This document shows, one piece after another, positions 1-64,000 of a stretch of 64,000 nucleotides of DNA (positions within the stretch are counted from its first letter, which is position 1; each line of letters starts with the position of its first letter). Where the stretch lies: assembly GCA_965223855.1 (NCBI GenBank), contig CBDCXM010000009.1, positions 1,696,001 through 1,760,000 on the forward strand, written 5' to 3'. The notes beneath the pieces are model-generated. The model was not told where the DNA came from. It was given only the letters and a program-made list of their open reading frames with translations, and ran no database searches. The DNA comes from Candidatus Multivoradales bacterium (lineage in GTDB: Bacteria > Acidobacteriota > Thermoanaerobaculia > Multivoradales > JAHEKO01). The translations under genes were made by a program, and so were the position numbers.

Positions 1-246
1 CACGAGGTGCTCGGCGACCTCGCCGACCGACCACTTGCCCTCGGCGGGCGCAGTGCTCCAGTCGTCGCCGCTCGACAGTGCCGTGAGCTCTTCGAACTGG
101 CGGCGGGACTCCTCGAGGAGGCCGACGAGCTCGGCCCGCTCTTCGGAGGAGAGGTGCGGTTCGGCGGTCGCGGCTTCGGTGGCCCCGAGGGGGAGCGCCG
201 CGGCGACGGCGGCGACGAGCAGGCAGGGAAGGATCAGACGACGCAT
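1..246 (-). CDS. DinB-family protein with signal peptide (partial, runs off window start)
   Basis: Own translation from ATG at 246: MRRLILPCLLVAAVAAALPLGA...DWSTAPAEGKWSVGEVAEHLV. Hydrophobic N-terminus, DinB-like WSxxExxxHL motif, upstream AAGGAG RBS. Not in the ORF track. Confidence 0.75.
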   Translation of the reverse strand, partial: MRRLILPCLLVAAVAAALPLGATEAATAEPHLSSEERAELVGLLEESRRQFEELTALSSGDDWSTAPAEGKWSVGEVAEHLV

Positions 247-313
247 GAAGGGTCTCCTTGGTAGGGGGGTTGCGAGCGGTGAATGCGGAGGAAGAGCGGG
301 CCAGCCGAGCCGC

Positions 314-763
314 TCAGCCGAGCCGCTCCGCCAGGTGGTCGAGCTGCTTTCCCCACCCCTCCGTCATTCCGGCGACGACATCTTCCGGAACCGGTCCGAA
401 GGCGGCGTGGACGAGCCGCAGCAGGGTACCGCCTTCGGTCGGCTCGAGCCGGTACTGGACGTTGTTGACGACCGGCAGCGACATGAAGAGCGGGCCGGTG
501 AGTTCGAGCAGATCGGGATGGCGGATCGCCTGTACGTGCGCCCAGTGGTGCCCTTGACCGTCGCCGAGATCGCGGTACCAGCGACCGCCGGGGAACGCTT
601 CGAGCTTCATCGACAGCGGCCTGAAGTCGGGGTCGGTCGCTTCGGGCCCGAGCTCGGCCAGCAGGGCCTCGAAGACGGCTTCGATCGGCGCGGCGAACGA
701 GCGGTCGAGCTCGATGCGAATCTGAAGGTCGGAGTCGGTCGGTGCAGTAGCAGTGGTCATCAT
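314..763 (-). CDS. SRPBCC/AHSA1-like domain protein
   Basis: MMTTAT...IELDRSFAAPIEAVFEAL...GGTLLRLVH...MTEGWGKQLDHLAERL; translationally coupled to the upstream ArsR gene. Confidence 0.85.
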   Translation of the reverse strand: MMTTATAPTDSDLQIRIELDRSFAAPIEAVFEALLAELGPEATDPDFRPLSMKLEAFPGGRWYRDLGDGQGHHWAHVQAIRHPDLLELTGPLFMSLPVVNNVQYRLEPTEGGTLLRLVHAAFGPVPEDVVAGMTEGWGKQLDHLAERLG

Positions 764-1128
764 CGGTCTCCTTGTGTGGGGTTGCTCCTGGCCGCCCCTT
801 CTCGGTCGGTCTCGCCCGCGAGGCGGCGCTCGATCGAGTCGAGCTGGTGGTTCCAGAACCGCTCGAAGCCGGCGACCCAGTCGGCGACGGGTCGCAGCGC
901 ATCGAGGTCGGCGGAGTAGAGGCGCTGCCGGCCGTCGCGGCGGACCCTCACCAGATTCGCCTCCCGCAGCACCCTGAGGTGCTTGGAGGCCGACGGCTGG
1001 CTGATGTCGAGCCGCGCGACGACTTCGTTCACCGGGCACTCGCGCTCGGACACGAGTTCGAGAATCGCGCGCCGGTGGGCGCCGGCGATCGCGTGGAAGG
1101 CGTCGGAGCTGGCGGCGAGGGCAGGCAT
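760..1128 (-). CDS. ArsR/SmtB family transcriptional regulator
   Basis: DAFHAIAGAHRRAILELV...ISQPSASKHLRVLREANLVRVRRDGRQRLY...FERFWNHQLDSI. Start set at MPAL (1128) because the promoter lies immediately upstream. Confidence 0.9.
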   Translation of the reverse strand: MPALAASSDAFHAIAGAHRRAILELVSERECPVNEVVARLDISQPSASKHLRVLREANLVRVRRDGRQRLYSADLDALRPVADWVAGFERFWNHQLDSIERRLAGETDREGAARSNPTQGDR

Positions 1129-1135
1129 GAATGCC

Positions 1136-1163
1136 ATTATATGCCGTATACGGAATGTGTCAA
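1136..1163 (-). promoter_or_regulatory. Consensus sigma70 promoter TTGACA-N16-TATAAT with palindromic operator CCGTATACGG (1144-1153)
   Basis: Minus strand reads TTGACA cattccgtatacggca TATAAT ggcattc ATG. Confidence 0.85.
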
Positions 1164-1295
1164 GAGGGATGCGGTTGGCGGAAGATAGGAGTGCGATGAC
1201 GAGGGAAGTCGAAGGACTGGAGGGCAGATGCGCAGCCGGGTCGGGCCGGGAGTCGACTGCTCGAGGCAGGTTGGTGTCGTGAGGGCCGATCCCGG

Positions 1296-1682
1296 ATGAG
1301 GAGCATGCTGCCCGCCGCTCTCGGCGTCGCTGCGCTCGGCCTGCTGGTGACGCAGGTCGTGCCGGGTCGCCTCGGCGAAGGGGCGTTCGTCGTCCTGGCC
1401 GCCGCGGTGCCGGTGTTGCTGATGCTGCTCGGAGTCGGTCGGCGTCGGGTGCCGGCCGGTCTCCTCCTCGGCCTCGGTGCGTTGCTCTTCGTCCTGGCCG
1501 GCTCGCTGCTCGTGCTCTGGTGGCCGGGAAGAGAGACCCTCCCGCCCGCGCGAGTGCTGCTGGTGATGGGCGGCGGACTGCTCGCGGTGCCACTGCTTCT
1601 CTCCGGCTGGCTCCACGGGCGCTACTTCGAGCCCTCGGAGCCCTCGGAGCGCGGCGGACGGCACGGGAAGGCAGGCCGGTGA
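1296..1682 (+). CDS. Small multi-pass membrane protein coupled to the symporter
   Basis: About four hydrophobic segments; its stop overlaps the GTG start of the SSS gene (GTGA). Confidence 0.6.
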   Translation: MRSMLPAALGVAALGLLVTQVVPGRLGEGAFVVLAAAVPVLLMLLGVGRRRVPAGLLLGLGALLFVLAGSLLVLWWPGRETLPPARVLLVMGGGLLAVPLLLSGWLHGRYFEPSEPSERGGRHGKAGR

Positions 1683-3187
1683 CCGGCGGCCAGCTCCAAC
1701 CCTGGGCGCTCGCCTTCGGCGCCCTGACGCTGGTGGCGATGCTCGCCCTCGGAGCCTGGGCGGCGGGCCGGACGCGCGACCTGCGCGACTTCTACGTCGC
1801 CGGGCAGTCGCTCGGGCTCGCGGTGACGGCGCTCGGCACCATGTCGGCCGCCTTCAGCGGGTTCGTCTTTCTCGGCGGTCCGGGGCTCACCTACCGGATG
1901 GGCGTCGCCGCGCTCTTCATCTGCCTGCCTCTCGGCTTCACCGGGGCGATGCTGTGCTGGGTCCTCGCGGGGCGGCTGCGTCGACTCGCGGCGGCGAGGG
2001 AGGTGTTCACCGTTCCCGATGCGCTGCTGGCGCGCTTCGACAGCCGGGCGGTCTCCGGTGCCGCGGCGGTGGCGGTGCTCGTCGGAACCCTCGCCTACCT
2101 CGGAGCCCAGCTTCAGGCGCTCGCGCTCGTCGTCGAGGCGGTCTTCGGTCTGCGTGAGCTGGCCGGAGAGGGGGCGCCGCTCCTCGCGATGGCGCTCGGC
2201 CTCGCCGTCGTCCTCGCCTACTCCGTGGCCGGCGGCATGGTCGCGGGAGCGTGGACCGACGCCGTCCAGGGGTTCCTGATGATGGTCGCGGCGGTTGCGG
2301 TCTTCGCCGTCGCCCTGGGGCGCGGCGGCGGAGTCTCCGGGATCGTCGAGGCGGTGACGGCGAGCCCCGACTTCGGTCCCGGCTTCTTCGACCCGTTCGC
2401 CACCGCTCCGGTACTCACCGTCGCCGGCTTCTTCCTCGTCTTCGGTGTCGGCACCCTCGGCCAGCCGCACATGCTGCACAAGTTCTACATGCTGGACGAC
2501 GTCCGCAAGCTGCGCTGGATGCCGCTCGCCCTCGGCGGCAGCCAGCTCATCTGCGTGCTCGTGTGGCTCGGCATCGGGCTCGCGGTGCCGGCCCTCGTGG
2601 CCTCGGGCGCGATGGAGGCGCTGACCAACCCGGACGAGGCTGCGCCCCGATTCCTGCTCGAGCAGGTGCCGCCGTGGCTCGCGGGTTTCGTGTTCGCCGG
2701 TGTGCTGGCGGCGGTGATGTCGACCGCCGACTCCTTCCTCAACGTTGCCGCGGCGGCGCTGGTGCGCGATCTGCCCGTGGCGCTCGGTCGTCGCCCCCCG
2801 GTCGGACTGGCCACCAGCCGGGCGGCCGTGGTCGCGGTCGGGATCGGCGCGGCGCTCTTCTCGCTCGGCTATCGCGACCTCATCGCGCTGCTGGGCACCT
2901 TCGCCTTCGGCATGTTCGGCGCGGCGCTCGCTCCGGTGCTGGCGGTCGGCTTCAACTGGCGGCGGGTGAGCGCCGCTGCCGCCCTCGCCTCGATCGTCAC
3001 CGGCACGACGGTTCACCTCGGTCTCGAGGCGTGGCGCCGCATCGAGGGGCTGCCACCGCTGCCGCTCGCGCCCGGCGCGTTGACCGGGACCGTGTCGTTC
3101 GCCGCTTCGCTGGCGGTGTTGTTGATCGTGAGCGGCTTGAGCGGGCCGCAGCCGCTCGATCCCGACCTCGAAGAGATTGTCGGGTGA
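1679..3187 (+). CDS. Sodium:solute symporter family protein (PutP/PanF-like)
   Basis: DFYVAGQSLG, SGFVFLGGPG, YSVAGGMVAGAWTDAVQG, GQPHMLHKFY, AAVMSTADS motifs; about 13 TM segments. Confidence 0.9.
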   Translation: MTGGQLQPWALAFGALTLVAMLALGAWAAGRTRDLRDFYVAGQSLGLAVTALGTMSAAFSGFVFLGGPGLTYRMGVAALFICLPLGFTGAMLCWVLAGRLRRLAAAREVFTVPDALLARFDSRAVSGAAAVAVLVGTLAYLGAQLQALALVVEAVFGLRELAGEGAPLLAMALGLAVVLAYSVAGGMVAGAWTDAVQGFLMMVAAVAVFAVALGRGGGVSGIVEAVTASPDFGPGFFDPFATAPVLTVAGFFLVFGVGTLGQPHMLHKFYMLDDVRKLRWMPLALGGSQLICVLVWLGIGLAVPALVASGAMEALTNPDEAAPRFLLEQVPPWLAGFVFAGVLAAVMSTADSFLNVAAAALVRDLPVALGRRPPVGLATSRAAVVAVGIGAALFSLGYRDLIALLGTFAFGMFGAALAPVLAVGFNWRRVSAAAALASIVTGTTVHLGLEAWRRIEGLPPLPLAPGALTGTVSFAASLAVLLIVSGLSGPQPLDPDLEEIVG

Positions 3188-3238
3188 GTCGTCAGTTCGG
3201 CTGGGCGCGCAACAGCTCCCGGTGCCTGGTGAAGAACC

Positions 3239-6200
3239 CTAGGCGGTAGCCGGTTCCTCCTCGCTGCCGGCGCGGGCGGCGAGCCGGGCCCGGAACTTCT
3301 CCCGCATCTCGAGGACCAGCGAGAAGAGGGCCGGCACGAGGAAGAGGGTGAAGGCGGTCGAGACGGCGAGGCCGCCGACGACGACCGAGCCGAGACCGCG
3401 GTAGAGCTCGGAGCCCGCCCCGGGGAAGAGCACCAGCGGCAGCATGCCGCAAAGACTGGTCGAGACGCTCATGAAGATCGGGCGGATGCGGGTGCGGGTC
3501 GACTCGCGGATCGCCGGCGTCGGTTCCATGTCGTCCTCGCGCATGTGGTTGAGCGCCTGGTGGACGATCAGGATGGCGTTGTTGACGACGGTGCCGATGA
3601 GGATGATGAAGCCGAGCATTGTCAGCACGTCGAGCGCCTGGTAGCTGAAGAGGTTCAGCACCCCGAGGCCGAGGAAGCCGCCGAGCGCCGCCAGCGGCAC
3701 ACTGAAGAGGATCACGAACGGGTAGAGGAAGCTCTCGAAGAGCGCCGCGATCAGCAGATAGGTGATGACGATCGCCAGCAGCAGGTTCCACTGGAGCGCC
3801 CGCCGCGTCTGGGTCAGCTTGTCGGCGCTTCCCGAGTAGGTCACCCGGTAGAGCCCGCCGATGCGGCCGCCGTCGCGCATCGGCTGCAGGATCGCCGTGT
3901 CGATCGACTCCATCGCCGATTGCAGCGGGATCTCGTCGGGCGGCGTCACCTGGATGGTGATCGTCCGCTCGCGCTCGCGATGGTCGATCTGTACCGGGCC
4001 GTTGACGAGCTCGACCTGTGCCACCGAGCCGAGCGTCACGACCTCGCCGCCGGGAGTGGCGATCGGCATCTGCTCGAGCAGGTGAGTGCGCTGGTCGAAG
4101 GTCGTGTCCGCCTTCAGGACGAGATCGATCTCGCGGCCCTGATGCTGGTAGTCGGTCGCCTTGGCGCCGTCGATGAGGGCGTTGACGACGTAGCCGAGCT
4201 CGCGGTTGGAGATGCCGAGCGCGGAGGCGCGCCGGCGGTCGGTCTGGACGCGGATCTCCGGGTTGCCGAGGTCGAGCCCGGGGATCGGGATCGCCTGAGC
4301 GCCGGGCAGCACCTGCTGGATCTTCCCCATCACCTCGCCACCGAGGCCGATCAGCCGGGTGAGGTCGGGGCCCGTGATCTCGACGTCGATGTTGCGGCCT
4401 TCACCGAATCCGCTCGAGAAGATCGACGACTGCGAGACGAAGGCGATCGTCCCCTGCAGGTTGCCGTTGACCTGCTGGATCGCATCGACCAGCTCGCGCG
4501 CTCTGAGCGGGTCGGTGGCGCGCGCCCCCATGAACGCCTGGTTGGCGAAGACGCCGAAGAAGAAATGATCGATGCCTCCTCCGGGGAGTGCCTCGGCCTC
4601 GGCACCCGTCGCTTCCCACAACGGGCTGAGTTCGCGGTCGTAGATGTCGTTGAACGCCGCGACGGTGTCGATGTTGTAGCCCGGTGGCGGCAGGGCGAAG
4701 CCGAAGACGAAGTTCATGTTCCCGAGTGGCAGGTACTCCGCCTTCGGCACCAGCAGGATCGACAGCAGGATCGCGCCCAGCGTGAAGCCGAGCACCACCG
4801 CGACGCGGCGCCCGGTGGTCGAACAGATCCATTCGACCCGGTCGGCGATCCACTGCGCGACGCGTGCGAACTTCGGCGCCCACCCCCAGAGATTGGCGAA
4901 GCCGCCGTTGCCGCTCGGCTTGCGGTCGGCGGCGTCGAGCATCTTGGCCGACAGGCTCGGAATGACGGTGATCGCCACGACCAGGCTGAGGCCGACGCCG
5001 CAGCTGATGGCGATCGCGATGTCGCGGAAGAGCTGCCCCGCCTCCTCCTGCACGAAGAGGATCGGCACGAAGACGGCGATCGTCGTCAGCGTGCTGGCGA
5101 GCACCGCCCCCCAGACTTCGCGCGCACCGTCGAAGGCGGCGTCGAAGCGCCGCTTGCCCATCTGCCGGTGGCGGTAGATGTTCTCCAGGACGACGATCGA
5201 ATTGTCGACCACCATGCCGACGGCGAACGCCAGACCAGCCAGCGAGATGACGTTGAGGGTACGGCCCAACGCGTTCATGGCGAGGAACGAGCCGATGATC
5301 GAAATCGGGATCGCCGCCGCGACGATGAAGGTGCTGGTGCGGCTGCGCAGGAAGAGCAGCAGCGCGGTGATCGCCAGAATGCCGCCGAGGACGAGGCTCT
5401 GGCGCACCAGCCCGATCGCGCTGTAGACGTAGTCGGTCTCGTCGTACGCCTGGGTGAGGCGAAGGCCCCGGTCGGCGAGCAGCTCGTCGTTGAGATCGGC
5501 GACCGTCGCCTTGACGCCGCGCATGGTGTCGAGGACGTTCGCCCCCGGCTCCTTGATCGCGTTGACGGCGATCATCTCCTCGCCGCGGTAGAAGATCTTT
5601 GCCCCCGGCTTCCGGTACCCGAGCTCCACCTTCGCCAGGTCGCGCAGATAGAGCGGGACGCCGCCGCGCACGGCGACCACGAGGCTCTCGATCGACTCCG
5701 GCGAGTTGAACTCGCCCACGGTGCGCACGACGTAGCGCCGCTTGCCCTCGGCGAAGTCGCCGCCGGAGAAATTGCGGTTCTCGCGGTCGAGTGCCGCGGC
5801 GAGCTCGTTGACGGTGACGCGGTGGGTCGCGAGCGCCGCCGGGTCGAAGATCACCTGCATCTCGCGTTCGCGGCCGCCGAAGAAACCCGACTGAGCGACC
5901 CCCGGGACCCGTTCGATCGCCGGCTTGATGTGGTCGTCGACGAAGTTGTGGAGTTTCCAGATGTCGTCTTCGTAGGGCTCCTCGCCGTGCGGTTGGAGGA
6001 TGAACCAGGCGATGGCGCTCCGGTTGGGGTCGGAGGTGAAGAGCACCGGCTTCTGAGCGTCGTCCGGGTACGACGGCACCTGCTCGAGCCGGTTGGAGAC
6101 CTTGAGCAGGTTGGCGTTCTTGTCGCTGCCGACGGCGAAGGTGAGAGTGATGGTGCCCGACGAGTCGGAGCTCGAACTCTGCATCTTCACCAGCCCGTCG

Positions 6201-6421
6201 AGCCCCTTGAGCTGCTCCTCCTGCTCGTCGATGATCTCGCGCTCGATCTCCACCGGGCTGGCGCCGGGCCAGATCGTCTGCACCGTGACGAGCGGTTCCT
6301 CGACGGTCGGGGTGAGCTGGACCGGAATGCCGAGCACGGCGAGCACGCCGAAGAGCACCAGCAGGATCACCCCGACAGCGGTCTTGACGGGGGAGCGAAT
6401 CGCGGTTTCGATGAGCGTCAT
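3239..6421 (-). CDS. RND efflux transporter permease (AcrB/AcrD/AcrF family)
   Basis: 1060 aa with GMVVDNSIVVLENI, GTVVNNAIL and RIRPIFMS motifs. Confidence 0.95.
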   Translation of the reverse strand: MTLIETAIRSPVKTAVGVILLVLFGVLAVLGIPVQLTPTVEEPLVTVQTIWPGASPVEIEREIIDEQEEQLKGLDGLVKMQSSSSDSSGTITLTFAVGSDKNANLLKVSNRLEQVPSYPDDAQKPVLFTSDPNRSAIAWFILQPHGEEPYEDDIWKLHNFVDDHIKPAIERVPGVAQSGFFGGREREMQVIFDPAALATHRVTVNELAAALDRENRNFSGGDFAEGKRRYVVRTVGEFNSPESIESLVVAVRGGVPLYLRDLAKVELGYRKPGAKIFYRGEEMIAVNAIKEPGANVLDTMRGVKATVADLNDELLADRGLRLTQAYDETDYVYSAIGLVRQSLVLGGILAITALLLFLRSRTSTFIVAAAIPISIIGSFLAMNALGRTLNVISLAGLAFAVGMVVDNSIVVLENIYRHRQMGKRRFDAAFDGAREVWGAVLASTLTTIAVFVPILFVQEEAGQLFRDIAIAISCGVGLSLVVAITVIPSLSAKMLDAADRKPSGNGGFANLWGWAPKFARVAQWIADRVEWICSTTGRRVAVVLGFTLGAILLSILLVPKAEYLPLGNMNFVFGFALPPPGYNIDTVAAFNDIYDRELSPLWEATGAEAEALPGGGIDHFFFGVFANQAFMGARATDPLRARELVDAIQQVNGNLQGTIAFVSQSSIFSSGFGEGRNIDVEITGPDLTRLIGLGGEVMGKIQQVLPGAQAIPIPGLDLGNPEIRVQTDRRRASALGISNRELGYVVNALIDGAKATDYQHQGREIDLVLKADTTFDQRTHLLEQMPIATPGGEVVTLGSVAQVELVNGPVQIDHRERERTITIQVTPPDEIPLQSAMESIDTAILQPMRDGGRIGGLYRVTYSGSADKLTQTRRALQWNLLLAIVITYLLIAALFESFLYPFVILFSVPLAALGGFLGLGVLNLFSYQALDVLTMLGFIILIGTVVNNAILIVHQALNHMREDDMEPTPAIRESTRTRIRPIFMSVSTSLCGMLPLVLFPGAGSELYRGLGSVVVGGLAVSTAFTLFLVPALFSLVLEMREKFRARLAARAGSEEEPATA

Positions 6422-6428
6422 CGCGACC

Positions 6429-7542
6429 TCACGGGACGGTGTAGTCGATCGGTTCGGTGAGCACCGGAGCGCCGGGCATCAGCCGCTCGTTGCCGCGGGT
6501 GATGACCGTGTCGCCCGGGGCCACGCCCGCCGCCTCCACCCAGTCGTCGACTGCCGCGCCGAGCTCCACCGGAACCGGGTTGGCGACCTTCGTCGGGTTG
6601 CCCTCGGCGTCGGGCGGGCCGTCCTCGACCCGGTAGACGAGGCGCGCCGCTCCCTGGCTGACGACGGCGTCCTTGGGGACGATCGTCGCCACCCTGGCGC
6701 TGCCGCTCGGGAAGGAGACGACGGCGCTCATCCCGAGGCCGATCGCTTCGTCGGGATCGACGATTCCGACCTTGACGGGGAAGGTGCGCGCCTGTTCGTC
6801 CGCTTTCGGGATGACGGCGACGACCTGTCCTTCGAAGTCGCGCGACGGCAGCGAGTCGAGGCGCACCCGAGCCGCGGTGCCGGTGCGCGCCCCGGCGAAG
6901 TACTGCTCCGGCACGCTGACGACGACGCCGAGCGAGCGCGGGTCGAACATCTCGACCACGCCGCCGCCGGCCGCGACCCACTCGCCGACGTCGCACAGTT
7001 CGCGCACGACGATGCCGGAGAAGGGGGCCCGGATCACCGACCGCCGGACCTGCGTTTCGAGCCGGGCAATGAGCGCCCGCGCTTGATCGACCCGCCCCTG
7101 CCAGGCGCCCTCTTCGGACTCCGCGTCGTCGAACTGCTGGCGCGAGATCACCCCGGACTCGTGGAGCTCGCGGGCGCGGGTACGACTGCGTCGGGCGAGC
7201 TCGAGTCGCGCCTCCGCCTCGGCGAGCTGTCCCTCGGCCGCCTCGAGGTCGCGCTCCAGCGTCTCACGGCGCAGCCGTGCCAGCGTCGCGCCGCGCTTGA
7301 CGGGCGACCCCTCGCGTGCCCGAAGCTCGGCCACCACCCCCGACTCCTCGCTGGCGACGACGGCGTGGGTCTCGGCCTCGACGTTGCCGGCCAGCCGGAC
7401 GAGTGGTTGCACCTCGGCCTGAGCGGCCGCCGTCACGCCGACTCTCGTGGGACCGAAGCCCTGGCTCCAGGCAGGGCTGCAGACAGCCGCCGCCAGACGA
7501 GACTGCGGCGGCAAAGAAGGTACGTGCAGGCAATCGGTGCAT
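6429..7542 (-). CDS. RND efflux periplasmic adaptor (MFP); apparent frameshift in the signal region near 7500
   Basis: Lipoyl/hairpin MFP pattern (VASEESGVVAEL, IRAPFSGIV, IVPKDAVV). The signal peptide MHRLPARTFFAAAVS... is in a different frame from ...LAAAVCSPAWSQ. Confidence 0.85.
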
Positions 7543-7672
7543 CGGTTCAGATCTCCGTTGAGGCGAAAATAAGGCGCAACTCATCTTGTCATCGCTCACC
7601 GGGTTTCGCCAGCCCCTGGAAGGTGGGTACGCAGCGGCTCCGGGAGAGTTTCCGCTTGACCGTCTGTGCAGA

Positions 7673-7696
7673 ATATGTGACCATTGAGTCACATAT
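7673..7696. promoter_or_regulatory. Perfect inverted repeat ATATGTGAC-N6-GTCACATAT, probable ArsR operator
   Basis: AT-rich palindrome in the divergent intergenic region between the RND operon and the second ArsR gene. Confidence 0.75.
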
Positions 7697-7802
7697 AGGG
7701 CAAGGTGACAGGCAGGACGACAACGCAGGACGACAGAGCAGGACCGCAGCGCCGCCGCAGGCAGCAGACCGATGAAGCCGGATGACGAGCAGAGCCGCCA
7801 GG

Positions 7803-8141
7803 ATGAGTAAGGCCGACGACAGGGACGACCTGTTGTGGCGGGCGCTTGCCGATCCGACCCGTCGGCGCCTGCTCGACCTGCTGCGGGAGGGGTCGCGAAC
7901 GATGGGTGAGCTGGCGAGTCACTTCGAGGTCACCCGCTTCGCAGTTCGCAAGCACCTGCTCGTGCTCGAGTCGGCAGGCCTCGTCGTCATCACACAACGC
8001 GGCCGGGAGCGGGTGCACACCCTCAACCCGGTACCGATTCAACAGATCTATCGACGATGGATCCGCCCGTTCGAGGCGGTGCCGGCAGACCGCCTGCTGC
8101 GGCTGCGCGACCTCGTCGAACCACAGGGAGAGACAGCATGA
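7803..8141 (+). CDS. ArsR family transcriptional regulator
   Basis: LWRALADPTRRRLLDLLREG...TRFAVRKHLLVLESAGLV...GRERVHTLNPVPIQQIYRRW. Confidence 0.9.
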   Translation: MSKADDRDDLLWRALADPTRRRLLDLLREGSRTMGELASHFEVTRFAVRKHLLVLESAGLVVITQRGRERVHTLNPVPIQQIYRRWIRPFEAVPADRLLRLRDLVEPQGETA

Positions 8142-8624
8142 CCGACACCTTCGATGCCAGGGGCACCACCTACGTTCTGGAACTCGAGATCGAGAGCGAG
8201 CCGCGAGGCGGTATGGGACGCGCTCACCTCGAAGATCGGCGACTGGTGGCCGCAGGAGTTCTTCGCCGGCGGCGAGGCCGGGAGCCGCAGCTTCGCCCTC
8301 GACGCGACGCCCGGCGGGCATATGACGGAGCGCTGGGACGGGGGCGGCGGCCTCCTGTGGGGTACGGTCGTGACCGTGAGGCCCGGCCGCCAGCTGCAGC
8401 TGACGGCAGTCTCTTTTCCCGAGTGGGGTGGGCCGGCGACGACGCTCCTGTCCTACGACCTCGAGGACGCAGGCGAAGGGACGTCGCTGCGCTTCGCCGA
8501 GTCGACCCTCGGCCGGGTGAGCGACGACACCCAGAGCGAGAAGGACAAGGGTTGGCGCTTCCTCTACGACGGCGTGATGCGCGCCTTCGTCGAAGGCGGC
8601 GTGCCGCCGGCCTGGGAGGGCTGA
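8138..8624 (+). CDS. SRPBCC domain protein (apparent 1-nt frameshift near 8195)
   Basis: MTDTFDARGTTYVLELEIE continues in another frame as ASREAVWDALTSKIGDWW...KGWRFLYDG; removing one A restores LEIEASREAVW. Confidence 0.75.
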
Positions 8625-8768
8625 TCTTTCGCGGCTGCGGTAGCTCCACTCGGCTCCCGCTCGTGGTCCGGGGGCCGGGTGCGAAGGCGCCTGCTGAATG
8701 GAGTCAGCGTGTAGGCTTGGCGCTCCGGTCGGCACTGCGGCCGCCGGGGCGACGAGGGAGGCGCGACC

Positions 8769-10046
8769 GTGGCGGAGGCCGGCAAGGAGGGTAGGCGCAA
8801 GGCGGCGATGGCGTTCATCCTCGTCACCCTCTTCCTCGACATTCTGGGCATTGGCCTCATCATCCCGGTGCTGCCGGCACTGGTGCGCGAGTTCGTCGGC
8901 GGCAACAGCTCGGACGCGGGGCTCTACTACGGCATCATCGGCGCCTCCTACGCGCTGATGCAGTTCCTCTGCGCCCCAGTCCTGGGAGCGCTCTCCGATC
9001 GCTTCGGGCGGCGGCCGATCCTGCTGGTGGCGCTCTTCGGGCTCGGCGTCGACTACCTGATTCAGGGCTTCGCTCCGTCGATCGGCTGGCTCTTCGTCGG
9101 GCGGATCTTCGCCGGCATCATGGGGGCGAGCTACACCACCGCCAACGCCTACGTCGCCGACGTCTCCACGCCGGAGAACCGTGCGCGCAACTACGGTCTG
9201 ATGGGCGTGATGTTCGGGGTCGGCTTCATCTTCGGCCCGGCCCTCGGCGGGGTGCTCGGCGGCATCCATCTGCGATTGCCGTTCTTCGTCGCCGCCGGCC
9301 TGGCGCTCGTCAACTGGCTTTACGGGTTCTTCATCCTCCCCGAGTCGCTGCCGGCGGAGAAACGCGGATCGTTCTCGTGGGGCAAGGCGAATCCGTGGGC
9401 AAGCATCCGCAACCTCGGCCGCTACCCGCTGGTCGCGGGGCTCGCGGTCGCCTTCGTCTTCATCGCCCTCGCGCAGCGGGGACTCGAGAACGTCTGGGTG
9501 CTCTACACGAGCTATCGCTACGGCTGGGGCGAGACCGCGAACGGACTCACCCTGGCGCTGGTCGGCTTGACGGTGGCGTTCGTGCAGGGGGTGCTCGTGC
9601 GCCCGTTCACGGCCAGGTTCGGCGAGCGCCGGACGGTGCTGATCGGCCTCACCGTCGGCATCCTCTCGTTCCTCGGCTACGGCTTCGCCTCCGAGGGGTG
9701 GATGCTCCTGACGGTGATCGTCATCGGCTCGATCGGCGGCGTCGCCGGCCCCTCGATCCAGTCGCTCGTCGCCGGTTCCGTGGAGCCTTCGGAGCAGGGG
9801 AAGGTGCAGGGCGCTCTGACCTCGCTCTTCAGCCTGACGGCGATCTTCGCACCGCTGATCTTCACTTCGGGGCTCTTCAGCTACTTCACGTCGCGGGCTG
9901 CGCCGATCGAACTGCCGGGCGCTCCCTTCTTCCTCGGCGCCGTGCTCTTTTTGCTCTCGCTCCTCGTGACGCGGCGGGTCTTCAGGCGCCTGCCGCCGAG
10001 GGAGGAGCGCGAAGCCAATCTCGAGGCGGCAGCGGGCGGGCGCTGA
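8769..10046 (+). CDS. MFS transporter, TetA/DHA1 (TCR/Tet) family
   Basis: Motif A GALSDRFGRRP, motif C GFIFGPALGGVLG, LPES, and EQGKVQGA. Confidence 0.93.
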   Translation: MAEAGKEGRRKAAMAFILVTLFLDILGIGLIIPVLPALVREFVGGNSSDAGLYYGIIGASYALMQFLCAPVLGALSDRFGRRPILLVALFGLGVDYLIQGFAPSIGWLFVGRIFAGIMGASYTTANAYVADVSTPENRARNYGLMGVMFGVGFIFGPALGGVLGGIHLRLPFFVAAGLALVNWLYGFFILPESLPAEKRGSFSWGKANPWASIRNLGRYPLVAGLAVAFVFIALAQRGLENVWVLYTSYRYGWGETANGLTLALVGLTVAFVQGVLVRPFTARFGERRTVLIGLTVGILSFLGYGFASEGWMLLTVIVIGSIGGVAGPSIQSLVAGSVEPSEQGKVQGALTSLFSLTAIFAPLIFTSGLFSYFTSRAAPIELPGAPFFLGAVLFLLSLLVTRRVFRRLPPREEREANLEAAAGGR

Positions 10047-10073
10047 ACGGAAGGCTCGCCTAGCGCGGACCGG

Positions 10074-10363
10074 AGTTCCGGTGACAGGATACCCCCGGCG
10101 GAGTTCCGGCGGAGTTCCGGTGACAGGATACCCATCTACGTCCGCCTTGAGGGAGTTCCGGTGACAGGATACCCATCTACTTCCGCCTTAGTTTCGGTAG
10201 TTTCGGTGACAGGATACTCATCTCTGTCGTCTCAGCGGAGACCGGCGGATCATGTCTGTAGTTTCGGTGACAGGATACTCATCACTGTCGTCTCAGCGGA
10301 GACCGGCGGATCATGTCTGCCAAGCTCCGCAGATAAGTATCCTGTCACCGAAACTCCGAAACT
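10074..10363. repeat. REP-like repeat cluster: 19-bp AGTT(C/T)CGGTGACAGGATAC, five direct copies plus one inverted copy
   Basis: Direct copies at 10074, 10113, 10154, 10199 and 10260; inverted copy at 10337-10355; a near-identical 61-bp tandem unit; lies between convergent genes. Confidence 0.9.
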
Positions 10364-13149
10364 CAGCCGGTGTTCCGCAGGCCCTGGGCGACGCCGTTGA
10401 GCGTCGTTCCGAGCGCCGCCTGGAGCGCTTCCTCGAGTTCGCCGTGCTGCTGCTCCCCGAGCAGCCTCACCTGCAGCAGCGACAGCGCGTCGACGTAGCC
10501 GTTGCGCAGGCCGATGCTGGTCTGGAGCACCGGCGTCTCCTCGAGCAGGTACGCGGTGTCGCGGATCCGGCGAACCGCCGCCACCGTACGCTCGAACTCG
10601 CGCTCTAGCTCGTCGAGCAGCTCGAGATCACCACCGAGCTGCGACACGTAGAGTCGCGCCACCTCGAGATCGGCCTTGGCGCAGACCATCTCGATCTTGC
10701 CGATCAGGTCGTCGAAGAACGGCCAGTTGCAGGCCATCGACCGGAGGAGCGCTTCGCCGCCGTCTTCCGCCAGCAGCCGGGTCAGCGCGGTTCCGGCGCC
10801 GAGCCAGGCGGGCAGCATGAGGCGGATCTGGGTCCAGCCGAACGACCAGGGGATGGCGCGGATGCCCGCCATCGTGCCGGCACCCTTCTCGCGGTAGGCG
10901 GGGCGCGAGCCGAAATGCACCCTGGCGAGCTCGCGCACCGGCGTGCAGTCGAGGAACATCCGGAAGAGCGCGTCTGCCTCGTGAACGTAGCCGCGGTAGA
11001 ACGGCGCCGCCTCGGCGGCGAGCTTCTCCATGGCATCGGCGAAGGCGCGCCGCGGCGCGTCGCCGACTTCGTCGCGCCAGTCGCGAAAGGTCGCCATCAG
11101 GGCGCCCGACGTCAGCACCTCGAGACTGCGCTCGGCGATCTCGGGGAGGCCGTACTTGAGCGAGATCACCTCCCCCTGCTCGGTCACCTTGAGGGTGCCG
11201 TCGACGGAGTCGGGCGGCAGCGCCCTGAGCGCCCGATAGACCGGCGAACCGCCACCGCGGCCGACGGTGCCGCCGGAGCCATGGAAGATCCGCAGACCGA
11301 CGCCGCGCTCTTTAGCGAGAACCGCCAGCGCGTCCTGCGCCTTGTAGAGCGCCCATGCGGCGGACAGGACGCCGGCGTCTTTGGCCGAGTCCGAGTAGCC
11401 GATCATCACTTCCTGGCGTTCGCCGCGTGCCTCGAGCTGCCGGCGATAGACGGGGGTGTCGAAGAGCCGCCGCATGATCCCGGGCGCCGCCAGCAGGTCG
11501 CGCTCGGTCTCGAACAGCGGCGCGACGTCGAGGCTCGACCTCGGTGAGTCGCCGGCGAGATCGACCAGGCCTGCGTGACGGGCCAGCAGCAGCACCTGCA
11601 GCACGTCGGCCGGCGCCTGCGCCATCGAGATGACGTAGGTCGAGGCCGCGGCCTCACCCGCCTCGCGCTGTACCCGGCCCAGGGCGGCAAAGGTGTCGAC
11701 GACCTCGGCTGCGTCCCCGGAGAGGGGCGCGGTGGCCTCGGGGGTCTTGCCGTCGGCGAGACGCATGGCCAGGGCGGCGTCGTCGATCGCCTCCTCCGGC
11801 GTCGTCAGCTCGCCGACCGCCAGCCGGTGCCGGGCGGCGTCGTCCCGGATGTCGAGACACAAGCCGTGGAAACCGAAGCTCCGTACCCGGCGCAGGAGCG
11901 GCCCAAGCAGGTGGCGGCGGGCGCTGTGCGCACCGGCCGAAGAGAGAGCCTCGTCCACGGTCTCGAGGTCGGAGAGGAGCTGTCGAGCGTCCGTGTAGCC
12001 GGCGTCGCCTGTGTCTTCGAGCCCGGCATCGCGAGCGGCGACAGCCTCGCGGGTCGCGCGCACACGGCCGGCGATCAGGGTGAGGGCAAGGCGCACCGGT
12101 TCGTCGGCGTCGCGGCGACGATTGGCCGCGTGGAGATCGGGGAGGAGCGCCGCGAAGCGCTCCACCAGCTCCCCGAGCGCGGGCGGCGGCGGGGCGAGCC
12201 GCGCCGAGAGACTGATCTGCCGAGTGAGGGTGTCGAGCTCGACCGCGTATCTGCCGAGGACGCAGTGCGAGGCGCGGCGGGCGGCGGCGAGGGTGCTCTC
12301 CGGCGTGACGAACGGGTTGCCGTCGCGATCGCCGGCGACCCACGAACCGACCGCGAGCGTCGGCGTGGCCGGCGGCGCCTCGCCGAGCAGTTCCTCGGCC
12401 GCTGATGCGAGCCGCCGCTCGACGACCTCGACGGCGTCGAGAAAGCGATCCTCGAGGTACCACAGGACCGTGCTGACCTCGTCCGCTACCTGAGGGCGAT
12501 CCCGCCTCACCTCGGAGGTCAGCCACAGCAGCTCGACTTCGGTCGTCAGACGCGCCTCGGCGGCGTGGCGACGGCGGGCATCGGAGCGGTCGAGCAGCGC
12601 CGCGGCGACCCGCGCCTGGAGCGCCAGCACCGTGCGCCGCGTCGACTCGGTCGGATGGGCCGTCAGCACCGGCCTGACGTCGAGACGCTCGAGCGCTGCG
12701 GCGATCTCCTCCCGGTCGAAACCGGCGTCGAGCAGCTCCCGCAACGTCCAGCGTGCCGAAGCGGGCTGGTCCGGAGTCTCCTCGCGATCCTGATAGTGAT
12801 GCCGACGCCGCACCCGGTGAGCCTGCTCGGCGGTGTTGATCAGCAGGAAGAAGAGGGTGAACGCCCGTGCGACCACCGGGACGAGGGGCGTCTCCATCGT
12901 TCGCACCTTCCCGAGGAGCTCTTCGAGGCTCGCGGCGTTCTCCTTGCCGCGCCGCCGCGCGCGACAGGCGACCCGCAGCGTTTCGACCGCCTCGAATGCG
13001 TCGTCGCCCTCCAGCCGGCGGACGACGTCGCCCAGCGCCGCCGCCAGGAACCGGACGTCGTCGTGGAGCGGGCGATCGACCTCGCGGAAGCTGTCCGGAG
13101 GGGGGAGGAGCGCTCCGGCTCCCCCCTCAGGCCCGGAGAGCCCGGTCAC
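10363..13149 (-). CDS. ppc: Phosphoenolpyruvate carboxylase
   Basis: VLTAHPTE, WVAGDRDGNP, QEVMIGYSDSAKDAG, FHGSGGTVGRGG, RAIPWSFGWTQ and C-terminal GLRNTG. Confidence 0.97.
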   Translation of the reverse strand: MTGLSGPEGGAGALLPPPDSFREVDRPLHDDVRFLAAALGDVVRRLEGDDAFEAVETLRVACRARRRGKENAASLEELLGKVRTMETPLVPVVARAFTLFFLLINTAEQAHRVRRRHHYQDREETPDQPASARWTLRELLDAGFDREEIAAALERLDVRPVLTAHPTESTRRTVLALQARVAAALLDRSDARRRHAAEARLTTEVELLWLTSEVRRDRPQVADEVSTVLWYLEDRFLDAVEVVERRLASAAEELLGEAPPATPTLAVGSWVAGDRDGNPFVTPESTLAAARRASHCVLGRYAVELDTLTRQISLSARLAPPPPALGELVERFAALLPDLHAANRRRDADEPVRLALTLIAGRVRATREAVAARDAGLEDTGDAGYTDARQLLSDLETVDEALSSAGAHSARRHLLGPLLRRVRSFGFHGLCLDIRDDAARHRLAVGELTTPEEAIDDAALAMRLADGKTPEATAPLSGDAAEVVDTFAALGRVQREAGEAAASTYVISMAQAPADVLQVLLLARHAGLVDLAGDSPRSSLDVAPLFETERDLLAAPGIMRRLFDTPVYRRQLEARGERQEVMIGYSDSAKDAGVLSAAWALYKAQDALAVLAKERGVGLRIFHGSGGTVGRGGGSPVYRALRALPPDSVDGTLKVTEQGEVISLKYGLPEIAERSLEVLTSGALMATFRDWRDEVGDAPRRAFADAMEKLAAEAAPFYRGYVHEADALFRMFLDCTPVRELARVHFGSRPAYREKGAGTMAGIRAIPWSFGWTQIRLMLPAWLGAGTALTRLLAEDGGEALLRSMACNWPFFDDLIGKIEMVCAKADLEVARLYVSQLGGDLELLDELEREFERTVAAVRRIRDTAYLLEETPVLQTSIGLRNGYVDALSLLQVRLLGEQQHGELEEALQAALGTTLNGVAQGLRNTG

Positions 13150-14116
13150 GGGGCGAGGATCCGGCGCAGCGCCGCCATGCCGAGGTTGCCACCGCACAGG
13201 ACGACGCCGACTTTCCGGCCCTCGAACTCTCGCTCGCGCTGGAGGAGCGCCGCGACGGCGACGGCGGCGGACCCCTCGATCATCATCGAATGGCGCTGCA
13301 GGAAGTCGGCGAGCGTCGCCCGGATCTCGCCTTCTCGTCGACCGTGTAGCGGCGATCGATCAGCTCCCGGCACAGCGGGAAGGTGATCGAGCCCTCCTCG
13401 ACGCCGCCGGCCGTGCCGTCGGAGAGGGTCTCGCTCGAGGGCAGGTCGAGGATCTCCCCGGCGTGGAGCGATTCGATCATCACCGCGGAGGCGGCCGGCG
13501 ACGCCGCCACCACTTCGATCCCGGGACGGCGACTCTTGAGGATCGCGGCGGCGCCGGAGAGCAGTCCACCGCCACCGAGGGCGACGAAGACGGCATCGAG
13601 CCCCGACACTTGCTCCTCCAGCTCGAGGCCGACGGTGCCCTGGCCGGCGATCACGGAGGGGTCGTTGTACGGGGAGATGTAGATCCGGCCCGATTCCTCG
13701 CCGAAGGCACGGGCGGCTCGCTCGGCGACCACCGCGTCGTCGCCGTGGGCTCGAACCTCGACGCCTGCCGCCTCGAGCCTCGCGACTTTGTCCTCGTTGG
13801 CGTTGACCGGCACGTAGACGATCGCCGGCGCGTCGACCACACCCGCGGCATGGGCGACGGCGAGGCCGTGATTGCCCGTTGAAGCGGCGACAAAACCGGC
13901 TGCGCGCTCCTCCGGCGCGGCTTCGAGCACGCGATGCAGGGCGCCGCGCACCTTGAAGGAGCCGGTGACCTGGAAGTTCTCGAGCTTGAGCCAGACGTCG
14001 GCACCGGTCGTCTCACTCAGCCACGGTGAGCGCTGAACCGGTGTGCGGCGCGCGTAGCGGGCGATCCTCTGGTGGGCCAGAGGGACGGCCGCGGCGACGG
14101 CATCGGCGTCGATCAT
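13146..14116 (-). CDS. PLP-dependent threonine/serine dehydratase (apparent frameshift near 13335)
   Basis: KLENFQVTGSFKVRGA, ASTGNHG, GQGTVGLE, LGGGGL. The C-terminus EIRATL...IEGSAAVAVAA...VVLCGGN is in another frame. Confidence 0.88.
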
Positions 14117-14553
14117 GCCGGTTCCACCGTGGCACTGCCGGAGTCGAGAGGAGTCGCGTCGGCACCGAAGAGGCGCTTCGTCCGGCGACGGGTGAGCAGC
14201 CAGAGCACGCATCCTCCGACGAGGGTGCCGAGGGGGAAGATCACCAGCAGCCAGCGGTTGGTGACGACGCAGTAGCGGTGACGCCGCAACTCGACGAGGT
14301 AGCGCCCCGTGCGCCACAACCGGACGGTCAGCCAGCCGAAGAAGAGGGCGAGCGGAACGCCCACGAGCGCCGTGATGCAGCTGGCGATCTGTGCGGAGAC
14401 GTCGAGCGGCTCGCCCGGCAGGGTCAGCGCGAGCACCGGGACGAGGCTGATCGCCGCCGCCATCGCCGCCATCGCGGCGAACCCGGCATAGGTCAGCCGC
14501 ACCGACCACGCCAGCGGGCCGAAGGCGGACGCCTCTCTCTGTGTTTCGGGCAT
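14113..14553 (-). CDS. Hypothetical membrane protein
   Basis: About three TM segments, IFPLGTLVGGCVLWLL; ATGA overlap with the dehydratase start. Confidence 0.65.
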   Translation of the reverse strand: MPETQREASAFGPLAWSVRLTYAGFAAMAAMAAAISLVPVLALTLPGEPLDVSAQIASCITALVGVPLALFFGWLTVRLWRTGRYLVELRRHRYCVVTNRWLLVIFPLGTLVGGCVLWLLTRRRTKRLFGADATPLDSGSATVEPA

Positions 14554-14626
14554 CGATGCAGGTCTGACTTCCGGTGATTGCCTGCCTGGAGGATAGCAAG
14601 GAGCCCCCCTGCTACAGTGCGCCGCC

Positions 14627-15814
14627 ATGCACGGCTCGCCCGGGTCGAACGACGGCGTGATCGACAGCTCGACCGACGGCCAGGTGCTCGCCCGGGCCTG
14701 GCAGCAGTGGTGCCGCGGGCCGTGGTGGCTGCACGTCGTCGCCGTCGCCTCCCTGGCCGCTCTGGCGGCGCTGCGCAGCTGGCCTGTCGTCGCGAACCTC
14801 TCCGAGCCGCTGGGAGACGAGGTCTGTTACCTGCGCGCCTTCGAGAGCGTGCTCGCCGGCGAGTCGCCGTTCGAGCAGCCGTGCTACGTGTACCCGTCCG
14901 TGGTCGCCCTGACGGGCGGCCTCGGCTTCGAACTCCTCGGCAGGGATGCCACGGTGGCGCTGATGCGCGCTCTCAACCACGTCGGCCTCGGATTCGCCGC
15001 GTGGATGGCGGTCGGCTGGCTGCCGGCCTCGTGGATTCGCCGCGCCGCCGGCGCCGCCGCCTTCGTGGCTCTCGCACCTCAGGCGGTCTACTCGGTGCGC
15101 TTCGGCAACCTGTCGATGCTGGCGGTCGGCCTGATCCTGCTGGCGCTGGCCTGTGGGTCACGGCGGCCGCTCACCGGAGGGGGGCTGCTCGGTGCGAGCA
15201 TCGCCGTCAAGCCGCTGGCACCGATGGTGGCGTTGGGGTGGCTCCTGGCGGGCCCGACCCGAGCGTTGCGCCTCGCCGGGGGCGTCGCGCTCGGAGCGGC
15301 GGCGCTGCTGGTGCTGGCGTTCCCCCATCTCGACGACCTGCTGGCGCTCCATCGCACCGACAAGGTGGTGCGCACGGTGACCTTCCATCGCTTCCCGCCG
15401 CTGCTCGGCCTCGAGACGAGTGCGCTGTGGATCTCGTTGCCGCTCGCGCTCGGGTTCCTCTGGTGGTTGGTCAGAAGCGAGCCGGGACCGGGACAGCGAC
15501 TGGCGCTGCTGACCGTCGCCTGCCTGGCGGTGACCCCGGTGGTGTGGAGTCACACCCTGGTGCTGGCGTTGCCGCTCGAAGTGATGGTCGGCACCGTCGC
15601 GTGGCGTCGCTGGTCGCGACGCAGGGCTGCCGTCGCCGGCGCCTGGATCGAGCCGGCGTTCGTGGCCGTGGCCGTGGTGGCGATCCAGTTCGCCGCCGGA
15701 GCCGGAGGAGTCGACGATCGGGCTGTGGCGCTGCAACTCGTGGCAGGGGCGGTCCCGGGCTTGGCGCCGATCTTCCTCGTCGCCTACCTGTTGCGCGCGA
15801 CGGATCGGTTCTGA
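14627..15814 (+). CDS. GT-C membrane glycosyltransferase-like protein (GT87/DUF2029-like)
   Basis: GDEVCY..A, YVYPS, RFGNLS, SIAVKP and PVVWSHT patterns; multi-TM. Confidence 0.7.
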   Translation: MHGSPGSNDGVIDSSTDGQVLARAWQQWCRGPWWLHVVAVASLAALAALRSWPVVANLSEPLGDEVCYLRAFESVLAGESPFEQPCYVYPSVVALTGGLGFELLGRDATVALMRALNHVGLGFAAWMAVGWLPASWIRRAAGAAAFVALAPQAVYSVRFGNLSMLAVGLILLALACGSRRPLTGGGLLGASIAVKPLAPMVALGWLLAGPTRALRLAGGVALGAAALLVLAFPHLDDLLALHRTDKVVRTVTFHRFPPLLGLETSALWISLPLALGFLWWLVRSEPGPGQRLALLTVACLAVTPVVWSHTLVLALPLEVMVGTVAWRRWSRRRAAVAGAWIEPAFVAVAVVAIQFAAGAGGVDDRAVALQLVAGAVPGLAPIFLVAYLLRATDRF

Positions 15815-15929
15815 GGGTCGGGTTTCGGGGTCCGGAACGGGCTCGGCGCGGGTCCGGAATGCGGCCAGAGCCCTATGCTAAGGTCCACCGGATCGAGTCG
15901 TGCCAATCGAGGGGCGAGGAGGAGGTTTC

Positions 15930-16775
15930 ATGGCGAAGAAGAAGACGTTCCGGATCAAGGATCTGATGGTCACCGTGCTGCCGAAGCACGTCAGGGTCGC
16001 CCAGTGGCACTGTCTCCACGCGACGGTCTGCCGCCTCCCGAGTCGCGACGCGGACTTCGACGACTACGACGCCCAGGACTGTGGCCCGCCGGGCACCGCG
16101 ATCACCAGCCCCGGGGGTCACTGCCGGGAGGGGGTGAACACCCTCTTCCCATGTGATCCGGGCGAGGCAACGGTGACGGTCTGGTGCAACGACATTACCG
16201 ACTGCGACGGCGCCAACCTCTCCTACGACGTGGACTGCAAGGAGGGCGAGACTTCGATCGATCCCTGCGACGCGAGAGTCGCGCCGACCAATTGCCAGGG
16301 CGTGGTCGCCTCCGACGATGCCTGTGACCAGGGCCAGGGCAGTGACTGTTTCTGGGGAGTCGCGTCGGACTGTGAGGGCGATGGCGGCAGCGAGTGCCCG
16401 GCGCTGGCGGGTTCCGAGTGCGACGACGAGCCCGGTGCCGACGGTTCCCAGTGCCCCGCGCTCGAGGGGTCGCAGTGCGACGACGGCGGAGAGGGTGCGG
16501 CCTCCGGGTGCACCCAGCTCGACGGCTCGGCCGGCGAGATCTGCGGCATCACCGAGCCGTCGGCCTGTGGCGGCGAGAGCGCGATCGGCCTCAACTTTTC
16601 GCGTGTGAACGGCCTCGACGCACTGAAACGCGAACTACGTCAGGCGCTCAAGCAGGTCGAGTCGTTCGAGAAGGCGAAGTATCTCGAGGTGGCGGGACGC
16701 ACGCCGCTCGACGAGGAGGAGCGCCAGCGCCTCGCCCGCAGGGTCACGGAGAACTTCACCGGCGACGATCGGTGA
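15930..16775 (+). CDS. Cys/Ser/Thr-rich acidic protein, putative giant lanthipeptide precursor (281 aa)
   Basis: Strong GGAGG RBS; 20 Cys alternating with Ser/Thr; C-terminal amphipathic helix; directly upstream of the lyase and kinase-LanC genes. Confidence 0.8.
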   Translation: MAKKKTFRIKDLMVTVLPKHVRVAQWHCLHATVCRLPSRDADFDDYDAQDCGPPGTAITSPGGHCREGVNTLFPCDPGEATVTVWCNDITDCDGANLSYDVDCKEGETSIDPCDARVAPTNCQGVVASDDACDQGQGSDCFWGVASDCEGDGGSECPALAGSECDDEPGADGSQCPALEGSQCDDGGEGAASGCTQLDGSAGEICGITEPSACGGESAIGLNFSRVNGLDALKRELRQALKQVESFEKAKYLEVAGRTPLDEEERQRLARRVTENFTGDDR

Positions 16776-16810
16776 GGGCGCCGTCAGGAGCCTGAGCCGG
16801 CGATCCTCGG

Positions 16811-17995
16811 GTGGCCGGCACGCTGACTCAGCTGCGTGAGTTGGCCGGGGTCGGTCTGCGGGCCGGCCGTGGCTACACACTGCGTTCCCTGGAGGAGATC
16901 AGCTCCGAGGAGCGTGAGGCGCTCGGTGCCGCCGCCGACGATCCGGCGGCGGTGGCGTTGTTGCTTCCCTCCGAGGGGAGCGGGCTGACGGTGAAACTGC
17001 TCGACTCGAGGACAGCGGAACTGTTCCGCTCGCTCGAGTCGTCGGTCTCGCGGAGTGAGCTCGCCGAGGGCCCGCAGGCGATCCAGGTCGCCCGGCTGAT
17101 CGCAGACGGCGTACTGGAGATCGAAACCTCCGACGGGTTCGTCGGTGGGCCGGCGTCGCTCCCCTTTCTCCTGGATCCGGTTCCGGATCCCGACGCCATG
17201 TCGGGGCGGGCGGCCCGCCTTGCCGTCGCGGCGGTCCGCTACGGTGCGAGTCTGGGGAAACTGCCCGCGCCCCTGCTGGCGATGCGGCTCTATCACTTCC
17301 ATCGTCTTCCCGAGTCGCGCGGATGGAGGCGGCGCCTGCCCGACGACGAGGCGGTGGATGCCTATCTCGGGATCAGCGAGGGAGAGACCGGACGACTGCT
17401 CGAGAGCACATGGATACCGATCGCCCGTGACGAGCCGAACCCCTACTGGCGGATCTGGCGGCATCGCAATCCACCGCCGGTGAGGCGACGCAGAAGGGCT
17501 ACCTGGAAGCTGTACGTGAGTCCGCTGCTCACCGACCTCCCCTCCCTTCTGCCGACAGTGGTTCGCGTCCTCGGCGAGCTTCAGGTGCCGAACTTCAAGA
17601 TCGGGCGCGGCCTCGGCGGGCTGCTGCGACCCGACAAGATCGTCTCCTACTACTGGTCGAAGGAGCATGCCGAGCGCACCCTCCGGCGCCTGGCCGCCGA
17701 GTTCGAGGGAGTCGCGGCCCACGGAGTGCCCTTCGCGGCGGTTCCGTCGGGAAACGGGTTGATCTCTCTCGGCGTCGATCCGCCGCGCGAAGAACATGTC
17801 GCCCCATGGCTCGAAGGGGCGAGCTACCGGCTGTGGGTCTGTCGCTTCCTCGCCGCGGCGCTGCGTCCGTGCGCGGCGCGGGGGATGCCGGTCGACGATG
17901 CCGCCCGCTTCGCTCTCTCGCGACTGCACCTCGAGGGTGTCGATGTGGAAAGCTGGACGCCCGACCCTGAGCGACTGGACTTCCTCGATGACTGA
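16811..17995 (+). CDS. Stand-alone phosphoSer/Thr lyase-like protein (HopA1/LanY-like) with N-terminal RRE-like domain
   Basis: TWKLYVSP...NFKIG...LLRPDKIVSYY...GVPF...GVDP motifs resemble OspF/HopA1-type lyase domains; overlaps the start of the kinase-cyclase gene. Confidence 0.72.
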   Translation: MAGTLTQLRELAGVGLRAGRGYTLRSLEEISSEEREALGAAADDPAAVALLLPSEGSGLTVKLLDSRTAELFRSLESSVSRSELAEGPQAIQVARLIADGVLEIETSDGFVGGPASLPFLLDPVPDPDAMSGRAARLAVAAVRYGASLGKLPAPLLAMRLYHFHRLPESRGWRRRLPDDEAVDAYLGISEGETGRLLESTWIPIARDEPNPYWRIWRHRNPPPVRRRRRATWKLYVSPLLTDLPSLLPTVVRVLGELQVPNFKIGRGLGGLLRPDKIVSYYWSKEHAERTLRRLAAEFEGVAAHGVPFAAVPSGNGLISLGVDPPREEHVAPWLEGASYRLWVCRFLAAALRPCAARGMPVDDAARFALSRLHLEGVDVESWTPDPERLDFLDD

Positions 17996-20342
17996 AGCGC
18001 TCGATCTGACCGCCGCGTTCGTTCTGCCGCGCCACGCACATCTGACCCCGATCGAAGAGCTTCCGGACGACCAGCGCGAGCAGGTCGGCGGCGAGCCTGG
18101 CGAGTCGGCCCTGACCCTCGCCTTCGGGCGGGCGGGCTCGAAGGTCGTGGACGGACCGACCGCAGAGCTGCTGACCCTGTTTCGAGAGCCGAGGACGATC
18201 GTCGAAGCGGTGATCGAGTTCGCGTCGGCCGAAGGTCTCGATCCCGAGGAGACCCTCGAGGCGGCCTACCCGGTGCTGTCGCGGCTTCTGGCGGCAGGCT
18301 ATCTGGTTCCGGCGGACTCGCCGGCCGCCGATCCGCCGCAACCGCGTTTCTCCCAGGGGGACCGTGTCGGGTCGTGGGAGGTCCGACGATGCATCCGGAT
18401 GATGCTCGATACGGAGATCTATCTCGCGCGCGGCGAAGAGGGTCGGGCAGCGATCAAGGTCGCGAGGGAGGCCGACCGATCTCACCTCGAGAGACGGTTC
18501 GACCGCGAGCGGCGGATCTACGAACTCCTCGATGGACTCGAAGTGGTGCCGAGGTTCCTGGGTAGCGGCGAGGTCGAAGGCAGGCCGTACCTCGTTCTGG
18601 AGTGGTGCGCCGGCCACCCCTCCAACTCGCCTCACGTCCGGTGGGGAGCGACTCGCCAGGCGCATCTCGAGTTCGCGGCTCGGACGCTCGAGGCCTATCG
18701 GCGCCTTCACGAACGCGGCGTGCTGCATGGTGACGTCCACGCCGAGAACCTGATGATCGCGTCCGACGGCGAGGTCCGGCTGATCGACTTCGGTGCCGCG
18801 AAGGTGCTGGACGCCTCCGACGAGCTCGGGCGGGCTCCGAGAATGGGAGTCGCCTACTACTACGAACCGGAGTACGCGGCCGCACTCGCCGCCGGTCGAC
18901 GCGGCCCGCCGGTCACCCTCGAAAGCGAGCAATATCGCATCGCGGCCGTTCTCTACAGCCTCCTGACGGACGCCCACTACCTGGACTTCAGGCTCGAACA
19001 GAGCGAGATGCTCGAGGCGATTCAGACAGACCCGCCGCTGCCGTTCACCCATCACGGTGTAGCGGGTCAGGAGGCTGTCGAGCGTGTCCTGGCGAGAGCG
19101 CTCGAGAAGAGCCCGGAACGGCGGTTCCCCTCCACTTCCGACTTCTGCGAGGCGTTCGCCGAAGCGCTGGACGAAACCCCTGCCGCTCCGGGCCTTTCGG
19201 CCGGACTCCTCGATCAGGCGGAGGGCGTCGTCGCCGAGCTGCTGGAGAACGCGGCCCCGGACGGGGTCTGGGTGCGGAAGGGGCTCGCCGCCGCTCCCCG
19301 CGCCTCGATCAACACGGGAGCTGCGGGCGTCGCGGTCGCGCTCGCCCGGATCGCCGAGATCCGCGATGATCCGGTGGCGCTGGCGACGGCCGACGTCTGG
19401 GTGGCGCGAGCGTTGAGCGATCTGGGCGACCACGAGGCGTTCTTCGGGCCCGACGGCGAGCTGCGCGAAGACATCGTCGAGGAGGTCTCGCTGTTCCACT
19501 ACGAGCCCGGGCTTCATGTCGCCGACGCAATCGTTGCGCAGCTGCTCGGAGATCGGCAGCGAGCCTCGGTGGCCGCTCGTCGCTTCATCCGCTCCTGCTC
19601 GCGCGAGTGGGAGAACCCCGATCTGACGCTCGGTCGGACGGGTGCCCTCATCGGATCCGCCATTCTCGTCGACAGACTCGGCGCCGATGAGTCCCTCCTC
19701 TCCTTTGGCGCCGAAGTCGAGTCGAGCGTCTGGGACTCGCTTCGGCACAAGTCGCCGATCGCCGGGCCCGAAAGCTCGTTCAACCTCGGCCTGGCTCACG
19801 GCTGGGCGGGGGTTCTCTTCGCCTCGATGCAGTGGAGTCGCGTCTCCGGGCTGCCGCTTCGCGACGAAGTGGAAGAGCGCCTCGACCAGCTCGCCGCACT
19901 GGCACAACCTCACGGCCGTGGAGTGCGCTGGCCGTGGTACCTCAAGGGGGAGAACCGAGAGCCTGTCTACATGCCGGGCTGGTGCAGCGGTGCGACCGGC
20001 CACGCGTTGCTGTGGGCGGAGGCGGCGCGGTCGTTCGACCGCGACGCCTATCTCGGACTGGCGAGCGGGTCGGCCTGGTCGGCGTGGAGAACTCCGTTCG
20101 GCTCCGATCACCTGTGCTGCGGTGCTGCGGGTGGCGCCTTCGCGATGCTGCGGCTTCATGGAACGACCCTCGAGCCGGATTGGAAGGTCCGGGCGCAGCG
20201 TCTCTTCCAGAAGTCCCTCGTACCTCCGGCGGAAGAGGCGAACTCGCCCGCCAGCCTCTATCGGGGGCGAACGGGAATCGCCCTGCTTGCCGCCGAACTC
20301 GAGGGGGACGCAGCGGCGCGGATGCCGATGCTCGAAGTCTGA
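17988..20342 (+). CDS. Ser/Thr kinase-LanC cyclase fusion (lanthionine synthetase lacking an internal lyase domain)
   Basis: Kinase: AAIK, HGDVHAEN, LIDFG, YYEPE. LanC: GxxG repeats, NLGLAHGWAG, GWCSGATG, HLCCGAAG, LYRGRTG. Confidence 0.9.
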   Translation: MTEALDLTAAFVLPRHAHLTPIEELPDDQREQVGGEPGESALTLAFGRAGSKVVDGPTAELLTLFREPRTIVEAVIEFASAEGLDPEETLEAAYPVLSRLLAAGYLVPADSPAADPPQPRFSQGDRVGSWEVRRCIRMMLDTEIYLARGEEGRAAIKVAREADRSHLERRFDRERRIYELLDGLEVVPRFLGSGEVEGRPYLVLEWCAGHPSNSPHVRWGATRQAHLEFAARTLEAYRRLHERGVLHGDVHAENLMIASDGEVRLIDFGAAKVLDASDELGRAPRMGVAYYYEPEYAAALAAGRRGPPVTLESEQYRIAAVLYSLLTDAHYLDFRLEQSEMLEAIQTDPPLPFTHHGVAGQEAVERVLARALEKSPERRFPSTSDFCEAFAEALDETPAAPGLSAGLLDQAEGVVAELLENAAPDGVWVRKGLAAAPRASINTGAAGVAVALARIAEIRDDPVALATADVWVARALSDLGDHEAFFGPDGELREDIVEEVSLFHYEPGLHVADAIVAQLLGDRQRASVAARRFIRSCSREWENPDLTLGRTGALIGSAILVDRLGADESLLSFGAEVESSVWDSLRHKSPIAGPESSFNLGLAHGWAGVLFASMQWSRVSGLPLRDEVEERLDQLAALAQPHGRGVRWPWYLKGENREPVYMPGWCSGATGHALLWAEAARSFDRDAYLGLASGSAWSAWRTPFGSDHLCCGAAGGAFAMLRLHGTTLEPDWKVRAQRLFQKSLVPPAEEANSPASLYRGRTGIALLAAELEGDAAARMPMLEV

Positions 20343-20365
20343 CCGGTCGCGGCGTCCGGTGGCGG

Positions 20366-22735
20366 TCAGGCCCGCTCGGGTACCCAGGCCAGCCCCACGA
20401 GGTGCACTTCGACGTCCGCACGTCGGGGCCGCAGCTCTTCGGTCGTCAGCTCCTGGTGCATCGGGTCGAGGCTCTCGCGCAGGGCGTCGATCTCGCGTTG
20501 CGCCTCGGCGTCGAGCTCCTGGATCTCCGCCTGAATCGCTTCGATGTCCTCTTCGGCGCGATCGACGTCCTGCGAGTCACGCCAGGAGCGGGTGGCGCTG
20601 CGCATCGCGGTACCGGCGTTGCGGCGCACGCTGCGGCCGAGCACGGCACCGAGCAAGGTGGTGCCGATGTTGACGACGGTGTCGAGCTTCACCTGCCGGG
20701 CCTGCTGCTCTTCCTTCTCGCGGCGTTGCTCGGCTTTCCTGAGGCGCTCTTCGAGCTTCTCGATCTGGCCGGCATACTTGTCGCGCAGAGCGTCGAGCCT
20801 GGCGTCGCGCTCCTCGCGGGTGGCGTGCTGCAGTCGAACGCGGAAGTCGCGCTCGCTCTCGCCCGGCTCGGCCACCAGCCCGAACGCTTCGCTCTCCATC
20901 AGCTCGAGCTTGCGGTTGCGGTAGAGCCACTCTGAGAAGTCCTTCGTCCACGCGCTCCACGACTTCGACTGCGCCGCTTCGGACGGTACCGAGGCGAACT
21001 GGGCATCGGCGACCGGCACCTCCTCGAGACGCGAGGCGGGGACGGCGCTCATCTCGACCCGTTCCCAGTCGACCGGTACCGTGCCGTCGGTCAGCGGCGC
21101 GAGCACGGTGAGCTCCTCGGAGGTGTCGATGTCGTGCTTGCGATCGACGAAGTGCACCGTCGCCGCTCCGACGAGCCGGGGTTCGTAGCGCACCGCCGCG
21201 CCAACGGGAAGATCGCGGGCGGGCAGGAAGTACTGCTCGATGTCGGGATCGAGCACCGGTCTAGCGGAGGCGGCCTTCACCGGCGTGGCGGCTGGAGCTT
21301 CGTCGCGCTCACCGCCGGCGGGCCGCCGCCCGTCCATCAACCTTCGGATCTGATCGCGGGTCATCGGCCCGCGCAGGTAGGAGAGTACCCAGCGGGTCTC
21401 GAACACCACCGGGCCGTCGTCATGAACGTTGTGGAGCAGGAACTTGCGCTTGCCGAGACCGGCGAGGGTCTCCTCCATCTCGCCGCGATCGAAGCGCCCG
21501 GCGGCACCGGCGGAGGCTCCCTCGAGACCGTCGAGCACGCGGTTCTTGTCGCGAGCCGTCTGCAGGCGGCCGATGAACCACGAGCCGGTGTTCGAGAGCC
21601 CCTTGTAGTCGAGGTCGACCGGGTTCTGGGTCGCCAGCACGACGCCGACGCCGTGCGCCCTTGCCTGTTTGAGGAGCGTCAGCAGCGGGCGCTTCGAGGG
21701 TGGATTGGCGACCGGCGGCATGTAGCCGAAGATCTCGTCCATGTAGACGAGGGCGCGCAGGCTGCTGGTGCCCGGCTGCGACCGGGTCCAACCGAGGACC
21801 TGGTTGAGCAGGAGCGAGACGAAGAACATCCGCTCCGAGTCGTCGAGGTGAGCGATCGAGAAGATCGCCACTCGCGGTTTGCCGGTGTCGGTGTAGAGGA
21901 GGCTCTGGACGTCGAGCGACTCCCCCTCCATCCAGGCTGAGAAGCCGGGAGCGGCGAGCAGGTTGTTGATCGTCATCGCCAGCTTGAACCGCTCCGAGGC
22001 AGGGTAGAAGGCGTCGAGATCGATCACACCCACCTTGTCGATCGGCGGATCCTGGAGGCTCTGGATGACCGCCGGCAGATCGAGATCGCGACCCTCGCGC
22101 CATTCGTGGTCGAGGATCGTCGACAGCAGGATGTGCTCGCGGCTCTGGAGGGCGTCCGCTTCGATGCCTACGAAGCCCAGGAGGCTCGAGACCGTCGTGC
22201 TGATGCGGTCGCCGAAGAGCTCGGCGTCTTCGATCACCTCACGCGGTGGGGCGCGGAAGGAGTCGAGGATCGACACCGGGATTCCGGCCGACGAACCGGG
22301 AGTGTAGATCGCGAAATCGGCGGCCTCGCGCAGTCGCCGGATGCGATCACCGTCCTGTCCCCATGAAGCGAGCCCCTTGCGCCACAGCTCGGCCTGGCCG
22401 GCCGCATACTCGGCTGGCGTCAACCCGTCCTTGCGGGCGTCGTCGGCGTTGATCCACGGCTCGAAGTCCTCCGGAGCGAGGTCCGGGAAGGTCAGGAGCA
22501 GGTTGCCGAGATCGCCCTTCGGGTCGATGACGATCGCCGGGACGCCGTCGATCGCCGCCTCCTCGAGCAGACCGATGCACAGCCCGGTCTTGCCGCTGCC
22601 GGTCATGCCGACGCATACCGCGTGCGTCGTCAGGTCCTTCGAGTCGTAGAGCAGCGGCACCCCGGCCGACTCGCCCGACCCGAGGTCGTGCGGCCGGCCG
22701 AGGAAGAACGCCCCCAGCTTTTCGTAGTCCTTCAA
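20366..22735 (-). CDS. HerA-like/DUF87 P-loop ATPase with C-terminal coiled coil
   Basis: HAVCVGMTGSGKT, IDPKGD, YMDEIFG, LATQNPVDLDYK; TTG start. Confidence 0.88.
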   Translation of the reverse strand: MKDYEKLGAFFLGRPHDLGSGESAGVPLLYDSKDLTTHAVCVGMTGSGKTGLCIGLLEEAAIDGVPAIVIDPKGDLGNLLLTFPDLAPEDFEPWINADDARKDGLTPAEYAAGQAELWRKGLASWGQDGDRIRRLREAADFAIYTPGSSAGIPVSILDSFRAPPREVIEDAELFGDRISTTVSSLLGFVGIEADALQSREHILLSTILDHEWREGRDLDLPAVIQSLQDPPIDKVGVIDLDAFYPASERFKLAMTINNLLAAPGFSAWMEGESLDVQSLLYTDTGKPRVAIFSIAHLDDSERMFFVSLLLNQVLGWTRSQPGTSSLRALVYMDEIFGYMPPVANPPSKRPLLTLLKQARAHGVGVVLATQNPVDLDYKGLSNTGSWFIGRLQTARDKNRVLDGLEGASAGAAGRFDRGEMEETLAGLGKRKFLLHNVHDDGPVVFETRWVLSYLRGPMTRDQIRRLMDGRRPAGGERDEAPAATPVKAASARPVLDPDIEQYFLPARDLPVGAAVRYEPRLVGAATVHFVDRKHDIDTSEELTVLAPLTDGTVPVDWERVEMSAVPASRLEEVPVADAQFASVPSEAAQSKSWSAWTKDFSEWLYRNRKLELMESEAFGLVAEPGESERDFRVRLQHATREERDARLDALRDKYAGQIEKLEERLRKAEQRREKEEQQARQVKLDTVVNIGTTLLGAVLGRSVRRNAGTAMRSATRSWRDSQDVDRAEEDIEAIQAEIQELDAEAQREIDALRESLDPMHQELTTEELRPRRADVEVHLVGLAWVPERA

Positions 22736-22826
22736 TGGCTCACCCTCATGGGCTCACCTCCGGGCGTTGCCCTCCTGAAGAGGACGTTTGCGGCGGAGTG
22801 AGCGGGGAAGCGGGGACGCCTGAAGG

Positions 22827-23030
22827 TCAGTCCTTGAGGATGAAGGTGACCTTCATCACCACGCGGTACTCGGTGATGTTCTCGCCGTCGCAGACGATGT
22901 TCTGCTCCTTGACCCAGGCGCCCTGGATTCGATCGAGCGTCTGCGAAGCGCGGGCGATACCGGTGCGAACGGCATCTTCGAAGCTGGTGGGGGAGCTGGA
23001 GCTGATTTCGGTGACCTTGGCTACGGACAT
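22827..23030 (-). CDS. Dodecin family flavin-binding protein
   Basis: MSVAKVTEISSSSPTSFEDAVRTGIARASQTL...EYRVVMKVTFIL, 67 aa, AGGAG RBS. Confidence 0.92.
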   Translation of the reverse strand: MSVAKVTEISSSSPTSFEDAVRTGIARASQTLDRIQGAWVKEQNIVCDGENITEYRVVMKVTFILKD

Positions 23031-23173
23031 GGCGTCTCCTTGCAACAGTGAATCGGAAGGGAAGTCTTCGACAAAGAGCGAGAAATCTACCACGGCCCTC
23101 CGACGACTCCGTGGCGGAAATCGACGGGCTCGGCTGGGAATAGCGGGCGGCATCGGCCGTATGCGGCTGTAGG

Positions 23174-23779
23174 ATGACCGTTTCCACGCTCATGGTCGAA
23201 ACCGAGGTTCACGACGGCGAACTGGTGCGCGACGCTCGCGCCGGGGACCGCGAGGCGCAGAACGAGCTGGTGCGGCGGTACCGCAACCCGGCGTTCCGCT
23301 TCGCGCTGCAGCTCACCGGCAATCGCGAGGACGCCCACGACGTCGCTCAGGAGGCGATGGTGCGCTTCGTCGAGACCCTCGACCGCTTCGACGACGAGCG
23401 CCCGGTCCAGCCGTGGCTGTTCCGGATCGTGCGCAACAAGGCGTTCGACCTCGGCAGGCGCCAGAAGGTGCGCCGGGCGGAGTCGCTCGACGACCTTCTC
23501 GAGCGTGGCATGCCGGCGCCGTCGCAGCCGACCGTCCACCCGGTCGATCGTCTCGAGCTCTTCGAGCTGAGGCGGCGGGTCTGGGAGGCGCTCGGCCGGT
23601 TGACCGAAGGGCAGCGGGAGATCCTCGTGTTGAGGGAGTATCAGGATCTTTCCTACGGGGAGATCGCGGAAGTTCTGGGAGTGCCGACCGGGACGGTGAT
23701 GTCGCGCCTGCATCGCGCGCGGACCGCCCTGCGCAAACAGCTCACGGCCGCTCCCGACAGTTCGAGGGCAGCACAATGA
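23174..23779 (+). CDS. ECF sigma-70 factor
   Basis: DAHDVAQEAMV, WLFRIVRN, LSYGEIAEVLGVPTGTVMSRLHRAR. Confidence 0.95.
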   Translation: MTVSTLMVETEVHDGELVRDARAGDREAQNELVRRYRNPAFRFALQLTGNREDAHDVAQEAMVRFVETLDRFDDERPVQPWLFRIVRNKAFDLGRRQKVRRAESLDDLLERGMPAPSQPTVHPVDRLELFELRRRVWEALGRLTEGQREILVLREYQDLSYGEIAEVLGVPTGTVMSRLHRARTALRKQLTAAPDSSRAAQ

Positions 23780-24216
23780 CGAAGCATGCAAGCGGGTTCG
23801 ACGAAGTACTCCTCTCCGGCTATCTGGACGGGGAGCTGACACAGGGCGAAGAGCAGCGGGTACGTCTGCGACTGGAGGAGGACGCCGAGGCGCGTTCGCT
23901 CCTCGGAGAGCTCGAACAGATCAGGGCGGCGGCTCGATCGACCGAGCTGCCGGCGCCGAGCGACGCGCAGTGGGACGAGGCGCCGCGCGACGCGGCGAGC
24001 CGCTGGATGCGGCGCACCGGCTGGACGGCAGTCCTCCTGATCGTCGCGGTGCTCGCCGGCCTCGCCGGCTGGGCGTGGTGGACGGCGCCGGAGAGTCCGG
24101 GGATGAAGCTGCTGGCGGCCGGTATCGTTGCCGGACCGCTGCTGCTGCTCGGTTCGGTGTGGCGGGATCGAGTGCGGGTCGGCCGTACCGATCGCTACAG
24201 GAGGGTCAAGAAGTGA
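23776..24216 (+). CDS. Membrane-bound anti-sigma factor
   Basis: LLSGYLDGELT N-terminal anti-sigma domain, two TM helices, coupled to the sigma gene (ATGA). Confidence 0.82.
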   Translation: MTKHASGFDEVLLSGYLDGELTQGEEQRVRLRLEEDAEARSLLGELEQIRAAARSTELPAPSDAQWDEAPRDAASRWMRRTGWTAVLLIVAVLAGLAGWAWWTAPESPGMKLLAAGIVAGPLLLLGSVWRDRVRVGRTDRYRRVKK

Positions 24217-24533
24217 TCGTGACGACGACGGATGAGGTGGCGGGAAGAAGGATCGCCCGGACGCTGGGGCTGGTGCGCGGCAATACGATCCGTGCCCGCC
24301 ATGTCGGCAAGGACATCACGGCTGTCTTCCGCAACGTGGTCGGCGGCGAGATCAGCGAGTACACGAAGCTCTTTGCCGAGTCCCGGGAGCAGGCGCTCGA
24401 CCGGATGGTCGAGGAGGCGCGCGAGTTGGGCGCCAACGCGGTGGTCGCGGTCCGCTTCACCACGTCGGAGGTGATGAAGGCGGCGGCCGAACTGCTCGTC
24501 TACGGCACCGCCGTCGAGCTGGTCGACGACTAG
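24213..24533 (+). CDS. YbjQ/UPF0145 family protein
   Basis: TTTDEVAGRRIARTLGLVRG...VVGGEISEYTKL...LGANAVVAVRF...YGTAV. Confidence 0.92.
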   Translation: MIVTTTDEVAGRRIARTLGLVRGNTIRARHVGKDITAVFRNVVGGEISEYTKLFAESREQALDRMVEEARELGANAVVAVRFTTSEVMKAAAELLVYGTAVELVDD

Positions 24534-25798
24534 TCGTCGTCGGTCGTATCCGGCTGAGGTGCCGCAGCCGCGGCCGGTTCCGAGCCTCGAACCGGGCTTT
24601 CACGGATCGAATACAGCAACCAGCGCGCATCCCACGGACCGACCGAGATCGGATGGCGCTGGTCGGCGCGGAGGCCGAGGTGGCGCGACCACTCCGGCGA
24701 GCCGCTGAGGACGCCGGCCCTGGCCCCCGGACAGCGTCTGAGGAACGTCCCCAGCGCGCGCCACGCCGCTTCCGGGCCCTCTCCGTCGGCGACGTCGCCC
24801 TCGCCGAGCCGCCCACCCCAGGGAGGGTTGGCGGCGACGAAGTCGATCGGGCCGGGAGGCTCGGCATCGGCCGCATCGGCGACCTTGAAGCGGACGAGCC
24901 GATCGACCCCCGCCTGTCGCGCCGCCTGACGGGCGATGCCGACGGCGCCGGGGTGGACATCGCTGCCTGCCAGGAGCGGTGCCGCTTCCCGGATCCGGAA
25001 GCGGTCCGCGGCCTCCTCTCGAAGCTGTGCCCAGAGCTTTGTCGCAGCGCCGGGGAACCTCTCCGCCGCGAAACTGCGCCCGAGCCCGGGAGCCCGGTCG
25101 GCGAGCCGGGTCGCGGCTTCGAGCACGAACGTGCCGGAGCCGCACATCGGGTCGACGAGCGTCGCCTCGGGCGCCCACCCGAGGAGCTCGAGCAGGCCGG
25201 CGGCGGTCGTCTCCGGGAGCGGGCTCCTGACCTGAACCGGCCGGTAGCCCCGCCGGTGCAGGCTGCTGCCGGCGAGATCGCGGAACAGATGGGCGTCGTG
25301 GTCGCGCACGATCAGCCGGATCGGCACGTCGGGATCGTCCCGGTCGACGTCGGGGCGCGAACCGAGGCGGTCGCGGATGCGATCGACGATCGCGTCCTTG
25401 ACCCGCAGCGCAGCGAAGTTGCGGTCCTTGAGTCGCGAGCGCGACAGTGTCGCCGCGACGGCGAAGGTGTGGCTGCGGCCGACGAGCTCCTCCCAGCGCG
25501 GCGTGGAGGCGAGCTCGTAGAGGGTGTCGGGGTCGTGCACCCGGCCGGTCAGGACCGGCTCGAGCACCCGGACGGCGGTGCGCGACCACAGGAGCGTGCG
25601 GGCCGCCAGAGCTGCGTCGGCGGCGAACAGCGCACCACCCGGTACGACCGTCACGCTCCGCGAGCCCAACGCGCGCAGCTCTTCGGCGAGCACCGCCTCG
25701 AGTCCGCGGGCGCACTGCGCCAGATGACGCAGACGCGACGGGGCGCGGCGCCTTCCCTTCGGTTTGCGCTGCCCCTTCCGATGCGGGCCTCGGGCCAT
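24530..25798 (-). CDS. THUMP-domain RNA methyltransferase (RlmL-like)
   Basis: GLEAVLAEEL, SLHRRGYR, DPMCGSGT and NPPWG motifs. Confidence 0.9.
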   Translation of the reverse strand: MARGPHRKGQRKPKGRRRAPSRLRHLAQCARGLEAVLAEELRALGSRSVTVVPGGALFAADAALAARTLLWSRTAVRVLEPVLTGRVHDPDTLYELASTPRWEELVGRSHTFAVAATLSRSRLKDRNFAALRVKDAIVDRIRDRLGSRPDVDRDDPDVPIRLIVRDHDAHLFRDLAGSSLHRRGYRPVQVRSPLPETTAAGLLELLGWAPEATLVDPMCGSGTFVLEAATRLADRAPGLGRSFAAERFPGAATKLWAQLREEAADRFRIREAAPLLAGSDVHPGAVGIARQAARQAGVDRLVRFKVADAADAEPPGPIDFVAANPPWGGRLGEGDVADGEGPEAAWRALGTFLRRCPGARAGVLSGSPEWSRHLGLRADQRHPISVGPWDARWLLYSIRESPVRGSEPAAAAAPQPDTTDDD

Positions 25799-25952
25799 GC
25801 GGGAACCCTATCGCGGCGCCACGGGTCTACTCCTCGGGCGGGCGAGGTTCGCCGCCAGGCCTCGAGTCGCCGGCCGCGGGAACTTCGAGCCCGCTGCGCC
25901 CGTTGTAGCGGTTGCCGATGCCGGGAAACCGTGCCGCGCGAAGCGGCCCGTT

Positions 25953-27677
25953 ATGATCGCCGACGTGAACAGAGTGCTCCTCGCAGTCCTGCTGGTGACG
26001 CCGATGCTCGCCTGCGCCTCGGCATCGCCGACGCCGCAGGTGCGTCAGACCTACTCACCGATCGAGACCGACGCCTCTGTCGACGCCGGGGAGCCGGTGG
26101 CCGAGCTGGCGCCGGCGGAGGCCGTTCCGGTCGACGCCTTCACCGACGAGGAGGCACCGCCGTCGGCGGAAGAGGTGCTGCGCCAGTCGCTCGAGGCGTA
26201 CGAATCCGCCGAGAGCTTCTGGATGGAGGGCGCCTACGAGGACGCCTTCGACGCGCTCGATCGAGCCTACGAGTTGATGGCGGGTGTCGATGCCGACGGG
26301 GAGGCGCTACTGGCCCAGGAGAAGCAGGACCTGCGGCGGCTGATCTCCCGCAAGGTCACCGAGATCTACGCTTCGCAGCGGACGGTGGTCGGCGACTACA
26401 CCGGTTCGATTCCGCTCGACGTCAACAGCTACGTCGAGCGCGAGATCGCCAGCTTCCAGGGGCCCGAGCGGGCATCGTTCCTCGAGGGGTACCGCCGCTC
26501 GGGCTGGTACCGGGAGCAGATCCTCGCCAGTCTGCGCGAGGAAGGGATGCCTGAGGAGCTCGTCTGGCTGCCGATGGTCGAGAGCTGGTTCAAGGTGCGG
26601 GCGTTGTCGCGTGCCCGCGCTCTCGGCATGTGGCAGTTCATCCCGTCGACCGGCTACCGCTACGGCCTCAAGCGCACCTCCGACATCGACGAACGGATGG
26701 ATCCGGCCAAGTCGACGCGAGCGGCACTCGCCTATCTGAGCGATCTTCACGCGCTCTTCGGCGACTGGCTGACCGCGATCGCCGCCTACAACTGCGGCGA
26801 GGCGCGGGTGCAGCGGCTGCTCCGGCAGCAGAGCGAGGGGTATTTCGACCAGTTCTGGGATCTCTACGAGAGGCTGCCGCGCGAGACGCGGCGCTACGTT
26901 CCGCGCTTCATCGCCACGGTGCGGATCCTCTCGGACCCGGCCGCCTACGGCTTCTCCGACCTCCCGGCGCCGCTTTCGCCGATGGAACTCGAACGGATCG
27001 AGACCAGGTCGAGGGTCCGGCTCGCCGACCTGGATCGACAGCTCGGTCTGCCCGAAGGGTCGCTCGCCGAGCTCAATCCGGAGCTGCGGCACAAGGCCAC
27101 TCCGGGCGGTCTCTACGAGCTGGCGGTGCCCACCCAGCGGGCGGAAGCGGCGCTGGCGAAGCTCGTCTCGATGCCCGAGGCCGCGCCGGCGGCTGCGGCA
27201 TCGGGCTCGGTCCACCTGGTCCGTCGAGGCGACACGCTCTCGAGCATCGCCCAGCGCTACGGCACGTCGGTGAACTCGCTGATGCGGCTCAACGGCATTC
27301 GCAACGCCAACCGGATCTCGCCGGGCCAGCGGCTGCAGGTCGACGGCACGGCCCCGGCCGCCGGCAGCTCGTCGGGGCAGCCGACGACCTACACCGTCCG
27401 TCGCGGGGACAGCCTGTGGATCATCGCCCGGCGCTTCGGCACGACGGTCGATCGGATTCAGCGCGACAACGGTCTGCGCGGGACGAACCTCACGCCCGGG
27501 CAGCGCCTCACCCTTGTCGCCGGCACCAGCGGACGCACCTACGTGGTTCGCAGAGGCGACACCCTCGGCAGGATCGCCAGCCGCAACCGCGTCTCGGTAC
27601 AGCGGCTGGCGCAGGTCAACGGCCTGACGCTGCGCAGCACGATCTATCCGGGGACCAGGCTGCGGATCCCCAACTAG
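25953..27677 (+). CDS. MltD-like lytic transglycosylase with three LysM domains (lipoprotein)
   Basis: Lipobox MLAC; PMVES, GMWQFIPSTG, AAYNCGE; three VRRGD(T/S)L LysM repeats. Confidence 0.93.
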   Translation: MIADVNRVLLAVLLVTPMLACASASPTPQVRQTYSPIETDASVDAGEPVAELAPAEAVPVDAFTDEEAPPSAEEVLRQSLEAYESAESFWMEGAYEDAFDALDRAYELMAGVDADGEALLAQEKQDLRRLISRKVTEIYASQRTVVGDYTGSIPLDVNSYVEREIASFQGPERASFLEGYRRSGWYREQILASLREEGMPEELVWLPMVESWFKVRALSRARALGMWQFIPSTGYRYGLKRTSDIDERMDPAKSTRAALAYLSDLHALFGDWLTAIAAYNCGEARVQRLLRQQSEGYFDQFWDLYERLPRETRRYVPRFIATVRILSDPAAYGFSDLPAPLSPMELERIETRSRVRLADLDRQLGLPEGSLAELNPELRHKATPGGLYELAVPTQRAEAALAKLVSMPEAAPAAAASGSVHLVRRGDTLSSIAQRYGTSVNSLMRLNGIRNANRISPGQRLQVDGTAPAAGSSSGQPTTYTVRRGDSLWIIARRFGTTVDRIQRDNGLRGTNLTPGQRLTLVAGTSGRTYVVRRGDTLGRIASRNRVSVQRLAQVNGLTLRSTIYPGTRLRIPN

Positions 27678-27774
27678 CCTGAACCTGGCCGCCTGCAGAA
27701 CTCGGGCGAATCGAGGACGGCCCGGACCCGACTGAGCTGGTAGCCTCGGCGCCTCACGTTGGAAAGGAGTGCGC

Positions 27775-28305
27775 ATGAAGCCCATCCGTTCGATCCTGTG
27801 GCTGTCGGTGCTCGCCGTCGTCGCTGCTCCGACGATTGCCGCCGAGAGTGGTCCTCAGGCCGTCTTCGAGAAGCTCAAGGCGATGGAGGGAAGCTGGGTT
27901 GCCCACGCCGAGGCACTCGACGGCCACGAGGCGGCTCCCGACGAGTCGGGCCGGCACGACTTCCGCGTCTCCGCCAACGGCACGGTGGTCATGGAGATCA
28001 TGAATCCCGACCATCCGCACGAGATGATCAACATGTACTCGATGGACGGCGACGACCTGGTGCTCACCCACTACTGCTCGAGCGGCAACCAGCCGGTGAT
28101 GAAGCTCGACGCGGATTCGCTCGCCGACGGCCGAGCGGCGTTCGACTACGTCGGTGGAGCCAATCTCGACCCGGCGGTCGACATGCACATCCATGCGACG
28201 ACCCTCGTCTTCGGTGACGACGGCTCGGTGGTCGAGGACTGGGTCGGCTGGTCGGACGGCGAGCCGGCGGGGACGATGCGCTTCACCCTGTCGCGCGGCG
28301 AGTAG
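27775..28305 (+). CDS. Secreted hypothetical protein (THYCxxGNQP motif)
   Basis: AAGGAG RBS, signal peptide, beta-rich His/Met-containing mature part. Confidence 0.75.
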   Translation: MKPIRSILWLSVLAVVAAPTIAAESGPQAVFEKLKAMEGSWVAHAEALDGHEAAPDESGRHDFRVSANGTVVMEIMNPDHPHEMINMYSMDGDDLVLTHYCSSGNQPVMKLDADSLADGRAAFDYVGGANLDPAVDMHIHATTLVFGDDGSVVEDWVGWSDGEPAGTMRFTLSRGE

Positions 28306-28323
28306 GCGGCCAGGCAGCCGTCA

Positions 28324-28836
28324 GTGGACGTCGCGGCGCTCATCGACGAGCTGGGGCGGGGCGGCCGCGCGCTGGTGAGCGCGCTCGGAGGGCTCTCCGC
28401 CGGGCAGGCGGCGTGGAAGCCGGACTCCACGAGCTGGTCGGCACTCGAGGTGGCGGCGCATCTGCTCGACGAAGAGCGCAAGGACTTTCGCGTCCGCCTC
28501 GCTCTCGTCCTCGAGGATCCCGGGAAGCCGTGGCCGCCGATCGACCCGGAAGGGTGGGTGCGTGAGCACGACTACGCCTCGTGGTCGCTCGAGGAGACGG
28601 TAACCGCCTTTGCCGACGAGCGAGCCTCGTCGATCGACTGGCTCTCCGGCCTCGGCGAGGTCGATTGGGAGCGGCGGCGGGACCATCCGCAGCTGGGGCC
28701 GCTGGCGGCCGGTGACCTCCTCGTTGCCTGGGTCGCTCACGACGCGCTCCACCTGCGGCAGCTGGCGCGCCTGCACCACGGCAGGGTGAGCGAAGCGGGA
28801 CGGCCGTTCTCGAGCAGCTACGCCGGGCCGTGGTGA
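28324..28836 (+). CDS. DinB family protein
   Basis: WKPDSTSWSALEVAAHLLDEE...WVAHDALHLRQL His triad. Confidence 0.88.
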   Translation: MDVAALIDELGRGGRALVSALGGLSAGQAAWKPDSTSWSALEVAAHLLDEERKDFRVRLALVLEDPGKPWPPIDPEGWVREHDYASWSLEETVTAFADERASSIDWLSGLGEVDWERRRDHPQLGPLAAGDLLVAWVAHDALHLRQLARLHHGRVSEAGRPFSSSYAGPW

Positions 28837-28891
28837 GCCGGCCGCCGCGAAAGCGCTGCCGGAGGTAGCGATCTACAGTCTCGGACTGCTC

Positions 28892-29158
28892 GTGGCGCTG
28901 GTGCTGACGGCGTCGGGTGCCCTGCTCGGGCTGCTGCCGGACCGGAGGCGCTTCTCGAGCGGTCGCCGGTGGGCCTGTGGCCTCACCGTCACCGCCCTGG
29001 TGGTGCTCGCCGCCTCGTCTCTCGGGCATGCCGTTCTTTCGCATGGTGCCGCCTCGCCGGAGCCCCTCGGCGGGGCCGGATGGCTGCGTGAGCATCGGCT
29101 GCCCCCGGTGCTGGTATCCGTTCAACTCCTGATGGTCTGGCTGCTGCGCCGCGAGTGA
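28892..29158 (+). CDS. Small hypothetical membrane protein (start uncertain)
   Basis: Three hydrophobic stretches; fills the gap before the convergent moeA. Confidence 0.4.
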   Translation: MALVLTASGALLGLLPDRRRFSSGRRWACGLTVTALVVLAASSLGHAVLSHGAASPEPLGGAGWLREHRLPPVLVSVQLLMVWLLRRE

Positions 29159-29180
29159 GCGGGCACGCGGCCGGTCCGGG

Positions 29181-30380
29181 TCAGGAGGGGAGGGGGAGCC
29201 ACTCGCAGCGATCGCCCGGCTCGGCGGCCGGCCGGCCGGCCGGGGCGCGGACGAGCGCGTCGGCGCGTCCGAAGCTCGCGAGGTCGTGGGAACCGGCCGG
29301 TCGCAACGGTGTGACCCGTGCCTCGCCTCCCTCGACGACGACCTGCGCGGGGAGGAACCGGTCGAGCCTTCCACCCTCCCGCAGCGGGCCGGTCAGTACG
29401 CCGCCCGAGGCGCCGTGCCAGAAACCGTCGTCGAAACCGAGCAGTCTTCTCAGGACGGGTCGGACGAACAGGGTGTAGGTCGCCATCACCGAGTTCGGGT
29501 TGCCCGGCAGCCCGAACGCCCAGCCGCCCGAGTGGCGCGCCGCCAGCAGTGGCTTGCCGGGCTGGATGGCAACGCCGTGCCAGACGATCTCGCAACCGGC
29601 TGCCAGGAGCGCGGGTTCGACATGGTCGAAGGCGCCCATCGACACCCCGCCGCCGAGGATCAGGACGTCGTGCTCCAGACCGCGTCGGATCCGGCGCGCG
29701 AGCTCTGCCGGGTCGTCGGGAGCGATGCCCAGCAGGGCGAACTCGAGGCGCAGCTCGCGCCCGGCGGCGGCGAGGAAGTCGCTGTGGGAGTCGCGCAACT
29801 GCCCCGGGCCGGGCTCGACCTCGGGCGGCACGACCTCGTCTCCGGTGGTGACGACCGCTACCGACGGCGGGCGGTGCACCGTCACCTCCCTGATGCCGTG
29901 AGTCGCCAGGTTGGCGAGCGCCGTGGCGCCGAGCGGCAGACCGGGGGGCAGGAGCGGGTCGCCGGCGCGCAGTACCTCGCCGGCGCGCCGGATGTGGGCG
30001 CCGCTCGGAGGCGGGGCGAGGACTCGCACCTCCGCGGTGCCTGCGTCGGTGTCTTCGATCGGCACGACGCGATCGATCCCCTCGGGAACGGGAGCGCCGG
30101 TCATGATGCGCACCGCCGTGCCGGGCTCGGCGCGGTGGCCCGGCGCGTCCCCCGCCGCGACGGTCGCGCTGACCCGGTAGCGCTCCCGAGTGGTCGCAGG
30201 CAGGCCGTAGCCGTCCATCGCCGAGACGTCGGCGGCCGGGATGTCCACCGTCGCCGTCACCCCGCGAGCCAGCACTCGGCCGAGCGCTTGCGGGCGCTCG
30301 ACGGCGAGCGGTTCGAGCGGACGCAGTCGAGCGTCGAGTGCCGCCCACGCCTCTGCTGCCGGAAGAAGGGGACGGTCCAT
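29181..30380 (-). CDS. moeA: Molybdopterin molybdotransferase
   Basis: SAMDGY, IMTGAPVPEG, TTGDEV, GGVSMG, IQPGKP and GLPGNP. Confidence 0.95.
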   Translation of the reverse strand: MDRPLLPAAEAWAALDARLRPLEPLAVERPQALGRVLARGVTATVDIPAADVSAMDGYGLPATTRERYRVSATVAAGDAPGHRAEPGTAVRIMTGAPVPEGIDRVVPIEDTDAGTAEVRVLAPPPSGAHIRRAGEVLRAGDPLLPPGLPLGATALANLATHGIREVTVHRPPSVAVVTTGDEVVPPEVEPGPGQLRDSHSDFLAAAGRELRLEFALLGIAPDDPAELARRIRRGLEHDVLILGGGVSMGAFDHVEPALLAAGCEIVWHGVAIQPGKPLLAARHSGGWAFGLPGNPNSVMATYTLFVRPVLRRLLGFDDGFWHGASGGVLTGPLREGGRLDRFLPAQVVVEGGEARVTPLRPAGSHDLASFGRADALVRAPAGRPAAEPGDRCEWLPLPS

Positions 30381-30530
30381 CGTCAGCGGGAGATCGGCGT
30401 CGCGGGGTTCATTGTGGAAGGGAGCATAGTGGGAGGGACTCGACCATGACAAAAATCAGTGCTACCATCAGCCGAAAATTCGGCGCCAACGTAGCTTCAA
30501 AGCGAAGGCCTGCCGAAGTCCGACGAGGCG

Positions 30531-31331
30531 ATGGTCATGAGGCCCCAGCAAATCGACAGCAAGCCCAGGCACTTCCAGTACCACGGCGACCTGGCGGAGA
30601 CGCCTTTGCCCGAGATTCTGGCTCGCGTGGCGCACTTCGACCTGCCGGGCCGCCTGGAGGCGGTCAAGGACGACCAGTCGACCGAGATCTTCGTTCGTGA
30701 CGGCCATGTGATTCACGCCCGCTCGTCCGACCTGAGCAACAGCCTCGGTGTCTACCTGCGGCGCGTCGGGCGGCTGTCTCAGGACGAGTTCCGCCGCGTG
30801 ATGAGGATGCGTCGCGAGTCTTCGGATCGGCTCGGGGGGCTGCTCATCGAGGAGGGGCTGATGTCCCCGCAGGAAGTCCGGGAGGCTATCGTGCATCAGA
30901 GCGAGCAGATCGTCTGGTCGCTCTTCTCCTGGTGGCGAGGTGAGCTGACGTTCAAGATCGGGCCGTGGGATCCGGTCGACATGACGCCGATCCATCTGTC
31001 TCTCAGCCGGGTGATCATCGACGGCATCAAGCGGGAGTCGGACGTCCGGCCGCTGATCGGTCGGATCGGCGGGCGGGCGACGGTGCTCGAGCCGACCTTC
31101 ACCGTCGAGGACACCGTGCTCCACGGTCTCGATGCCGACGACTTCAAGCTGCTGTCGATGGTCGATTCCAAACGGTCGCTCTTCGAACTCTGCGCCGAAG
31201 GGCCGCGGACCGGCAAGGACAACGCTCGCGGGCTCTATGCCTTCTACGTTCTGGGCCTGGTCAAGCCGGTAGGTGGCGAAGTGCCGGAGCGTTCGACGCA
31301 GTTGCGCACGATTCGCCCCGCTCGCGACTGA
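30531..31331 (+). CDS. DUF4388 domain protein
   Basis: GDLAETPLPEILA...IFVRDGHVIHA...RLGGLLIEEGL...LFSWWRGELTF. Confidence 0.82.
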   Translation: MVMRPQQIDSKPRHFQYHGDLAETPLPEILARVAHFDLPGRLEAVKDDQSTEIFVRDGHVIHARSSDLSNSLGVYLRRVGRLSQDEFRRVMRMRRESSDRLGGLLIEEGLMSPQEVREAIVHQSEQIVWSLFSWWRGELTFKIGPWDPVDMTPIHLSLSRVIIDGIKRESDVRPLIGRIGGRATVLEPTFTVEDTVLHGLDADDFKLLSMVDSKRSLFELCAEGPRTGKDNARGLYAFYVLGLVKPVGGEVPERSTQLRTIRPARD

Positions 31332-31454
31332 GAAGCCCGCCCTCGCGCGAGTTGCGGCCGGGATACCGCCGACGGAAGGCTGCAGCGGTGCCGTTCGCTG
31401 CTGTAGGATTCGCGCCCGAGCGGAGCCCGCCGGCATCCGTCTCCCACCTCCACC

Positions 31455-31826
31455 ATGCCGATCTACGAGTATCAGTGTGTCGATTGCGGCCAGCGCATCG
31501 AGAGGCTTCAGCGCCTCGACGACCCCGGCCCCGAAGCCTGCGACGCCTGCGGCGGGCGGATGGAACGGGCGGTCTCGGCTCCGGCGTTCCAGTTCAAGGG
31601 GACCGGCTGGTACGTCACAGACTACGCGGATCGCAAGTCGGCCGGATCGGACGGCGACGCCAAGTCGGACGGCGGCAAGGGTGGTGACTCGGGCGGTGAC
31701 TCGGCCGGTGATTCGGGCGGCAAGTCAGGAGGCAAACCGGACGCTGCCGGAGGCGATTCCCAGGGGACTTCGACCCCCCCGAAGGACTCCGGCAAGTCGG
31801 GCGCCGCGACGAGCGCGAAAGACTGA
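31455..31826 (+). CDS. FmdB family zinc-ribbon protein with low-complexity tail
   Basis: MPIYEYQCVDCG...CDACGG...FQFKGTGWYVTDY. Confidence 0.92.
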   Translation: MPIYEYQCVDCGQRIERLQRLDDPGPEACDACGGRMERAVSAPAFQFKGTGWYVTDYADRKSAGSDGDAKSDGGKGGDSGGDSAGDSGGKSGGKPDAAGGDSQGTSTPPKDSGKSGAATSAKD

Positions 31827-31861
31827 TTCCCGCTTTTCCTGCGTGCTACGCTGATTCCGGC

Positions 31862-32731
31862 ATGTCTGCGCCCACCGCATCGCAGGTCCTGGCGAGAGTC
31901 GGTCCGGCGCTCGAGCGCTTCTCGAAGGTGGTGCTGTGCCAGATCGTGAGGACGGAGGGGTCGACCCCCGGCACCGAGGGCTGGAAGCTCCTCGTCGATC
32001 CTGAGGGAGAGGCCTTCGGCAACCTCGGCGGGGGGGCCTTCGAGGCCCTCGTCACCGCCGACGCTCGCGAGATCCTCGCGCGACGAGGCGATCGATCGGC
32101 CCTCAAGCGCTACTACCTGACCGAGGACGCGGTAAAGGGCCAGGCGACGGGGATGGTGTGCGGCGGCATGATCGAGGTGTTCCTCGAGGTGCTGCGCGCG
32201 CCGACGGTGCTGGTCGTCTGCGGTGGCGGCCCGGTGGGCCAGGCGGTAGCGCACCAGGGAGCGCTGTGCGGTTTCGACGTCGTCGTGGCCGAAGATCGGC
32301 CGGCCTTCCGTCGCTCCGAACTGTTTCCGGAAGGTACGCGGCGGGTCGAGGTCGATCGCGACTACTCGGCTCCGTTTCTCGAGCCCTGGCACCACCGCCG
32401 GCTCGCCGTCGCGATCGTTTCCAGGTGCTGGGAGACCGACCTGGCCGCCTGCCGTTCGGTGCTCGATCAGAGGCCGCCCGGGCCCGACTGTCTCGGTCTC
32501 GACTATCTGGGGCTGATGGGGAGTCGGCGCAAGGTGGCACGAATCTCCTCGGAGCTCGAGAGCGCCGGTTACGACCTCGGCACCGTTGCGTGGCATGCGC
32601 CGATCGGACTGCCGATCGGTGGTGAGACTCCGGCTGAGATCGCCCTGTCGATCGTCGCCGAGATCGTCGGTGAGCGCCATCGCTCTACCGCGGGGGAGGA
32701 CGGACGTGACGAACCGGTTCGCATGGTCTAG
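31862..32731 (+). CDS. XdhC/CoxI family Moco-insertion accessory protein
   Basis: GSTPG, GNLGGGAFE, GMVCGG, YLGLMGSRRK, APIGLPIGGETPAEIALSIVAEI. Confidence 0.92.
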   Translation: MSAPTASQVLARVGPALERFSKVVLCQIVRTEGSTPGTEGWKLLVDPEGEAFGNLGGGAFEALVTADAREILARRGDRSALKRYYLTEDAVKGQATGMVCGGMIEVFLEVLRAPTVLVVCGGGPVGQAVAHQGALCGFDVVVAEDRPAFRRSELFPEGTRRVEVDRDYSAPFLEPWHHRRLAVAIVSRCWETDLAACRSVLDQRPPGPDCLGLDYLGLMGSRRKVARISSELESAGYDLGTVAWHAPIGLPIGGETPAEIALSIVAEIVGERHRSTAGEDGRDEPVRMV

Positions 32732-34586
32732 GGGTTTGCCGAAGAGCCCTCGGGCGATTCGGCCCGCGATCTTCGTCCTGCTCGCCGCCGTGTTCGCTGC
32801 CGGAGCTGTCGCGGCCAGCGACGGTTGGCAGTCGGCACCCCTTTACGGCGCCGACGTCCGCAGTCTCGCCTGGGATCCCTCGCAGGCCGGGCGGGTGCTG
32901 GCCGGAACCTCGGCCGGCCAGATCTACGAGTCTCTCGATGGCGGCCGCAGTTGGGCTCCGCCGGGGGTCCGCGTGGCACTGCCGGGGTGGGTCGTGAGTC
33001 GGCTGGCCTTCGACCCGCACCATCCGGGCCGGGTCTGGGCGGCGCTGTGGGCGCTGTGGGGGAGTGCAGGCTCGGTAGCGGTGTCGGACGACGGCGGCTT
33101 CACCTGGGAGGACCGCGGTGCCGCGCTGCCCGACCGTCAGGTCTACACCCTGGCGCTGGCACCCGATCGCGCCGACGTCGTATGGGCGGCGACTCGCGAC
33201 GGCGTGTGGGGGAGCGTCGACGCCGGCGCGACCTGGCGCCATCTCACCGAGGAGCTGCCGCGCCTCGGCAAGGTCACGAGCCTGCTGGTCGATCCGTACG
33301 ACCCGAACATCCTCTACGCCGGGAGCTGGCGCCGTGCCTACCGCAGCCGCGACCGGGGAGAGACGTGGAACGGAATCTTCGACGGCATGGTGCTCGACTC
33401 CGAGGTGTTCTCGCTCGTTCCCGGTCCTGGCGGCGAGGGGGACCTGTGGGCCTCCACCTGCGGCTGGGTCTACAACGGGCGCGATCGCGGAGGTCGGTGG
33501 ACGCGCTACACCAACGGGCTGACCCAGAGGAGGGTGCCGAGCCTCGCCGTCCTGAAGGGAGGGCGAATTCTCGCCGGCACCGTGGAGGGGGTCTTCGGTT
33601 CGGACGATCGGGGACGCAGTTGGCGGCGCGCCGGCCCCCGAGCGGCCGTGACTTCGATCGCGCCGCATCCGACCGATCCGACCGTGGTGCTCTACGGCAG
33701 CGAAGGGGCCGGCGTCTGGCGCTCGAGCGACGGTGGGCGGAGTTTCACCCCCTCGGCGACCGGACTCGTCGGCCTCCGGGTTTCGTCGGTGGTGCCGGCG
33801 CCCGACGGCATCGCCGTCTCGGTTCGAGACTCCGAGGGGCTCGACGGCGTCCACGCTCTTCGCTCGGGCGGCACGGCGCCGGCAGGAATCAACGAACTGC
33901 CGGAGGTGCTGGCGCTCGCCCGGGATCGGACGGAGCTGTGGGCGGCGACCGAGGCGGGGCTGTGGCAGCTCGCCGGCGAGCGTTGGGCGAAGCTCGACGC
34001 GCTCTCCGAGCGCCGGGTGCTCGGAGTCTGGGCGCAGGACGGCCTGTGGGCCGCCCGCTCCCGCGAGGCGGTGGCTGCAGGAAACGCCGAGCGGACGGTC
34101 ACCTTCGAGCCTGGAGGAATCGTCCGGGGTGTCCGCCTGTGGCGCGGCGAAGTGTGGATCGCGAGCGACGAGGCGCTCTTCCGATGGAACCTCGACCACG
34201 TGGCGCGTCTCGACACTCCCGCTCCGGTCAGGGGGCTGGCGACAGACGGTTCTCAGCTTTACGCGCGAACCGCGGAGGGGATCTTCGCGTTCGACGGCAG
34301 CGTCTGGAGCCCGCTCGAACTCGGGCTTCGGAGACTGCTCGAGACCGGAGATCCGCAATGGCCGTTGCTGGCGGTCCACTACGACGGCTCGGTAAAGCTA
34401 GAGGCCTCCGATCGTGTCGAGGCGTTGCCGCTCGAGGTTCCGGTGCCGCCACGCGAGATCGCCGCGGCGCTGCTCGTTGGAGAGAGCCTCCACCTCGCGA
34501 CGACCGGCTACGGCCTGCTGACGGCTCCGCTGCCGTCGCTACCGGCAGAGACGGAAGCCGCCGAGCCGGTCGAAGCCAGCCCCTGA
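32706..34586 (+). CDS. Secreted BNR/Asp-box beta-propeller protein
   Basis: Signal peptide and repeated SxDGGxxW boxes (SLDGGRSW, SDDGGFTW, SVDAGATW, SRDRGETW, SSDGGRSF). Confidence 0.82.
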   Translation: MTNRFAWSRGLPKSPRAIRPAIFVLLAAVFAAGAVAASDGWQSAPLYGADVRSLAWDPSQAGRVLAGTSAGQIYESLDGGRSWAPPGVRVALPGWVVSRLAFDPHHPGRVWAALWALWGSAGSVAVSDDGGFTWEDRGAALPDRQVYTLALAPDRADVVWAATRDGVWGSVDAGATWRHLTEELPRLGKVTSLLVDPYDPNILYAGSWRRAYRSRDRGETWNGIFDGMVLDSEVFSLVPGPGGEGDLWASTCGWVYNGRDRGGRWTRYTNGLTQRRVPSLAVLKGGRILAGTVEGVFGSDDRGRSWRRAGPRAAVTSIAPHPTDPTVVLYGSEGAGVWRSSDGGRSFTPSATGLVGLRVSSVVPAPDGIAVSVRDSEGLDGVHALRSGGTAPAGINELPEVLALARDRTELWAATEAGLWQLAGERWAKLDALSERRVLGVWAQDGLWAARSREAVAAGNAERTVTFEPGGIVRGVRLWRGEVWIASDEALFRWNLDHVARLDTPAPVRGLATDGSQLYARTAEGIFAFDGSVWSPLELGLRRLLETGDPQWPLLAVHYDGSVKLEASDRVEALPLEVPVPPREIAAALLVGESLHLATTGYGLLTAPLPSLPAETEAAEPVEASP

Positions 34587-34642
34587 CAGCGGTCGTCCTC
34601 CGGGGAGGGTCGGATCAGGGGCGGGGCCGACCTCGCAGGCGC

Positions 34643-36037
34643 TCAGCCGACGAGTTCGTCGGCTTCCTCTCGCGACAGGCCGAGCTTCTTCGCGTAATAG
34701 CGGAAGGATCGGAAGGTCATGCCGACGAGTTCCGCCGCCCGGGTCTGTACACCGCCCGAGCGATCGAGCGCCTGCTCCATCAGTTCCTTGCGCAGCGCAT
34801 CGAGATGCGCCTCCAGGTCGAGGCCGTTCTCGGGCAGCTCCGCCGCCCCAGCGGTCATCGAGCCGCCGCGCAGGAGATGGGTCGGGATGTCCTCCGCGGT
34901 CAGGGTGTCACTCGCGCTCAGCGCCATCGCCCGCTCGATCACGTTCTCGAGTTCGCGCACGTTGCCGGGCCACGCGTAGCGCTCGAGCATGCTCATCGCT
35001 TCGGCCGACATCCGCGGTTTCTCGACGCCGAGCTCGCGGCTGTACTTGTCGACGAAGAAGTCGATCAGGAGCGGAATGTCCTCGCGGCGGTCGCGTAGCG
35101 GCGGCACGCGGATCGGAATCACGTTGATCCGGTAGTAGAGGTCCTCGCGGAACTCACCGGTGCGGATCATCTGCTGCAAGTCCTGGTTGGTCGCGGCGAC
35201 GATCCGGGTGTCGACGCGCTCCTCGGTGTTGCCGCCGACCTGGCGGATCTTCTTCTCCTGCAGCGCCCGCAGCAGCTTGACCTGCATCGGCGGGGTCATC
35301 TCGCCGATCTCGTCGAGCAGCAGCGTGCCGCGGTTGGCCGCCTGGAACATCCCCTTCTTGTCGGAGATCGCGCCGGTGAAGGAGCCGCGCTTGTGGCCGA
35401 AGAGCTCGCTCTCGAGCAGGTTCTCCGGCAGCGCTCCGCAGTTGACCGACAGAAACTTGTGCGACGCCCGCGGCCCGGCGTAGTGGATCGCCCGGGCGAT
35501 CAGCTCCTTGCCGGTGCCGCTCTCGCCTTCGAGCAGGATGGTCGAACTCGTCTTCGCCACCCGTTCGATGAGGGCGAAGATCTCCTGCATCTTCCGGCTC
35601 TGGCCGACGATGTTCGAGAACTGGTACTTCTGCTCGAGCTCACGGCGAAGGTAGACGTTCTCGTCGATCAGCTCGTTCTTCTCGAGCGCCTTCTGGACGG
35701 TGACCTTGATTTCGTCGACGTCGAACGGCTTCGACAGGTAGTCGTAGGCGCCGAGCTTCATCGCCTCGATCGCCGTCTTGGTGGAGGTATAGGCGGTCAT
35801 CATGATGACCGAGGTGGAGGAGCTGCGACCGCGAATCTCCTCGAGCAGCTCGAGCCCGCTGCCGTCCGGCATCATGATGTCGCACAGAACGAGGTTGAAA
35901 TCGCCGCCGCTCCAGCGTTCGCGCCCCTCGCCCACCGACTGCGCGGTCGCCACCCGGTAGCCCTCCTCGACGAGGAGAACCTCGAGGAAGTCGAGCATGC
36001 TCTGCTCGTCGTCGACAACGAGGATGCTGGCAGTCAT
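34643..36037 (-). CDS. pilR: Sigma54-dependent response regulator (PilR/NtrC family)
   Basis: Receiver domain, [24 protein letters not shown] and HTH; located in the pilT-pilC cluster. Confidence 0.88.
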
Positions 36038-37692
36038 GCGGACGACGCCAGGAGGGGCCGTGCCACCGGCAGCTCGACGTGGACGGCCGTGCCTTCGCCT
36101 TCGGCGCTCTCGACGTTCACGCGGCCTCCGTGCTCTTCGACGATCCGGTAGACGATCGCCATTCCGATGCCGGTACCACCGCTGAAGGAGGAGCGAAACG
36201 GATCGAACAGGGATGCGCGGGTCTTCTCGGTCATGCCCCTGCCGTTGTCGCGGATCGAGATTCTGTAAACCCCCTCTTCGAGTCTACCGTGAACGTCGAT
36301 CCGGCCCGCGTCGGACAGCGCCCGTAGCGCGTTGCGGGTGAGGTTCCAGAAGATCTGCGAGATCTGATCGGGGTCGGCGAGGATCTCGGTGTCCCCCCCG
36401 TCGAGCTCGAGGTGAACCTCGTGCCCGGGAAGCAGCTCGTCGCTGTTGCGCAGCAGCTCGGTGTTCGATCGCAGCAGCTCGGCGACGTCGAAGCGCACGC
36501 TCGCCCTCTCCTTGGGCCGCGCGAACTGCAGGAAGCTCTTGATGATCCGGTCGAGCCGCCGGCTCTCCTTGAGGATGATGTCGAGGAGCGTGCGCTGGGA
36601 AGACCCCTCGGCGAGGCTCGGCTGCAGCATCTGCGCCGACCCGGAGAGTGCCGCCAGCGGGTTGCCGATCTCGTGAGCGATGCCCGCCGCCATCTCGCCG
36701 ACCGCCGCCATCCGTTCCTTGAGATGCACCTCGGCCTGGAGCTGCTTCCAGTCGCGCAGGTCCTGGAAGACGAGAATGTGCCCCGCAGGATCGCCCGAAG
36801 CCGAGGTCAGGCTGGTCAGTGAGTAACCGATCGGCCGGAGCTCACCATGGCGCTCGAACAGCACCTCGTTGCGATCGTGAGAAGGGGCCGCCTCCTGCGT
36901 GATCTCGTCCCAGCTCAGCCCGCGGAAGAGGCCGGTGTCCTGGACCGGCCGGCCGACCGGTGTTCCCATCGTGAGATCGAGGATCGAGTGAGCGGCGCGG
37001 TTGGCCGTCATCACCTGGCCGTCGCCGTCGAGCGTGATCAACCCGCTGGGGATCGACTCGATGATGTCGCGATGAAGCGTTTCCAGATGTGCGAGTTCGC
37101 GCTGCGCCCTCTGGATGTCGCGCGCCAGACGTGACGCGAGGATCGCCACCAGCGCGAAACCGGCGAGATGGAAGGCGAGGCTGTAGTTGAGGCCCGTCAG
37201 GCTGTCGTCGGTCGCCGGCGTGCCGGGGATCCAGCCGTAGTGGCGGGCGAGCGCCGCCAGCGCGTAGAACATCCAGGCGAACGCCGCCGTCCACAAACCC
37301 CGTCGCCGTCCGAGCGAGGTGGCGACGACGATGATGACGAGGAAGTAGAGAACCGAAAAGGGGCTCCGCCCACCGCCGAAGAGATAGACGAGCGCCGTGG
37401 TGAGCGCCAGGTCGGAGGCGACGTGGAGTCCCGCCTGCACCCTCAGCGGCAGGCCGCCTTGCTGGTGGATCAGCAGGAACAGCAGGTTGACCGAGGCTGC
37501 GCCGATCAGCAGCGTGTAGATGATGCCGTCGCGCGGCGGGTCGGCGAGCGGCGCCTCGAGGAAGACGCGCAGCAGGAAGAAGGCGAAGAGGAAGCTCAGG
37601 ATGCCGACGAGACGGACGAAGATGCCCCGGCCGAGCGACCGCGAAAGGCGGTCGTCGTCCAGCAGCAACCGAGCCGCGTCGCGCTTCGTCAC
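36034..37692 (-). CDS. pilS: PAS sensor histidine kinase (PilS-like)
   Basis: Multi-TM N-terminus, PAS domain, AHEIGNPL, WNLTRNA, DNGRG, GTGIGM. Confidence 0.85.
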   Translation of the reverse strand: MTKRDAARLLLDDDRLSRSLGRGIFVRLVGILSFLFAFFLLRVFLEAPLADPPRDGIIYTLLIGAASVNLLFLLIHQQGGLPLRVQAGLHVASDLALTTALVYLFGGGRSPFSVLYFLVIIVVATSLGRRRGLWTAAFAWMFYALAALARHYGWIPGTPATDDSLTGLNYSLAFHLAGFALVAILASRLARDIQRAQRELAHLETLHRDIIESIPSGLITLDGDGQVMTANRAAHSILDLTMGTPVGRPVQDTGLFRGLSWDEITQEAAPSHDRNEVLFERHGELRPIGYSLTSLTSASGDPAGHILVFQDLRDWKQLQAEVHLKERMAAVGEMAAGIAHEIGNPLAALSGSAQMLQPSLAEGSSQRTLLDIILKESRRLDRIIKSFLQFARPKERASVRFDVAELLRSNTELLRNSDELLPGHEVHLELDGGDTEILADPDQISQIFWNLTRNALRALSDAGRIDVHGRLEEGVYRISIRDNGRGMTEKTRASLFDPFRSSFSGGTGIGMAIVYRIVEEHGGRVNVESAEGEGTAVHVELPVARPLLASSA

Positions 37693-37742
37693 GCGTCAGC
37701 CCGTCCTTCTCACGCTGCAGTGGCCTCTTCCGGCCCCGCCCG

Positions 37743-38948
37743 CTACGAGATGCGGCCGAGAATCGTGTAGAGAGGCAGGTACATCGCCGTCACGATCACG
37801 CCGATCACACCGCCGAGGAAGACGATCATGATCGGCTCCAGCAGCTTGATCATCCCCTGAACGGCGGTGTCGACCTCGTCCTCGTAGAAGTCCGCGATCT
37901 TCGAGAGCATCTGGTCGAGCGCGCCGGTCTGCTCGCCGACGTTGACCATCTGGACGACCATCGTCGGAAAGACCTTGGTCTCGCGCAGCGGTCCGCTGAG
38001 GGTCTTGCCCTCCTCGACGCTCTTCCTGACCGCCATGATGGCGTCTTCGACGATCGCATTGCCGGAGGTCTTGGCGGTGATCTCGAGCCCGTCGAGGATC
38101 GGAACACCGGAGGAGGTGAGCGTACCGAGGGTGCGACAGAAGCGGGCCACGGCGATCTTGCGGATCAGCGGGCCGATGATCGGTGTTCGCAGCAGCAGTC
38201 CATCGATGACCCGCCGCCCCCGCTCGGTCTTGTAGTAGCCGCGGACGGCCAGCCCGATCACGAACAGGAGGATTGCGATCAGCCATGAATAGCTGGCGAC
38301 GATGTTGCTCGCCTTGACCACCATGCGGGTGAGCCAGGGCAGTTCCCCGCCGAGGCCGGCGAAGAGCTGGGTGAAGACCGGGATCACCTTCCACAGGATC
38401 ACCCAGACGACGATCACCGCGATGACGATCACCGTCACCGGGTAGATCAGCGCCGAGCGGATCTGGCTGCGCAGCTTGTAGAGCTTCTCGAGGTAGGTCG
38501 AGAGGCGCTGGAGGATGATGTCGAGGATACCGCCCGCCTCGCCGGCGGCGACCATGCTCACGAACAGGTTGTCGAAGGCGGCAGGGTGCTTGCGCATCGC
38601 GTCGGCCAGACTGGCGCCGCTCTCGACGTCCGCCTGAACCGCGCTGATGATGTCGCGAAACTTCTTGTTCTCCTGCTGTTCGGCCAGGATCTCGAGGCAC
38701 TGCACCAGAGGCAGACCGGCATCGAGCATCACCGAGAACTGCCGGGTGAAGATCGCGATCGTCTTGATGTTGATGCGACGGGGAAGCCGCTTCATGAAGG
38801 GGATCTGGCGCCCCTTCTGGCGGATCGACGAGACCCGGATCTGCTGACGGCGCAGCGAGGCGACCGCCGCCTCACGGGAGTCTGCGACGAGCACCCCTTC
38901 CTGAAACTGTCCGCCCCGGGTGCGGCCCTTCCAAGCGAAACTAGGCAT
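37743..38948 (-). CDS. pilC: Type IV pilus platform protein (GspF/PilC family)
   Basis: FTRQFSVMLDAGLPL, AGEAGGIL, ALIYP, VGEQTGAL, LLEPIM. Confidence 0.95.
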   Translation of the reverse strand: MPSFAWKGRTRGGQFQEGVLVADSREAAVASLRRQQIRVSSIRQKGRQIPFMKRLPRRINIKTIAIFTRQFSVMLDAGLPLVQCLEILAEQQENKKFRDIISAVQADVESGASLADAMRKHPAAFDNLFVSMVAAGEAGGILDIILQRLSTYLEKLYKLRSQIRSALIYPVTVIVIAVIVVWVILWKVIPVFTQLFAGLGGELPWLTRMVVKASNIVASYSWLIAILLFVIGLAVRGYYKTERGRRVIDGLLLRTPIIGPLIRKIAVARFCRTLGTLTSSGVPILDGLEITAKTSGNAIVEDAIMAVRKSVEEGKTLSGPLRETKVFPTMVVQMVNVGEQTGALDQMLSKIADFYEDEVDTAVQGMIKLLEPIMIVFLGGVIGVIVTAMYLPLYTILGRIS

Positions 38949-38949
38949 C

Positions 38950-40074
38950 CTAGCTGGCCCTCACTGTCTGGTTCTGGGTCGCCCGCAACGACGGGTTCAG
39001 AGCCCCGGCGCCGCGTTCGATGATCTCCTGCAGCTCCTCCGCGTTCGAGGAACGGGACAGGGCGGTCTGCAGGTTGATCTGGCGGCGGAAGTAGAGCGCC
39101 GCCAGCGACTGATTGAAGGTCTGCATCCCGTACCTCGACTGGCCGGTCTGCATCATGCCGTAGATCTGGTGCACCTTGTCCTCGCGGATCAGATTGCGGA
39201 TCGCCGAGTTCGGCACCATGATCTCCATCGCCAGCGCGCGCCCCTTGCCGCTGGCGCGCGGCAGCAGCGACTGACACAGGATCGCCTCGAGCACGAACGA
39301 GAGCTGCACCCGGATCTGCCCCTGCTGGTGGGGTGGGAAGACGTCGATGATTCGGTTGATCGTCTGTGCCGCCGAGTTGGTGTGGAGGGTGGCGAAGGTC
39401 AGGTGACCGGTCTCGGCGATGCGCAGCGCCGCCTCCACCGTCTCGTAGTCGCGCATCTCACCGACGAGCACGACGTCCGGATCCTGACGCAGGACCGACT
39501 TGAGCGCGTTCTTGAAGGAGTGGGTGTCGGCCTCGAGCTCGCGCTGGTTGACGATGCAGCTCTTGTGCGAGTGGAGGTACTCGATCGGGTCTTCGATGGT
39601 GACGATGTGCTCGCTGCGCTCGCGATTGACCTTGTCGAGGATCGTCGCCAGCGTCGTCGACTTACCCGACCCGGTGGGGCCGGTGACGAGGATCAGTCCG
39701 CGCGGCTTGTCGGCGAGCTTCTCGACCGTCGTCGGGATCCCCAGCTCACGGAAAGAGCGGATCTCGAACGGGATCTGGCGAAACGCCCCGGCGAGGGCGC
39801 CACGCTGGTTGTAGACGTTGGCGCGGAACCGCGCGAGACCCTTGATGCCGAAGGAGAAGTCGATCTCGAGATTCTCCTCGAGCCGCTGCTTCTGTTTGTC
39901 GGTGAGGATCGAGTAGACGAGCTGTTTCGTCTGCGTCGGGTTGAGGTCGGGCTGGTTCAACGGGTGGAGAACGCCGTCGATCCGGATCTGCGGCGGAGCA
40001 CTGGTGGTCAGATGGAGGTCGGAGGCACCGCGTTCCACCGTCTCCTTGAGCATCTCGTTGAGCGTCAGTGTCAT
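38950..40074 (-). CDS. pilT: Type IV pilus retraction ATPase
   Basis: GASDLHL, GPTGSGKSTT, TIEDPIEY, LRQDPD, AETGHL..TLHTN, AIRNLIRE and GMQT. Confidence 0.97.
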   Translation of the reverse strand: MTLTLNEMLKETVERGASDLHLTTSAPPQIRIDGVLHPLNQPDLNPTQTKQLVYSILTDKQKQRLEENLEIDFSFGIKGLARFRANVYNQRGALAGAFRQIPFEIRSFRELGIPTTVEKLADKPRGLILVTGPTGSGKSTTLATILDKVNRERSEHIVTIEDPIEYLHSHKSCIVNQRELEADTHSFKNALKSVLRQDPDVVLVGEMRDYETVEAALRIAETGHLTFATLHTNSAAQTINRIIDVFPPHQQGQIRVQLSFVLEAILCQSLLPRASGKGRALAMEIMVPNSAIRNLIREDKVHQIYGMMQTGQSRYGMQTFNQSLAALYFRRQINLQTALSRSSNAEELQEIIERGAGALNPSLRATQNQTVRAS

Positions 40075-40280
40075 CGCATGTCGACCTTACCGAAGTGCCG
40101 TTTTCCCGGCGCGAGGCCGCGCCCGAACCACGACGGGAGTGCGTGGATAGCTCGTAAGTGCCTATCGTTGCAGGCTTTTTGAGCTTATAACACGATTGTA
40201 GACGATCCCGGGCGAGGAATGTCACACGGGCGCCGAAATCGTGGCGGGGAGGGGCCGCCGCCGTTGCTATTCTCGCCGCG

Positions 40281-42167
40281 ATGGCGGAACTCCCGGAGCT
40301 GTTGGAAGAGACCCCGACGCGCCCGGTCTACGACTGGGAGCTGTTCCGCCGTCTGCTCGGCTATCTCACCCGCTACCGGGGGCGCGCGGCGGCCGCGGTC
40401 GGCCTGATCGTCCTCTCCTCGCTGCTGCAGCTCGTCGGGCCGCTGGCGACGGCGCTGGCGCTCGACCTCTACCTGCGCCCGGGCACAGGTGGCGGGGCCG
40501 GGAGTGGCGGCGACGGAGGCGGCGAGGCACCCTCCGGCCTCGCCCGGCGGCTCGAGGAGGCGTGGCTGTCACAGAGCTCGCTCGACCCGGCCGCGGGACT
40601 GGCGGCGATCGCCGCGGTCTATCTGGTCGCCCTGGTGCTGGCGGCGTTCGTCCTGTGGGCGCAGGGGTGGATCATGCAGACCACGGGGCAGGCGATCATG
40701 GCCGACCTGCGGCGCGATCTCTTCGCGGCGCTCCAGCGCCAGTCGGTCGACTACTTCGATCGCCATCCGATCGGCCGGCTGGTGACGCGGGTGACGAACG
40801 ACGTCGATTCGCTCAACGAGCTCTTCACCGCCGGGCTGGTGTCGATCTTCGGCGACGTCATGCTGCTGGGCGGCATCGTCGTCACCCTCTTCTGGCTCGA
40901 CTGGCGCCTCGCGCTCGTCACCTTCGCCATCCTGCCGCTCCTCTTCGGCCTTTCGGTGTGGTTCAAGAAGCGGGCGCGCGAGAGCTACCGCAAGGTGCGG
41001 GTGCGGCTCGCCCACATCAACGCCTACCTGCAGGAGCACGTCACCGGGATGAGCGTCGTGCAGCTCTTCGGCCGCGAGCGGGCGACCGCCGAGCGGTTCG
41101 CCGAGATCGACGACGAGCACCGCGCCGCCAACCTCGAGGCGATCTTCTACTACGCCGTCTACTACCCGATGGTCGAGCTGATTACCGCGCTCGGCCTGGG
41201 GCTCATCCTGTGGTTCGGCGGGGTGCAGGTGATGGCGGGGGCGCTCACTCTCGGCGTCCTCGTCGCCTTCCTCCAGTACGCGCAGCGCTTCTATCAGCCG
41301 CTCGCCGACCTGTCGGAGAAGTACAACATCCTCCAGAGCGCGATGGCGAGCTCCGAGCGGGTGTTCGACCTGCTCGACAGCGAGCCGCGGGTCGCGAGCC
41401 CGATCGATGGCTGGCGGCCGGAGGTGACGGAGGGGCGGATCGACTTTCGCTCGATCGACTTCGCCTACGTCGAGGGGGAGCCGGTGCTGAAGAAGCTCGA
41501 CCTCACCGTCGAGCCGGGGGAGACGGTGGCGATCGTCGGCCATACGGGAGCGGGCAAGAGCACGCTCGCCAACCTGCTGCTGCGGCTCTACGACGTCGAT
41601 CGGGGAGCGGTCGAGGTCGACGGCATCGACGTGCGCCGCTGGGATCTGGCGGAGCTGCGCTCGAGCATCGGTCTGGTGCTGCAGGATGTCTTCCTCTTCT
41701 CGGGCACGGTGGCCGAGAATATCCACCTCGGCAACCCCGCCATCCGGCGCGAGGCGGTCGAGGAGGCGGCGCGTGAAGTCGGCGCGGACCGCTTCATCGG
41801 CGCTCTCGAGCAGGGGTACGACGCCGTCGTCCACGAGCGCGGCGCCGGGCTCTCGGTCGGCCAGAAGCAGCTGGTCGCCTTCGCCCGCGCACTGGCGGCC
41901 GACCCGCGGATCCTGGTGCTCGACGAGGCGACGTCGTCGATCGACACCGAGACCGAGGCGCAGATCCAGCGTGCCCTCGACCGCCTGCTCGTCGGCCGCA
42001 CCAGCCTCGTCATCGCCCACCGCCTGTCGACCCTTCAGCAGGCCGATCGGATCGCCGTTCTGCACCAGGGAGAGTTGAGGGAGCTCGGCACCCATCAGGA
42101 GCTGCTGGCGATGCGAGGCATCTACCACCGGCTCTATCTCCTCCAGTACGGTGCCGAGGTCGCCTGA
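40281..42167 (+). CDS. ABC transporter fused permease/ATPase (MdlB/MsbA-like, no C39 peptidase domain)
   Basis: TMD plus GHTGAGKS, LSVGQKQ, LVLDEATS and IAHRLST. Confidence 0.93.
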   Translation: MAELPELLEETPTRPVYDWELFRRLLGYLTRYRGRAAAAVGLIVLSSLLQLVGPLATALALDLYLRPGTGGGAGSGGDGGGEAPSGLARRLEEAWLSQSSLDPAAGLAAIAAVYLVALVLAAFVLWAQGWIMQTTGQAIMADLRRDLFAALQRQSVDYFDRHPIGRLVTRVTNDVDSLNELFTAGLVSIFGDVMLLGGIVVTLFWLDWRLALVTFAILPLLFGLSVWFKKRARESYRKVRVRLAHINAYLQEHVTGMSVVQLFGRERATAERFAEIDDEHRAANLEAIFYYAVYYPMVELITALGLGLILWFGGVQVMAGALTLGVLVAFLQYAQRFYQPLADLSEKYNILQSAMASSERVFDLLDSEPRVASPIDGWRPEVTEGRIDFRSIDFAYVEGEPVLKKLDLTVEPGETVAIVGHTGAGKSTLANLLLRLYDVDRGAVEVDGIDVRRWDLAELRSSIGLVLQDVFLFSGTVAENIHLGNPAIRREAVEEAAREVGADRFIGALEQGYDAVVHERGAGLSVGQKQLVAFARALAADPRILVLDEATSSIDTETEAQIQRALDRLLVGRTSLVIAHRLSTLQQADRIAVLHQGELRELGTHQELLAMRGIYHRLYLLQYGAEVA

Positions 42168-42230
42168 AGGGCGCCCTCTCTCCCTGCCGCTGGCGTAGGA
42201 TCGCGGCATCTTGATCTCACAGGTTGTTTC

Positions 42231-45200
42231 GTGACCATCGTCCTGACGCTGGTGTGTGGAGCGCTCGCTCTGTGGGTGCTGCGCCTCAACGGGAGGCTCG
42301 ATCGGCACAGGGCTCGTCTGGTCTGGCTGGAGGGGGCGCTGCGCGACGAGCGGCGTAGGGCACAGGCCGGACGCGAGCGTTCCGAAGAGGCGGTCGAGGC
42401 CGCAACGCCCGAAGCCGATACCCCTGAAGCCGATGTGCCCGAAGCCGATGTGCCCGATGCCGGCGCGCCCGGACCGGACGTGCCCGAGTTCGACGAGGCC
42501 CCCTCCGGCGAGAGCGTCGAGTCGTCGGATGCGGCGGACAGACCGCTCGCGGTGCCCCCGGCACTGTCTCCAGCCACTAGCCCGGCCGTGCCTACGTCCT
42601 CTGCCGGGGTGCAGGAGGTGGAGGTGGAGGTGGAGGAGGAGTGGGTCGAGGGCGCTCCTTCCCGAGTGCCGCAGATCGACTGGGAGCGCTGGATCGGCGT
42701 CCGCGGCGCGGCGGTGCTCGGCGGTGTCGTGCTGGCGCTCGCGGCGGTGCTCTTCCTGCGCTACTCGATCGAGCGTGGCCTCATCCCGCCGATCGTGCGG
42801 GTCGCCTTCGGCTTCCTCGCCGGCGTCGGCTCGCTGGTCGGCTCCGAGACGGTGCGCCGCCGCGGCTACCGGGCGGTGGCGGATGCCACGGCGGGCGCCG
42901 GCGTCGTCATCCTCTACGCCTCGACGTGGGCGGCGCGCGAGCTCTACGAGCTGATCCCGGCGCCGGTGGCGTGGGCGCTGATGGTGCTCGTCACCGTCGT
43001 CTGCGGCCTGCTCTCGTGGCGCCGCGAAGCGCGGCTGATCGCCCTGCTGGGACTCGCCGGCGGCTTCGCGACTCCGCTGCTGCTGTCGAGCGCCGAGAAC
43101 GACCCGCTGTCGCTGTTCGCCTACCTGCTGCTGCTCGACATCGGCCTCCTGTGGCTGGCGCGCCGTAACCGCTGGCCGATCCTCGCCGGGCTGTCGCTGG
43201 CCGGGACCTTCCTCTACCAGACGGTCTGGATCGTATTCGGCCTCGAGGCCGATCGGCTGCCGCTGGCACTGGTCGTCCTCGGCGTCTTCGCGGCACTCTA
43301 CGTCTTGGCCGCGCCCAAGCTCCGGTCGACGGAGACGTCGGGGGAAGGGTCGGAGGAGCTCCTTTCGACCTGGACCGTCTCGCGCATCGGGGCGCTGGTG
43401 CTGCCGTTCCTGCTGACCCTCATGCTCGCTGCGCGCACCGACCTCGGCGAACGGCTGTGGCCGTTGGCCGTGCTGGCGGCCCTCCTGACGACGGCGGCCG
43501 TCTGGCTCGATCGGGGCGGCAGGGAACCGCCGCTCTCGCTGGGTGCCGCGGGCTGCCTGCTGGCGTTGTGGACGATCTGGAACGGCGCGCGCCAACTGAC
43601 GGTGACGGGCGTCTGGGAGACGGCGGCGGTCGCGATCCTTCTCGCGCTGGCCCTCCACTGGCCGCTCGAGTTGCGCCGGCGGGGACGGGTCGAGGAGGCG
43701 GCGCGGGCGGCGCTCGTCTTCTCGCTCGGTGCCGCCTTCGTCTGGTGCTGCGCGAGGCTGCCGAAGGAAGCGTCTGCGCTCGCGCCGTGGCTGGCGGGTC
43801 TCGTCGGGCTGGCGAGTCTCGCACTGCGGCAGGCGAGACTCCTCGCTGAAGGATGGAGACTGGCGGCAGCCGCGCTGCCGCCGCTCGGCCTTGCCGCCTT
43901 GCTGCTCCAGTGGGAGGGTCCGGCACGACTGTCGGCCTCCGGTGTCGCGGCGTTCGCCGTTCTGGCTTCGTTCCCCTACTCCGCTTTGGCGTTGCGTCGG
44001 GCCGAGTCGGCCGAGCGGTGGCGGCGTGCCGCCCTCCTTGCGCCATGCGCGACTCTGCTGGTGCTCGCCCCGTTCGCGCTCCGGCTTTCCTCGTCTCCGT
44101 GGGTCTTTCTCATCACCACCCTGGCGCTCGGTGCGCTCGCCTGCTTCGCCTGTGCGAGCCGCGCCTCCGGTCGCGGGTACGTCGCCACAGGCGGCTCGCT
44201 GGCGATGGCCCAGTGGGCGGGGGCGTTGGCGTTTCTCGGCAGTGGAATCGAGGGGGCGCCGATCGCCGTCCTCGTCTGCGGGACCCTCGCGGTGGTGCTG
44301 CTCGCCTTCTGGCCGTTCGTCCACCGCGGCAGGCTGCTCGACTCGCGGCCGACGCTCTACGTCGCCGCGCTCGCCGCGCCGGTCTGGTTCCTGCCGCTCC
44401 GTGCCGCCTGGCTCGAGCTGTGGGGCGATCGCTCGATAGCCCTTCTGCCGCTCGCTCTCGGTGGGATCACCTGTGCGGCCGCCGCCTGTGCGCGTCGCGT
44501 CTCGGGAGGGGAGAGGGTCGTCCGGCAGCTCGCCTGGCTGCTCGGAGTCGCGATCGGCTTCCTGGCGCTGGCGATCCCGTTGCAGCTCGATCGCGAGTGG
44601 CTGACCCTCGGCTGGGCGCTCCAGGGGGCGGCGCTCGTGTGGCTGTGGCGGCGGCTCGATCATCCGGGCCTGCGCTACGCCGGCCTGGCGCTCCTCGCGG
44701 TCGTGACGGCGCGACTGGTGGCGAACCCGGCGGTGCTCGGCTACCACGCCAAGGCGTCGGTGCCGGTCTTGAACTGGCTGCTCTACGCCTACGGTGTGCC
44801 GGTCGCCGCCCTGATCGCCGCCGCGACCTTCCAGGCCCCGCTGGAGATCGAGCGCCGCACCGCCCGGGAGCGCGACCTCTACGACGGGCCGATCCGGCTG
44901 GGGGCGGCGGCGTGCGGCCTGGCGGCGATCGTCGTCTCGTTCGTCTGGGTCAATCTGACGATCTTCGACGCCTTCGCGGACGGGCCGGTGGTCCGTCTGA
45001 CGCTCGATCGGATGCCGGCCCGCGACCTGACGCTGTCGCTCGCCTGGATCGTCTTCGCGGTCGCCCTGCTGGCGCTCGGGATGGCGCGCCACAGCTCGGC
45101 GTTGCGCTGGCTCAGCCTCGCCTTCCTCGTTCTGGCGATCGGCAAGGTGTTTCTCTACGATCTCGGCGAGCTGGAAGAGCTCTACCGCGTCGCCTCGTTG

Positions 45201-45281
45201 GCGGGACTGGCGATCTCGCTGCTCCTCGTCTCGCTCGCCTATCAACGCTTCGTCTTCGGCCGCGACAAGCCCCGGGAGTGA
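42231..45281 (+). CDS. DUF2339 family large membrane protein
   Basis: WERWIG...GGFATPLL...KVFLYDLGELEELYRVASLAGL; more than 20 hydrophobic segments. Confidence 0.85.
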   Translation: MTIVLTLVCGALALWVLRLNGRLDRHRARLVWLEGALRDERRRAQAGRERSEEAVEAATPEADTPEADVPEADVPDAGAPGPDVPEFDEAPSGESVESSDAADRPLAVPPALSPATSPAVPTSSAGVQEVEVEVEEEWVEGAPSRVPQIDWERWIGVRGAAVLGGVVLALAAVLFLRYSIERGLIPPIVRVAFGFLAGVGSLVGSETVRRRGYRAVADATAGAGVVILYASTWAARELYELIPAPVAWALMVLVTVVCGLLSWRREARLIALLGLAGGFATPLLLSSAENDPLSLFAYLLLLDIGLLWLARRNRWPILAGLSLAGTFLYQTVWIVFGLEADRLPLALVVLGVFAALYVLAAPKLRSTETSGEGSEELLSTWTVSRIGALVLPFLLTLMLAARTDLGERLWPLAVLAALLTTAAVWLDRGGREPPLSLGAAGCLLALWTIWNGARQLTVTGVWETAAVAILLALALHWPLELRRRGRVEEAARAALVFSLGAAFVWCCARLPKEASALAPWLAGLVGLASLALRQARLLAEGWRLAAAALPPLGLAALLLQWEGPARLSASGVAAFAVLASFPYSALALRRAESAERWRRAALLAPCATLLVLAPFALRLSSSPWVFLITTLALGALACFACASRASGRGYVATGGSLAMAQWAGALAFLGSGIEGAPIAVLVCGTLAVVLLAFWPFVHRGRLLDSRPTLYVAALAAPVWFLPLRAAWLELWGDRSIALLPLALGGITCAAAACARRVSGGERVVRQLAWLLGVAIGFLALAIPLQLDREWLTLGWALQGAALVWLWRRLDHPGLRYAGLALLAVVTARLVANPAVLGYHAKASVPVLNWLLYAYGVPVAALIAAATFQAPLEIERRTARERDLYDGPIRLGAAACGLAAIVVSFVWVNLTIFDAFADGPVVRLTLDRMPARDLTLSLAWIVFAVALLALGMARHSSALRWLSLAFLVLAIGKVFLYDLGELEELYRVASLAGLAISLLLVSLAYQRFVFGRDKPRE

Positions 45282-45285
45282 ACCG

Positions 45286-47292
45286 ATGAGACCGACCCGC
45301 GCCTTTGCTCTGCTCCTCGCCGCGGTCGTTGCGCCGGCCGCCGGCGACGGCCGGCTGGAGACGCTCTTCTCGCACGCGGCCGAAGTGACCGTCGAGGGCG
45401 AGGGGCTGGCGGCGCTCTCGCTGCCGCTGGACGTGATCTCGAGCTGCCGGCCGGATCTCTCCGACGTGCGGCTCGTCGATGGCGAAGGGCGGGAGGTGCC
45501 CTATCTGGTCGACTCCGGCGTCGCGCCGGAGCGGAGCCTCGAACGGCTGGAACGTCTCCAGCTCGAAGTGCTCGAGGTCGCAAGATCCACCGAGACGAGC
45601 GACACGGCGCCGCACGTGAGGAGAGAGACACTGCGCCTCCGGATCCCCGACGAGGCACGAAGCGGCGCCTGGGAGCTCGTCCTCGAGACCGGCAGCGCGG
45701 CTTTCGTGCGGCGGGTCGAGGTGAGCGAGCTCCCTTCGGACGACCGCGAGCCGCGATCGTCAGCCGGCTCGGTCTTTCGTCTGCCGGCTTCGGGTCTCGA
45801 GAACCTCTCTGTCGCGCTCGGGCCGCTCGAAGGGGAGAAGCTGCTCGTGGACATCTCGGGACAGGAGGAGTTCTGGCTGTCGCCGACGCCGGTACTCCTG
45901 CGGAGCACCGAGCTGGCCGGTCGCGCCCGGCTGCGGGCACCGCTGGCGATTCTCGAGCGCTCGGAGCACGACGGCCGCACCCGGCTGATCCTGGAGCGCC
46001 CGCGTGGGCTGGTGGCCGATCGGCTGGTCGTCGAGACCTCGACGGCGACCTTCCGCCGCGCGGTCCAGGTCCACGACGAAGGGCCGGGAGGGGAGGGGAG
46101 GATCGGCTCCGGCGAGTGGATTCGCGTAGAGGCCTTCTCGCCGGCTGAGCAGCTCGAGGTAGACCTCGCGCGTGCTGCCGGCGACCGGCTGCGGGTCGAG
46201 ATCGAGAACGGCGACAGCCCACCCCTCGAAGGGCTGACGATCCACGCCGAGGTGCGCCAGCCGGCACTCGTCTTCTCGGCTGCTGCCGGCGCCGAGCGCC
46301 TGCTCTTCGGTGGAGGCCGCGCCCACCGGCCCGCCTACGATCTGGCCCGCCTGTCGCCGCGGCTGCCGGCCGGTGGCAGCGAGGCCGACCTCGCCCTGCG
46401 CCTGCGCGACCGGGAGCGGCTCGCCACCGTGGCTCTGGGCCCTCTCGCTCCCAATCCCGACTTCGACCCGCAGCCGGCGCTCGCCTTCGCGATGGCGCCC
46501 GGGGCCCGGCTCGACCCGGCCGGCTACAGCCACCGGCAGGTGATCGATGCGGAGCCGTCGGCCGAGGGGCTCAACCGGGTCGCGCTCGACGTCGCGCTGC
46601 TCGCCCACGCGCGCACCGACCTCGCCGACCTTCGCGTGGTCGACGCCTTCGGTCTCCAGCGACCGTTTTTGCTCGAGCGCCCGGGCACGCTCGAGCGGTG
46701 GTCGCTCGGTCCCGAGGACAGAGTCACCGAGGGCGGCTCCACCTCCTACGAGCTCACGCTGCCGGTCCGGCCGCTGCCGGTCGAAGGGCTGACACTCTCG
46801 ACACCGGAGCCGTTCTTCGACCGCGACTACAAGGTGTTCGGCGCCGTCGATGAGGACGAGGAGGTCGTGGCGACCGGCCGGTTGGCGCGGCAGCTGGGAG
46901 ACGTCGCCCCGGTGACCGTGCCCCTACCTGCGCGGAGATGGGCCTCGCTCCGCCTCGAGGTCGAGGACGGCGACAACCCACCGCTCGCCCTCGAACAGGT
47001 GGAGGGCTCGGCGCGCCTCCCGGCGCTCTACTTCCCGGCTCCGCCCGGCCGCTACCACCTCCTCGCCGGCCAGGCGGACTCAGCCGCGCCGCGCTACGAG
47101 CTGGAGCGGGTCCGCGAGGTGGTGCTCGCAGTGTCGGCGGGCTCTGCGGAGTCCGCCGCGGTCGAGCCCAACCCCGACTATTCGCCGAAGCGGTGGGGGA
47201 GCGGCGACTTCGCCCAGACCGCGCTCCTGTGGGCTGCGATCGCCGCTGCCGTGCTGTCGCTCGCCTGGATGACGGTACGGCTGAGCCGCTAG
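45286..47292 (+). CDS. DUF3999-like exported protein with internal duplication and C-terminal membrane anchor
   Basis: Signal peptide; DLxDxRxxD and IENGDSPPL/VEDGDNPPL motifs occur twice; C-terminal TM; adjacent to DUF2339. Confidence 0.72.
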   Translation: MRPTRAFALLLAAVVAPAAGDGRLETLFSHAAEVTVEGEGLAALSLPLDVISSCRPDLSDVRLVDGEGREVPYLVDSGVAPERSLERLERLQLEVLEVARSTETSDTAPHVRRETLRLRIPDEARSGAWELVLETGSAAFVRRVEVSELPSDDREPRSSAGSVFRLPASGLENLSVALGPLEGEKLLVDISGQEEFWLSPTPVLLRSTELAGRARLRAPLAILERSEHDGRTRLILERPRGLVADRLVVETSTATFRRAVQVHDEGPGGEGRIGSGEWIRVEAFSPAEQLEVDLARAAGDRLRVEIENGDSPPLEGLTIHAEVRQPALVFSAAAGAERLLFGGGRAHRPAYDLARLSPRLPAGGSEADLALRLRDRERLATVALGPLAPNPDFDPQPALAFAMAPGARLDPAGYSHRQVIDAEPSAEGLNRVALDVALLAHARTDLADLRVVDAFGLQRPFLLERPGTLERWSLGPEDRVTEGGSTSYELTLPVRPLPVEGLTLSTPEPFFDRDYKVFGAVDEDEEVVATGRLARQLGDVAPVTVPLPARRWASLRLEVEDGDNPPLALEQVEGSARLPALYFPAPPGRYHLLAGQADSAAPRYELERVREVVLAVSAGSAESAAVEPNPDYSPKRWGSGDFAQTALLWAAIAAAVLSLAWMTVRLSR

Positions 47293-47305
47293 CCTGGCGA
47301 GCCGT

Positions 47306-47905
47306 CTACTCTGCGGCGTCCGGCTCGGTGCGGGCCTCGTCGGGAGCGGCGAACAGCAGCCCCTCGACCTCGCCGAGGATGCCGAGCAGTTCGTGCACCC
47401 GCTCCTGCCCCTCGCCCTCGGGATAGGTGTAGGTGAGGGTCAGCGGCCGGCTCGAGTCGGTCGGGTGGAGGGCGAAGATCCAGGTCTGCTCCTCGCGCCC
47501 GCCGTCGGCGTCGTCGGAGCCTGCGTCATAGGAGCCGCGCGAGTAGTAGGCCGGGCCCCACGGCGTGCCGAGCTCGCGCGAGCCGTTGTAGTTCCCGCCC
47601 GGCTTCGCCCGGAAGGCGTCGCCGCGCTGCTGCACCGCCGCCTGCAGGTTGAGTCCGTTCTCCGGCGGCCCGACGGCGAACTCGAGAAGGCCGCCGGTCT
47701 CGTGGCTGGTGGTGAAGGCGAGTCTCTCGGCGCTGTTGGCGTCGAGGACGAACGGCTCCGGTACATGGGCCAGGGCGAGCCCCATCGCGGGGTTCTCGAT
47801 CCGCTCGCCGCCTGCCGCGACCGGAGTGCTCTCCTGGCGGGCGCAGCCGGCGGCCGCGAGCACGGCGACGATCGCTGCGACGGTAACGAGAGATGGGCGC
47901 TTCAT
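47306..47905 (-). CDS. Hypothetical lipoprotein
   Basis: Lipobox AAGC; coupled to the pntB stop. Confidence 0.7.
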   Translation of the reverse strand: MKRPSLVTVAAIVAVLAAAGCARQESTPVAAGGERIENPAMGLALAHVPEPFVLDANSAERLAFTTSHETGGLLEFAVGPPENGLNLQAAVQQRGDAFRAKPGGNYNGSRELGTPWGPAYYSRGSYDAGSDDADGGREEQTWIFALHPTDSSRPLTLTYTYPEGEGQERVHELLGILGEVEGLLFAAPDEARTEPDAAE

Positions 47906-49332
47906 GACGCCAGGTCCTTGAGTTCCTTGACGAGGTCCTGCAGCACCTTCTTGGCGTCGCCGAAGATCATCATCGTGTTGTCCTGTTCGAAGAGGGTGTT
48001 CTTGATCCCGGCGTAGCCGGCCGAGAGGCTGCGCTTGACGACGATCACCATCCGGCTGTCGGCGACGGTGAGGATCGGCATGCCGTAGATCGGGCTCCCC
48101 GGCTCGGTCTCGGCGGCCGGGTTGACGACGTCGTTGGCGCCGACGACGAGCACCACGTCGGTGGTCTTGAACTCGGGGTTGACGGTGTCCATCTCGAGCA
48201 GCAGCTCGTACGGCACGTCCGCCTCGGCGAGCAGCACGTTCATGTGCCCCGGCATCCGCCCCGCCACCGGGTGGATCGCATAGGTCACCTTGACCCCGCG
48301 GGCGGTCAGAAGATCGGCCATCTCGCGCACCGTGTGCTGCGCCTGCGCGACGGCGAGGCCGTAGCCGGGGACGACGACCACCGACTCAGCGTCCTCGAGC
48401 GTCAGCGCCGCCTCTTCGGCGCTGAACGAGCGGACGTTGACGTACTCGCTGTCGCCGCCGCCCGAGTCGTCGTCGCCGAAGTCGGCGAAGAGCACGTGGC
48501 CCAGCGTGCGGTTCATCGCCTTGCACATCACCTGCGTGAGGATCAGCCCCGAGGCGCCGACCAGGGCGCCGCTGATGATCAGCAGGTTGTTGTTGAGCAC
48601 GAAGCCGGTCGCCGCCGCCGCGACGCCGGAGAGCGAGTTCAGAAGCGAGATCACCACCGGCATGTCGGCGCCGCCGATCGGCAGCACCAGCAGGATGCCG
48701 AAGACGAGGCCGACCGCCGTCAGGGCGAGCCCCGCCGCCGCCACCGGGCCCGGCGCGCCGGCGAAGAACGTCAGGAACACCCCGGCGCCGATCGCCACGA
48801 GAGCGATCGTCGAGTTGATCGCGTTGCGGGCGCCGAGCCAGGCGGGGCGCCCGCGCAGCTTGCCGGAGAGCTTGGCAAAGGCGATCAGGCTTCCCGACAG
48901 CGTCACGGTGCCGATGAGAATCGACAGGAAGGCGGTCAGCGCGTTCGAGCCGCCGAGGATCGCCGCCGGCGTGCCGTCGCGCCCCGGCTCGACGATCGTC
49001 AGCCACAGGATCGCCAGCGCGACGAGGGCGGAGGCGCCGCCGCCGAAGCCGTTGAAGAGCGCCACCAGTTCCGGCATCGAGGTCATCTCGACCTTGAGCG
49101 CGGCGAAGGCGCCGACGATCGCGCCGACGGCGAGGCCGGCGAGGATCCAGCGGTAGTCGATCGCGCCGAGCTCCACCAGGGTCGCCACGACCGCGATGAG
49201 CATCGCCACCGCCGAGGTCAGGTTGCCGCGCCGCGCGGTCTTGACCTTGGTCAGCCCCTTGAGGCCGAGGATGAAGAGCACGGCGGACGCCAGATAGAGG
49301 AGCGGCACCGCCTGCTGCAGCCAGCCGTTCAT
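47902..49332 (-). CDS. pntB: NAD(P) transhydrogenase beta subunit
   Basis: MPELVALFNGFGG, IGGADMPVVISLLNS, PGYGLAVAQAQ, HPVAGRMPGHMNVLLAEA. Confidence 0.97.
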   Translation of the reverse strand: MNGWLQQAVPLLYLASAVLFILGLKGLTKVKTARRGNLTSAVAMLIAVVATLVELGAIDYRWILAGLAVGAIVGAFAALKVEMTSMPELVALFNGFGGGASALVALAILWLTIVEPGRDGTPAAILGGSNALTAFLSILIGTVTLSGSLIAFAKLSGKLRGRPAWLGARNAINSTIALVAIGAGVFLTFFAGAPGPVAAAGLALTAVGLVFGILLVLPIGGADMPVVISLLNSLSGVAAAATGFVLNNNLLIISGALVGASGLILTQVMCKAMNRTLGHVLFADFGDDDSGGGDSEYVNVRSFSAEEAALTLEDAESVVVVPGYGLAVAQAQHTVREMADLLTARGVKVTYAIHPVAGRMPGHMNVLLAEADVPYELLLEMDTVNPEFKTTDVVLVVGANDVVNPAAETEPGSPIYGMPILTVADSRMVIVVKRSLSAGYAGIKNTLFEQDNTMMIFGDAKKVLQDLVKELKDLAS

Positions 49333-49622
49333 CGCTTGTCTTTCTTGCCGCCGAACATGCCGAGCATCCGGTCGGTGACGAGGAACCCGCCGACGACGTT
49401 GATCGTCGCGCAGGCGATCGCCGCGGCCCCGAGGATGCTCGACAGCTTGACGTCACCGAAGCGGGCGACGGTAAGCGCCCCGACCAGGGTGATGCCCGAA
49501 ACCGCGTTGGCCCCCGACATCAGCGGGGTGTGGAGCGTCGGCGGGATCTTGTTGATGATCTCGAAGCCGACGAAGCAGGCGAGGACAAAAACATACAGTC
49601 CGATGAGGAGAACTCCCATCAC
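49329..49622 (-). CDS. pntAB: NAD(P) transhydrogenase alpha subunit part 2
   Basis: LHTPLMSGANAVSG...INVVGGFLVTDRML. Confidence 0.95.
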   Translation of the reverse strand: MMGVLLIGLYVFVLACFVGFEIINKIPPTLHTPLMSGANAVSGITLVGALTVARFGDVKLSSILGAAAIACATINVVGGFLVTDRMLGMFGGKKDKR

Positions 49623-50782
49623 TCCTCCTCCGTGGTGGCGACGCCGAGCGCTTCGGCGACCCGTGTTTCGACGACCTGTCCCCGGTGGGTCACCAGGGCG
49701 GCGCCGGTGATCTCGTCGTCGGTGTCGATTTCGACGCCCTCCTCTCCCGTCAGGTGCTCGACCAGCGCCAGCAGGTTGCGCGAGTAGACGCGGCTGGCGT
49801 CGAGCGGCACCGTGGCCGGCAGGTTGATCGGCCCGAGGATCCGCACCCCGCCGTGCTCGACCTCCTGGCCCGCCTCGGTCAGCTCGCAGTTGCCACCCTG
49901 CTCGGCCGCCAGATCGACGATCACGGCGCCCGGCTTCATCACCTCCACCATCTCGCGACGCAGCAGCACCGGCGCCTTGCGTCCCGGCACCTGCGCGGTC
50001 GTGATGACGGCGTCGGCACTCTCGAGGTGGCGGGTAAGGATCTCGCGCTGGCGGGTGAGGAAGTCCTCGCCGACCGCCTTGGCGTAGCCCCCCTCACCGG
50101 AACCGCTCTCCATCTCCGGCAGATCGATGAAGCGTCCGCCGAGCGACTCGACCTGCTCCTTGACCTCGGGCCGGATGTCGGAGACCTCGACGATCGCGCC
50201 GAGCCGCTTGGCGGTCGCCAGCGCCTGCAGGCCGGCGACGCCGCCGCCGAGGATGACGAAGCGCGACGGGCGGATCGTGCCGGCGGCGGTCATCAGCATC
50301 GGCACGTAGCGCACCAGCCGCTCGGCGGCGACGAGCACCGCCTTGTAGCCGCCGACGTTCGCCTGCGACGACAGCGCGTCCATGCTCTGCGCGCGGGTGA
50401 TCCGCGGCACGAACTCCATCGCGATCGAGCTCACGCCAGCGGCGGCGAGCCGCTCCATGCGCTCGAGGTTGGCGAACGGGTCGAGCAGGCCGATCAGGAG
50501 CGCGCCGTCGGCGAGCCGATCGAGCTCGTCGCCGTCGCCCCAGTCGCCGGGGCCGGCGACCTTGAGGACGACCTCGGCGTTCTTCCAGCCGTCGTCCGGC
50601 GAGGCCTCTAGGCTCGCGCCGGCTTCGCGAAAGGCGTCGTCGCCGATCAGTGCGCCGTTGCCGGCGCCCGCTTCGACGGTGACCTCGAAGCCGAGGTCGG
50701 AGAGCTTCGAGACGGTCTCTGGGGTGGCGGCGACGCGCTGTTCGAACGGACGCCGTTCCTTCGGAATGAAGAGTCGTGTCAT
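49619..50782 (-). CDS. pntAA: NAD(P) transhydrogenase alpha subunit part 1
   Basis: EQRVAATPETV, PRITRAQSMDALSSQ, GGGVAGLQA, DLAAEQGGNC. Confidence 0.95.
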   Translation of the reverse strand: MTRLFIPKERRPFEQRVAATPETVSKLSDLGFEVTVEAGAGNGALIGDDAFREAGASLEASPDDGWKNAEVVLKVAGPGDWGDGDELDRLADGALLIGLLDPFANLERMERLAAAGVSSIAMEFVPRITRAQSMDALSSQANVGGYKAVLVAAERLVRYVPMLMTAAGTIRPSRFVILGGGVAGLQALATAKRLGAIVEVSDIRPEVKEQVESLGGRFIDLPEMESGSGEGGYAKAVGEDFLTRQREILTRHLESADAVITTAQVPGRKAPVLLRREMVEVMKPGAVIVDLAAEQGGNCELTEAGQEVEHGGVRILGPINLPATVPLDASRVYSRNLLALVEHLTGEEGVEIDTDDEITGAALVTHRGQVVETRVAEALGVATTEEE

Positions 50783-50856
50783 GAGTTCCGGGTCGGAAAA
50801 AGAAGGTGGGCTGCGGGGAATCGCATCGTAGCGTCGGGGCGCTACGATAGGCAATC

Positions 50857-51504
50857 GTGACGGGTCGATTCATCACTTTCGAGGGGCCGGACGGGAGCGG
50901 CAAGAGCACCCATCTCGCCCGCGCCGCCGAGAGGTTGCGCGCGCGCGGCGAAGCGGTCGTCTGCTCGCGCGAGCCCGGTGGTACGGCGCTGGGTCGGGCG
51001 CTGCGGCAGGTGTTCCTCGACTCGCCGTGGGACGAGCCCGACGGTGCGGTCGAGGCGCTGCTGCTCTTCGCCGCCCGCCGCCAGCATCTGCGCGAGGTGA
51101 TCGAGCCGGCACTCGCAGACGGGCGATGGGTGCTGTGCGACCGCTTCACCGACTCGACCCTCGCCTACCAGGGTTACGCCCGCGGCGGCTCGATCGAGCG
51201 GCTGCGCGAGCTCGATCGCTGGGCGACCGGCGGCCGGCGCCCCGATCGCACTCTGCTCTTCGACCTCCCGGCCACGATTGCCCGCAGCCGCGGCCAGTCG
51301 GAAGACCGCCGGACGAGCGAGAAAGGGGTCAACCGCCTCGACGTCGAGAAGATCGACTTCTACGAGCGGGTCCGCGCCGGCTACCTCGAGCTCGCCCGCC
51401 TGGAGCCGGAACGGTTCGCGATCATCGATTCGCGAGGCTCGGTCGAAGAGACGGCGCGTCAGGTCGAAGAGGCGCTCGACGCCTGGATGGCGGTGGCACC
51501 GTGA
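50857..51504 (+). CDS. tmk: Thymidylate kinase
   Basis: FITFEGPDGSGKST, REPGGT, DRFTDSTLAYQG. Confidence 0.96.
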   Translation: MTGRFITFEGPDGSGKSTHLARAAERLRARGEAVVCSREPGGTALGRALRQVFLDSPWDEPDGAVEALLLFAARRQHLREVIEPALADGRWVLCDRFTDSTLAYQGYARGGSIERLRELDRWATGGRRPDRTLLFDLPATIARSRGQSEDRRTSEKGVNRLDVEKIDFYERVRAGYLELARLEPERFAIIDSRGSVEETARQVEEALDAWMAVAP

Positions 51505-51517
51505 AGACGGAAACTCG

Positions 51518-52336
51518 ATGAACCTCGAGGCGGCGAGAGAGATGGCCGTGCGAGGGCGGCTCTACCCTTCGGTGATCCTCCACGGCGCTACCGAAGAGGC
51601 GCGCAGGGAGGCGGCGCTCGAGCTCGCTGCGCGGCTCCTGTGCGAGCGGCCGGGGAGCGACGAGGAGGGGGAGTGCCGTCACTGCCGGCGCCTGCGCTGG
51701 CCGGGAGAAGGGGAGGGCTTCCACCCCGACTTCGAAGTGCTCGAGCGCGACCTCAAGACGGCGACCTCCGTCGAAGCGACCAAGGCGTTCCTGCTCAAGG
51801 CCCAGGTCACGCCGTTCGAAGCGCGAGGGCAGGTGTTCGTCGTCGCCGCTGCCGACACTCTGAGCGAAGAGGCGGCGAACGCGCTCCTCAAGAGCCTCGA
51901 AGAGCCGCATCTCTCCTCGCCGCGCCACTTCCTGCTGCTGGCGCCGTCGCAGTTCGACCTGCTGGCGACGCTGCGCAGCCGCTCGATGGCGGTCTTCCTC
52001 GGCGCCGACCCGCGGCCGTCGGTGGAGGAGTTGAGCGCCAGCGTCGAGGCGTTCTCGAACGCCGTCACCGCCTACGCCCGCTCGAGCTCGAGCGCCGACC
52101 TGCTGGCCGCCGCCGCGGTCCTGTTCGAGGCGGCGGAGTGGAAGGACGCCCGCGCCGGCGAGCCGTGGACCCGCACCGCGGCGATCGTCCGCCACGCCGC
52201 CGACACCCTGCCGGCCGAGGCGCGGCGAGCGGCGATGGAACTCGCCCTCGACCTGCTGGACGGCATCCGGCTGCGCCTGCGCGGAGTGCCCGCCCGACGC
52301 ATTCTCGACGGCCTGACCTTCGAACACCTCGCCTGA
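51518..52336 (+). CDS. holB: DNA polymerase III delta-prime subunit-like protein
   Basis: CxxC followed by HPDF, AANALLKSLEEP, LLATLRSR; immediately after tmk. Confidence 0.8.
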   Translation: MNLEAAREMAVRGRLYPSVILHGATEEARREAALELAARLLCERPGSDEEGECRHCRRLRWPGEGEGFHPDFEVLERDLKTATSVEATKAFLLKAQVTPFEARGQVFVVAAADTLSEEAANALLKSLEEPHLSSPRHFLLLAPSQFDLLATLRSRSMAVFLGADPRPSVEELSASVEAFSNAVTAYARSSSSADLLAAAAVLFEAAEWKDARAGEPWTRTAAIVRHAADTLPAEARRAAMELALDLLDGIRLRLRGVPARRILDGLTFEHLA

Positions 52337-52357
52337 CCGGCGCTGACTGGAAGAGCG

Positions 52358-52966
52358 CTACACGAACCAGGAGGCGGCCGTGAACCGGTCGCCGTGGAGC
52401 ACCGGCTGCACCTCGTGCACCGTCTCCGCCGGGAAGGTCACCAGCAGCCCGGGCTGGATCGCCACCGGGAAGCCGCGCTCCGCCAGCCGCGGGTCGTCGA
52501 AGAGGCCGTAGAAGGTCAACGCACCGCCCCCGAACGCCCCCTCCTCCGGCTCCGCCGTCACCCGGTTGAGGAACAGCACCGCCGACACCCGCCGCGGGCT
52601 CGACACCGTGTTGGTCCTGGCCTTCGGGCTGCGATCGCGATGCGCGGCGTAGAAGTCGCCGGTCGAGTAGTGGAGGAACTGAGGCTCCTGCACCGTCTCG
52701 AGCTCGACGCCGTAGTGCGCCGCCAGATCCGGCCGGATCGCCTCCAGCCTCTCGACCAGCTCCTCACGCCGTGCCGAGGGCACCTCCACATTCCTGACCT
52801 TCCTGACCTTCTCGTCGACTCCGAACTTGCCGCCTGCACCGAGCACGGTGCCGAGCTCCGAGGCGTGAGTCCTCAACTCCTCGCACACCTCGGCGCACCA
52901 TGCCTCGGGCGCGAACCCCTCGACGACATGGAGGCCGGCATTGCGGAAAAAGTCGGCGGGAAGCAT
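52358..52966 (-). CDS. 2OG-Fe(II) oxygenase (prolyl-hydroxylase-like)
   Basis: HRD facial motif, FGGGAL, HEVQPV...RF. Confidence 0.88.
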   Translation of the reverse strand: MLPADFFRNAGLHVVEGFAPEAWCAEVCEELRTHASELGTVLGAGGKFGVDEKVRKVRNVEVPSARREELVERLEAIRPDLAAHYGVELETVQEPQFLHYSTGDFYAAHRDRSPKARTNTVSSPRRVSAVLFLNRVTAEPEEGAFGGGALTFYGLFDDPRLAERGFPVAIQPGLLVTFPAETVHEVQPVLHGDRFTAASWFV

Positions 52967-53057
52967 GCAGGGAGTATCCCCCGCGGCGGCGCACCGGGCA
53001 ATCGCCAGTGGGTGTTCGGGACGCCCCGCAGGGACGATTCTGCTCCCGGAGTTCAGG

Positions 53058-55081
53058 CTAGGGGAGGTAGCCGAGGCTCCTCAGCCGTTCCTCGACCTCG
53101 GGGTCCAGCGCCGGCGACTCGTCGCCAGCCGCGCCGAGCCGAGTGAACACCTCCGCCGCCCTCGCGAGATGCTCGTCGAGCAGCCGCTCGCCTTTGTCCA
53201 CGATCTCGGGTCGTTCACTCGCGACGTTGCTGCGCTCTCCGGGGTCCGAGCCGAGGTCGTAGAGCTCGCTCTGGCCTGTCGTCCGCGATCGGATGAGCTT
53301 GAAGCCGTCGAAGACGACCGCCTCGAGCGGCGAGCCGATGTCGTTGCCCGTGGCGAAGACGGGAGCCGCGACGGCACCTCCCTCCCAATGAGGCGCGAGT
53401 GAGGGAGCGGCGGCCGCCGTCAAGGTCTCCGCCACCCCGGCCACGTCGAGGATCGTGGCGGCGACACTCGCGGTCGAGACGGGCTCGCGGACCCGGAGGC
53501 GCTGCCCGGAGTGAGGCGGCTTGACGACCAGCGGCACTCGTATCAGCTCGTCATAGAGCGAGTGGCCGTGCCAGTTCGATCCGTGGTCCCAGAACTCCTC
53601 ACCGTGGTCGCTCGTGGCGACGACGAGGGCCTGGTCGAAGACGTCGAGATCCCGTAGTCCGGCGACCAGGCGTCCCAGATTGTCGTCGAGGTAACGGACC
53701 TCTCCGTGGTAGAGGTCGGAGAGCCACGCCTTCTCGTCGGCGGTCACCTGCCGCTTGCCGTGGTGGACGTCGAACGCCTGGTAGGCGAGCCGGGGATCGA
53801 AGCCCGTCTCCTGCGCCGACGGCGCGAACGGCTCGGGCGGTGTGTAGGGATCGTGAGGGTCGAGGTAGTGAAGCCAGAGGAAGAACGGCTGCTTCCCGTT
53901 GAGCCGGACCCACTCGAGCGCGAAGTCGGTGAGGTCGTCCGTGCCGGCGTCGAAGTAGTCGTTCTTCTCCACCAGCAACGAGACGAGTCGGGAGCCGATG
54001 CTGCGATAGCGAGCCATCGGGAACAGCAGAGTGTCATCGAACCCGCGGTCGAGCGCGGAAGCCTCGATCCAGGGGTTCGATCCGATCGCAGCCGTCCGAT
54101 AGCCCGCGGCGCGGAGGAGCTCCGCCAGGGTCGGGAGTGCCTCGGGCAGGGTCGCTCGCCGGTCATGCGATGGGCGGACTCGGGCAGGCCGGTGAGGAGT
54201 GAGCCGAGCGCCGGCACCGTCCATGGAGCGGAGAGTAGGCACGTCGAAGACGACACTCCCGGCGGCGAGAGCGTCGAAACCGGGGCTGCTCTCAGCGCCG
54301 GGGTGAAGGGTGCCCAGCGAGTCCCATCGGAGGGTGTCGACAGAGACGAGCACGATCGAGGGGGCGGAGGGGGTCCGCTCGTCGCTCTCTGTCGACCCGC
54401 TGATCGGACCGATGCTGGTCCGCGCCGCACCGAGGAAGGGAGCGAGGGCAACGACTCCCGCGGCCGTCCACGCGCCGGCGTATCGCAGTCTTCGCGAGTC
54501 TGACGTCAGGGTGACGATGCCTGCTGCCCCCGACAGCACCAGCGCCGCGATCGCCACTGGCAGGGCGTCGAACGTCCCCGCGCACGAGCCAGGCGATCAG
54601 GAAGACGGCACCCATGCAGAGGGCGAGCGTTCGTGTCGTTCTCGACGATCCGCCCTCGAGACCCGCGGACCCGGCTCGACAGGCGACGATCGCGAGGAGG
54701 ATGCTGACGACGGCGACGATCGCGCCGATGCCGATCGCTGTTGGAGTGAGGCGAAGCGGCTGGTCCGGTCGAGTGGCCTTGAGAGCGATGAGAGCGACAA
54801 AGGGGATCGCTACGACCGCGAAGGCGGCTGTCGCCGCACCCCGTGGGTGAATCCCGCCGTTTCGCCTGAACAAGGCGGGCGGCTCCGGCGAGCAGAGCGA
54901 TCGCTGCGGCCACGAACGGCACACCGCCGAGCAGGAAGGGATGCATCGGCCGGGCACTGCCGGAGATGAGGAGAGCGATGGTGCCGTCGAGCGCCCCCAG
55001 AGAGATGGCGAGAGCGGGAGCTGCCGCCAGGACTGACCCGGCCGCGGAGCGCGGATGGCTCCCCGGCTGCCCGGCGATCAC
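53058..55081 (-). CDS. Membrane-anchored sulfatase-like (alkaline phosphatase superfamily) protein, multiple apparent frameshifts
   Basis: Pieces in three frames: N-terminal TMs, IVLVSVDTLR, APWTVPALGSLLTG, LHYLDPHDPY, TSDHGEEF..HG, VPL, ELYDL..DPGE, LRSLGY. Confidence 0.8.
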
Positions 55082-55938
55082 TCCACCTTGCCGAGCGAGG
55101 TCTCTTCCACGATCTTCCAGTTGCCTTCTTCCAGCTCGAAGACGAGTCGCTTGTCGACGACGTCGCTGTAGTGGTCGGCGCGGTAGCTCTGGCGGAAGCG
55201 GGCGTGCGCGACCCCCTGGTCGAGGCTCACCCGCAGGTCGGAGATCGTCACCTCGATCGACTCGGGCGTCGAGATGCGTTGCCGCCGCTGCCCGGTCCAT
55301 TCGGCGCGGCTCGAGTCCGGCGGGAAGAACTCCTCAGAGTAGCTGTCGAGATAGTCGTCGACTCTCTGCTCCTGCCAGGCGGCCGCCCAGCGGCTGACCG
55401 CCGATCGAATCCCGTCGCGGGTGGGCTCGATGGTTTCCGGGCGGGCCTGCTGGGCGATCGGTCTTCCGCTCCCGGGGCCAGCCCTGCCGGCTGCGCGAGT
55501 GCCGACGGGGGTCGGGTCGGGCGCGGGAGCCTCCCGGTCGCGCTGCGCCCGCTCGATCATGAGCCGTGCACGAGTCCGCTCGGAGGCGGCCAGCTCCTGT
55601 CGGAGGTCTTCGTTCACCTTCGAAACGGCCAGGAGGCGAGTCTCGAGTTCGTCGCGCGAGAGGCCTTCGAGGACCCGGCGGTCCAGAGGACCGAGTTCTG
55701 TCTCTGCGGCGACGGGGGTGGGCTGTGCCGCCGGGGTGGCCTGATCCCCCGAGCTGACGGCCACTGCCGGCTTCGCAGCAGTGCCGGCGCCGGAGTCCCC
55801 TCCGCACCCTGGCAGAAGCAGGGCCAGGCCGAGGATTGACGACCGGATTGGTGTTCGGTGCAGTTTCCGCCCGCCGTCCCGAAGCCGGCAAGCGGCCGAG
55901 GCGCAGCGAGACGGGCGACTGTTTCTGGCAGGCTGCAT
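55078..55938 (-). CDS. Lipoprotein with coiled coil and C-terminal NTF2-like domain (start uncertain)
   Basis: LLLPGC lipobox; WAAAWQEQRVDDYLDSYSEEF...FRQSYRADHYSDVVDKRL...WKIVEE. Confidence 0.7.
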   Translation of the reverse strand: MQPARNSRPSRCASAACRLRDGGRKLHRTPIRSSILGLALLLPGCGGDSGAGTAAKPAVAVSSGDQATPAAQPTPVAAETELGPLDRRVLEGLSRDELETRLLAVSKVNEDLRQELAASERTRARLMIERAQRDREAPAPDPTPVGTRAAGRAGPGSGRPIAQQARPETIEPTRDGIRSAVSRWAAAWQEQRVDDYLDSYSEEFFPPDSSRAEWTGQRRQRISTPESIEVTISDLRVSLDQGVAHARFRQSYRADHYSDVVDKRLVFELEEGNWKIVEETSLGKVE

Positions 55939-56062
55939 GATGGACCCGGGCGCCGGGGGAGACCGAGTCTACTCGGCCTCGAGGAAAGTGAGCTGCTGCT
56001 AGACTCGGCCGGTTCGGCGGGCGGTGACGCGCCCCCGCCTGGAGGGACTGGAGGCAGGAGCC

Positions 56063-58561
56063 GTGAGACACCCGAGCGCCCCGCACATGGGCGAAACAGA
56101 CGACCGGAGTCCTCAGCCGGGGACCGCCCTGCCGGCGAGGTACGAAGGGTCGAATCAGCTCCCCGCGCATCGCTCGGCTGCGCCTCCGCTTCCTCAGCAG
56201 GAGGAGGCCTTTCCGCTCGAGCGCTATCTGCAGGCTCTCAAGCGTCGCAAGTGGCTGGCACTGGCTGTGACTGCCATCGTCGTCGTGATGGCCTTCGTGC
56301 AGGTGACGACGACGACGCCGCTGTACCGAGCGACCGCGACCATGCAGATCGATCCGGAGCTGAACAACGTGCTCCCGTACGAGCAGGTGGTGGCCCAGAC
56401 CGCTCCCGGTGGGTGGATGCTCCACGAGTACATCGCGACTCAGTCCCGCAAGTTCAACAGCGCTGCCCTGGCTGAGCGTGTCGTCGAGAGGCTCGACCTG
56501 GTCGATCGCGAGGACTTCGCGATGGAGGTCCGCGCAGGGCTGGTCAGCCGGCTGACGAATCGCATGCTCCGTTCGGTGCGCGCCCTGTTCGGGGGACGGA
56601 AGGCGGCGGCGCCGCTACCGGAGTCGGCGAGCCCCGAGGAGGAGAGTCGTCCGAGTCTCGAGGCCGGGGAGCAGCAGGCCGCCGACCAACAGCAGGCCTC
56701 CGAGGCGCGGCAGGTCGATGAGGAGCGGAAGGCCGCCGAGGTGCGGCAGGCCGCGGGACGGGTACGTGCCGGGATCAGGGTGCAGCCGGTCCCGGAGACG
56801 CGGTTGCTCGAGGTCAGCTTCATGTCCCCGAGTCGTGAGGTCGCTGCAGATGTCGCCAACGCCGCGGTCCTGGAGTTCATCAATCTTCATCTTGAGGAGA
56901 ACTTCAAGGCGAGCGAGAGCGCCAGCAACTTCCTCCGAGACGAGCTGATCGAGCTGCAGGTTGACGTCGAGAAGTCCGAGCAGGCGCTGCTCGCCTACGC
57001 GAAGGACAACGACATCGTCAACATCAACGATCGCGACACCATCAATCGAAAGCGGCTGGCGGATCTCAACGATCAGCTGACCCTGGCGAAGGCCGAGCTC
57101 CTCCAGAAGCAGGCGTTCTACGCCTCTGCCAGCAGTGCCAATGCCGCTTCGCTCCCGGAGAGTCTGAAGACCGCCAATATCCTCGCTCTCGAGCGGCGGT
57201 TGTCGGAGGTGGAGCTGGAGCTGGCCGGCTTCTCCAGCCGCTACGGCCCGGAATGGCCGGCGGTCAAGCAGCTCAACACCGAAGTCGGCGAATTGCGACT
57301 CCAACTTCAGATGGAGCGCCGCCAGGCTCTGCAGTCCGTTCGTCAGGACTTCGAGGTCGCTCAGCGACGGCACGCGACGCTGCAGGCCGCCGTCGACGAA
57401 CAGCGAGACCTCGTGGAGCAGCTCGATGACGACTCGATCCAGTACAACATCCTCAGGCGCGAGGTGGAGTCGAACAAGGAGCTCTACGAGGGTTTGCTGC
57501 AGCGGCTGAAGGAGACCGGAGTCGCTTCCGGGCTCGCGGCCAGCAATATCCGGATGGCCGAGGAGGCTCTCGCTCCCGGCGGCGCGGCGTCGCCGCAGAA
57601 GACTCGCGCCCTGTTGCTGGCCTTGATCGTGGGCCTTTTTCTCGGCGTCGCCGCCGTCGTGCTGGCGGAAGCGCTCGACAACACCATCCAGTCGGCGGAG
57701 GACATCGATCGGCTGCTCGGCTTTCCCGCACTCGGCGTGGTGCCGGATCTCGCTCGCCGCAAGCCGAGTGTCGCCGAGGGGCTGTTCGGCAACCTGTTTC
57801 GCAAGCGCAAGATCGAGCGCACCGGGCCGAAGGTGGTCGATCTCGATTCCTCGGAGGGCTTCCGCGCTCTCGAGGCGTTCCGCTCGTTGCGGACCTCTCT
57901 GATGCTGTCTCACGCGGGCAAGCCGCCCCAGGTCGTGCTGGTGACGTCCGCCATGCCGGCCGAAGGCAAGAGCACCACGGCGACGAACACCGCCCTGGTG
58001 CTGGCTCAGACCGGTGCCCGGACGCTCCTCGTCGACTGCGACATCCGGCGCCCCTCGCTCTGGGAAGTGTTCGACGTTCCGTCCTCGACCGGCATGACGA
58101 CGTACCTCGCGGGAAGCTCGAGGTTCGCGTCGCAGGTTCAGGCAACGCAGCGTCCGAACCTCTTCGTCGTCGGCGCCGGGCCGCTGGCACCGAATCCGAC
58201 CGAACTCCTGGGGTCGAGCCGCATGCTCGCGGGCCTCAAGTTGATGCGCGAGCATTTCGACTACGTCGTGATCGACAGCCCGCCGTTGCTGGAGATCAGC
58301 GATTCGCTGGTGCTCTCCCAGCATGTGGACGGTGTGCTGTTGGTGACTCGCAGCGGTCACACCCCTTGGAAGGCCGTCGCGCGTGCCGGCTCACAGCTCA
58401 TGAGCGTCGGGGCGACGTTGCTCGGGGTGGTGCTCAACGCCGTCGATACGTCTTCGGAGCAGTACGGGTATGGGTACGGGTACGGCTACGGCTACGGCTA
58501 CGGGTATGGAGACCGGCGGCGTGAGGAACAGGCCGCCGCGGAGGCGCGCGAGAGCGCCTAG
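56063..58561 (+). CDS. wzc: Wzc/GumC polysaccharide co-polymerase tyrosine autokinase
   Basis: Two TMs flanking coiled coils; EAFRSLRTSL, TSAMPAEGKST, VDCDIRRP, IDSPP; C-terminal (YG)8. Confidence 0.93.
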   Translation: MRHPSAPHMGETDDRSPQPGTALPARYEGSNQLPAHRSAAPPLPQQEEAFPLERYLQALKRRKWLALAVTAIVVVMAFVQVTTTTPLYRATATMQIDPELNNVLPYEQVVAQTAPGGWMLHEYIATQSRKFNSAALAERVVERLDLVDREDFAMEVRAGLVSRLTNRMLRSVRALFGGRKAAAPLPESASPEEESRPSLEAGEQQAADQQQASEARQVDEERKAAEVRQAAGRVRAGIRVQPVPETRLLEVSFMSPSREVAADVANAAVLEFINLHLEENFKASESASNFLRDELIELQVDVEKSEQALLAYAKDNDIVNINDRDTINRKRLADLNDQLTLAKAELLQKQAFYASASSANAASLPESLKTANILALERRLSEVELELAGFSSRYGPEWPAVKQLNTEVGELRLQLQMERRQALQSVRQDFEVAQRRHATLQAAVDEQRDLVEQLDDDSIQYNILRREVESNKELYEGLLQRLKETGVASGLAASNIRMAEEALAPGGAASPQKTRALLLALIVGLFLGVAAVVLAEALDNTIQSAEDIDRLLGFPALGVVPDLARRKPSVAEGLFGNLFRKRKIERTGPKVVDLDSSEGFRALEAFRSLRTSLMLSHAGKPPQVVLVTSAMPAEGKSTTATNTALVLAQTGARTLLVDCDIRRPSLWEVFDVPSSTGMTTYLAGSSRFASQVQATQRPNLFVVGAGPLAPNPTELLGSSRMLAGLKLMREHFDYVVIDSPPLLEISDSLVLSQHVDGVLLVTRSGHTPWKAVARAGSQLMSVGATLLGVVLNAVDTSSEQYGYGYGYGYGYGYGYGDRRREEQAAAEARESA

Positions 58562-58566
58562 GCCTG

Positions 58567-59832
58567 TTGATCGGGGAGGGCAGGTTGACGACCGGCCGGG
58601 CCGCCTGGTTGGTGCTCGTCGGTTGGATGGCCGTTGTCGCGTTTGCCTTCTGGCGTTTCGGCGGTACCCGCTTCACAGATGCCCACCTTGTTGTGCTCGG
58701 GCTGGCCGCTGTCGCGACCCTCGGAGCTTGGCTGCTGCCGCTCAGTCCTCCGATCACAAGCAGGCTCGCCGTCCTGCTCGGAGTCGGAGTCGTGCTCAGT
58801 GTGCAGGTCTGGCGGCTGCCCACCGTCGAGAGCGCGGGCTACCTTCACCTCCTGATCGGTTGGCTTGCGCTCAGCCTGATCCTGGCCGTCGTCCACGGCC
58901 ATCCTCCGAGCGCCGGCCGGTTGGCCCTTGCGCTGGCCGTGCTCGGAGTCGTCGAGGCCGGCATCGGGATCGTTCAGGCGCTGGGCGGCATCGACTACAT
59001 CGGCAGCTACTTTCGAGACGTCGGCGCGATCGCCACCGGTACGTTGATCAACCGCAACCACTTCGCCGGCCTGCTCAACATGGTGTGGCCGCTCGCCCTG
59101 GCAGCGGTGGCCGTGGCGCCGACGCATCGGCGGCGGCACGGGCGACTCAGGCTGTGGGGCGTCCTCGCGAGCTGTGCGCTGATGGGCATTGCCGTCCTGC
59201 TGTCGCAGTCCAGGGGGGGCACCCTGGTCATGATCGCGACCGCCATCTACATGACGACCGTCCTGTTCGTGGGACGGCGTCAGATGGTTGGAGGCGCCGG
59301 GGCGGTGCTCGTCCCGGTGGCTCTCGTTCTCGCCGTGGCCGTCGTCGGCCTCGTGGTCGGTCTCGAGCCGCTGGCGGACCGGTTCGGCGGCCTGGAGAAG
59401 GAGGTGTCACGGCTCGATGTGTACCTGGACACGATCGAGCTCATCGGCGATCAGCCGATCGCCGGCGTCGGCCCGGGCCTCTACCGTTGGCATTTCCGCC
59501 CCTACCAGTCCGTGTGGGCGGGGGTCTGGTATCAACACGCTCACAACGACTACCTCGAGTCGGCCGCCGAATGGGGAGTGCCGCTGGCGCTGATCGTCTG
59601 GGGCGGAGTGCTGTTTCGCTGCCTGCGCGCAGCCCGTACGTACCTCGAGTCTCACGACCCGAGGATTCGCGCACTGTCGCTCGGCGCGTCCGCGGCGATC
59701 TTCTCGATGGCGGCACACAGCCTCGTCGATCTCAACTTGCAGGTCCCCGGTAACCTCCTCGTGTTCGCTTCGATCATCGGCATGGCCTGGGCTCTCGACC
59801 TGCACCGGAGCCAGCCGGAGGCCGTTTCGTGA
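58567..59832 (+). CDS. O-antigen ligase/Wzy-like membrane protein
   Basis: GTLINRNHFAG, SQSRGG, GVGPG, HAHNDYLE, HSLVD. Confidence 0.88.
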   Translation: MIGEGRLTTGRAAWLVLVGWMAVVAFAFWRFGGTRFTDAHLVVLGLAAVATLGAWLLPLSPPITSRLAVLLGVGVVLSVQVWRLPTVESAGYLHLLIGWLALSLILAVVHGHPPSAGRLALALAVLGVVEAGIGIVQALGGIDYIGSYFRDVGAIATGTLINRNHFAGLLNMVWPLALAAVAVAPTHRRRHGRLRLWGVLASCALMGIAVLLSQSRGGTLVMIATAIYMTTVLFVGRRQMVGGAGAVLVPVALVLAVAVVGLVVGLEPLADRFGGLEKEVSRLDVYLDTIELIGDQPIAGVGPGLYRWHFRPYQSVWAGVWYQHAHNDYLESAAEWGVPLALIVWGGVLFRCLRAARTYLESHDPRIRALSLGASAAIFSMAAHSLVDLNLQVPGNLLVFASIIGMAWALDLHRSQPEAVS

Positions 59833-61106
59833 GGCTCGCTGCTCGGTGCCTTCTCACCGCGGCCCTTCTGCTGGCCTGCGGACGAGTGATCGCTCAGTAT
59901 CGTGCCGTGCGAACCGCGGGCGACGGCGAATCGGGGGAGCGTCTCCTGGCGGCGATCGCTCTCGATCCGACGTCGGCCGAGGCCTATTCCCTCCTCGGGC
60001 GCTGGGAACGCGACTCACCGGAGGGAGGCGGACTGGAGAAGGCCGAGTCGGCGTTGCAGCGTGCCACCGAGCTGCATCCGGCCCAGTGGCGATACCACCT
60101 CGAACTCGCCAGGACGCGGGAGTTGAGAGGGCGGACGAAGGAGGCGGAGGCCGCCTATCTCGAGGCGCTCGACCTCAATCCCCACAGCGGCGACTATCAA
60201 TGGCAGGTGGGCAGCTTCTACCTTCGTGCCGGTGACGAGGCGGCTGCGGCGGGGTACTTCGGTGCAGCGGTGTCCGCTGAGCCGAAGCTGTCGCTGCCGG
60301 CATACGAGATTCTGACAGGGCTCGCGGCCGGTGAGGAGCAGATCGACCGGGTCTGGCCTCGCGATCGCCGTTCGCGGGTCGATCTGCTCAAGGTAGCGAC
60401 CCGCCGCAGGAGCGAAGGAACTGCGCCTTCAATCGACTTCGTGATGTCGCAGTGGGAGGGGCTCCAGAGCGTCGATCCTCCCCTCTCCCTCGTCGAGGCG
60501 AACTCGGTGGTGGAGCACCTGCTCGCCCGAGGGGCAGCCGGGCTCGCTCGAGAGGCGTGGCTGGAACTGCAGCAGCGCATCGGGGTGAGGGACGACGCCT
60601 TCCTGACGCGGGCCAATCTGGTCTGGAACGGGGAGTTCGAGCGGCCCCCCGGACGGGGGGTATTCGACTGGTCCTTCCGAGGCCGCGACGAAGTACGGGC
60701 CGCTGCCTGTGACGATCGCGAGGTCGAGAGCGCGATCTGTCTCGAGTTTCCCGGCAACGAGAACCTCGATTTCGTCGATTTGCAGCAGGTCGTCGTCGTG
60801 GGCGATGGTGCCGGCGTGGTTGTGAGTTGGAGGGTCCGTGCGGAAGGTCTGACGACCGACGAAGGTCCGTTCCTCCAGGTGCTCGATGCGCGGTCCCGAC
60901 CTCTCGCTCAGACGGCTCCTCTCCGCGGATCGACCGGATGGACCACCGAGTCGGTCGAAGTGACTGCGCCCGAGGGGACCGACACCCTGAGGCTGAGGGT
61001 GAGGCGGCGTAAGAGCTCGAGGATCGACAGCAGGATTGACGGTCGTTTGTGGATCGACTCCGTGACCGCAGCGGCTCGCGTCGGGCGAGCTCAGGGGGTC
61101 TCGTGA
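59829..61106 (+). CDS. TPR-repeat protein with C-terminal carbohydrate-binding-like domain
   Basis: TPR-like helices (AIALDP, ATELHP, ALDLNP), then NLVWNGEFE...FDW...LWIDSV. Confidence 0.75.
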   Translation: MRLAARCLLTAALLLACGRVIAQYRAVRTAGDGESGERLLAAIALDPTSAEAYSLLGRWERDSPEGGGLEKAESALQRATELHPAQWRYHLELARTRELRGRTKEAEAAYLEALDLNPHSGDYQWQVGSFYLRAGDEAAAAGYFGAAVSAEPKLSLPAYEILTGLAAGEEQIDRVWPRDRRSRVDLLKVATRRRSEGTAPSIDFVMSQWEGLQSVDPPLSLVEANSVVEHLLARGAAGLAREAWLELQQRIGVRDDAFLTRANLVWNGEFERPPGRGVFDWSFRGRDEVRAAACDDREVESAICLEFPGNENLDFVDLQQVVVVGDGAGVVVSWRVRAEGLTTDEGPFLQVLDARSRPLAQTAPLRGSTGWTTESVEVTAPEGTDTLRLRVRRRKSSRIDSRIDGRLWIDSVTAAARVGRAQGVS

Positions 61107-61945
61107 ACCCGCTTCGCCGTGTCGCGGCAGCGGCGCTGCTGGCGGGTGCGCCCTTCTTTGCGGCCTTCGCTCAGTCGACTTCCAACGTGCTGGTGGTGCA
61201 TGTCGAGCCCGGAGCCGAGGTGACCTGGGAAGGCACCCGGCTCGGGACCGTCGGCGAGAGCGGCTCGATGACCATCGAGGGGCCGCCGGAGGGGACCTTC
61301 ACCCTGCTGCTGCGCAAGGACGGCTTCCTCGATCTGGAGAGGGAGGTCCGGATTCTGGCCGGCCGCAACGAAATCGATCTGCGACTCGAGGCGGTGGCGC
61401 GCACGCCGCCGGACGACGGGGAGCGCCCTTCGGCGCCGGTCGTCTCGACGCTGCCCGAAGAGCCGGAGGAGACCGCCGGTACAACTCCTTCCGAGCTGGC
61501 TTCCCCGCGGGAGACGCCCGAGGTCGAGCCCTTCGAGGCGGGCGGAGACAGGGGCGATGCTGCCACCGAGGCAGAGAGCTTGCCGCCGGGTCCGCAGTCC
61601 GAGCCTTCGGCTGCCGCCGAGCATCGGTCGGTGGGCAAGTGGCCCCTGGCCGCGGGCGCTGCCCTGATGGCGCTCATCGCCGCAGCGCTCCTGTGGCGCC
61701 GTCGAGCGGCGGTTCCCGATCCAGCCGCGAAGGGCGGGAGTCGTGAGGGGGCTCGACAGTCGCTGCGGACGCCGACGCCGTCGCGAGCGGAGCTTGCCGC
61801 CGCCCCAACGATCCAACACGATCGGCAGTCGGACGAGTTCCTGGCGCAGCTGCGGCGCCGCGAGCATGACATCGAGCAGGAGGAGGCAGGCAACGAGGTG
61901 ATCGAGGCCGAAGTTCTCGAGGTGTGGGAGGAGAACGAGACCTGA
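61103..61945 (+). CDS. PEGA-domain membrane protein
   Basis: Signal peptide, PGAEVTWEG...GTFTLLLRKDGF, Pro/Glu linker, TM followed by WRRR. Confidence 0.7.
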   Translation: MNPLRRVAAAALLAGAPFFAAFAQSTSNVLVVHVEPGAEVTWEGTRLGTVGESGSMTIEGPPEGTFTLLLRKDGFLDLEREVRILAGRNEIDLRLEAVARTPPDDGERPSAPVVSTLPEEPEETAGTTPSELASPRETPEVEPFEAGGDRGDAATEAESLPPGPQSEPSAAAEHRSVGKWPLAAGAALMALIAAALLWRRRAAVPDPAAKGGSREGARQSLRTPTPSRAELAAAPTIQHDRQSDEFLAQLRRREHDIEQEEAGNEVIEAEVLEVWEENET

Positions 61946-62865
61946 TGGCGTCTGGAGCGACTCTCTCGGTGGTGGCGGTCGTCATGGCGCTCGACGGTGG
62001 GCAGGCGACGATCGATCGCGGACTGGTCGATGGGCTCCTGCCCGCGGATCGGGGAACCAGCTTCTACGAACTCGTCGTCGACGGCGTCGGGCATCGCATC
62101 GATTCCGGCGTGGTGACTCTCGAGGAGTTGAGGGAGCGGGACTCCTCGGTGGCGGGCTCCGACCTCCACGTCGGCTCGCGTGTCGCGTTCGAGATCCCGG
62201 CTGAACGAATCGCCGATCGGAGCCTCATCGCTGCGGCACGCCGCCACCTGCCGGTGGCCGAAGCGGACGCCCTCGTCGGCCGGCTGCTGGAGGGCCTCGT
62301 GGCGAGCGACGATCCCGCGGTTCGAGAAGCGCTGGGACTCGACTCCGATCCGCCGGAGCCGACGGGTGCGTCTGCTCCGGCGGGGGCGACTGCGCAGGCC
62401 GCGGTGGTCGCGGAGCCGGAGATGGTCCGAGTCCCGGAAGGTCGCTACTGGATCGGTGCCGCCGCAGATGCCGCGAAGTTCTTCAATGAGCAGCCTCGAC
62501 ACAGGGTCCGTCTGGACGCTTTCTGGATCGATCGAGAGGCGATCGGGCCTCCCGAGGGCACCAGGAGCTTCGCCGAAGCCGAGCGTTTCTGCGCGGCGCA
62601 GGGGAAGCGGCTGCCGACGGAGCAGGAGTGGGAGACGGCGATCCGAAACCGGGCGGCAGAGCGCTCCGAAGTCTTCGAGTGGACCGCGTCGCCGTACGCT
62701 CCCTACCCCGGGAACCGGACACCGGAAGACGAGTACCATCGCGGGTACAAGGTGTTGCGCGGCGACGTGGACTCAGACGCGTTCCGCCCGGAGAGACGGC
62801 GGTTCATGGCACCGAAGCTCGAGCGTGAGTCGGTGGGGTTCCGCTGTGCCCGCTCGGACGGCTAG
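61945..62865 (+). CDS. FGE-sulfatase (SUMF1-like) domain protein
   Basis: MVRVPEG.YWIG, EQPRHRV, GKRLPTEQEWE, FEWT, VGFRCAR. Confidence 0.85.
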   Translation: MASGATLSVVAVVMALDGGQATIDRGLVDGLLPADRGTSFYELVVDGVGHRIDSGVVTLEELRERDSSVAGSDLHVGSRVAFEIPAERIADRSLIAAARRHLPVAEADALVGRLLEGLVASDDPAVREALGLDSDPPEPTGASAPAGATAQAAVVAEPEMVRVPEGRYWIGAAADAAKFFNEQPRHRVRLDAFWIDREAIGPPEGTRSFAEAERFCAAQGKRLPTEQEWETAIRNRAAERSEVFEWTASPYAPYPGNRTPEDEYHRGYKVLRGDVDSDAFRPERRRFMAPKLERESVGFRCARSDG

Positions 62866-63003
62866 AGCCGGCTCGCCGTCGGTCGCTCCCTGAGCTCGGA
62901 AGCCTGTGCGACAATCTCGCGCGGCGAAGAGGCGAAGGCCCCCCGAGGGCTGTCGACACCTCCTTCCACCCGATCGGCGGCAGCAGCCAGGAGTCAGGAG
63001 TCC

Positions 63004-64000
63004 ATGAGGAATCAGTCCATCGCAGGGAGAGAGCACCTGGTCGCTGTCGTGGCCCTGGCGTGCTCATTGTGGAGTGTCACGGGGTGCGGTGCGCCCGTAC
63101 CGCCGGCAACCGGCAACGAAGACTTGCAGGACGCGACGCAGGTCGCCGGGTCCGCAGGCGATACCGAGTCGGTGCGTCCGCCCTCGGCATCGGACGGAGC
63201 AGTCGCCCCGGCGACATCCCGATCCGATCGCGAATCGGCGTCCCGCGGGGAAGCGGGGGCCGTCGGCGAGGCGCGCCTCGGAGTCGGAGATGTGCTGGAG
63301 ATCGAGGTCTTCGGTCTCGACGAGCTCGAGCGCAAGGTTCGGGTCCAGGAGGACGGCACGATCTCCATGCCGCTCCTGGGGAAGATCCCTCTGGACGGGC
63401 TGACGATCCCGGCTGCTCAGGAGCGCATCGCTGCGCTGCTCACGGACCGCCGTCTGGTCAACGATCCGCAGGTCTCCATCTTCGTCGAGGAGTTCGCCAG
63501 TCGCGGCGTGAGTGTCCAGGGTGCCGTCAACGAGCCCGGGGTCTATCAGGTGATCGGCAATCGCTCGCTGCTGGACCTCATCGGGGAAGCAGGAGGCTTC
63601 TCGCCGGTGCGCGGGCGGAACCTGTTCGTCCTTCGCGAGACCGGACCTGGAGGTCAGCATCGTTTCGAGATCGATATCGACGCTCTTATCCAGGGGCGAG
63701 ACCGGTCCTTGAACATCTTCCTTCGCCCGGGCGATTTCGTGATGGTGCCGCAAGCCCGTCTGCAGAGGGTCTACGTCACGGGGGCCGTGGCCAGTCCTGG
63801 CGCCATCGAGTTCTCGAGCGGCGAGGGAATCACCGTCTTGCAGGCGATCACCGCCGCCGGCGGTCCGACCGAGCGCGCCAACCTCAAGAAGGTGTCGGTC
63901 AGCCGGCGCCTCGAAGACGGCACTCAACAGCGTTGGGAGATCAACGTGAAGGCGGTGCAGAACGGGAAGGCGGACGACTTCGTCCTGGAAGGGAATGACA
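63004..64000 (+). CDS. Polysaccharide export lipoprotein (Wza/SLBB family), partial
   Basis: Own translation: MRNQSIAG...SVTGC lipobox, LGVGDVLEIEVFG, DGTISMPLLG, VNDPQVSIFV, VQGAVNEPG. Runs off the window end and is not in the ORF track. Confidence 0.9.
   Translation, partial: MRNQSIAGREHLVAVVALACSLWSVTGCGAPVPPATGNEDLQDATQVAGSAGDTESVRPPSASDGAVAPATSRSDRESASRGEAGAVGEARLGVGDVLEIEVFGLDELERKVRVQEDGTISMPLLGKIPLDGLTIPAAQERIAALLTDRRLVNDPQVSIFVEEFASRGVSVQGAVNEPGVYQVIGNRSLLDLIGEAGGFSPVRGRNLFVLRETGPGGQHRFEIDIDALIQGRDRSLNIFLRPGDFVMVPQARLQRVYVTGAVASPGAIEFSSGEGITVLQAITAAGGPTERANLKKVSVSRRLEDGTQQRWEINVKAVQNGKADDFVLEGND

Follow-up and report, generated by a model that had tools for sequence, protein, structure and literature searches.

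Conserved sequences at both ends of a cysteine-rich open reading frame, a candidate substrate of a three-gene lanthipeptide-type module in Candidatus Multivoradales

Lanthipeptide classes rest on the organisation of the dehydration and cyclisation steps and on the mode by which the leader is recognised. The open reading frame (ORF) examined here lies in a stretch of 64,000 nucleotides of a Candidatus Multivoradales genome (the window) and encodes a protein in which a long Cys-rich region is enclosed by two Cys-free ends, immediately upstream of genes for a lyase and for a kinase-cyclase fusion. This raises the question of what the protein is to its neighbours, and what its two ends are for. 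The answer that we favour, with moderate confidence, is that it is the substrate of a lanthipeptide-type module of three genes and is held at both ends. The features of the locus are collected in Table 1.

Table 1. Features of the precursor gene and of the two enzyme genes downstream (window coordinates)
Feature	Position	Strand	Details
Precursor gene	15930..16775	+	281 aa + stop; N-terminal motif, then acidic Cys/Ser/Thr-rich core, then predicted helical tail
Cys-free N-terminus, 27 residues	15930-16010	+	contains motif F7-P18
Putative N-terminal recognition motif F7-P18 (FRIKDLMVTVLP)	15948..15983	+	family motif alignment; cross-validated HMM 17.2 bits
Core, Cys28-Cys213	16011..16568	+	20 Cys, net charge -33
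Predicted tail helix 1, residues 229-249, holding family motif (LDALKRELRQAL)	16614..16676	+	cross-validated HMM 10.2 bits
Tail segment 2, residues 259-276, 3' of conserved Pro	16704..16757	+	helix-2 position of long-form tails; divergent
ORF394	16811..17995	+	RRE-like domain ~7-120; HopA1/LanY-fold phospho-Ser/Thr lyase domain ~124-390; AF2 model pLDDT 88.4
RRE-Ser/Thr kinase-LanC fusion, 784 aa	17988..20342	+	ATG overlaps ORF394 end by 8 nt
Domains of the 784-aa fusion	RRE ~17988-18320; kinase ~18432-19127; LanC ~19305-20333	+	

The ATG of the precursor gene is preceded, at a distance of 4 nt, by GGAGGAGG. According to the open-reading-frame listing the same frame can be extended upstream to a GTG at 15900, but the start at 15930 is favoured, since the conserved motif sits 2-7 residues from the Met in the family alignment. 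An earlier note on this DNA, made from the sequence alone, had described Cys-free ends around a core, a basic N-terminus, and the lack of both a Sec signal and a double-glycine leader, and each of these points was borne out: 27 residues precede the first of the 20 Cys and 68 follow the last, the net charge of the Cys-free N-terminal part is +6 (that of the tail is 0), and residues 1-27 contain no GG and a single hydrophobic run, the seven-residue LMVTVLP. The collected family comprises 58 precursors of 57 to 281 aa (those of L084 and L060, for example, have 61-66 aa), and the window protein is its longest member. It is also atypical of the family in having the motif Phe at residue 7, where residue 3 is usual. 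To our knowledge, lanthipeptide precursors are all far shorter than 281 aa, which counts against reading the protein as a substrate. A scan of 15600-20600 for promoters and terminators found none.

The structure of ORF394 was compared with known structures by running Foldseek and VIA-align on the AF2 model. The best structural match of its lyase domain is LxmY (9dk1_B; Z 15.1, 230 residues aligned, rmsd 4.0; Foldseek E 2.6e-6), followed by HopA1 (4rsw_B; Z 14.8) and the class III/IV lyases of CuvL (Z 14.1) and ThurKC (Z 12.6). At the level of sequence, the Pfam HopA1 model matches two of eight ORF394 family members (best E 1.5e-4), the window ORF394 not being one of them, and the profile of alignment A1 gave chance-level matches only against the sequences of solved structures. 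The N-terminal domain matches TigE, MibB, TbtB and TbiB1 (Z 5.2-6.6) and aligns by hhalign with the RRE of the kinase-LanC protein (87.7% probability, E 3.4e-6); as modelled, it is an RRE paralogous to the latter.

The second enzyme gene encodes a protein with Pfam matches to LANC_like (E 8.4e-26) and Pkinase (E 5.4e-18). Of the NCBIfam models, LanL fits it best (141 bits), with LanKC next, and the LanL model aligns from position 184 onward only. Upstream of that point stands a domain whose model (pLDDT 92.7) is most like PqqD (residues 1-110; Z 10.3, 92 of 94 residues aligned, rmsd 2.4), with further Z scores of 9.7 for TbiB1 with leader, 9.2 for lasso B1, 8.2 for MibB, 8.1 for MccB and 7.0 for NisB. 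On the evidence of this model, a PqqD-like RRE occupies the place of the usual lyase domain. The catalytic residues are intact: all 56 sequences compared share the Lys, Asp, Asn and DFG-Asp of the kinase and, in LanC, the His and three Cys. Where LanC proteins usually have C-H-G, C-C-G is found here, and the invariant His belongs to an A-H-G motif; judged by their motifs, this His and the three Cys may include the zinc ligands, which class IV cyclases have and class III cyclases lack.

Relatives of the precursor were located by anchoring on the neighbouring enzyme gene and not by precursor similarity. A word-indexed search of 5.8 billion proteins with the whole precursor returned the protein itself only, and an exhaustive phmmer search of 1.84 billion representatives added one repeat protein of 1423 aa, whose match is to the acidic Cys core and not to the ends. 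Matches of the tblastn type in 61 related genomes were weak, and the best of them (in L002) proved spurious on inspection. The window precursor matches no Pfam or NCBIfam family, 14 of its relatives gave nothing with E <0.03 in NCBIfam, and the ESM Atlas held no usable match.

Anchoring on the enzyme gene revealed a recurrent layout. ORF394 is followed by the kinase-LanC gene in 65 of the 70 loci of the order, the remaining five ending at a contig edge, and in 55 of the 70 there is an ORF directly upstream of both enzyme genes that carries the N-terminal motif, a hypervariable core and the predicted tail helix; these 55 loci supplied the 58 motif-bearing ORFs of the precursor set. For cross-validation, HMMs of the N-terminal motif and of the tail were built from distant loci (L048-L087) only and scored on the ORFs of the window region and of loci L019-L047. 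Among all ORFs so scored, the window ORF ranked second with the N-terminal model, by which non-precursor ORFs top out at about 4 bits, and seventh with the tail model, by which they reach about 6 bits at most. Across 8430 stop-to-stop ORFs, the N-terminal motif exceeded 10 bits in 55 and the tail 8 bits in 53, every one of them on the strand of ORF394 and 5' of it, and in the 48 ORFs that had both the N-terminal motif always preceded the tail.

Of 300 genomes of the order, 95 have a member of the ORF394 family, and in a single taxonomic family the share rises to 74 of 92; a phylum-wide sample of 401 genomes yielded 8 with one. A search for related loci with a single ORF394 protein found no relative, and one with alignment A2 found 439 among species-representative genomes. 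Among the best 80 of these 439, 59 loci pass 9 bits with the N-terminal motif and 42 pass 8 bits with the tail; the lineages represented are Acidobacteriota, Gemmatimonadota, Planctomycetota, Eremiobacterota, Chloroflexota, Nitrospiraceae, Actinomycetota, Rhodocyclaceae and Bacillus, and the layout is seen in at least eight phyla. The earlier note had proposed looking for the two termini beside kinase-LanC genes, and that is where they recur: 55 of the order's 70 loci keep both, and one or both end models score in 66 of the best 80 loci from other lineages, a result clearly at odds with the lack of conservation at either terminus that the note had named as a refutation. A recognisable upstream precursor is missing in 15 of the 70 loci, one of which, L027, has hardly any sequence ahead of ORF394. 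In four loci with an ORF394 that lacks the RRE (L022, L024, L041 and L046), the small Cys-containing ORFs upstream match neither motif; since both motifs are absent together, natural variation assigns neither end to a partner.

The tail is a conserved and real element of these proteins. Its consensus, L-x-x-L-[RKQ]-x-[QE]-L-[RQ]-x-x-L, is found as a regular expression in 51 of the 58 precursors, whereas 200 shuffles gave 0.61 on average and 4 at most. In the window protein, LDALKRELRQALKQVESFEKA (residues 229-249) has a/d-like hydrophobic spacing over about three heptads, placed by hand, and a second amphipathic segment follows a Pro at residues ~259-276; the residue pattern and the family conservation suggest that both segments are helical. 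Long-form tails have two amphipathic helices of a/d-like spacing with a Pro-containing loop between them, and a regular expression for helix 2 matches 17 of the 58 precursors, the window protein being among those that do not match. In 30 of the 58 precursors the tail is shorter than 60 residues, and most of these stop soon after one helix of ~12-16 residues. The earlier note had called this part of the protein a coiled-coil follower. For an element conserved at the C-terminus, 'follower' is a fair name; the weaker half of the term is 'coiled coil', given that helix 1 spans about three heptads, many relatives have one short helix, and helix 2 of the window protein is off-consensus.

The two spaced helices of the long forms, with their Pro loop, would also suit a tail that serves in self-association, as a short coiled coil or helical hairpin, or that is part of a product which stays a cross-linked, uncleaved protein. 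No protease or transporter is conserved beside the module among the 24 downstream ORFs scanned (one S8 peptidase, one ABC, one MFS, six Ser/Thr kinases and 12 with no Pfam match), so that nothing nearby supports export or the cleavage of an end; the missing protease speaks for an uncleaved product, as do precursors of up to 281 aa. The two RREs, being paralogous, may moreover share the N-terminal motif between them, which would free the tail for another role. We nevertheless think this reading rather unlikely, since the single helix of most of the shorter tails is on the short side for a coiled coil to be stable and the most conserved tail positions include polar ones, Gln10 (37 of 50 sequences) and Arg/Gln12 (42 of 50), that suit a specific interface better than a generic hydrophobic zipper. 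A follower that docks on an enzyme remains the role that we would assign to the tail.

Between the two flanks, to which conservation is limited, the cores of the relatives are hypervariable in length and sequence and consist of repeated short modules of Cys and Ser/Thr. The window core has 26 Ser/Thr when three residues ahead of Cys28 and five beyond Cys213 are included in the count, and 11 of its 20 Cys occur as [ST]-x-C and four as C-x-x-x-[ST]; the 57 relatives have 278 C-x-x-x-[ST] sites per 450 Cys. Such a composition is compatible with a lanthipeptide-type core, in which thioether rings are predicted. The window core is also rich in Gly as well as Cys, and strongly acidic.

A Cys- and Gly-rich core with a charge of -33, in a protein of 281 aa, could alternatively belong to a metal-binding or redox protein that is regulated or modified by the adjacent kinase and is not a RiPP-type precursor at all, with LanC adding a small thiol to dehydro-amino acids, as eukaryotic LanC-like proteins do. 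The near-universal presence of the module in one family (the 74 of 92 genomes given above), unusual for an antibiotic-type cluster, points the same way. We judge this improbable, because a core that varies freely in precursors of 57-281 aa while only the flanks are kept, its construction from short repeated Cys and Ser/Thr modules, and the presence in both enzymes of RRE domains, known from RiPP pathways, are typical of RiPP precursors and argue against a conserved metalloprotein.

For the substrate reading, the RREs matter in that they provide a receptor, as modelled, to which the N-terminal motif could bind. The family consensus of this motif is M-x-F-[KR]-x-[KR]-D-L-[ML]-V-x-V-L-P, with F and L conserved in at least 90% of sequences (alignment A4); a variant of the type P-K-I-K-D-L-G occurs in L042, L043, L096, L112, L117 and L167. 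A review describes RREs as taking up the leader as an extra beta-strand (PMC8341899), and the motif may likewise form a strand added to an RRE, as the earlier note had proposed. The modelled RREs of the kinase-LanC protein and of ORF394 are plausible receptors, and given their paralogy the motif may be bound by one of them or by both. Complex prediction for ORF394 and for kinase-LanC residues 1-135 with precursor residues 1-45, run without controls, gave ipSAE values of 0.05 and 0.14 where the mark is 0.32, and so speaks neither for nor against binding. That the motif is instead a sorting or export signal, as its basic and then hydrophobic make-up at the extreme N-terminus might suggest, is very hard to credit for a hydrophobic run of only ~7 residues with neither a twin-Arg nor a lipobox, for an invariant Phe and Asp-Leu that fit a sequence-specific motif, and for an operon that itself encodes two RRE domains.

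The module would then work as follows. The kinase would phosphorylate Ser/Thr of the central core, the separate lyase ORF394 would eliminate the phosphate to leave dehydro-amino acids, and the LanC domain would add Cys thiols to these, giving a product heavily cross-linked by thioethers. The N-terminal motif would be the leader-type handle for the RREs, and the amphipathic C-terminal helix, extended to a helix-loop-helix in long forms such as the window precursor, would act as a second docking element, the follower. By analogy with the helical leaders of class III/IV precursors, the tail could dock on the kinase domain. The substrate would thus be gripped at two ends, by a strand motif on one or both RREs and by the follower on a second site, for example the kinase N-lobe.

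Known systems share parts of this arrangement. With classes III and IV (LanKC/LanL, e.g., ThurKC and CuvL) the module has in common a Ser/Thr kinase followed by a LanC-type cyclase, a lyase domain of matching fold, and a precursor helix with spaced Leu. Their enzymes, however, are trifunctional lyase-kinase-cyclases, whereas here the lyase is separate and an RRE stands in its place; and their precursors have a helical leader at the N-terminus and the core at the C-terminus, whereas here the N-terminal motif is of a different type, the core is central and the predicted helix C-terminal, a departure from the usual leader-core order that the earlier note had correctly recognised. The leaders of these classes are described as helical, with spaced hydrophobics (ILELQ, LELQL), and as binding the kinase N-lobe (PMC10604976; PMC8341899), and the review gives their recognition as RRE-independent (PMC8341899). 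The likeness of the tail motif to those leader helices is confined to an amphipathic character with spaced Leu, and the sequences do not align. Class V (LxmK/LxmY, lexapeptide) likewise has a stand-alone phospho-Ser/Thr lyase of the HopA1 fold, as ORF394 is modelled to be. Its kinase is a stand-alone APH-type enzyme, and it has no LanC cyclase (PMC10604976), whereas here a Pkinase-type domain is fused to LanC and the lyase has an extra RRE. The name 'Class VI' is given in a review to streptococcal LanKC variants.

Outside these classes, the modelled N-terminal domains have the three-strand, three-helix fold of RRE enzymes such as PqqD, lasso B1 and the LanB proteins NisB and MibB, and the precursor resembles those of RRE-dependent RiPPs in having a short conserved motif near its N-terminus, one that we take to be similar in style to the FNLD box of class I leaders. 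The module differs from these in that its kinase-cyclase carries one RRE and its lyase another, and in that the precursor has a conserved C-terminal element as well. Bottromycin-type RiPPs carry follower peptides, and the window protein resembles their precursors in having a conserved, probably non-core sequence C-terminal of the presumed modified region; it differs in having conserved elements at both ends and predicted lanthipeptide-type chemistry, and here the follower role is itself predicted.

An RRE-kinase-LanC protein with a separate RRE-lyase, or precursors of this kind, were found undescribed in the literature searched, a scope outside which most subscription journals fell. An RRE-bearing kinase-cyclase, a separate RRE-lyase and a two-ended precursor would add a new organisation to those on which lanthipeptide classes are founded, and would offer a natural test case of two enzymes that share one long substrate. 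We raise only tentatively, as a possibility somewhat short of an even one, that the loci represent an undescribed, cross-phylum lanthipeptide-type class with a split dehydratase (RRE-lyase and RRE-kinase-cyclase) and a substrate held at both ends. If so, RRE-dependent dehydration of the kinase type and a follower would both be new to lanthipeptides, and very long cores (in precursors of up to 281 aa, with 20-30 Cys) could be cross-linked into 'lanthi-proteins'. The flank models permit such precursors to be mined where whole-protein searches fail, and the presence of the module in isolate assemblies labelled Bacillus makes it open to experiment.

The window precursor belongs to a family of small proteins in which both ends are conserved around a core without sequence conservation, and which are encoded directly ahead of ORF394 and a kinase-LanC gene. 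Searches with the whole precursor fail because the core is hypervariable: a word-indexed protein search returned only the query itself, an exhaustive phmmer search returned the query and one unrelated repeat protein, and no Pfam or NCBIfam family matched it. Relatives of ORF394, the next gene downstream, are present in 9 of 61 closely related genomes and, with an eight-sequence profile, in 95 of 300 Multivoradales genomes, 74 of 92 in one family, and 8 of 401 genomes in a sample of the phylum. A set of 70 loci was made up of 69 fetched ORF394 loci and the window; the kinase-LanC gene comes next after ORF394 in 65 of them, and the remaining five stop at a contig edge. One or two small same-strand ORFs lie directly upstream of ORF394 in 55 of the 70 loci (58 ORFs of 57–281 aa), each with a common N-terminal motif, a Cys/Ser/Thr-rich core that is not conserved in sequence, and a presumably helical tail.

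Coordinates of the module and its surroundings in the window
Feature	Position	Strand	Remarks
Membrane protein upstream of precursor	14627–15814	+	395 aa; weak GT87 match, E 0.0014
Precursor gene	ATG 15930 to stop 16775	+	281 aa
Precursor core	16011–16568	+	
ORF394	16811–17995	+	
Kinase-LanC gene	ATG 17988 to 20342	+	784 aa; 8-nt overlap with ORF394 end
LanC domain	19305–20333	+	
Convergent protein	20366–22735	−	789 aa
ECF-type sigma factor	23174–23779	+	further downstream

The N-terminal motif, with the consensus M-[AS]-F-[KR]-x-[KR]-D-L-[ML]-[VI]-x-V-[LI]-P, is the best-conserved part of the precursors, its Phe and the Leu following the Asp being conserved to at least 90%. In 42 of the 58 precursors the Phe lies at position 3, and in that of the window at position 7, distances from the Met that are biased by taking the nearest start codon upstream of the motif. 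The tail consensus is [DA]-L-x-x-L-[RKQ]-x-[QE]-L-[RQ]-x-x-L, and the corresponding regular expression matched past the last Cys in 51 of the 58 precursors, compared with a mean of 0.61 and a maximum of 4 in 200 whole-sequence shuffles. HMMs of the two ends were run against all 8430 stop-to-stop ORFs (30 aa or longer) in the 70 loci; the N-terminal model gave 55 matches above 10 bits and the tail model 53 above 8 bits, all on the ORF394 strand and upstream of ORF394; both matched together in 48 ORFs, and the N-terminal match preceded the tail match in every one. These models had been built from the same sequences that they scanned, and cross-validation was therefore carried out with training on related loci L048–L087 only and scanning of the window region and loci L019–L047. 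The window precursor then ranked second with the N-terminal model (17.2 bits, noise ~4 bits; top 17 all upstream precursor ORFs) and seventh with the tail model (10.2 bits, noise ~6 bits; top 12 all precursors).

A 54-sequence ORF394 profile found 439 relatives in species-representative genomes. Among the best 80 of these 439 loci, several of which are records already within the earlier fetched set, the N-terminal model exceeded 9 bits in 59, the tail model exceeded 8 bits in 42, and one or the other did so in 66. By record title, the 80 loci belong to Acidobacteriota (Thermoanaerobaculia, Terriglobia, Holophagales, and Bryobacterales) and to Gemmatimonadota, Planctomycetota, Eremiobacterota, Chloroflexota, Nitrospiraceae, Actinomycetota, Rhodocyclaceae, and two Bacillus isolates; the same N-terminal motif and helix-loop-helix tail recur in the ORFs from Bacillus, Fuerstiella, Anaerolinea, Nitrospiraceae, and Ktedonobacteraceae. 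The search for both ends beside kinase-LanC genes proposed in the earlier note was thus positive in the 70-locus set and in the wider one, and the outcome that would have counted against it, conservation of neither terminus, does not apply, as both end models match across related loci. Its description of a short N-terminal motif and a C-terminal helical tail likewise holds, with the helicity of the tail being a prediction. All three genes of the module occur in an isolate assembly labelled Bacillus (L095), where the precursor is 108 aa long from its Met and bears the same N-terminal motif, which offers a culturable source of the module; in the other Bacillus isolate (L154), the ORF394 relative alone was seen.

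The window gene has GGAGGAGG 4 nt 5′ of its ATG. The Cys-free ends that had been described around the core are confirmed in its product, with 20 Cys within residues 28–213, a basic stretch of 27 residues ahead of the first, including FRIKDLMVTVLP at residues 7–18, and 68 residues past the last; net charge is +6 in the N-terminus, −33 in the core, and 0 in the tail. The absence of a Sec signal and of a double-glycine leader also stands, since direct reading of residues 1–27 finds a single hydrophobic run of 7 residues and no Gly-Gly. Tail residues 229–249, placed by hand, display a/d-like spacing of hydrophobics over ~3 heptads, and a second amphipathic stretch follows a Pro at ~residues 259–276; from its sequence, the tail is probably helical. 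Tails of at least 60 residues occur in 28 of the 58 precursors, most of them comprising helix 1, a loop with a conserved Pro, and a second helix; most of the 30 shorter tails stop shortly past helix 1. A helix-2 regular expression (consensus like E-A-E-x-L-E-x-K-L-x-E-A-L-x-E-V-R-x-x-K-K-x-L) matched 17 of the 58 and did not match the window precursor, the tail of which is long with a divergent second helix. The window core contains the near-repeat G-S-[EQ]-C-P-A-L-[AE]-G-S-[EQ]-C-D-D, and the repeat protein returned by phmmer, a 1423-aa entry of the representatives library, matches this acidic Cys-rich region in 12 stretches (E 1.6e-14), which looks like shared repeat composition unrelated to the precursor flanks.

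Both downstream proteins carry an RRE, a domain that could recognize such a precursor. The first 110 residues of kinase-LanC adopt a PqqD-like RRE fold in the AF2 model (pLDDT 92.7), with Z scores of 10.3 for PqqD (92 of 94 residues aligned), 10.1 for the TigE N-terminus, 9.7 for TbiB1 with leader, 9.2 for lasso B1 with leader, 8.2 for MibB and ThcOx, 8.1 for MccB, 7.4 for the PbtF RRE, and 7.0 for NisB with leader. The remainder matches Pfam Pkinase (E 5.4e-18) and LANC_like (E 8.4e-26); the best NCBIfam model, class IV LanL, is matched from model position 184 only, and the protein therefore has no lyase domain. The kinase Lys, catalytic Asp and Asn, DFG Asp, LanC His, and three Cys are invariant in 56 of 56 sequences (numbering from codon 2). 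The LanC domain of the window and its 55 homologs in L019–L087 have C-C-G in place of the usual C-H-G of the zinc-ligand motif, and the Cys of W-C-x-G and the His of A-H-G are invariant in all 56, which suggests a Cys3 instead of a Cys2His metal site.

In the AF2 model of ORF394 (54 sequences, pLDDT 88.4), residues 124–390 resemble LxmY, a lyase of class V (9dk1_B; Z 15.1 over 230 aligned residues at rmsd 4.0; Foldseek E 2.6e-6), followed by HopA1 (Z 14.8), the lyase domains of CuvL (14.1), ThurKC (12.6), and SalKC (11.6), and SpvC (8.9). Pfam HopA1 matches two of eight family members, the window ORF394 not being one of them. Lys233, Lys263, Arg273, and Lys276 are invariant across the 54 sequences and are putatively catalytic. 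The N-domain (~residues 7–110) gives Z scores, middling when taken alone, of 6.6 for TigE, 6.2 for MibB and NGO1945, 5.9 for TbtB, 5.3 for NovN, and 5.2 for TbiB1, and all six chains also match the kinase-LanC N-domain. Because hhalign aligns kinase-LanC 6–111 with ORF394 9–109 (87.7% probability, E 3.4e-6), the two enzymes' RREs are taken to be paralogous.

These parts most likely make up a lanthipeptide-type pathway whose dehydratase is split: core Ser/Thr would be phosphorylated by the kinase, the phosphate eliminated by the separate lyase, ORF394, and Cys thiols added by the LanC domain. RREs are described in PMC8341899 as binding a short leader segment as an additional β-strand between β-3 and α-3. 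The N-terminal motif would be the obvious candidate ligand of one or both RREs, and the earlier reading of it as an RRE-binding strand gains a concrete receptor that it may bind. The simplest reading of the tail would have its helix dock at the kinase N-lobe, where class III/IV helical leaders dock, although the likeness is in kind only and the sequences do not align; a follower role is plausible by this analogy. Alternatively, the tail may be a self-association element or a functional part of the final product. The arrangement differs from class III/IV systems in its separate lyase, in the RRE that stands where they have a lyase domain, and in the order of the precursor parts. Like class V it has a stand-alone HopA1-fold lyase, but its kinase is of another type and it includes a LanC domain; with class I and other RRE-dependent RiPPs it shares the recognition domain but not the chemistry. 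No published description of this enzyme architecture or these precursors was found in full-text searches of a library with few subscription-journal papers, and the arrangement may be new.

The window precursor is an outlier, being the longest of the 58 and having four additional residues ahead of the motif. Its Cys are in [ST]-x-C in 11 of 20 cases, all 11 accounted for by S-[DEQGA]-C units, whereas in the 57 relatives C-x-x-x-[ST] sites number 278 and [ST]-x-C sites 98 per 450 Cys, with typical units C-T-G-T-T, C-P-x-P-S, and C-T-P-S-P; rings may therefore vary in direction and size from one family member to another. Two tandem precursor genes, alike in their flanks but not in their cores, are present in L042 (1295–1879 and 1892–2596), L070, L077, L092, and L117. 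In L065 (~1883–2354), the two motifs lie in different reading frames, either because the precursor is frameshifted or through an error of assembly. In four loci (L022, L024, L041, and L046), ORF394 is short and lacks the RRE domain, and the small Cys-containing ORFs upstream of it diverge at both ends and score for neither motif, so natural variation gives no assignment of ends to partners; the L041 ORF has five E-E-E-G-C-P-R-K-P-T-type repeats.

No conserved protease or transporter was found beside the module among 24 co-oriented downstream ORFs scanned with Pfam. Half had no match; the others were six Ser/Thr kinases, two with PD40 repeats, and one each of an MFS transporter, ABC transporter, S8 peptidase, histidine kinase-response regulator, TonB plug protein, and DUF2961 protein. 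In the window, the convergent protein has an N-terminal HerA/TraD-type P-loop match and a C-terminal stretch weakly matching a golgin-type coiled-coil family, and none of the 69 related loci has a counterpart of it; neither the upstream membrane protein nor the sigma factor is conserved with the module. In one acidobacterial family, large Ser/Thr kinases flank the module, upstream in L048, L055, L060, L061, L068, L086, and L087, where D-F-G-x-A-K and repeated β-propeller-like (PD40-type) units were read from sequence, and downstream in L046, L049, L069, L075, L079, and L086, which match Pkinase (L069 and L075 also PD40). A winged-helix regulator with TPR-like repeats, likewise recognized by eye, lies upstream in L020 and L023, and these flanking kinases and winged-helix proteins may regulate the module.

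Follow-up and report, generated by a model that had tools for sequence, protein, structure and literature searches.

Which lanthipeptide class, if any, can account for three co-oriented genes packed together in the genome of a Candidatus Multivoradales bacterium? Lanthipeptide classes are defined by the way dehydration and cyclization are distributed over proteins. The genes lie at 15930-20342 of the window, which is the whole 64,000-nucleotide stretch of DNA analyzed herein (Table 1). A preliminary description had read them as a tight set in which a 35-bp gap is followed by an 8-bp overlap, and the ORF coordinates agree: the gap between genes 1 and 2 is at 16776-16810, and the overlap between genes 2 and 3 is at 17988-17995. 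Third-position GC is 0.87 in gene 1, 0.81 in gene 2, and 0.81 in gene 3 (window GC about 69%), and therefore fits real coding frames. The three genes probably form a RiPP-type cassette, which is expected to bridge a long precursor with lanthionine and methyllanthionine through a division of labor unlike that of classes I-VI. It had been proposed that none of classes I-V fits the locus, and no architecture of classes I-VI was found to fit. Each point of that earlier inference which computation could address was borne out.

Table 1 Coordinates of the three genes and their assigned regions in the window.
Feature	Coordinates	Strand	Description or evidence
Shine-Dalgarno-like AGGAGGAGG (GGAGGAGG run)	15917..15925	+	4 nt 5' of precursor ATG at 15930; read directly from sequence
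Gene 1 (precursor) ORF	15930-16775	+	281 aa
Precursor leader, residues 1-21 (MAKKKTFRIKDLMVTVLPKHV)	15930..15992	+	Family motif F-[KR]-x-[KR]-D-L-M-[IV]-x-V-x-P
Precursor core, residues 22-221	15993..16592	+	Acidic, Gly-rich; 20 Cys, 11 [ST]-x-C motifs
Precursor conserved C-terminal helical region, residues 222-281 (LDALKRELRQALKQVE...) + stop codon	16593..16775	+	C-terminal HMM, alignment
Gene 2 (lyase) ORF	16811-17995	+	394 aa, GTG start
Gene 2 N-terminal RRE-like domain, residues 1-123	16811..17179	+	hhalign, TigE fold match, predicted leader contacts
Gene 2 putative HopA1/LanY-like phospho-Ser/Thr lyase domain, residues 124-394	17180..17995	+	AF2 model, Foldseek, VIA, invariant residues
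Gene 3 (kinase-LanC) ORF	17988-20342	+	784 aa
Gene 3 N-terminal RiPP recognition element (modeled), residues 1-115	17988..18332	+	AF2, Foldseek, VIA
Gene 3 Hanks-type Ser/Thr kinase, residues ~149-380; K157, E174, D249, N254, D267-F-G269	18432..19127	+	Pfam Pkinase
Gene 3 LanC-like cyclase, residues ~440-784; H604, W665-C666, C710-C711-G712 + stop codon	19305..20342	+	Pfam LANC_like

The third protein had been described as a Hanks-type kinase fused to a LanC barrel. Its motifs AAIK (K157), HGDVHAEN (D249), DFG (D267), GLAHG (H604), GWCSG (C666), and HLCCG (C710/C711) include all of those quoted earlier for it. The protein passes the curated Pfam cut-offs of Pkinase (5.4e-18; 65.8 bits, cut-off 31.7) and LANC_like (8.4e-26; 90.8 bits, cut-off 23.2). 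No kinase family scores better than Pkinase; APH overlaps it with a weaker match (9.6e-11). [quoted passage not shown] The third zinc ligand position is Cys (CCG), not His. The LanL model NF038150, the best-scoring named family, aligned over positions 184-800 only, with 141.4 bits against a cut-off of 650, and the LanKC model NF038151 scored 98.8 bits against a cut-off of 575. A lyase domain was not found in gene 3. These data support the description of the protein as a kinase-LanC fusion.

The middle protein had been called a lyase on the basis of the motifs WKLYVSP, FK, and RPDKIVSYY, all of which were found (as TWKLYVSP, NFKIG, and LLRPDKIVSYYW). Among the domain families for which HMM searches had been suggested, Pkinase and LANC_like were matched in gene 3 as given above, but gene 2 had no match in Pfam and NCBIfam at E <= 0.1, including HopA1 (PF17914). 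A profile search of PDB sequences with gene 2 also found no lyase. The fold was then compared with the AF2 model (pLDDT 87.4). At E <= 0.001 Foldseek found 16 matches in the PDB, all from the LxmY, HopA1, LanKC-LanL lyase, and SpvC group, with LxmY on top (E 5e-6) and HopA1 at E 2.6e-5. For residues 124-389, VIA gave Z 15.6 for HopA1, 15.2 for LxmY, 14.0 for ThurKC/CuvL, 11.7 for SalKC, 10.3-10.8 for PneKC, and 10.3 for OspF. The lyase group extends from Z 15.6 to 8.9, and unrelated folds start from Z 7.3 down. HopA1 clusters account for 28 of the 30 named matches in the ESM Atlas. The C-terminal domain of the modeled gene 2 protein has a phospho-Ser/Thr lyase fold, and lyase activity is predicted for it.

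In this domain, K233, Y235, K263, R273, K276, and Y280 are invariant in 35 lyase sequences, and the invariant list of the domain reads K233-L-Y235, K263, R273-P-D-K276, Y280, and R340. The spacing K263-R273-Y280 (10 and 7 residues) is the same as K219-R229-Y236 of CaoY, and it matches SpvC too. Mutagenesis of CaoY reported in PMC9486802 indicates that K219 and R229 are important for elimination, and Y236 is aligned there to SpvC Tyr158. Gene 2 has Tyr (Y235) where SpvC has its catalytic acid His (H106); residues are equated herein by motif spacing and fold. LanY enzymes are described in the same article as lacking that His too, yet being active. An hhalign comparison of the lyase family with one LanL-like lyase domain was not significant (probability 0.5%, E 0.11), although its only alignment pairs K-L-Y with K-I-H and FK with FK.

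Both enzymes carry a further domain at the N-terminus. RREs are known from class I dehydratases and from many other RiPP classes. The AF2 model of the gene 3 N-terminal domain (pLDDT 86.9) has the winged-helix order of a beta-sheet followed by three helices. Foldseek placed PqqD 5sxy on top (E 9.7e-4), followed by TigE, MibB, LynD, and TbiB1. A wide VIA search gave PqqD Z 10.4 (93 of 94 residues aligned), TigE 10.2, TbiB1 9.9, and lasso B1 9.3; over the PqqD-type RREs (PqqD, TbiB1/lasso B1, the leader-binding region of LanB/MibB/NisB, LynD, and TigE) the Z values are 8-10.4. By its predicted structure, residues 1-115 of gene 3 are a PqqD-like RRE. The gene 2 N-terminal domain is related to it, and its link to RREs consists of the hhalign comparison with the gene 3 domain (probability 76.7%, E 2.1e-5, 66 columns) and of the match of model residues 13-110 to the TigE N-terminus (VIA Z 6.9). 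The two paralogous RREs, one fused to the lyase and one to the kinase-cyclase, set the cassette apart from the known PqqD-type systems.

The complex of the lyase with residues 1-45 of the precursor was predicted in three runs. The ipSAE values were 0.60, 0.62, and 0.79 (median 0.62), and the controls were at 0.00-0.01. Of 80 solved complexes, 58 reach this mark, against 2 of 110 mismatched pairs. At least 45% of contacts are common to the runs, and the pLDDT of the partner is 40-51, under 50 in two of the three runs. Leader residues 5-21 sit on the lyase N-terminal domain in the prediction, with lyase contacts at 30-71 and 88-101, and leader residues 9-15 are paired with lyase strand 60-65. 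Such addition of a leader strand to the sheet is the binding mode of PqqD-type RREs. The leader is predicted at the model level to bind the lyase RRE, and the high score may partly reflect likeness to solved RRE-leader complexes of other families.

The gene order is the same in a wide range of genomes. In all 80 loci fetched, across many phyla, and in each of the five lyase-bearing relatives, the next gene downstream of the lyase is the kinase-LanC. Of 85 loci, 78 have a precursor-like ORF upstream, of which 69 were identified by HMM and a further 9 by eye. The gene-neighborhood comparison thus bears out the co-occurrence of the three genes that had been suggested. The lyase family contains 1,602 representative clusters at 50% identity, and the cassette is a recurrent family found in many phyla. 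The RRE-type domain on both enzymes, the leader and C-terminal helical region of the precursor, and this large many-phyla family are added to the preliminary description.

The precursors share one anatomy: the 15-residue leader and the C-terminal helical region are conserved, and the Cys/Ser/Thr core between them is variable. A conserved leader and C-terminus with an unalignable core is the usual pattern of RiPP precursors. The leader motif was aligned over 37 precursors in one alignment and 28 in another, and its conservation is higher than that of the enzymes themselves. The core region cannot be aligned between family members. The N-terminal HMM matched 53 ORFs in the loci and the window ORF at 1.6e-6 in a search of its own genome; the C-terminal HMM matched 72 ORFs in the loci and the window ORF at 3.5e-11. 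No Pfam family was above cut-off for the window precursor or for any of the eight homologues tested. The precursor is protein-sized, as proposed before, although the window copy is near the top of the family, in which length is 81-282 aa with a median of 174.

The composition of the window precursor (20 Cys, 17 Ser, 16 Thr, 31 Asp, and 32 Gly) agrees with the Cys/Ser/Thr-rich protein described earlier. Dehydration and thioether formation presumably take place in its core. The core cysteines are spaced by 6-17 residues. The [ST]-x-C motif occurs 11 times, against 2.56 +/- 1.42 in shuffled cores, and none of 20,000 shuffles reached 11. A Ser or Thr lies within five residues upstream of 18 of the 20 cysteines, which was equalled in 2 of 20,000 shuffles. 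The distance from Ser/Thr to the next Cys is mostly 1-3 residues in the family, whose members have up to 30 Cys and frequent internal repeats. Rings closed within [ST]-x-C, with one intervening residue, would be small.

With the gene order, the folds, the conservation of catalytic residues, and the precursor anatomy observed, and a leader-RRE interface modeled, we infer each chemical step, the ring pattern, and any cleavage or export of the product. The short leader (FRIKDLMVTVLP) would bind an RRE as an added beta-strand; the kinase-cyclase and the lyase each offer such a domain at the N-terminus, and the two are related. The Hanks-type kinase domain would phosphorylate Ser and Thr of the core, and the free-standing HopA1/LanY-like lyase would take off the phosphate to leave dehydroalanine or dehydrobutyrine. 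K263 would serve as the base, K233 as the enolate stabilizer, and R273 and K276 as the phosphate binders. The zinc-dependent LanC domain (C666, C710, C711, and H604) would then join the 20 core cysteines to the dehydro residues, and many of these additions would fall inside [ST]-x-C units. The C-terminal helical region could serve in assembly or as a second site of recognition.

The Cys-rich protein could also be modified to an end product that is not a poly-lanthionine peptide, and this is unlikely. The options taken together are phosphorylation or dehydration as the end point, a LanC domain that adds a small thiol as eukaryotic LanCL does, and cysteines kept for metals or disulfides. The CxxC-like periodicity of many family cores could bind metals. 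The window core is long and acidic to an unusual degree (38 Asp+Glu against 6 Lys+Arg), and part of the protein may remain folded, to judge from its C-terminal helical region. No protease or transporter conserved beside the cassette was found in its flanks. However, the zinc ligands and active-site His of LanC are conserved at the level given above, and the Ser/Thr-to-Cys distances are short and non-random in the window core and short across the family. The linkage of three genes with a leader and two RREs is also the standard layout of RiPP maturation. These points speak against such other end products.

It is quite unlikely that the cassette is an ordinary class IV LanL system (as in VenL, SgbL, and CuvL) from which the lyase domain was split off by gene fission, with nothing architecturally new. 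LanL shares with gene 3 a Hanks-type kinase with catalytic Lys, Asp, and DFG, followed in one chain by a C-terminal zinc-ligand LanC-like cyclase. Its dehydration by phosphorylation and lyase elimination would also be that of the cassette. Gene 3 keeps the zinc ligands and scores higher with the LanL than with the LanKC model, the gene 2 fold matches LanL/LanKC lyase domains (CuvL at Z 14.0), and the relative G025 has a full-length LanL-like gene as well as the split cassette. However, LanL has its own OspF-like lyase at the N-terminus of the same polypeptide, without an RRE. In gene 3 that region is replaced by the RRE fold with no remnant lyase, and the lyase is a separate protein.

HopA1 and LxmY align with gene 2 over about 230 residues (232 for LxmY), against about 160 for class III/IV lyase domains. 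Neither the LanL nor the LanKC model matches gene 2 in sequence. The split form is fixed in every fetched locus. A search for longer, fused forms returned none, which is weak evidence, and no fused lyase was present among the best 150 of the 1,602 clusters (358-507 aa). The zinc motif is CCG in gene 3 rather than CHG, a distinction described in PMC11251773. Both cassette enzymes carry an RRE, whereas a 2023 article (PMC10604976) states that class II-V lanthipeptide enzymes have no identifiable RRE.

The putative lanthionine cassette with separate enzymes was further compared with class V, in which LanK/LanY pairs (LxmKY and CaoKY) combine a stand-alone HopA1-like lyase with a kinase, as is predicted for the cassette. 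The preliminary description had stated that class V has no LanC cyclase. This agrees with PMC9486802 and PMC11186320, where class V is described with a separate APH-type kinase and without a LanC cyclase. The kinase of the cassette is of the Pkinase type and is fused to LanC. Gene 2 keeps a Lys where CaoY has Arg187, and it adds the N-terminal RRE.

The arrangement of kinase and LanC-like domains and the lyase fold family are also shared with class III LanKC and with 'class VI' LanKCb, in which the lyase domain is truncated. The kinase-cyclase of the cassette has zinc ligands and no lyase domain, unlike LanKC, which is described as having a cyclase without zinc ligands and a lyase fused at the N-terminus (PMC7268733, PMC10604976). 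A review (PMC12328550) names streptococci as a source of class VI LanKCb enzymes.

It is very improbable that the genes form a signaling or protein-control module, in which the lyase would irreversibly dephosphorylate kinase targets like OspF/SpvC and the Cys-rich ORF would be unrelated or regulatory: the fold family includes effector lyases acting on kinases, a Ser/Thr kinase with a PD40 beta-propeller lies upstream in about 20 related loci, and Hanks-type kinases are numerous in the genome, but both enzymes have the RRE fold, the leader motif is more conserved than they are and is predicted on the RRE with near-zero controls, a variable Cys/Ser/Thr core adjoins the enzymes, and the genome has a single cassette and a single precursor.

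The putative lanthionine cassette unites parts that the current scheme separates, namely a free lyase of the class V type, a kinase-cyclase of the class IV type, and RRE recognition of the class I type, used twice. Its zinc ligands are ProcM-like (CCG). No description of such a cassette was found in the open literature. A wider reading, to which we give slightly less than an even chance as a whole, is that of a further unnamed class. It would consist of an RRE-lyase and an RRE-kinase-LanC acting through a 15-residue leader to form dozens of thioether rings in cores of protein size, with a conserved helical hairpin at their end. Its product would be an intact 'lanthionine protein' and not a small antibiotic, and horizontal transfer would have carried the class into more than ten phyla, with uncultured Acidobacteriota as its commonest hosts.

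If active, the cassette would add a new lanthipeptide class, provide a natural experiment on two separate enzymes that share one leader, and connect the lineages of LanY and LanL. Instead of peptides, its products may be small proteins stapled by thioethers. The family has been annotated to date only as 'hypothetical protein' or 'LanC family protein', and genome-mining tools probably misfile or miss it. Among cultured bacteria, strains of Bacillus and Amaricoccus have homologues, and plasmids from Paenibacillus, Bacillus, and Cupriavidus carry them too; direct testing of the proposal is therefore possible.

The three genes of the cassette, coding for a Cys-rich precursor (gene 1), a putative lyase (gene 2) and a kinase-LanC protein (gene 3), probably constitute a lanthionine-installing RiPP system. 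The preliminary description had read them as a split lanthipeptide system that belongs to none of the classes I to V; its observation was confirmed and its interpretation is supported by the analysis. The 35-bp gap between genes 1 and 2 and the 8-bp overlap of genes 2 and 3 match that description exactly, and every motif quoted in it was found in the ORFs. Third-position GC was 0.81-0.87 across all three ORFs, in a window of about 69% GC, and a GGAGGAGG run lies 5' of the gene 1 ATG. No promoter and no terminator was called in a scan of 14400-20700, which was uninformative.

Coordinates of the cassette genes, the flanking ORFs and two lyase/kinase-LanC intervals of other genomes (window positions, or positions within the named locus)
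Feature	Position	Strand	Length	Remark
Gene 1	15930-16775	+	281 aa	
Gene 2	16811-17995	+	394 aa	
Gene 3	17988-20342	+	784 aa	
395-aa ORF	14627-15814	+	395 aa	115 bp 5' of precursor, co-oriented
789-aa ORF	20366-22735	-	789 aa	next 3' of gene 3, convergent
Lyase/kinase-LanC interval	L041:5297-6491			Armatimonadota record
Lyase/kinase-LanC interval	L062:5979-6801			Okeania record

The sole match of the 395-aa ORF was a sub-threshold GT87 glycosyltransferase (E 0.0014, 18.8 bits versus a cut-off of 25). In the 789-aa ORF, only a short stretch at the N-terminus matched, to a DUF87/HerA-type P-loop (8.2e-7), and the remainder is unassigned. Neither flanking ORF was matched by tblastn in the loci of five relatives. 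The genome itself carries one cassette and one precursor; no second cassette and no further precursor was found in it with two precursor HMMs at E <= 1 and tblastn at 1e-5.

Gene 2 matched no Pfam or NCBIfam family at E <= 0.1, and searching the PDB sequences with a 35-homologue profile yielded nothing above chance: its two rows were a GGDEF protein (E 0.095) and a formyl-THF dehydrogenase (0.41). The structure was modelled with AF2 (pLDDT 87.4, pTM 0.86). Foldseek gave 16 matches at E <= 0.001, every one from the same group: LxmY (lexapeptide dehydratase; E 5e-6), HopA1, SpvC and the lyase domains of SalKC, CuvL, ThurKC and PneKC. Similarly, the VIA comparison gave Z scores of 15.6 for HopA1 (229 residues aligned), 15.2 for LxmY (232), 14.0 for ThurKC and CuvL (about 160) and 10.3 for OspF. 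These lyase matches span model residues 124-389, and unrelated folds appear from Z 7.3. Independently, 28 of the 30 named ESM Atlas neighbours of gene 2 belonged to HopA1 (PF17914) clusters (top score 0.96). With hhalign, no significant similarity was found between the gene 2 family and one LanL-like lyase domain (E 0.11); the single alignment obtained placed TWKLYVSP...FKIG on GFKIHLSA...FKVV.

The residues invariant in the 35-sequence alignment include K233-L-Y235, K263, G270-L-L-R273-P-D-K276, Y280 and R340, among others. According to PMC9486802, SpvC K104, H106, K136, R148 and Y158 correspond to CaoY R187, no residue, K219, R229 and Y236, respectively. The K263-R273-Y280 spacings of 10 and 7 equal the CaoY spacings, and the K233-to-K263 distance is 30 residues versus 32 in both SpvC and CaoY. 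From the motif spacing and the modelled fold, we infer that K263 would be the base, K233 the enolate stabiliser, and R273 and K276 the phosphate binders, with Y235 in place of the His acid. The K233 position is a Lys as in OspF and LanL, whereas it is an Arg in LanY.

Gene 3 matched Pkinase (5.4e-18) and LANC_like (8.4e-26), both over the Pfam cut-off. Its best named family was the class IV model NF038150, at 141 bits versus a cut-off of 650, and the alignment was confined to model positions 184-800. This indicates that the lyase part of LanL is absent from gene 3. Within the 64 full-length members, the kinase residues K157, E174, H247, D249, N254 and D267-x-G269 and the cyclase residues H604, W665-C666 and C710-C711-G712 are conserved at 95% or more; therefore, the kinase and cyclase active sites both appear to be retained. 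The zinc motif is CCG, not CHG.

The first 125 residues of gene 3 were modelled alone (pLDDT 86.9), and the top Foldseek PDB matches were PqqD, TigE, MibB, LynD and TbiB1. In the all-against-all VIA comparison, PqqD was aligned over 93 residues at Z 10.4 and rmsd 2.5, followed by TigE (10.2), TbiB1 (9.9) and lasso B1 (9.3). The modelled fold of this domain is that of a RiPP recognition element (RRE). A decayed lyase domain in the N-terminal 122 residues was ruled out by the RRE fold in the model. Gene 2 begins with a ~120-residue region related to the gene 3 RRE (hhalign probability 76.7%, E 2.1e-5, 66 columns), and residues 13-110 of the gene 2 model matched the TigE N-terminus at Z 6.9.

Gene 1 was without a known family in Pfam and NCBIfam. 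It consists of a leader of ~21 residues containing FRIKDLMVTVLP, a core of ~200 residues and a C-terminal helical region of ~60 residues. The core holds 20 Cys at 6-17-residue spacing, with 38 acidic versus 6 basic residues. It contains 11 [ST]-x-C units versus 2.56 +/- 1.42 in shuffles, a number reached in 0 of 20,000; Ser/Thr lies at most five residues upstream of 18 of the 20 Cys, which was equalled in 2 of 20,000 shuffles. The only tandem DNA repeat in the gene was one 9-bp, 2.1-copy array, and the SECPALAGSEC / SQCPALEGSQC protein repeat went undetected in the DNA scan because it is too diverged.

The family leader is nearly constant (M-x-F-K-[IV]-K-D-L-M-[IV]-x-V-x-P), with variants such as MPKIRDLGINVIPE and VAFKAEELTxKIFP in some loci, and the C-terminus is a conserved helix-PQT-helix region. 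The family core is not alignable, and internal repeats such as CTGTT, CTxxCT, CTPSPP and CPEDT are frequent. Precursor length runs from 81 to 282 aa (median 174), and the Cys number from 4 to 30. In loci L012, L014, L015, L041, L046 and L052, two precursor genes stand in tandem; their leaders and C-termini are almost the same and their cores differ. Both of those in L041 are ~270-280 aa long with 26-28 Cys. On the Paenibacillus peoriae HS311 plasmid NZ_CP011513.1 (L112:5029-5781), an annotated 250-aa ORF 5' of the lyase is made of three in-frame tandem copies of the whole unit, with leader (MFRTVDLAANVA), short core (NDCGITCLASCG...) and helical region (LLAAMKAELKTALDEVEAQE); this ORF represents a poly-precursor or else contains three nested starts. 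At L068:4797-5997, the precursor N- and C-terminal HMM matches lie in different frames, which could be a frameshift or an assembly error.

When the full-length lyase and residues 1-45 of the precursor were predicted as a complex, the scores were 0.60, 0.62 and 0.79, compared with 0.01, 0.01 and 0.00 for the controls; among solved complexes, 58 of 80 attain the reference mark for this score, against 2 of 110 mismatched pairs. At least 45% of the contacts were common to the lyase-leader runs. The leader partner's own fold is uncertain because its pLDDT was 40-51. In the predicted complex, the leader runs along strand 60-65 of the lyase N-domain with its residues 9-15, and strand addition is the known leader-binding mode of RREs. 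The prediction supports leader binding to the lyase RRE, and part of the score may stem from resemblance to RRE complexes already solved. The homologous RRE of the kinase-cyclase would be expected to bind the same leader. We infer the following chemistry for the cassette: the leader would dock on the RREs of both enzymes, the kinase domain would phosphorylate core Ser/Thr, the free lyase would then eliminate the phosphate, and the LanC domain would attach Cys to the dehydro residues.

The cassette was compared with the lanthipeptide classes as set out in PMC10604976, PMC9486802, PMC7268733 and the review PMC12328550. Class IV (LanL) enzymes carry lyase, kinase and cyclase in one chain, whereas the lyase of the cassette is a separate protein and an RRE stands at the N-terminus. 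Class III (LanKC) is built as class IV without the zinc ligands (PMC10604976, PMC7268733), which are present in the cassette. Class V combines a free APH-type kinase and a free HopA1-like lyase with no LanC (PMC9486802, PMC11186320); in contrast, the cassette kinase is of the Pkinase type and is fused to LanC. Class VI comprises LanKCb enzymes from streptococci (PMC12328550), and the cassette architecture differs from it. PMC10604976 gives no identifiable RRE in any class II-V enzyme, whereas the cassette carries two. Therefore, the cassette departs from the architecture that defines each class, while it would use class III-V chemistry. In class V, LanK and LanY form a complex.

A same-order relative (G025) carries a full-length LanL-like gene (L092, G025:C22:88571-91084) together with the split cassette (L008, G025:C41); the former aligned to model positions 1-849 at 568 bits, under the 650 cut-off. 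When 201 genomes of the phylum, including three unpublished genomes (G063, G189, G088), were searched with the LanL model, the matches in 194 of the 201 were mostly generic kinases, and none was over the cut-off. In open-access full texts, no account was found of a free-standing lyase paired with a kinase-LanC fusion, of an RRE on lyase or kinase-LanC enzymes, or of the gene 1 precursor family.

The cassette extends to a large, conserved and unannotated family with predicted RRE-guided recognition. The lyase was present in 5 of 40 relatives of the window's genome; the kinase-LanC gene lies directly 3' of it in all five, and in three, a Cys-rich ORF sharing the leader and the C-terminus lies 5' of it. 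A scan of GTDB species genomes gave 350 lyase relatives, and 80 loci were kept. The kinase-LanC N-domain or kinase was found 3' of the lyase in 80 of 80 loci, and the LanC part was also visible in 77; the others (L021, L023, L071) stop at a contig edge. The lyase to kinase-LanC distance is ~0.8-1.2 kb in L041 and L062. Precursor HMMs built from 37 curated precursors matched an ORF in 69 of 85 loci, nearly always on the same strand and just 5' of the lyase, and reading by eye added 9 loci with variant-leader precursors (78 of 85 in total). Other genes lie 5' of the lyase in L055, L070 and L076, no precursor-like ORF was found in L010 and L011, and L069 and L071 are cut at the contig end, with no precursor counted.

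At 50% identity and E <= 0.001, the lyase family amounts to 1,602 clusters, of which 1,445 are at <= 1e-10 and 1,139 at <= 1e-30. The top 150 of the 1,602 clusters are 358-507 aa long, so these lyases stand alone; no fused lyase-kinase-LanC turned up when longer proteins were searched, a result of little weight. Most loci carry Acidobacteriota lineages in their record titles. Other titles name Eremiobacterota, Planctomycetota, Gemmatimonadota, Chloroflexota, Actinomycetota, Armatimonadota, Nitrospiraceae, Bacillus, cyanobacteria (Trichodesmium, Okeania) and Proteobacteria (Amaricoccus, Rhodocyclaceae, Rhodomicrobiaceae). The lyase was also found on plasmids of Paenibacillus peoriae, Bacillus paramycoides and Cupriavidus oxalaticus. 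Carriers in culture include Paenibacillus peoriae HS311, Bacillus pfraonensis and Amaricoccus macauensis DSM 101730. RefSeq annotates the Paenibacillus plasmid trio as hypothetical, hypothetical and 'lanthionine synthetase LanC family protein', and the Bacillus lyase is annotated as 'hypothetical protein'.

The 676 ORFs of the 80 loci were clustered, with the three core genes, generic kinases and clusters antisense to core genes (taken to be high-GC artefacts) set aside. No accessory gene occurred in more than 9 loci, and no protease or transporter was conserved beside the cassette in the 80 loci. About 20 of the 80 loci carry a large Ser/Thr kinase fused to PD40/TolB-like beta-propeller repeats, directly 5' of the precursor on the same strand (including L023, L024, L033, L039, L044, L047, L051, L060, L066, L067, L073-L075 and L081, at ~2000-5600 in each). 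These loci are mostly titled Thermoanaerobaculia or Holophagales, and some of the kinases have two kinase domains; no such gene lies 5' of the precursor in the window. In Amaricoccus macauensis (L037:7119-9586), the kinase-LanC gene appears as two ORFs that overlap (7119-8939 and 8840-9586), which could be a frameshift or an assembly error. In Bacillus pfraonensis (L026:7179-7383), the kinase-LanC N-domain match begins at 7191 and the first in-frame ATG/GTG/TTG is at 7383; this gene may use another start codon, or its frame may be broken near the start.

Follow-up and report, generated by a model that had tools for sequence, protein, structure and literature searches.

A long Cys- and Ser/Thr-rich protein as the likely substrate of a split, three-gene lanthionine synthetase module in a Multivoradales bacterium

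We identify P0001, a 281-residue protein encoded in the window (a 64,000-nucleotide stretch of a Candidatus Multivoradales genome), as the likely LanA-like substrate of a split lanthionine synthetase module made up of three genes. An earlier note on this DNA had read the core of P0001 as a lanthionine precursor. That P0001 serves as a substrate of lanthionine machinery is very probable, given the lyase, kinase and zinc-type LanC encoded downstream, the recurrence of this gene order across phyla, and the predicted docking of its leader. The module runs in the order precursor, lyase, kinase-LanC, and its three genes occupy about 4.4 kb as one tight operon. A gap of 35 nt separates precursor and lyase, and the ATG of the kinase-LanC gene lies inside the end of the lyase gene, the two overlapping by 8 nt. 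The lyase may instead start at the TTG at 16841, and a scan of 15600-20700 gave no promoters or terminators. The features are:

15930..16775, + strand: precursor gene P0001, 281 aa, with leader, core (20 Cys, 26 Ser/Thr) and helical hairpin (translation, GC3 0.865, lyase-adjacent homologues)
15945..15983, + strand: conserved N-terminal recognition (leader-like) motif, P0001 residues 6-18, TFRIKDLMVTVLP (alignment A4, complex prediction)
16011..16580, + strand: Cys/Ser/Thr core, residues 28-217, acidic and Gly-rich (counts, AlphaFold2 pLDDT below 50)
16599..16763, + strand: C-terminal helical hairpin, helices 224-256 and 262-278, family-conserved (AlphaFold2, alignment A4)
16811..17995, + strand: stand-alone phospho-Ser/Thr lyase P0003, 394 aa (AlphaFold2, Foldseek, structural matches, invariant residues)
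17988..20342, + strand: kinase-LanC fusion P0271, 784 aa (Pfam, NCBIfam, motifs)
about 18432-19127, + strand: Ser/Thr protein kinase domain of P0271 (Pfam Pkinase, 65.8 bits)
about 19305-20333, + strand: LanC cyclase domain of P0271 (Pfam LANC_like, 90.8 bits; GLAHGWAG, WCSG, LCCG)

The ATG of P0001 lies 4 nt past AGGAGGAGG in the open reading frame 15930-16775 (+), and the GC content at its three codon positions (0.66/0.51/0.87) resembles that of the adjacent genes, as for a coding frame. AlphaFold2 predicts no fold for the core and a well-defined C-terminal hairpin, with block-mean pLDDT of 79-95 over residues 231-280. Such a disordered core with a helical C-terminus is what an as yet unmodified core peptide would be expected to show. 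The translation has no evident signal peptide. At 281 aa the protein exceeds the length typical of lanthipeptide precursors (under 120 aa), and those known to us are all far shorter.

The core carries a strongly non-random arrangement of Cys and Ser/Thr. Hand counts in the earlier note gave 20 Cys between residues 28 and 213 and 26 Ser/Thr from the first Cys to just beyond the last. Both agree with the computed counts, in which the Ser/Thr comprise 15 Ser and 11 Thr and extend to 5 residues beyond the last Cys. All twelve of the C-x5-S/T heptads that it listed, from CREGVNT to CGITEPS, are present, placing a Ser/Thr at +6 of 12 of the 20 Cys. This frequency was reached in none of 20,000 full shuffles, for which the maximum over all offsets averaged 5.5, and in none of 20,000 shuffles with the Cys positions fixed, for which the maximum was 9. 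As had been described, no two successive Cys lack a Ser/Thr between them, and the last Cys too has one after it (20 of 20); none of 20,000 full shuffles gave such alternation, and when the Cys positions were fixed the fraction that did was 0.0001. The reported 8-residue period in the middle of the core is also real, with Cys-Cys gaps of 8, 8, 8 and 8 centrally, after which gaps of 8 and 11 alternate. So is the acidic, Gly-rich composition, with 28 Gly, 26 Asp and 13 Glu among its 192 residues against 5 Lys and Arg combined. A Ser/Thr at -2 is nearly as common as one at +6, occurring at 11 of the 20 Cys (0 of 20,000 shuffles); six Cys have the +6 position only and five the -2 position only. Because the two offsets are nearly equal in frequency, the window sequence by itself leaves the pairing of Cys with Ser/Thr ambiguous.

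Comparison with homologous precursors separates what is particular to P0001 from what the family has in common. Conservation of the C-x5-S/T spacing, which the earlier note had made a test of its reading, did not hold up: relatives mostly use C-x3-S/T. Across 17 other cores without period 3, the +6 offset is depleted (13 observed vs 35.9 expected) and +4 is dominant (104 observed vs 37.0 expected), and P0001 alone among the proteins analysed has the +6 spacing. Among 25 homologous cores left after dereplication, the commonest Ser/Thr offset from Cys lies downstream in 23 and upstream in none, and two are ties. These figures lend indirect support to the orientation proposed in the note, in which Cys would be N-terminal to its Ser/Thr partner, and on this comparison of sequences it is a family-wide trait that a Ser/Thr follows Cys at a fixed, short distance. 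Counts of Cys and Ser/Thr in the 25 cores are near-stoichiometric (r = 0.89, median Ser/Thr to Cys ratio 1.14).

Family members share a common layout: the motif F-x-x-K-D-L-M-V-x-V-L-P stands at the N-terminus, a helical hairpin forms the C-terminus, and the Cys/Ser/Thr core between them is hypervariable. In alignment A4 the N-terminal motif reads M..F.xKDLMIxVLP and the hairpin follows the pattern L..LK.QLR..L..VE ... P.T..E.E.LE..L..AL. A hypervariable core with only its ends conserved is a RiPP pattern rather than that of a folded domain. Relatives of P0001 were reached solely via the adjacent lyase gene. A word-seeded search for direct homologues retrieved, out of 755 candidates, P0001 alone, Pfam and NCBIfam hold no family for it, and the ESM Atlas gave no usable match. 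Searches of the genome for paralogues of P0001 and of the LanC protein returned one match each, and none with these queries was a paralogue. The A4 profile matched 12 proteins at E <= 1e-5 in a large protein collection, all with uninformative names.

Related loci were found with a subset alignment (A3) sharing one decapeptide; a query pattern built from P0003 alone gave 295 pattern matches and no relative. The loci occur in Acidobacteriota, Actinomycetota, Gemmatimonadota, Chloroflexota, Proteobacteria, Nitrospira, Planctomycetota and others. In 66 of the 83 related loci examined, the gene immediately preceding the lyase, in the same orientation, encodes a precursor homologue. Of 74 named loci, 72 have a blastp match to the window lyase and 73 have one to the window kinase-LanC protein. 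Among the 74 loci we found no conserved protease or transporter family in the module, a mild argument against a peptide that is cleaved and exported in the classical way. Neighbouring genes were also considered as module parts and rejected for want of recurrence in related loci: these are P0002 (14627-15814; a weak GT87 match, below cut-off), a PALP enzyme, a PEP carboxylase, and a HerA-like ATPase.

The lyase was recognised by its fold. P0003 has no Pfam HopA1 match at E <= 0.01, and a PDB sequence-profile search with lyase alignment A1 gave nothing below E 0.1, so a fold search was needed. The AlphaFold2 model (pLDDT 90.4) consists of an N-terminal domain, approximately residues 1-125, that forms the predicted leader-binding site, and a HopA1/LanY/OspF-fold lyase domain spanning residues 124-390. 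The closest structural matches are HopA1 (Z 15.6, 227 aligned residues) and LxmY (Z 14.9, 231 aligned; Foldseek E 1.9e-6), followed by the lyase domain of class IV CuvL (Z 14.2). The lyase domains of CuvL, ThurKC, SalKC and PneKC together lie at Z 10-14, and OspF and SpvC at about Z 9-11 (OspF, Z 10.8). Residues K233, Y235, K263, R273, D275, Y280 and R340 are invariant. The spacing of K263, R273 and Y280 (10 and 7 residues) equals that of CaoY K219, R229 and Y236, and the K219A substitution in CaoY is reported to abolish elimination and R229Q to impair it (PMC9486802). Mapped by the same spacing against CaoY, K233-x-Y235 would occupy the place expected of the K-x-H of the OspF family. Judged from this spacing, the catalytic-acid His of OspF and LanL appears to be replaced by Tyr in P0003. 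The lyase family comprises 1271 representative clusters at 50% identity. It is without a Pfam or NCBIfam model, and the named members inspected are all annotated 'hypothetical protein'.

Structure prediction suggests how the precursor may engage the lyase. The predicted leader-lyase complex scored 0.78 (runs of 0.78, 0.81 and 0.73) compared with 0.02 for the best control. In a benchmark, 58 of 80 solved complexes and 2 of 110 mismatched pairs reached the 0.78 mark, counts that hold only roughly here because we used our own alignments. The score is a confidence that the model assigns to itself. The runs agree in at least 56% of contacts. How the partner itself folds is uncertain, its pLDDT being at least 47 and below 50 in at least one run. 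Predicted contacts join precursor residues 5-21 with lyase residues 30-101, against lyase strand 58-65. In the predicted complex, the conserved leader motif sits on the lyase N-domain.

The third gene product, P0271, combines kinase and cyclase domains. The kinase motifs AIK, HGDVHAEN and DFG are intact, the Pkinase score exceeds that for APH (42.3 bits), and the best PDB match of the domain is PknB. The window LanC carries the zinc motif LCCG, an all-Cys 'CCG' (Cys3) site, as do 64 of the 65 ORFs that were screened for it. Among NCBIfam models P0271 matches LanL (NF038150) best, at 141.4 bits against a cut-off of 650, and it scores 98.8 bits against a cut-off of 575 for LanKC (NF038151), so that it reaches neither. 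The region of about 130-150 aa preceding the kinase is not a lyase but weakly resembles the lyase N-terminal domain (BLASTP E 0.003). A recognition domain common to both enzymes is only weakly suggested, since the lyase N-domain profile matched just 5 kinase-LanC ORFs at E <= 1e-3.

From the observed gene order, domains, motifs, synteny and statistics we infer the following chemistry. The N-terminal strand motif of P0001 (residues about 6-18) would dock on the lyase N-domain and presumably also on the similar N-domain that the kinase-LanC protein carries. The Ser/Thr kinase domain would phosphorylate Ser and Thr in the disordered core, and the HopA1/LanY-like lyase would eliminate phosphate to give dehydroalanine or dehydrobutyrine. 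The LanC domain, with its three-Cys zinc site, would then add neighbouring Cys thiols; the CCG type of site is that of the substrate-tolerant ProcM enzymes. This would yield up to about 20 (methyl)lanthionine rings, strung in a row. Each Cys would most likely pair with a Ser/Thr at a fixed short distance downstream, the offset being +6 in P0001 and, for most relatives, +4. The C-terminal hairpin is probably retained in the product, which probably acts as a cross-linked protein, not as a small secreted antibiotic.

Lanthipeptide classes are defined by the arrangement of dehydration and cyclisation activities, and the module mixes the kinase and zinc LanC of class IV, the HopA1-like lyase of class V, and the ProcM-type CCG site of class II. 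With class IV LanL proteins (VenL, SgbL, CuvL) it has in common the chemistries of an OspF-type lyase, a Ser/Thr protein kinase, and a zinc-type LanC. LanL, however, is a single lyase-kinase-cyclase polypeptide with Cys-Cys-His (CHG) zinc ligands acting on short leader-core peptides, whereas the module has a separate lyase ORF with its own N-terminal domain, a CCG site, and precursors of 60-300 aa, the length range of the family, with a conserved C-terminal hairpin. The class III LanKC cyclase lacks zinc ligands, unlike the module cyclase with its WCSG and LCCG motifs. Class V LanK/LanY systems (LxmKY, CaoKY) likewise use a stand-alone HopA1-fold lyase that works with a kinase, and the identical Lys-Arg-Tyr spacing in CaoY extends the likeness. 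LanK/LanY/LanX systems have an APH-type kinase and no LanC, whereas the kinase of the module is a eukaryotic-like Pkinase joined to a canonical LanC. At the first active-site position CaoY has Arg, whereas P0003 would have Lys, as in OspF and LanL.

Two further systems share individual elements with the module. Class II ProcM-type systems also have an all-Cys CCG triad and hypervariable cores behind a conserved recognition sequence, and the CCC-type zinc site is described in PMC11251773 as that of a more reactive cyclase. ProcM, though, has a LanM dehydratase (DUF4135); the module has no DUF4135 match, and dehydration by kinase plus lyase is proposed. Prochlorosin precursors are many and scattered through the genome, while the module has one, much longer and beside its enzymes. 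The effectors OspF, SpvC and HopAI1 share the fold of P0003 and, it would seem, its Lys, Arg and Tyr positions; they are secreted, whereas P0003 is a putative intracellular biosynthetic enzyme adjoining a kinase and a substrate. Class VI (LanKCb of streptococci) was considered and rejected for its different fused architecture, as given in a review. Set against LanA in the broad sense, P0001 lies beside the enzymes, has a core of Cys and Ser/Thr, and carries a conserved predicted leader recognition motif, but it is not short, and no protease or transporter family is common to the loci.

The same modification could also end differently, with the long core being cut into many small lanthipeptides and the hairpin discarded as a follower. 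Repeated units of about 18-25 aa (C-T-D-C-T-T-Q-A-F-S-I-C-G-T-[ST]-P ...), in 5-8 copies in L041, L042, L048, L054, L058 and L060, would suit such a polyprotein, as would the 8/11-residue periodicity of P0001 and the short family members of 60-90 aa with 1-6 Cys. We regard this as quite unlikely, since the module has no conserved protease beside it in 74 loci, the P0001 repeats show no recurring basic or Gly-Gly type cleavage motif in the translation, and the conserved hairpin is longer than a follower requires. The only DNA-level tandem repeat in the core is a 9-bp, 2.1-copy one at 16053-16071. Dehydroamino acids might instead be made in P0001 with LanC adding an external small thiol, or with only some rings forming, and most Cys would remain free as metal or redox ligands of a regulated, metallothionein-like protein. 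The extreme Cys, Asp, Glu and Gly content and large net negative charge of the core fit this, and the (C-T-x)n runs of relatives, CxxC-like and with up to 43 Cys, resemble metal-binding sequences. Kinase-linked LanC domains group with human LanC-like proteins in a published tree (PMC7268733), the glutathione S-transferase LanCL1 is among the PDB sequence matches of the kinase-LanC protein (P0004; E 1.3e-11), and the module has no conserved exporter. A near 1:1 ratio of Cys to Ser/Thr at a fixed offset in nearly every core is, however, what intramolecular pairing predicts and would not follow from metal binding alone, and the CCG zinc site is otherwise known in intramolecular cyclases (PMC11251773). 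We consider this outcome rather unlikely.

A very unlikely reading is that P0001 is an unmodified structural protein stabilised by disulfides or metal, next to the enzymes for reasons of regulation, as a kinase substrate or scaffold. Its length, its hairpin, and the missing protease and exporter are indeed unlike classical RiPPs. Against this stand a translation with no evident signal peptide for an oxidising compartment, a core to which AlphaFold2 assigns no fold, variation confined to the core between conserved ends, and a leader predicted to bind the lyase.

We return to P0001 as the likely substrate of a lanthionine synthetase module. More tentatively, and as a possibility that we would not yet favour, the module may represent an undescribed class of lanthionine machinery, in which a stand-alone LanY-like lyase with a leader-binding domain and a kinase-Cys3-zinc-LanC protein make 'lanthiproteins' of 150-300 aa. 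These would carry tandem thioether rings (up to 20 here and about 43 in relatives) in reverse orientation, with Cys upstream of the dehydrated Ser/Thr, on an oligomerising C-terminal hairpin, and might stay with the cell, in soil Acidobacteriota and many other phyla, as a material that gives structure, binds metal or protects against stress. We found no description of the split architecture or of such long precursors in the literature covered, which lay mostly outside subscription journals and supplements, and a prior description is possible. Genome-mining pipelines, as set out in PMC7268733, drop ORFs over 120 aa, and module precursors above that length escape standard mining. If the proposed chemistry is true, uncultured soil phyla would hold, in this family, a large store of thioether-cross-linked proteins that has so far been overlooked. 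Lanthionine enzymes would then handle substrates with 20 or more rings, and the module would offer a leader-plus-enzyme set with which to staple long polypeptides.

P0001, the Cys-rich precursor, is the first of three genes that form a module in the window:

15930-16775, forward strand, P0001, 281 residues; its ATG lies 4 nt past AGGAGGAGG
16811-17995, forward strand, P0003, the putative lyase, 394 residues; starts 35 bases past P0001
17988-20342, forward strand, kinase-LanC protein, 784 residues counted from the ATG at 17988; overlaps the P0003 stop by 8 nt

GC by codon position in the P0001 frame is 0.66/0.51/0.87, as in the adjoining genes, and this profile is that of a real gene. Positions 16011-16580, which the earlier note had read as an array of tandem thioether rings, encode P0001 residues 28-217. 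Its hand count was reproduced by script (20 Cys from residue 28 to 213, with 26 Ser/Thr within the span), all twelve of its C-x5-S/T heptads were found, and its central 8-residue period corresponds to mid-core Cys-Cys gaps of 8, 8, 8 and 8. Gly (28), Asp (26), Cys (20) and Ala (20) predominate among the 192 residues counted. None of 20000 full shuffles equalled the count of 12 Cys with Ser/Thr at +6, nor did any of 20000 that kept the Cys in place (highest count 9). Each Cys is indeed followed by Ser/Thr before the next (20/20), a pattern that no full shuffle out of 20000 reproduced and that arose in a fraction of 0.0001 of those with Cys kept in place. Ser/Thr at -2 is nearly as common, occurring at 11 of the 20 Cys; six Cys have the +6 pattern alone and five the -2 pattern alone. 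The window sequence by itself therefore cannot orient the Cys-Ser/Thr pairs. P0001 has no family in Pfam or NCBIfam, a word-seeded search found no relatives, and its own genome holds one match.

The kinase-LanC protein matches the Pfam families Pkinase (65.8 bits) and LANC_like (90.8 bits). Among NCBIfam models its best matches are LanL, at 141 bits against a required 650, and LanKC, at 98.8 against 575; both fall far short. The kinase domain carries the motifs AIK, HGDVHAEN and DFG, the LanC domain carries GLAHGWAG, WCSG and LCCG, and there is one LanC match in the window's genome.

P0003 belongs to no Pfam or NCBIfam family, but a search of representatives clustered at 50% identity gives it 1271 relatives (E <= 0.001); its closest named homologues come from Thermoanaerobaculia MAGs, and all named homologues are "hypothetical protein" entries without Pfam domains. 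An AlphaFold2 model built on 46 of these relatives has a mean pLDDT of 90.4. Foldseek against the PDB places first LxmY of the lexapeptide dehydratase complex (E 1.9e-6), followed in order by the effector HopA1, the lyase domains of SalKC, ThurKC, CuvL and PneKC, and SpvC/OspF. A second structural alignment gives HopA1 (Z 15.6, 227 aligned, rmsd 4.2), LxmY (Z 14.9, 231 aligned), CuvL (Z 14.2), ThurKC (Z 13.7), OspF (Z 10.8) and SpvC (Z about 9-10), with unrelated folds next at about 7. These matches all span model residues of about 124-390. Invariant positions in the lyase alignment include K233, Y235, K263, R273, D275, Y280 and R340. The spacing of K263, R273 and Y280 (10 and 7 residues) equals that of K219, R229 and Y236 in CaoY, where K219A abolishes elimination and R229Q impairs it (PMC9486802). 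From spacing, we infer that K233 may correspond to Lys104 of SpvC and Arg187 of CaoY, and Y235 to the SpvC acid His106 (PMC9486802). The model thus points to P0003 as the module's lyase, completing the kinase and zinc cyclase. All three activities are encoded in the module, a split unlike that of any lanthipeptide class described in the literature consulted.

P0003 is matched in 9 of 61 relatives of the window's genome, the window itself counted, and its profile in 8 of a 401-genome phylum sample (four candidates scored per genome). A pattern scan of one-genome-per-species contigs yielded 74 loci, from Acidobacteriota (Thermoanaerobaculia, Vicinamibacteria, Bryobacterales and others), Actinomycetota, Gemmatimonadota, Chloroflexota, Alpha-, Beta- and Gammaproteobacteria, Nitrospira, Planctomycetota, Eremiobacterota, Bacteroidota and Bacillota. 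By blastp the window lyase is matched in 72 of them and the kinase-LanC protein in 73, and no other window ORF recurs across the 74. All-against-all clustering of the related loci gave no further common family, and neither a protease nor a transporter. Of 65 ORFs that passed a screen for kinase and LanC motifs, 64 carry CCG, and the remaining one is an unrelated kinase.

Several neighbours and variants were also recorded. Just upstream of the precursor, 14627-15814 (forward strand) encodes a polytopic membrane protein of 395 aa. Its match to glycosyltransferase family 87 is weak (18.8 bits, cut-off 25), and the protein does not recur in related loci. Convergent with the module, 20366-22735 (reverse strand) encodes 789 aa with weak HerA/DUF87 and TrwB P-loop matches over residues 23-80 only. 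In the 637-aa product of 25764-27677 (forward strand), which resembles an ordinary cell-wall enzyme, an SLT lytic transglycosylase domain accompanies three LysM repeats. Two loci from the same family and same genus as the window's genome have a different sub-architecture: the ORF before the lyase (L016:5575-5793, L018:3472-3696) is 73-75 aa with 1-3 Cys, the lyase lacks the N-terminal domain (open frames 275-277 aa), and upstream stands a large ORF, about 900 aa, that contains a kinase. In the related genome G037, the lyase profile match (C41:9361-10551, reverse strand) has one in-frame TAA; a single-protein search, at slightly different coordinates, gives an open frame of 408 aa without stops.

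A precursor HMM, seeded with Cys-rich ORFs adjoining the lyase in four relatives and run for three rounds, finds a homologue in 66 of 83 loci; 4 of the 17 loci lacking a match offer under 200 nt ahead of the lyase match, too little to judge absence. Nearly all homologues share the strand of the lyase and stop just short of its start. An alignment of 20 members conserves the N-terminus (M..F-x-x-K-D-L-M-I-x-V-L-P) and the C-terminus (L..LK.QLR..L..VE, then P.T..E.E.LE..L..AL..L...K), around a core unalignable save for Cys. For P0001, AlphaFold2 gives the core no fold (pLDDT below 50) but confidently predicts a helical hairpin, with helices at 224-256 and 262-278. Lengths run from about 60 aa (1-6 Cys) to 240-380 aa; given this range, P0001 is, on its sequence, an expanded, unusually acidic member. 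In three loci (L039, L065, L076) the HMM matches two ORFs each, and some modules may have more than one substrate. The cores of L034, L025, L033 and L036-L038 consist of period-3 (C-[ST]-x)n runs; in the Phycisphaerales locus L034 (4959-5909, forward strand) there are 43 Cys and 55 Ser/Thr in 166 residues.

Spacing was compared in 25 dereplicated cores with 393 Cys, drawn from the 28 sequences with a definable start among 55 having at least five Cys; 27 sequences without a motif-set start and 3 near-duplicates were left out. The commonest Ser/Thr offset from Cys is downstream in 23 of 25 cores, upstream in none and tied in 2. Most proteins prefer +4, three prefer +5, one prefers +3 and the (C-T-x)n types +1; +6 is preferred in the window only. 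Across 17 pooled cores, leaving aside the window and the period-3 types, +4 occurs 104 times against 37.0 expected (z 13.0), -2 occurs 53 times against 37.8 (z 3.0), and +6 is depleted, at 13 against 35.9 (z -4.5). Conservation of C-x5-S/T in homologues, which the earlier note had proposed as a check, thus fails; the preferred offset varies. Cys and Ser/Thr counts correlate across cores (r = 0.89, median ratio 1.14), and the family trait, as read from the sequences, is instead Ser/Thr at a fixed short distance after each Cys, at about 1:1. This stoichiometry and the fixed downstream position favour pairing of each Cys with a downstream Ser/Thr. The Cys-upstream ring orientation is the less common one among known lanthipeptides.

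Complex prediction with the lyase and precursor residues 1-45, each with its own family alignment, scored 0.78 (runs 0.78, 0.81 and 0.73; best control 0.02). Of 80 solved complexes 58 attain this score mark, as do 2 of 110 mismatched pairs, a rough guide since our own alignments were used. At least 56% of contacts agree between runs; the partner's pLDDT never falls under 47 but drops below 50 in at least one run. In the prediction, residues 5-21 of the precursor lie on lyase residues 30-101, most tightly 8-15 against the strand at 60-65, with further contacts at 152-157 and 330-349. The prediction supports binding of the leader by the lyase. Between the N-terminal domains of the lyase and the kinase-LanC protein there is weak similarity (E 0.003; 5 profile hits), and a recognition domain common to both is plausible.

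P0001 is probably a very long lanthipeptide-type substrate. Its leader would dock, the precursor would be phosphorylated, elimination would follow, and zinc-catalysed thiol addition could close as many as about 20 rings. It is unlikely that P0001 is a LanCL-like or partly modified, metal-binding protein, and highly improbable that it is an unmodified Cys-rich one.

In L041, L042, L048, L054, L058 and L060, loci of Thermoanaerobaculia and other Acidobacteriota MAGs, the precursor ORF stops shortly before the lyase (e.g. L048:5069-5974) and contains 5-8 copies of a single module, C-T-D-C-T-T-Q-A-F-S-I-C-G-T-[ST]-P with a Gly/Pro linker. These precursors look like a multi-core arrangement inside the family of P0001, judging by these repeats; for P0001 itself, a multi-core polyprotein is quite unlikely.

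The lanthipeptide-type reading of P0001 sets the module beside known systems. Class IV likewise has a kinase plus zinc LanC, class V a stand-alone HopA1-like lyase, and ProcM a CCG-type zinc site. Lyase-type dehydratases with CCC cyclases are named among predicted new combinations in section 10 of PMC11251773, which does not describe this system. No description of the module was found in the main text of full-text literature, mostly outside subscription journals. A major mining pipeline has a length limit of 120 aa (PMC7268733), which the module's precursors exceed. Class IV, class V and ProcM-type features are joined here in one module, which might, as a tentative proposal, represent a distinct class making cross-linked proteins.
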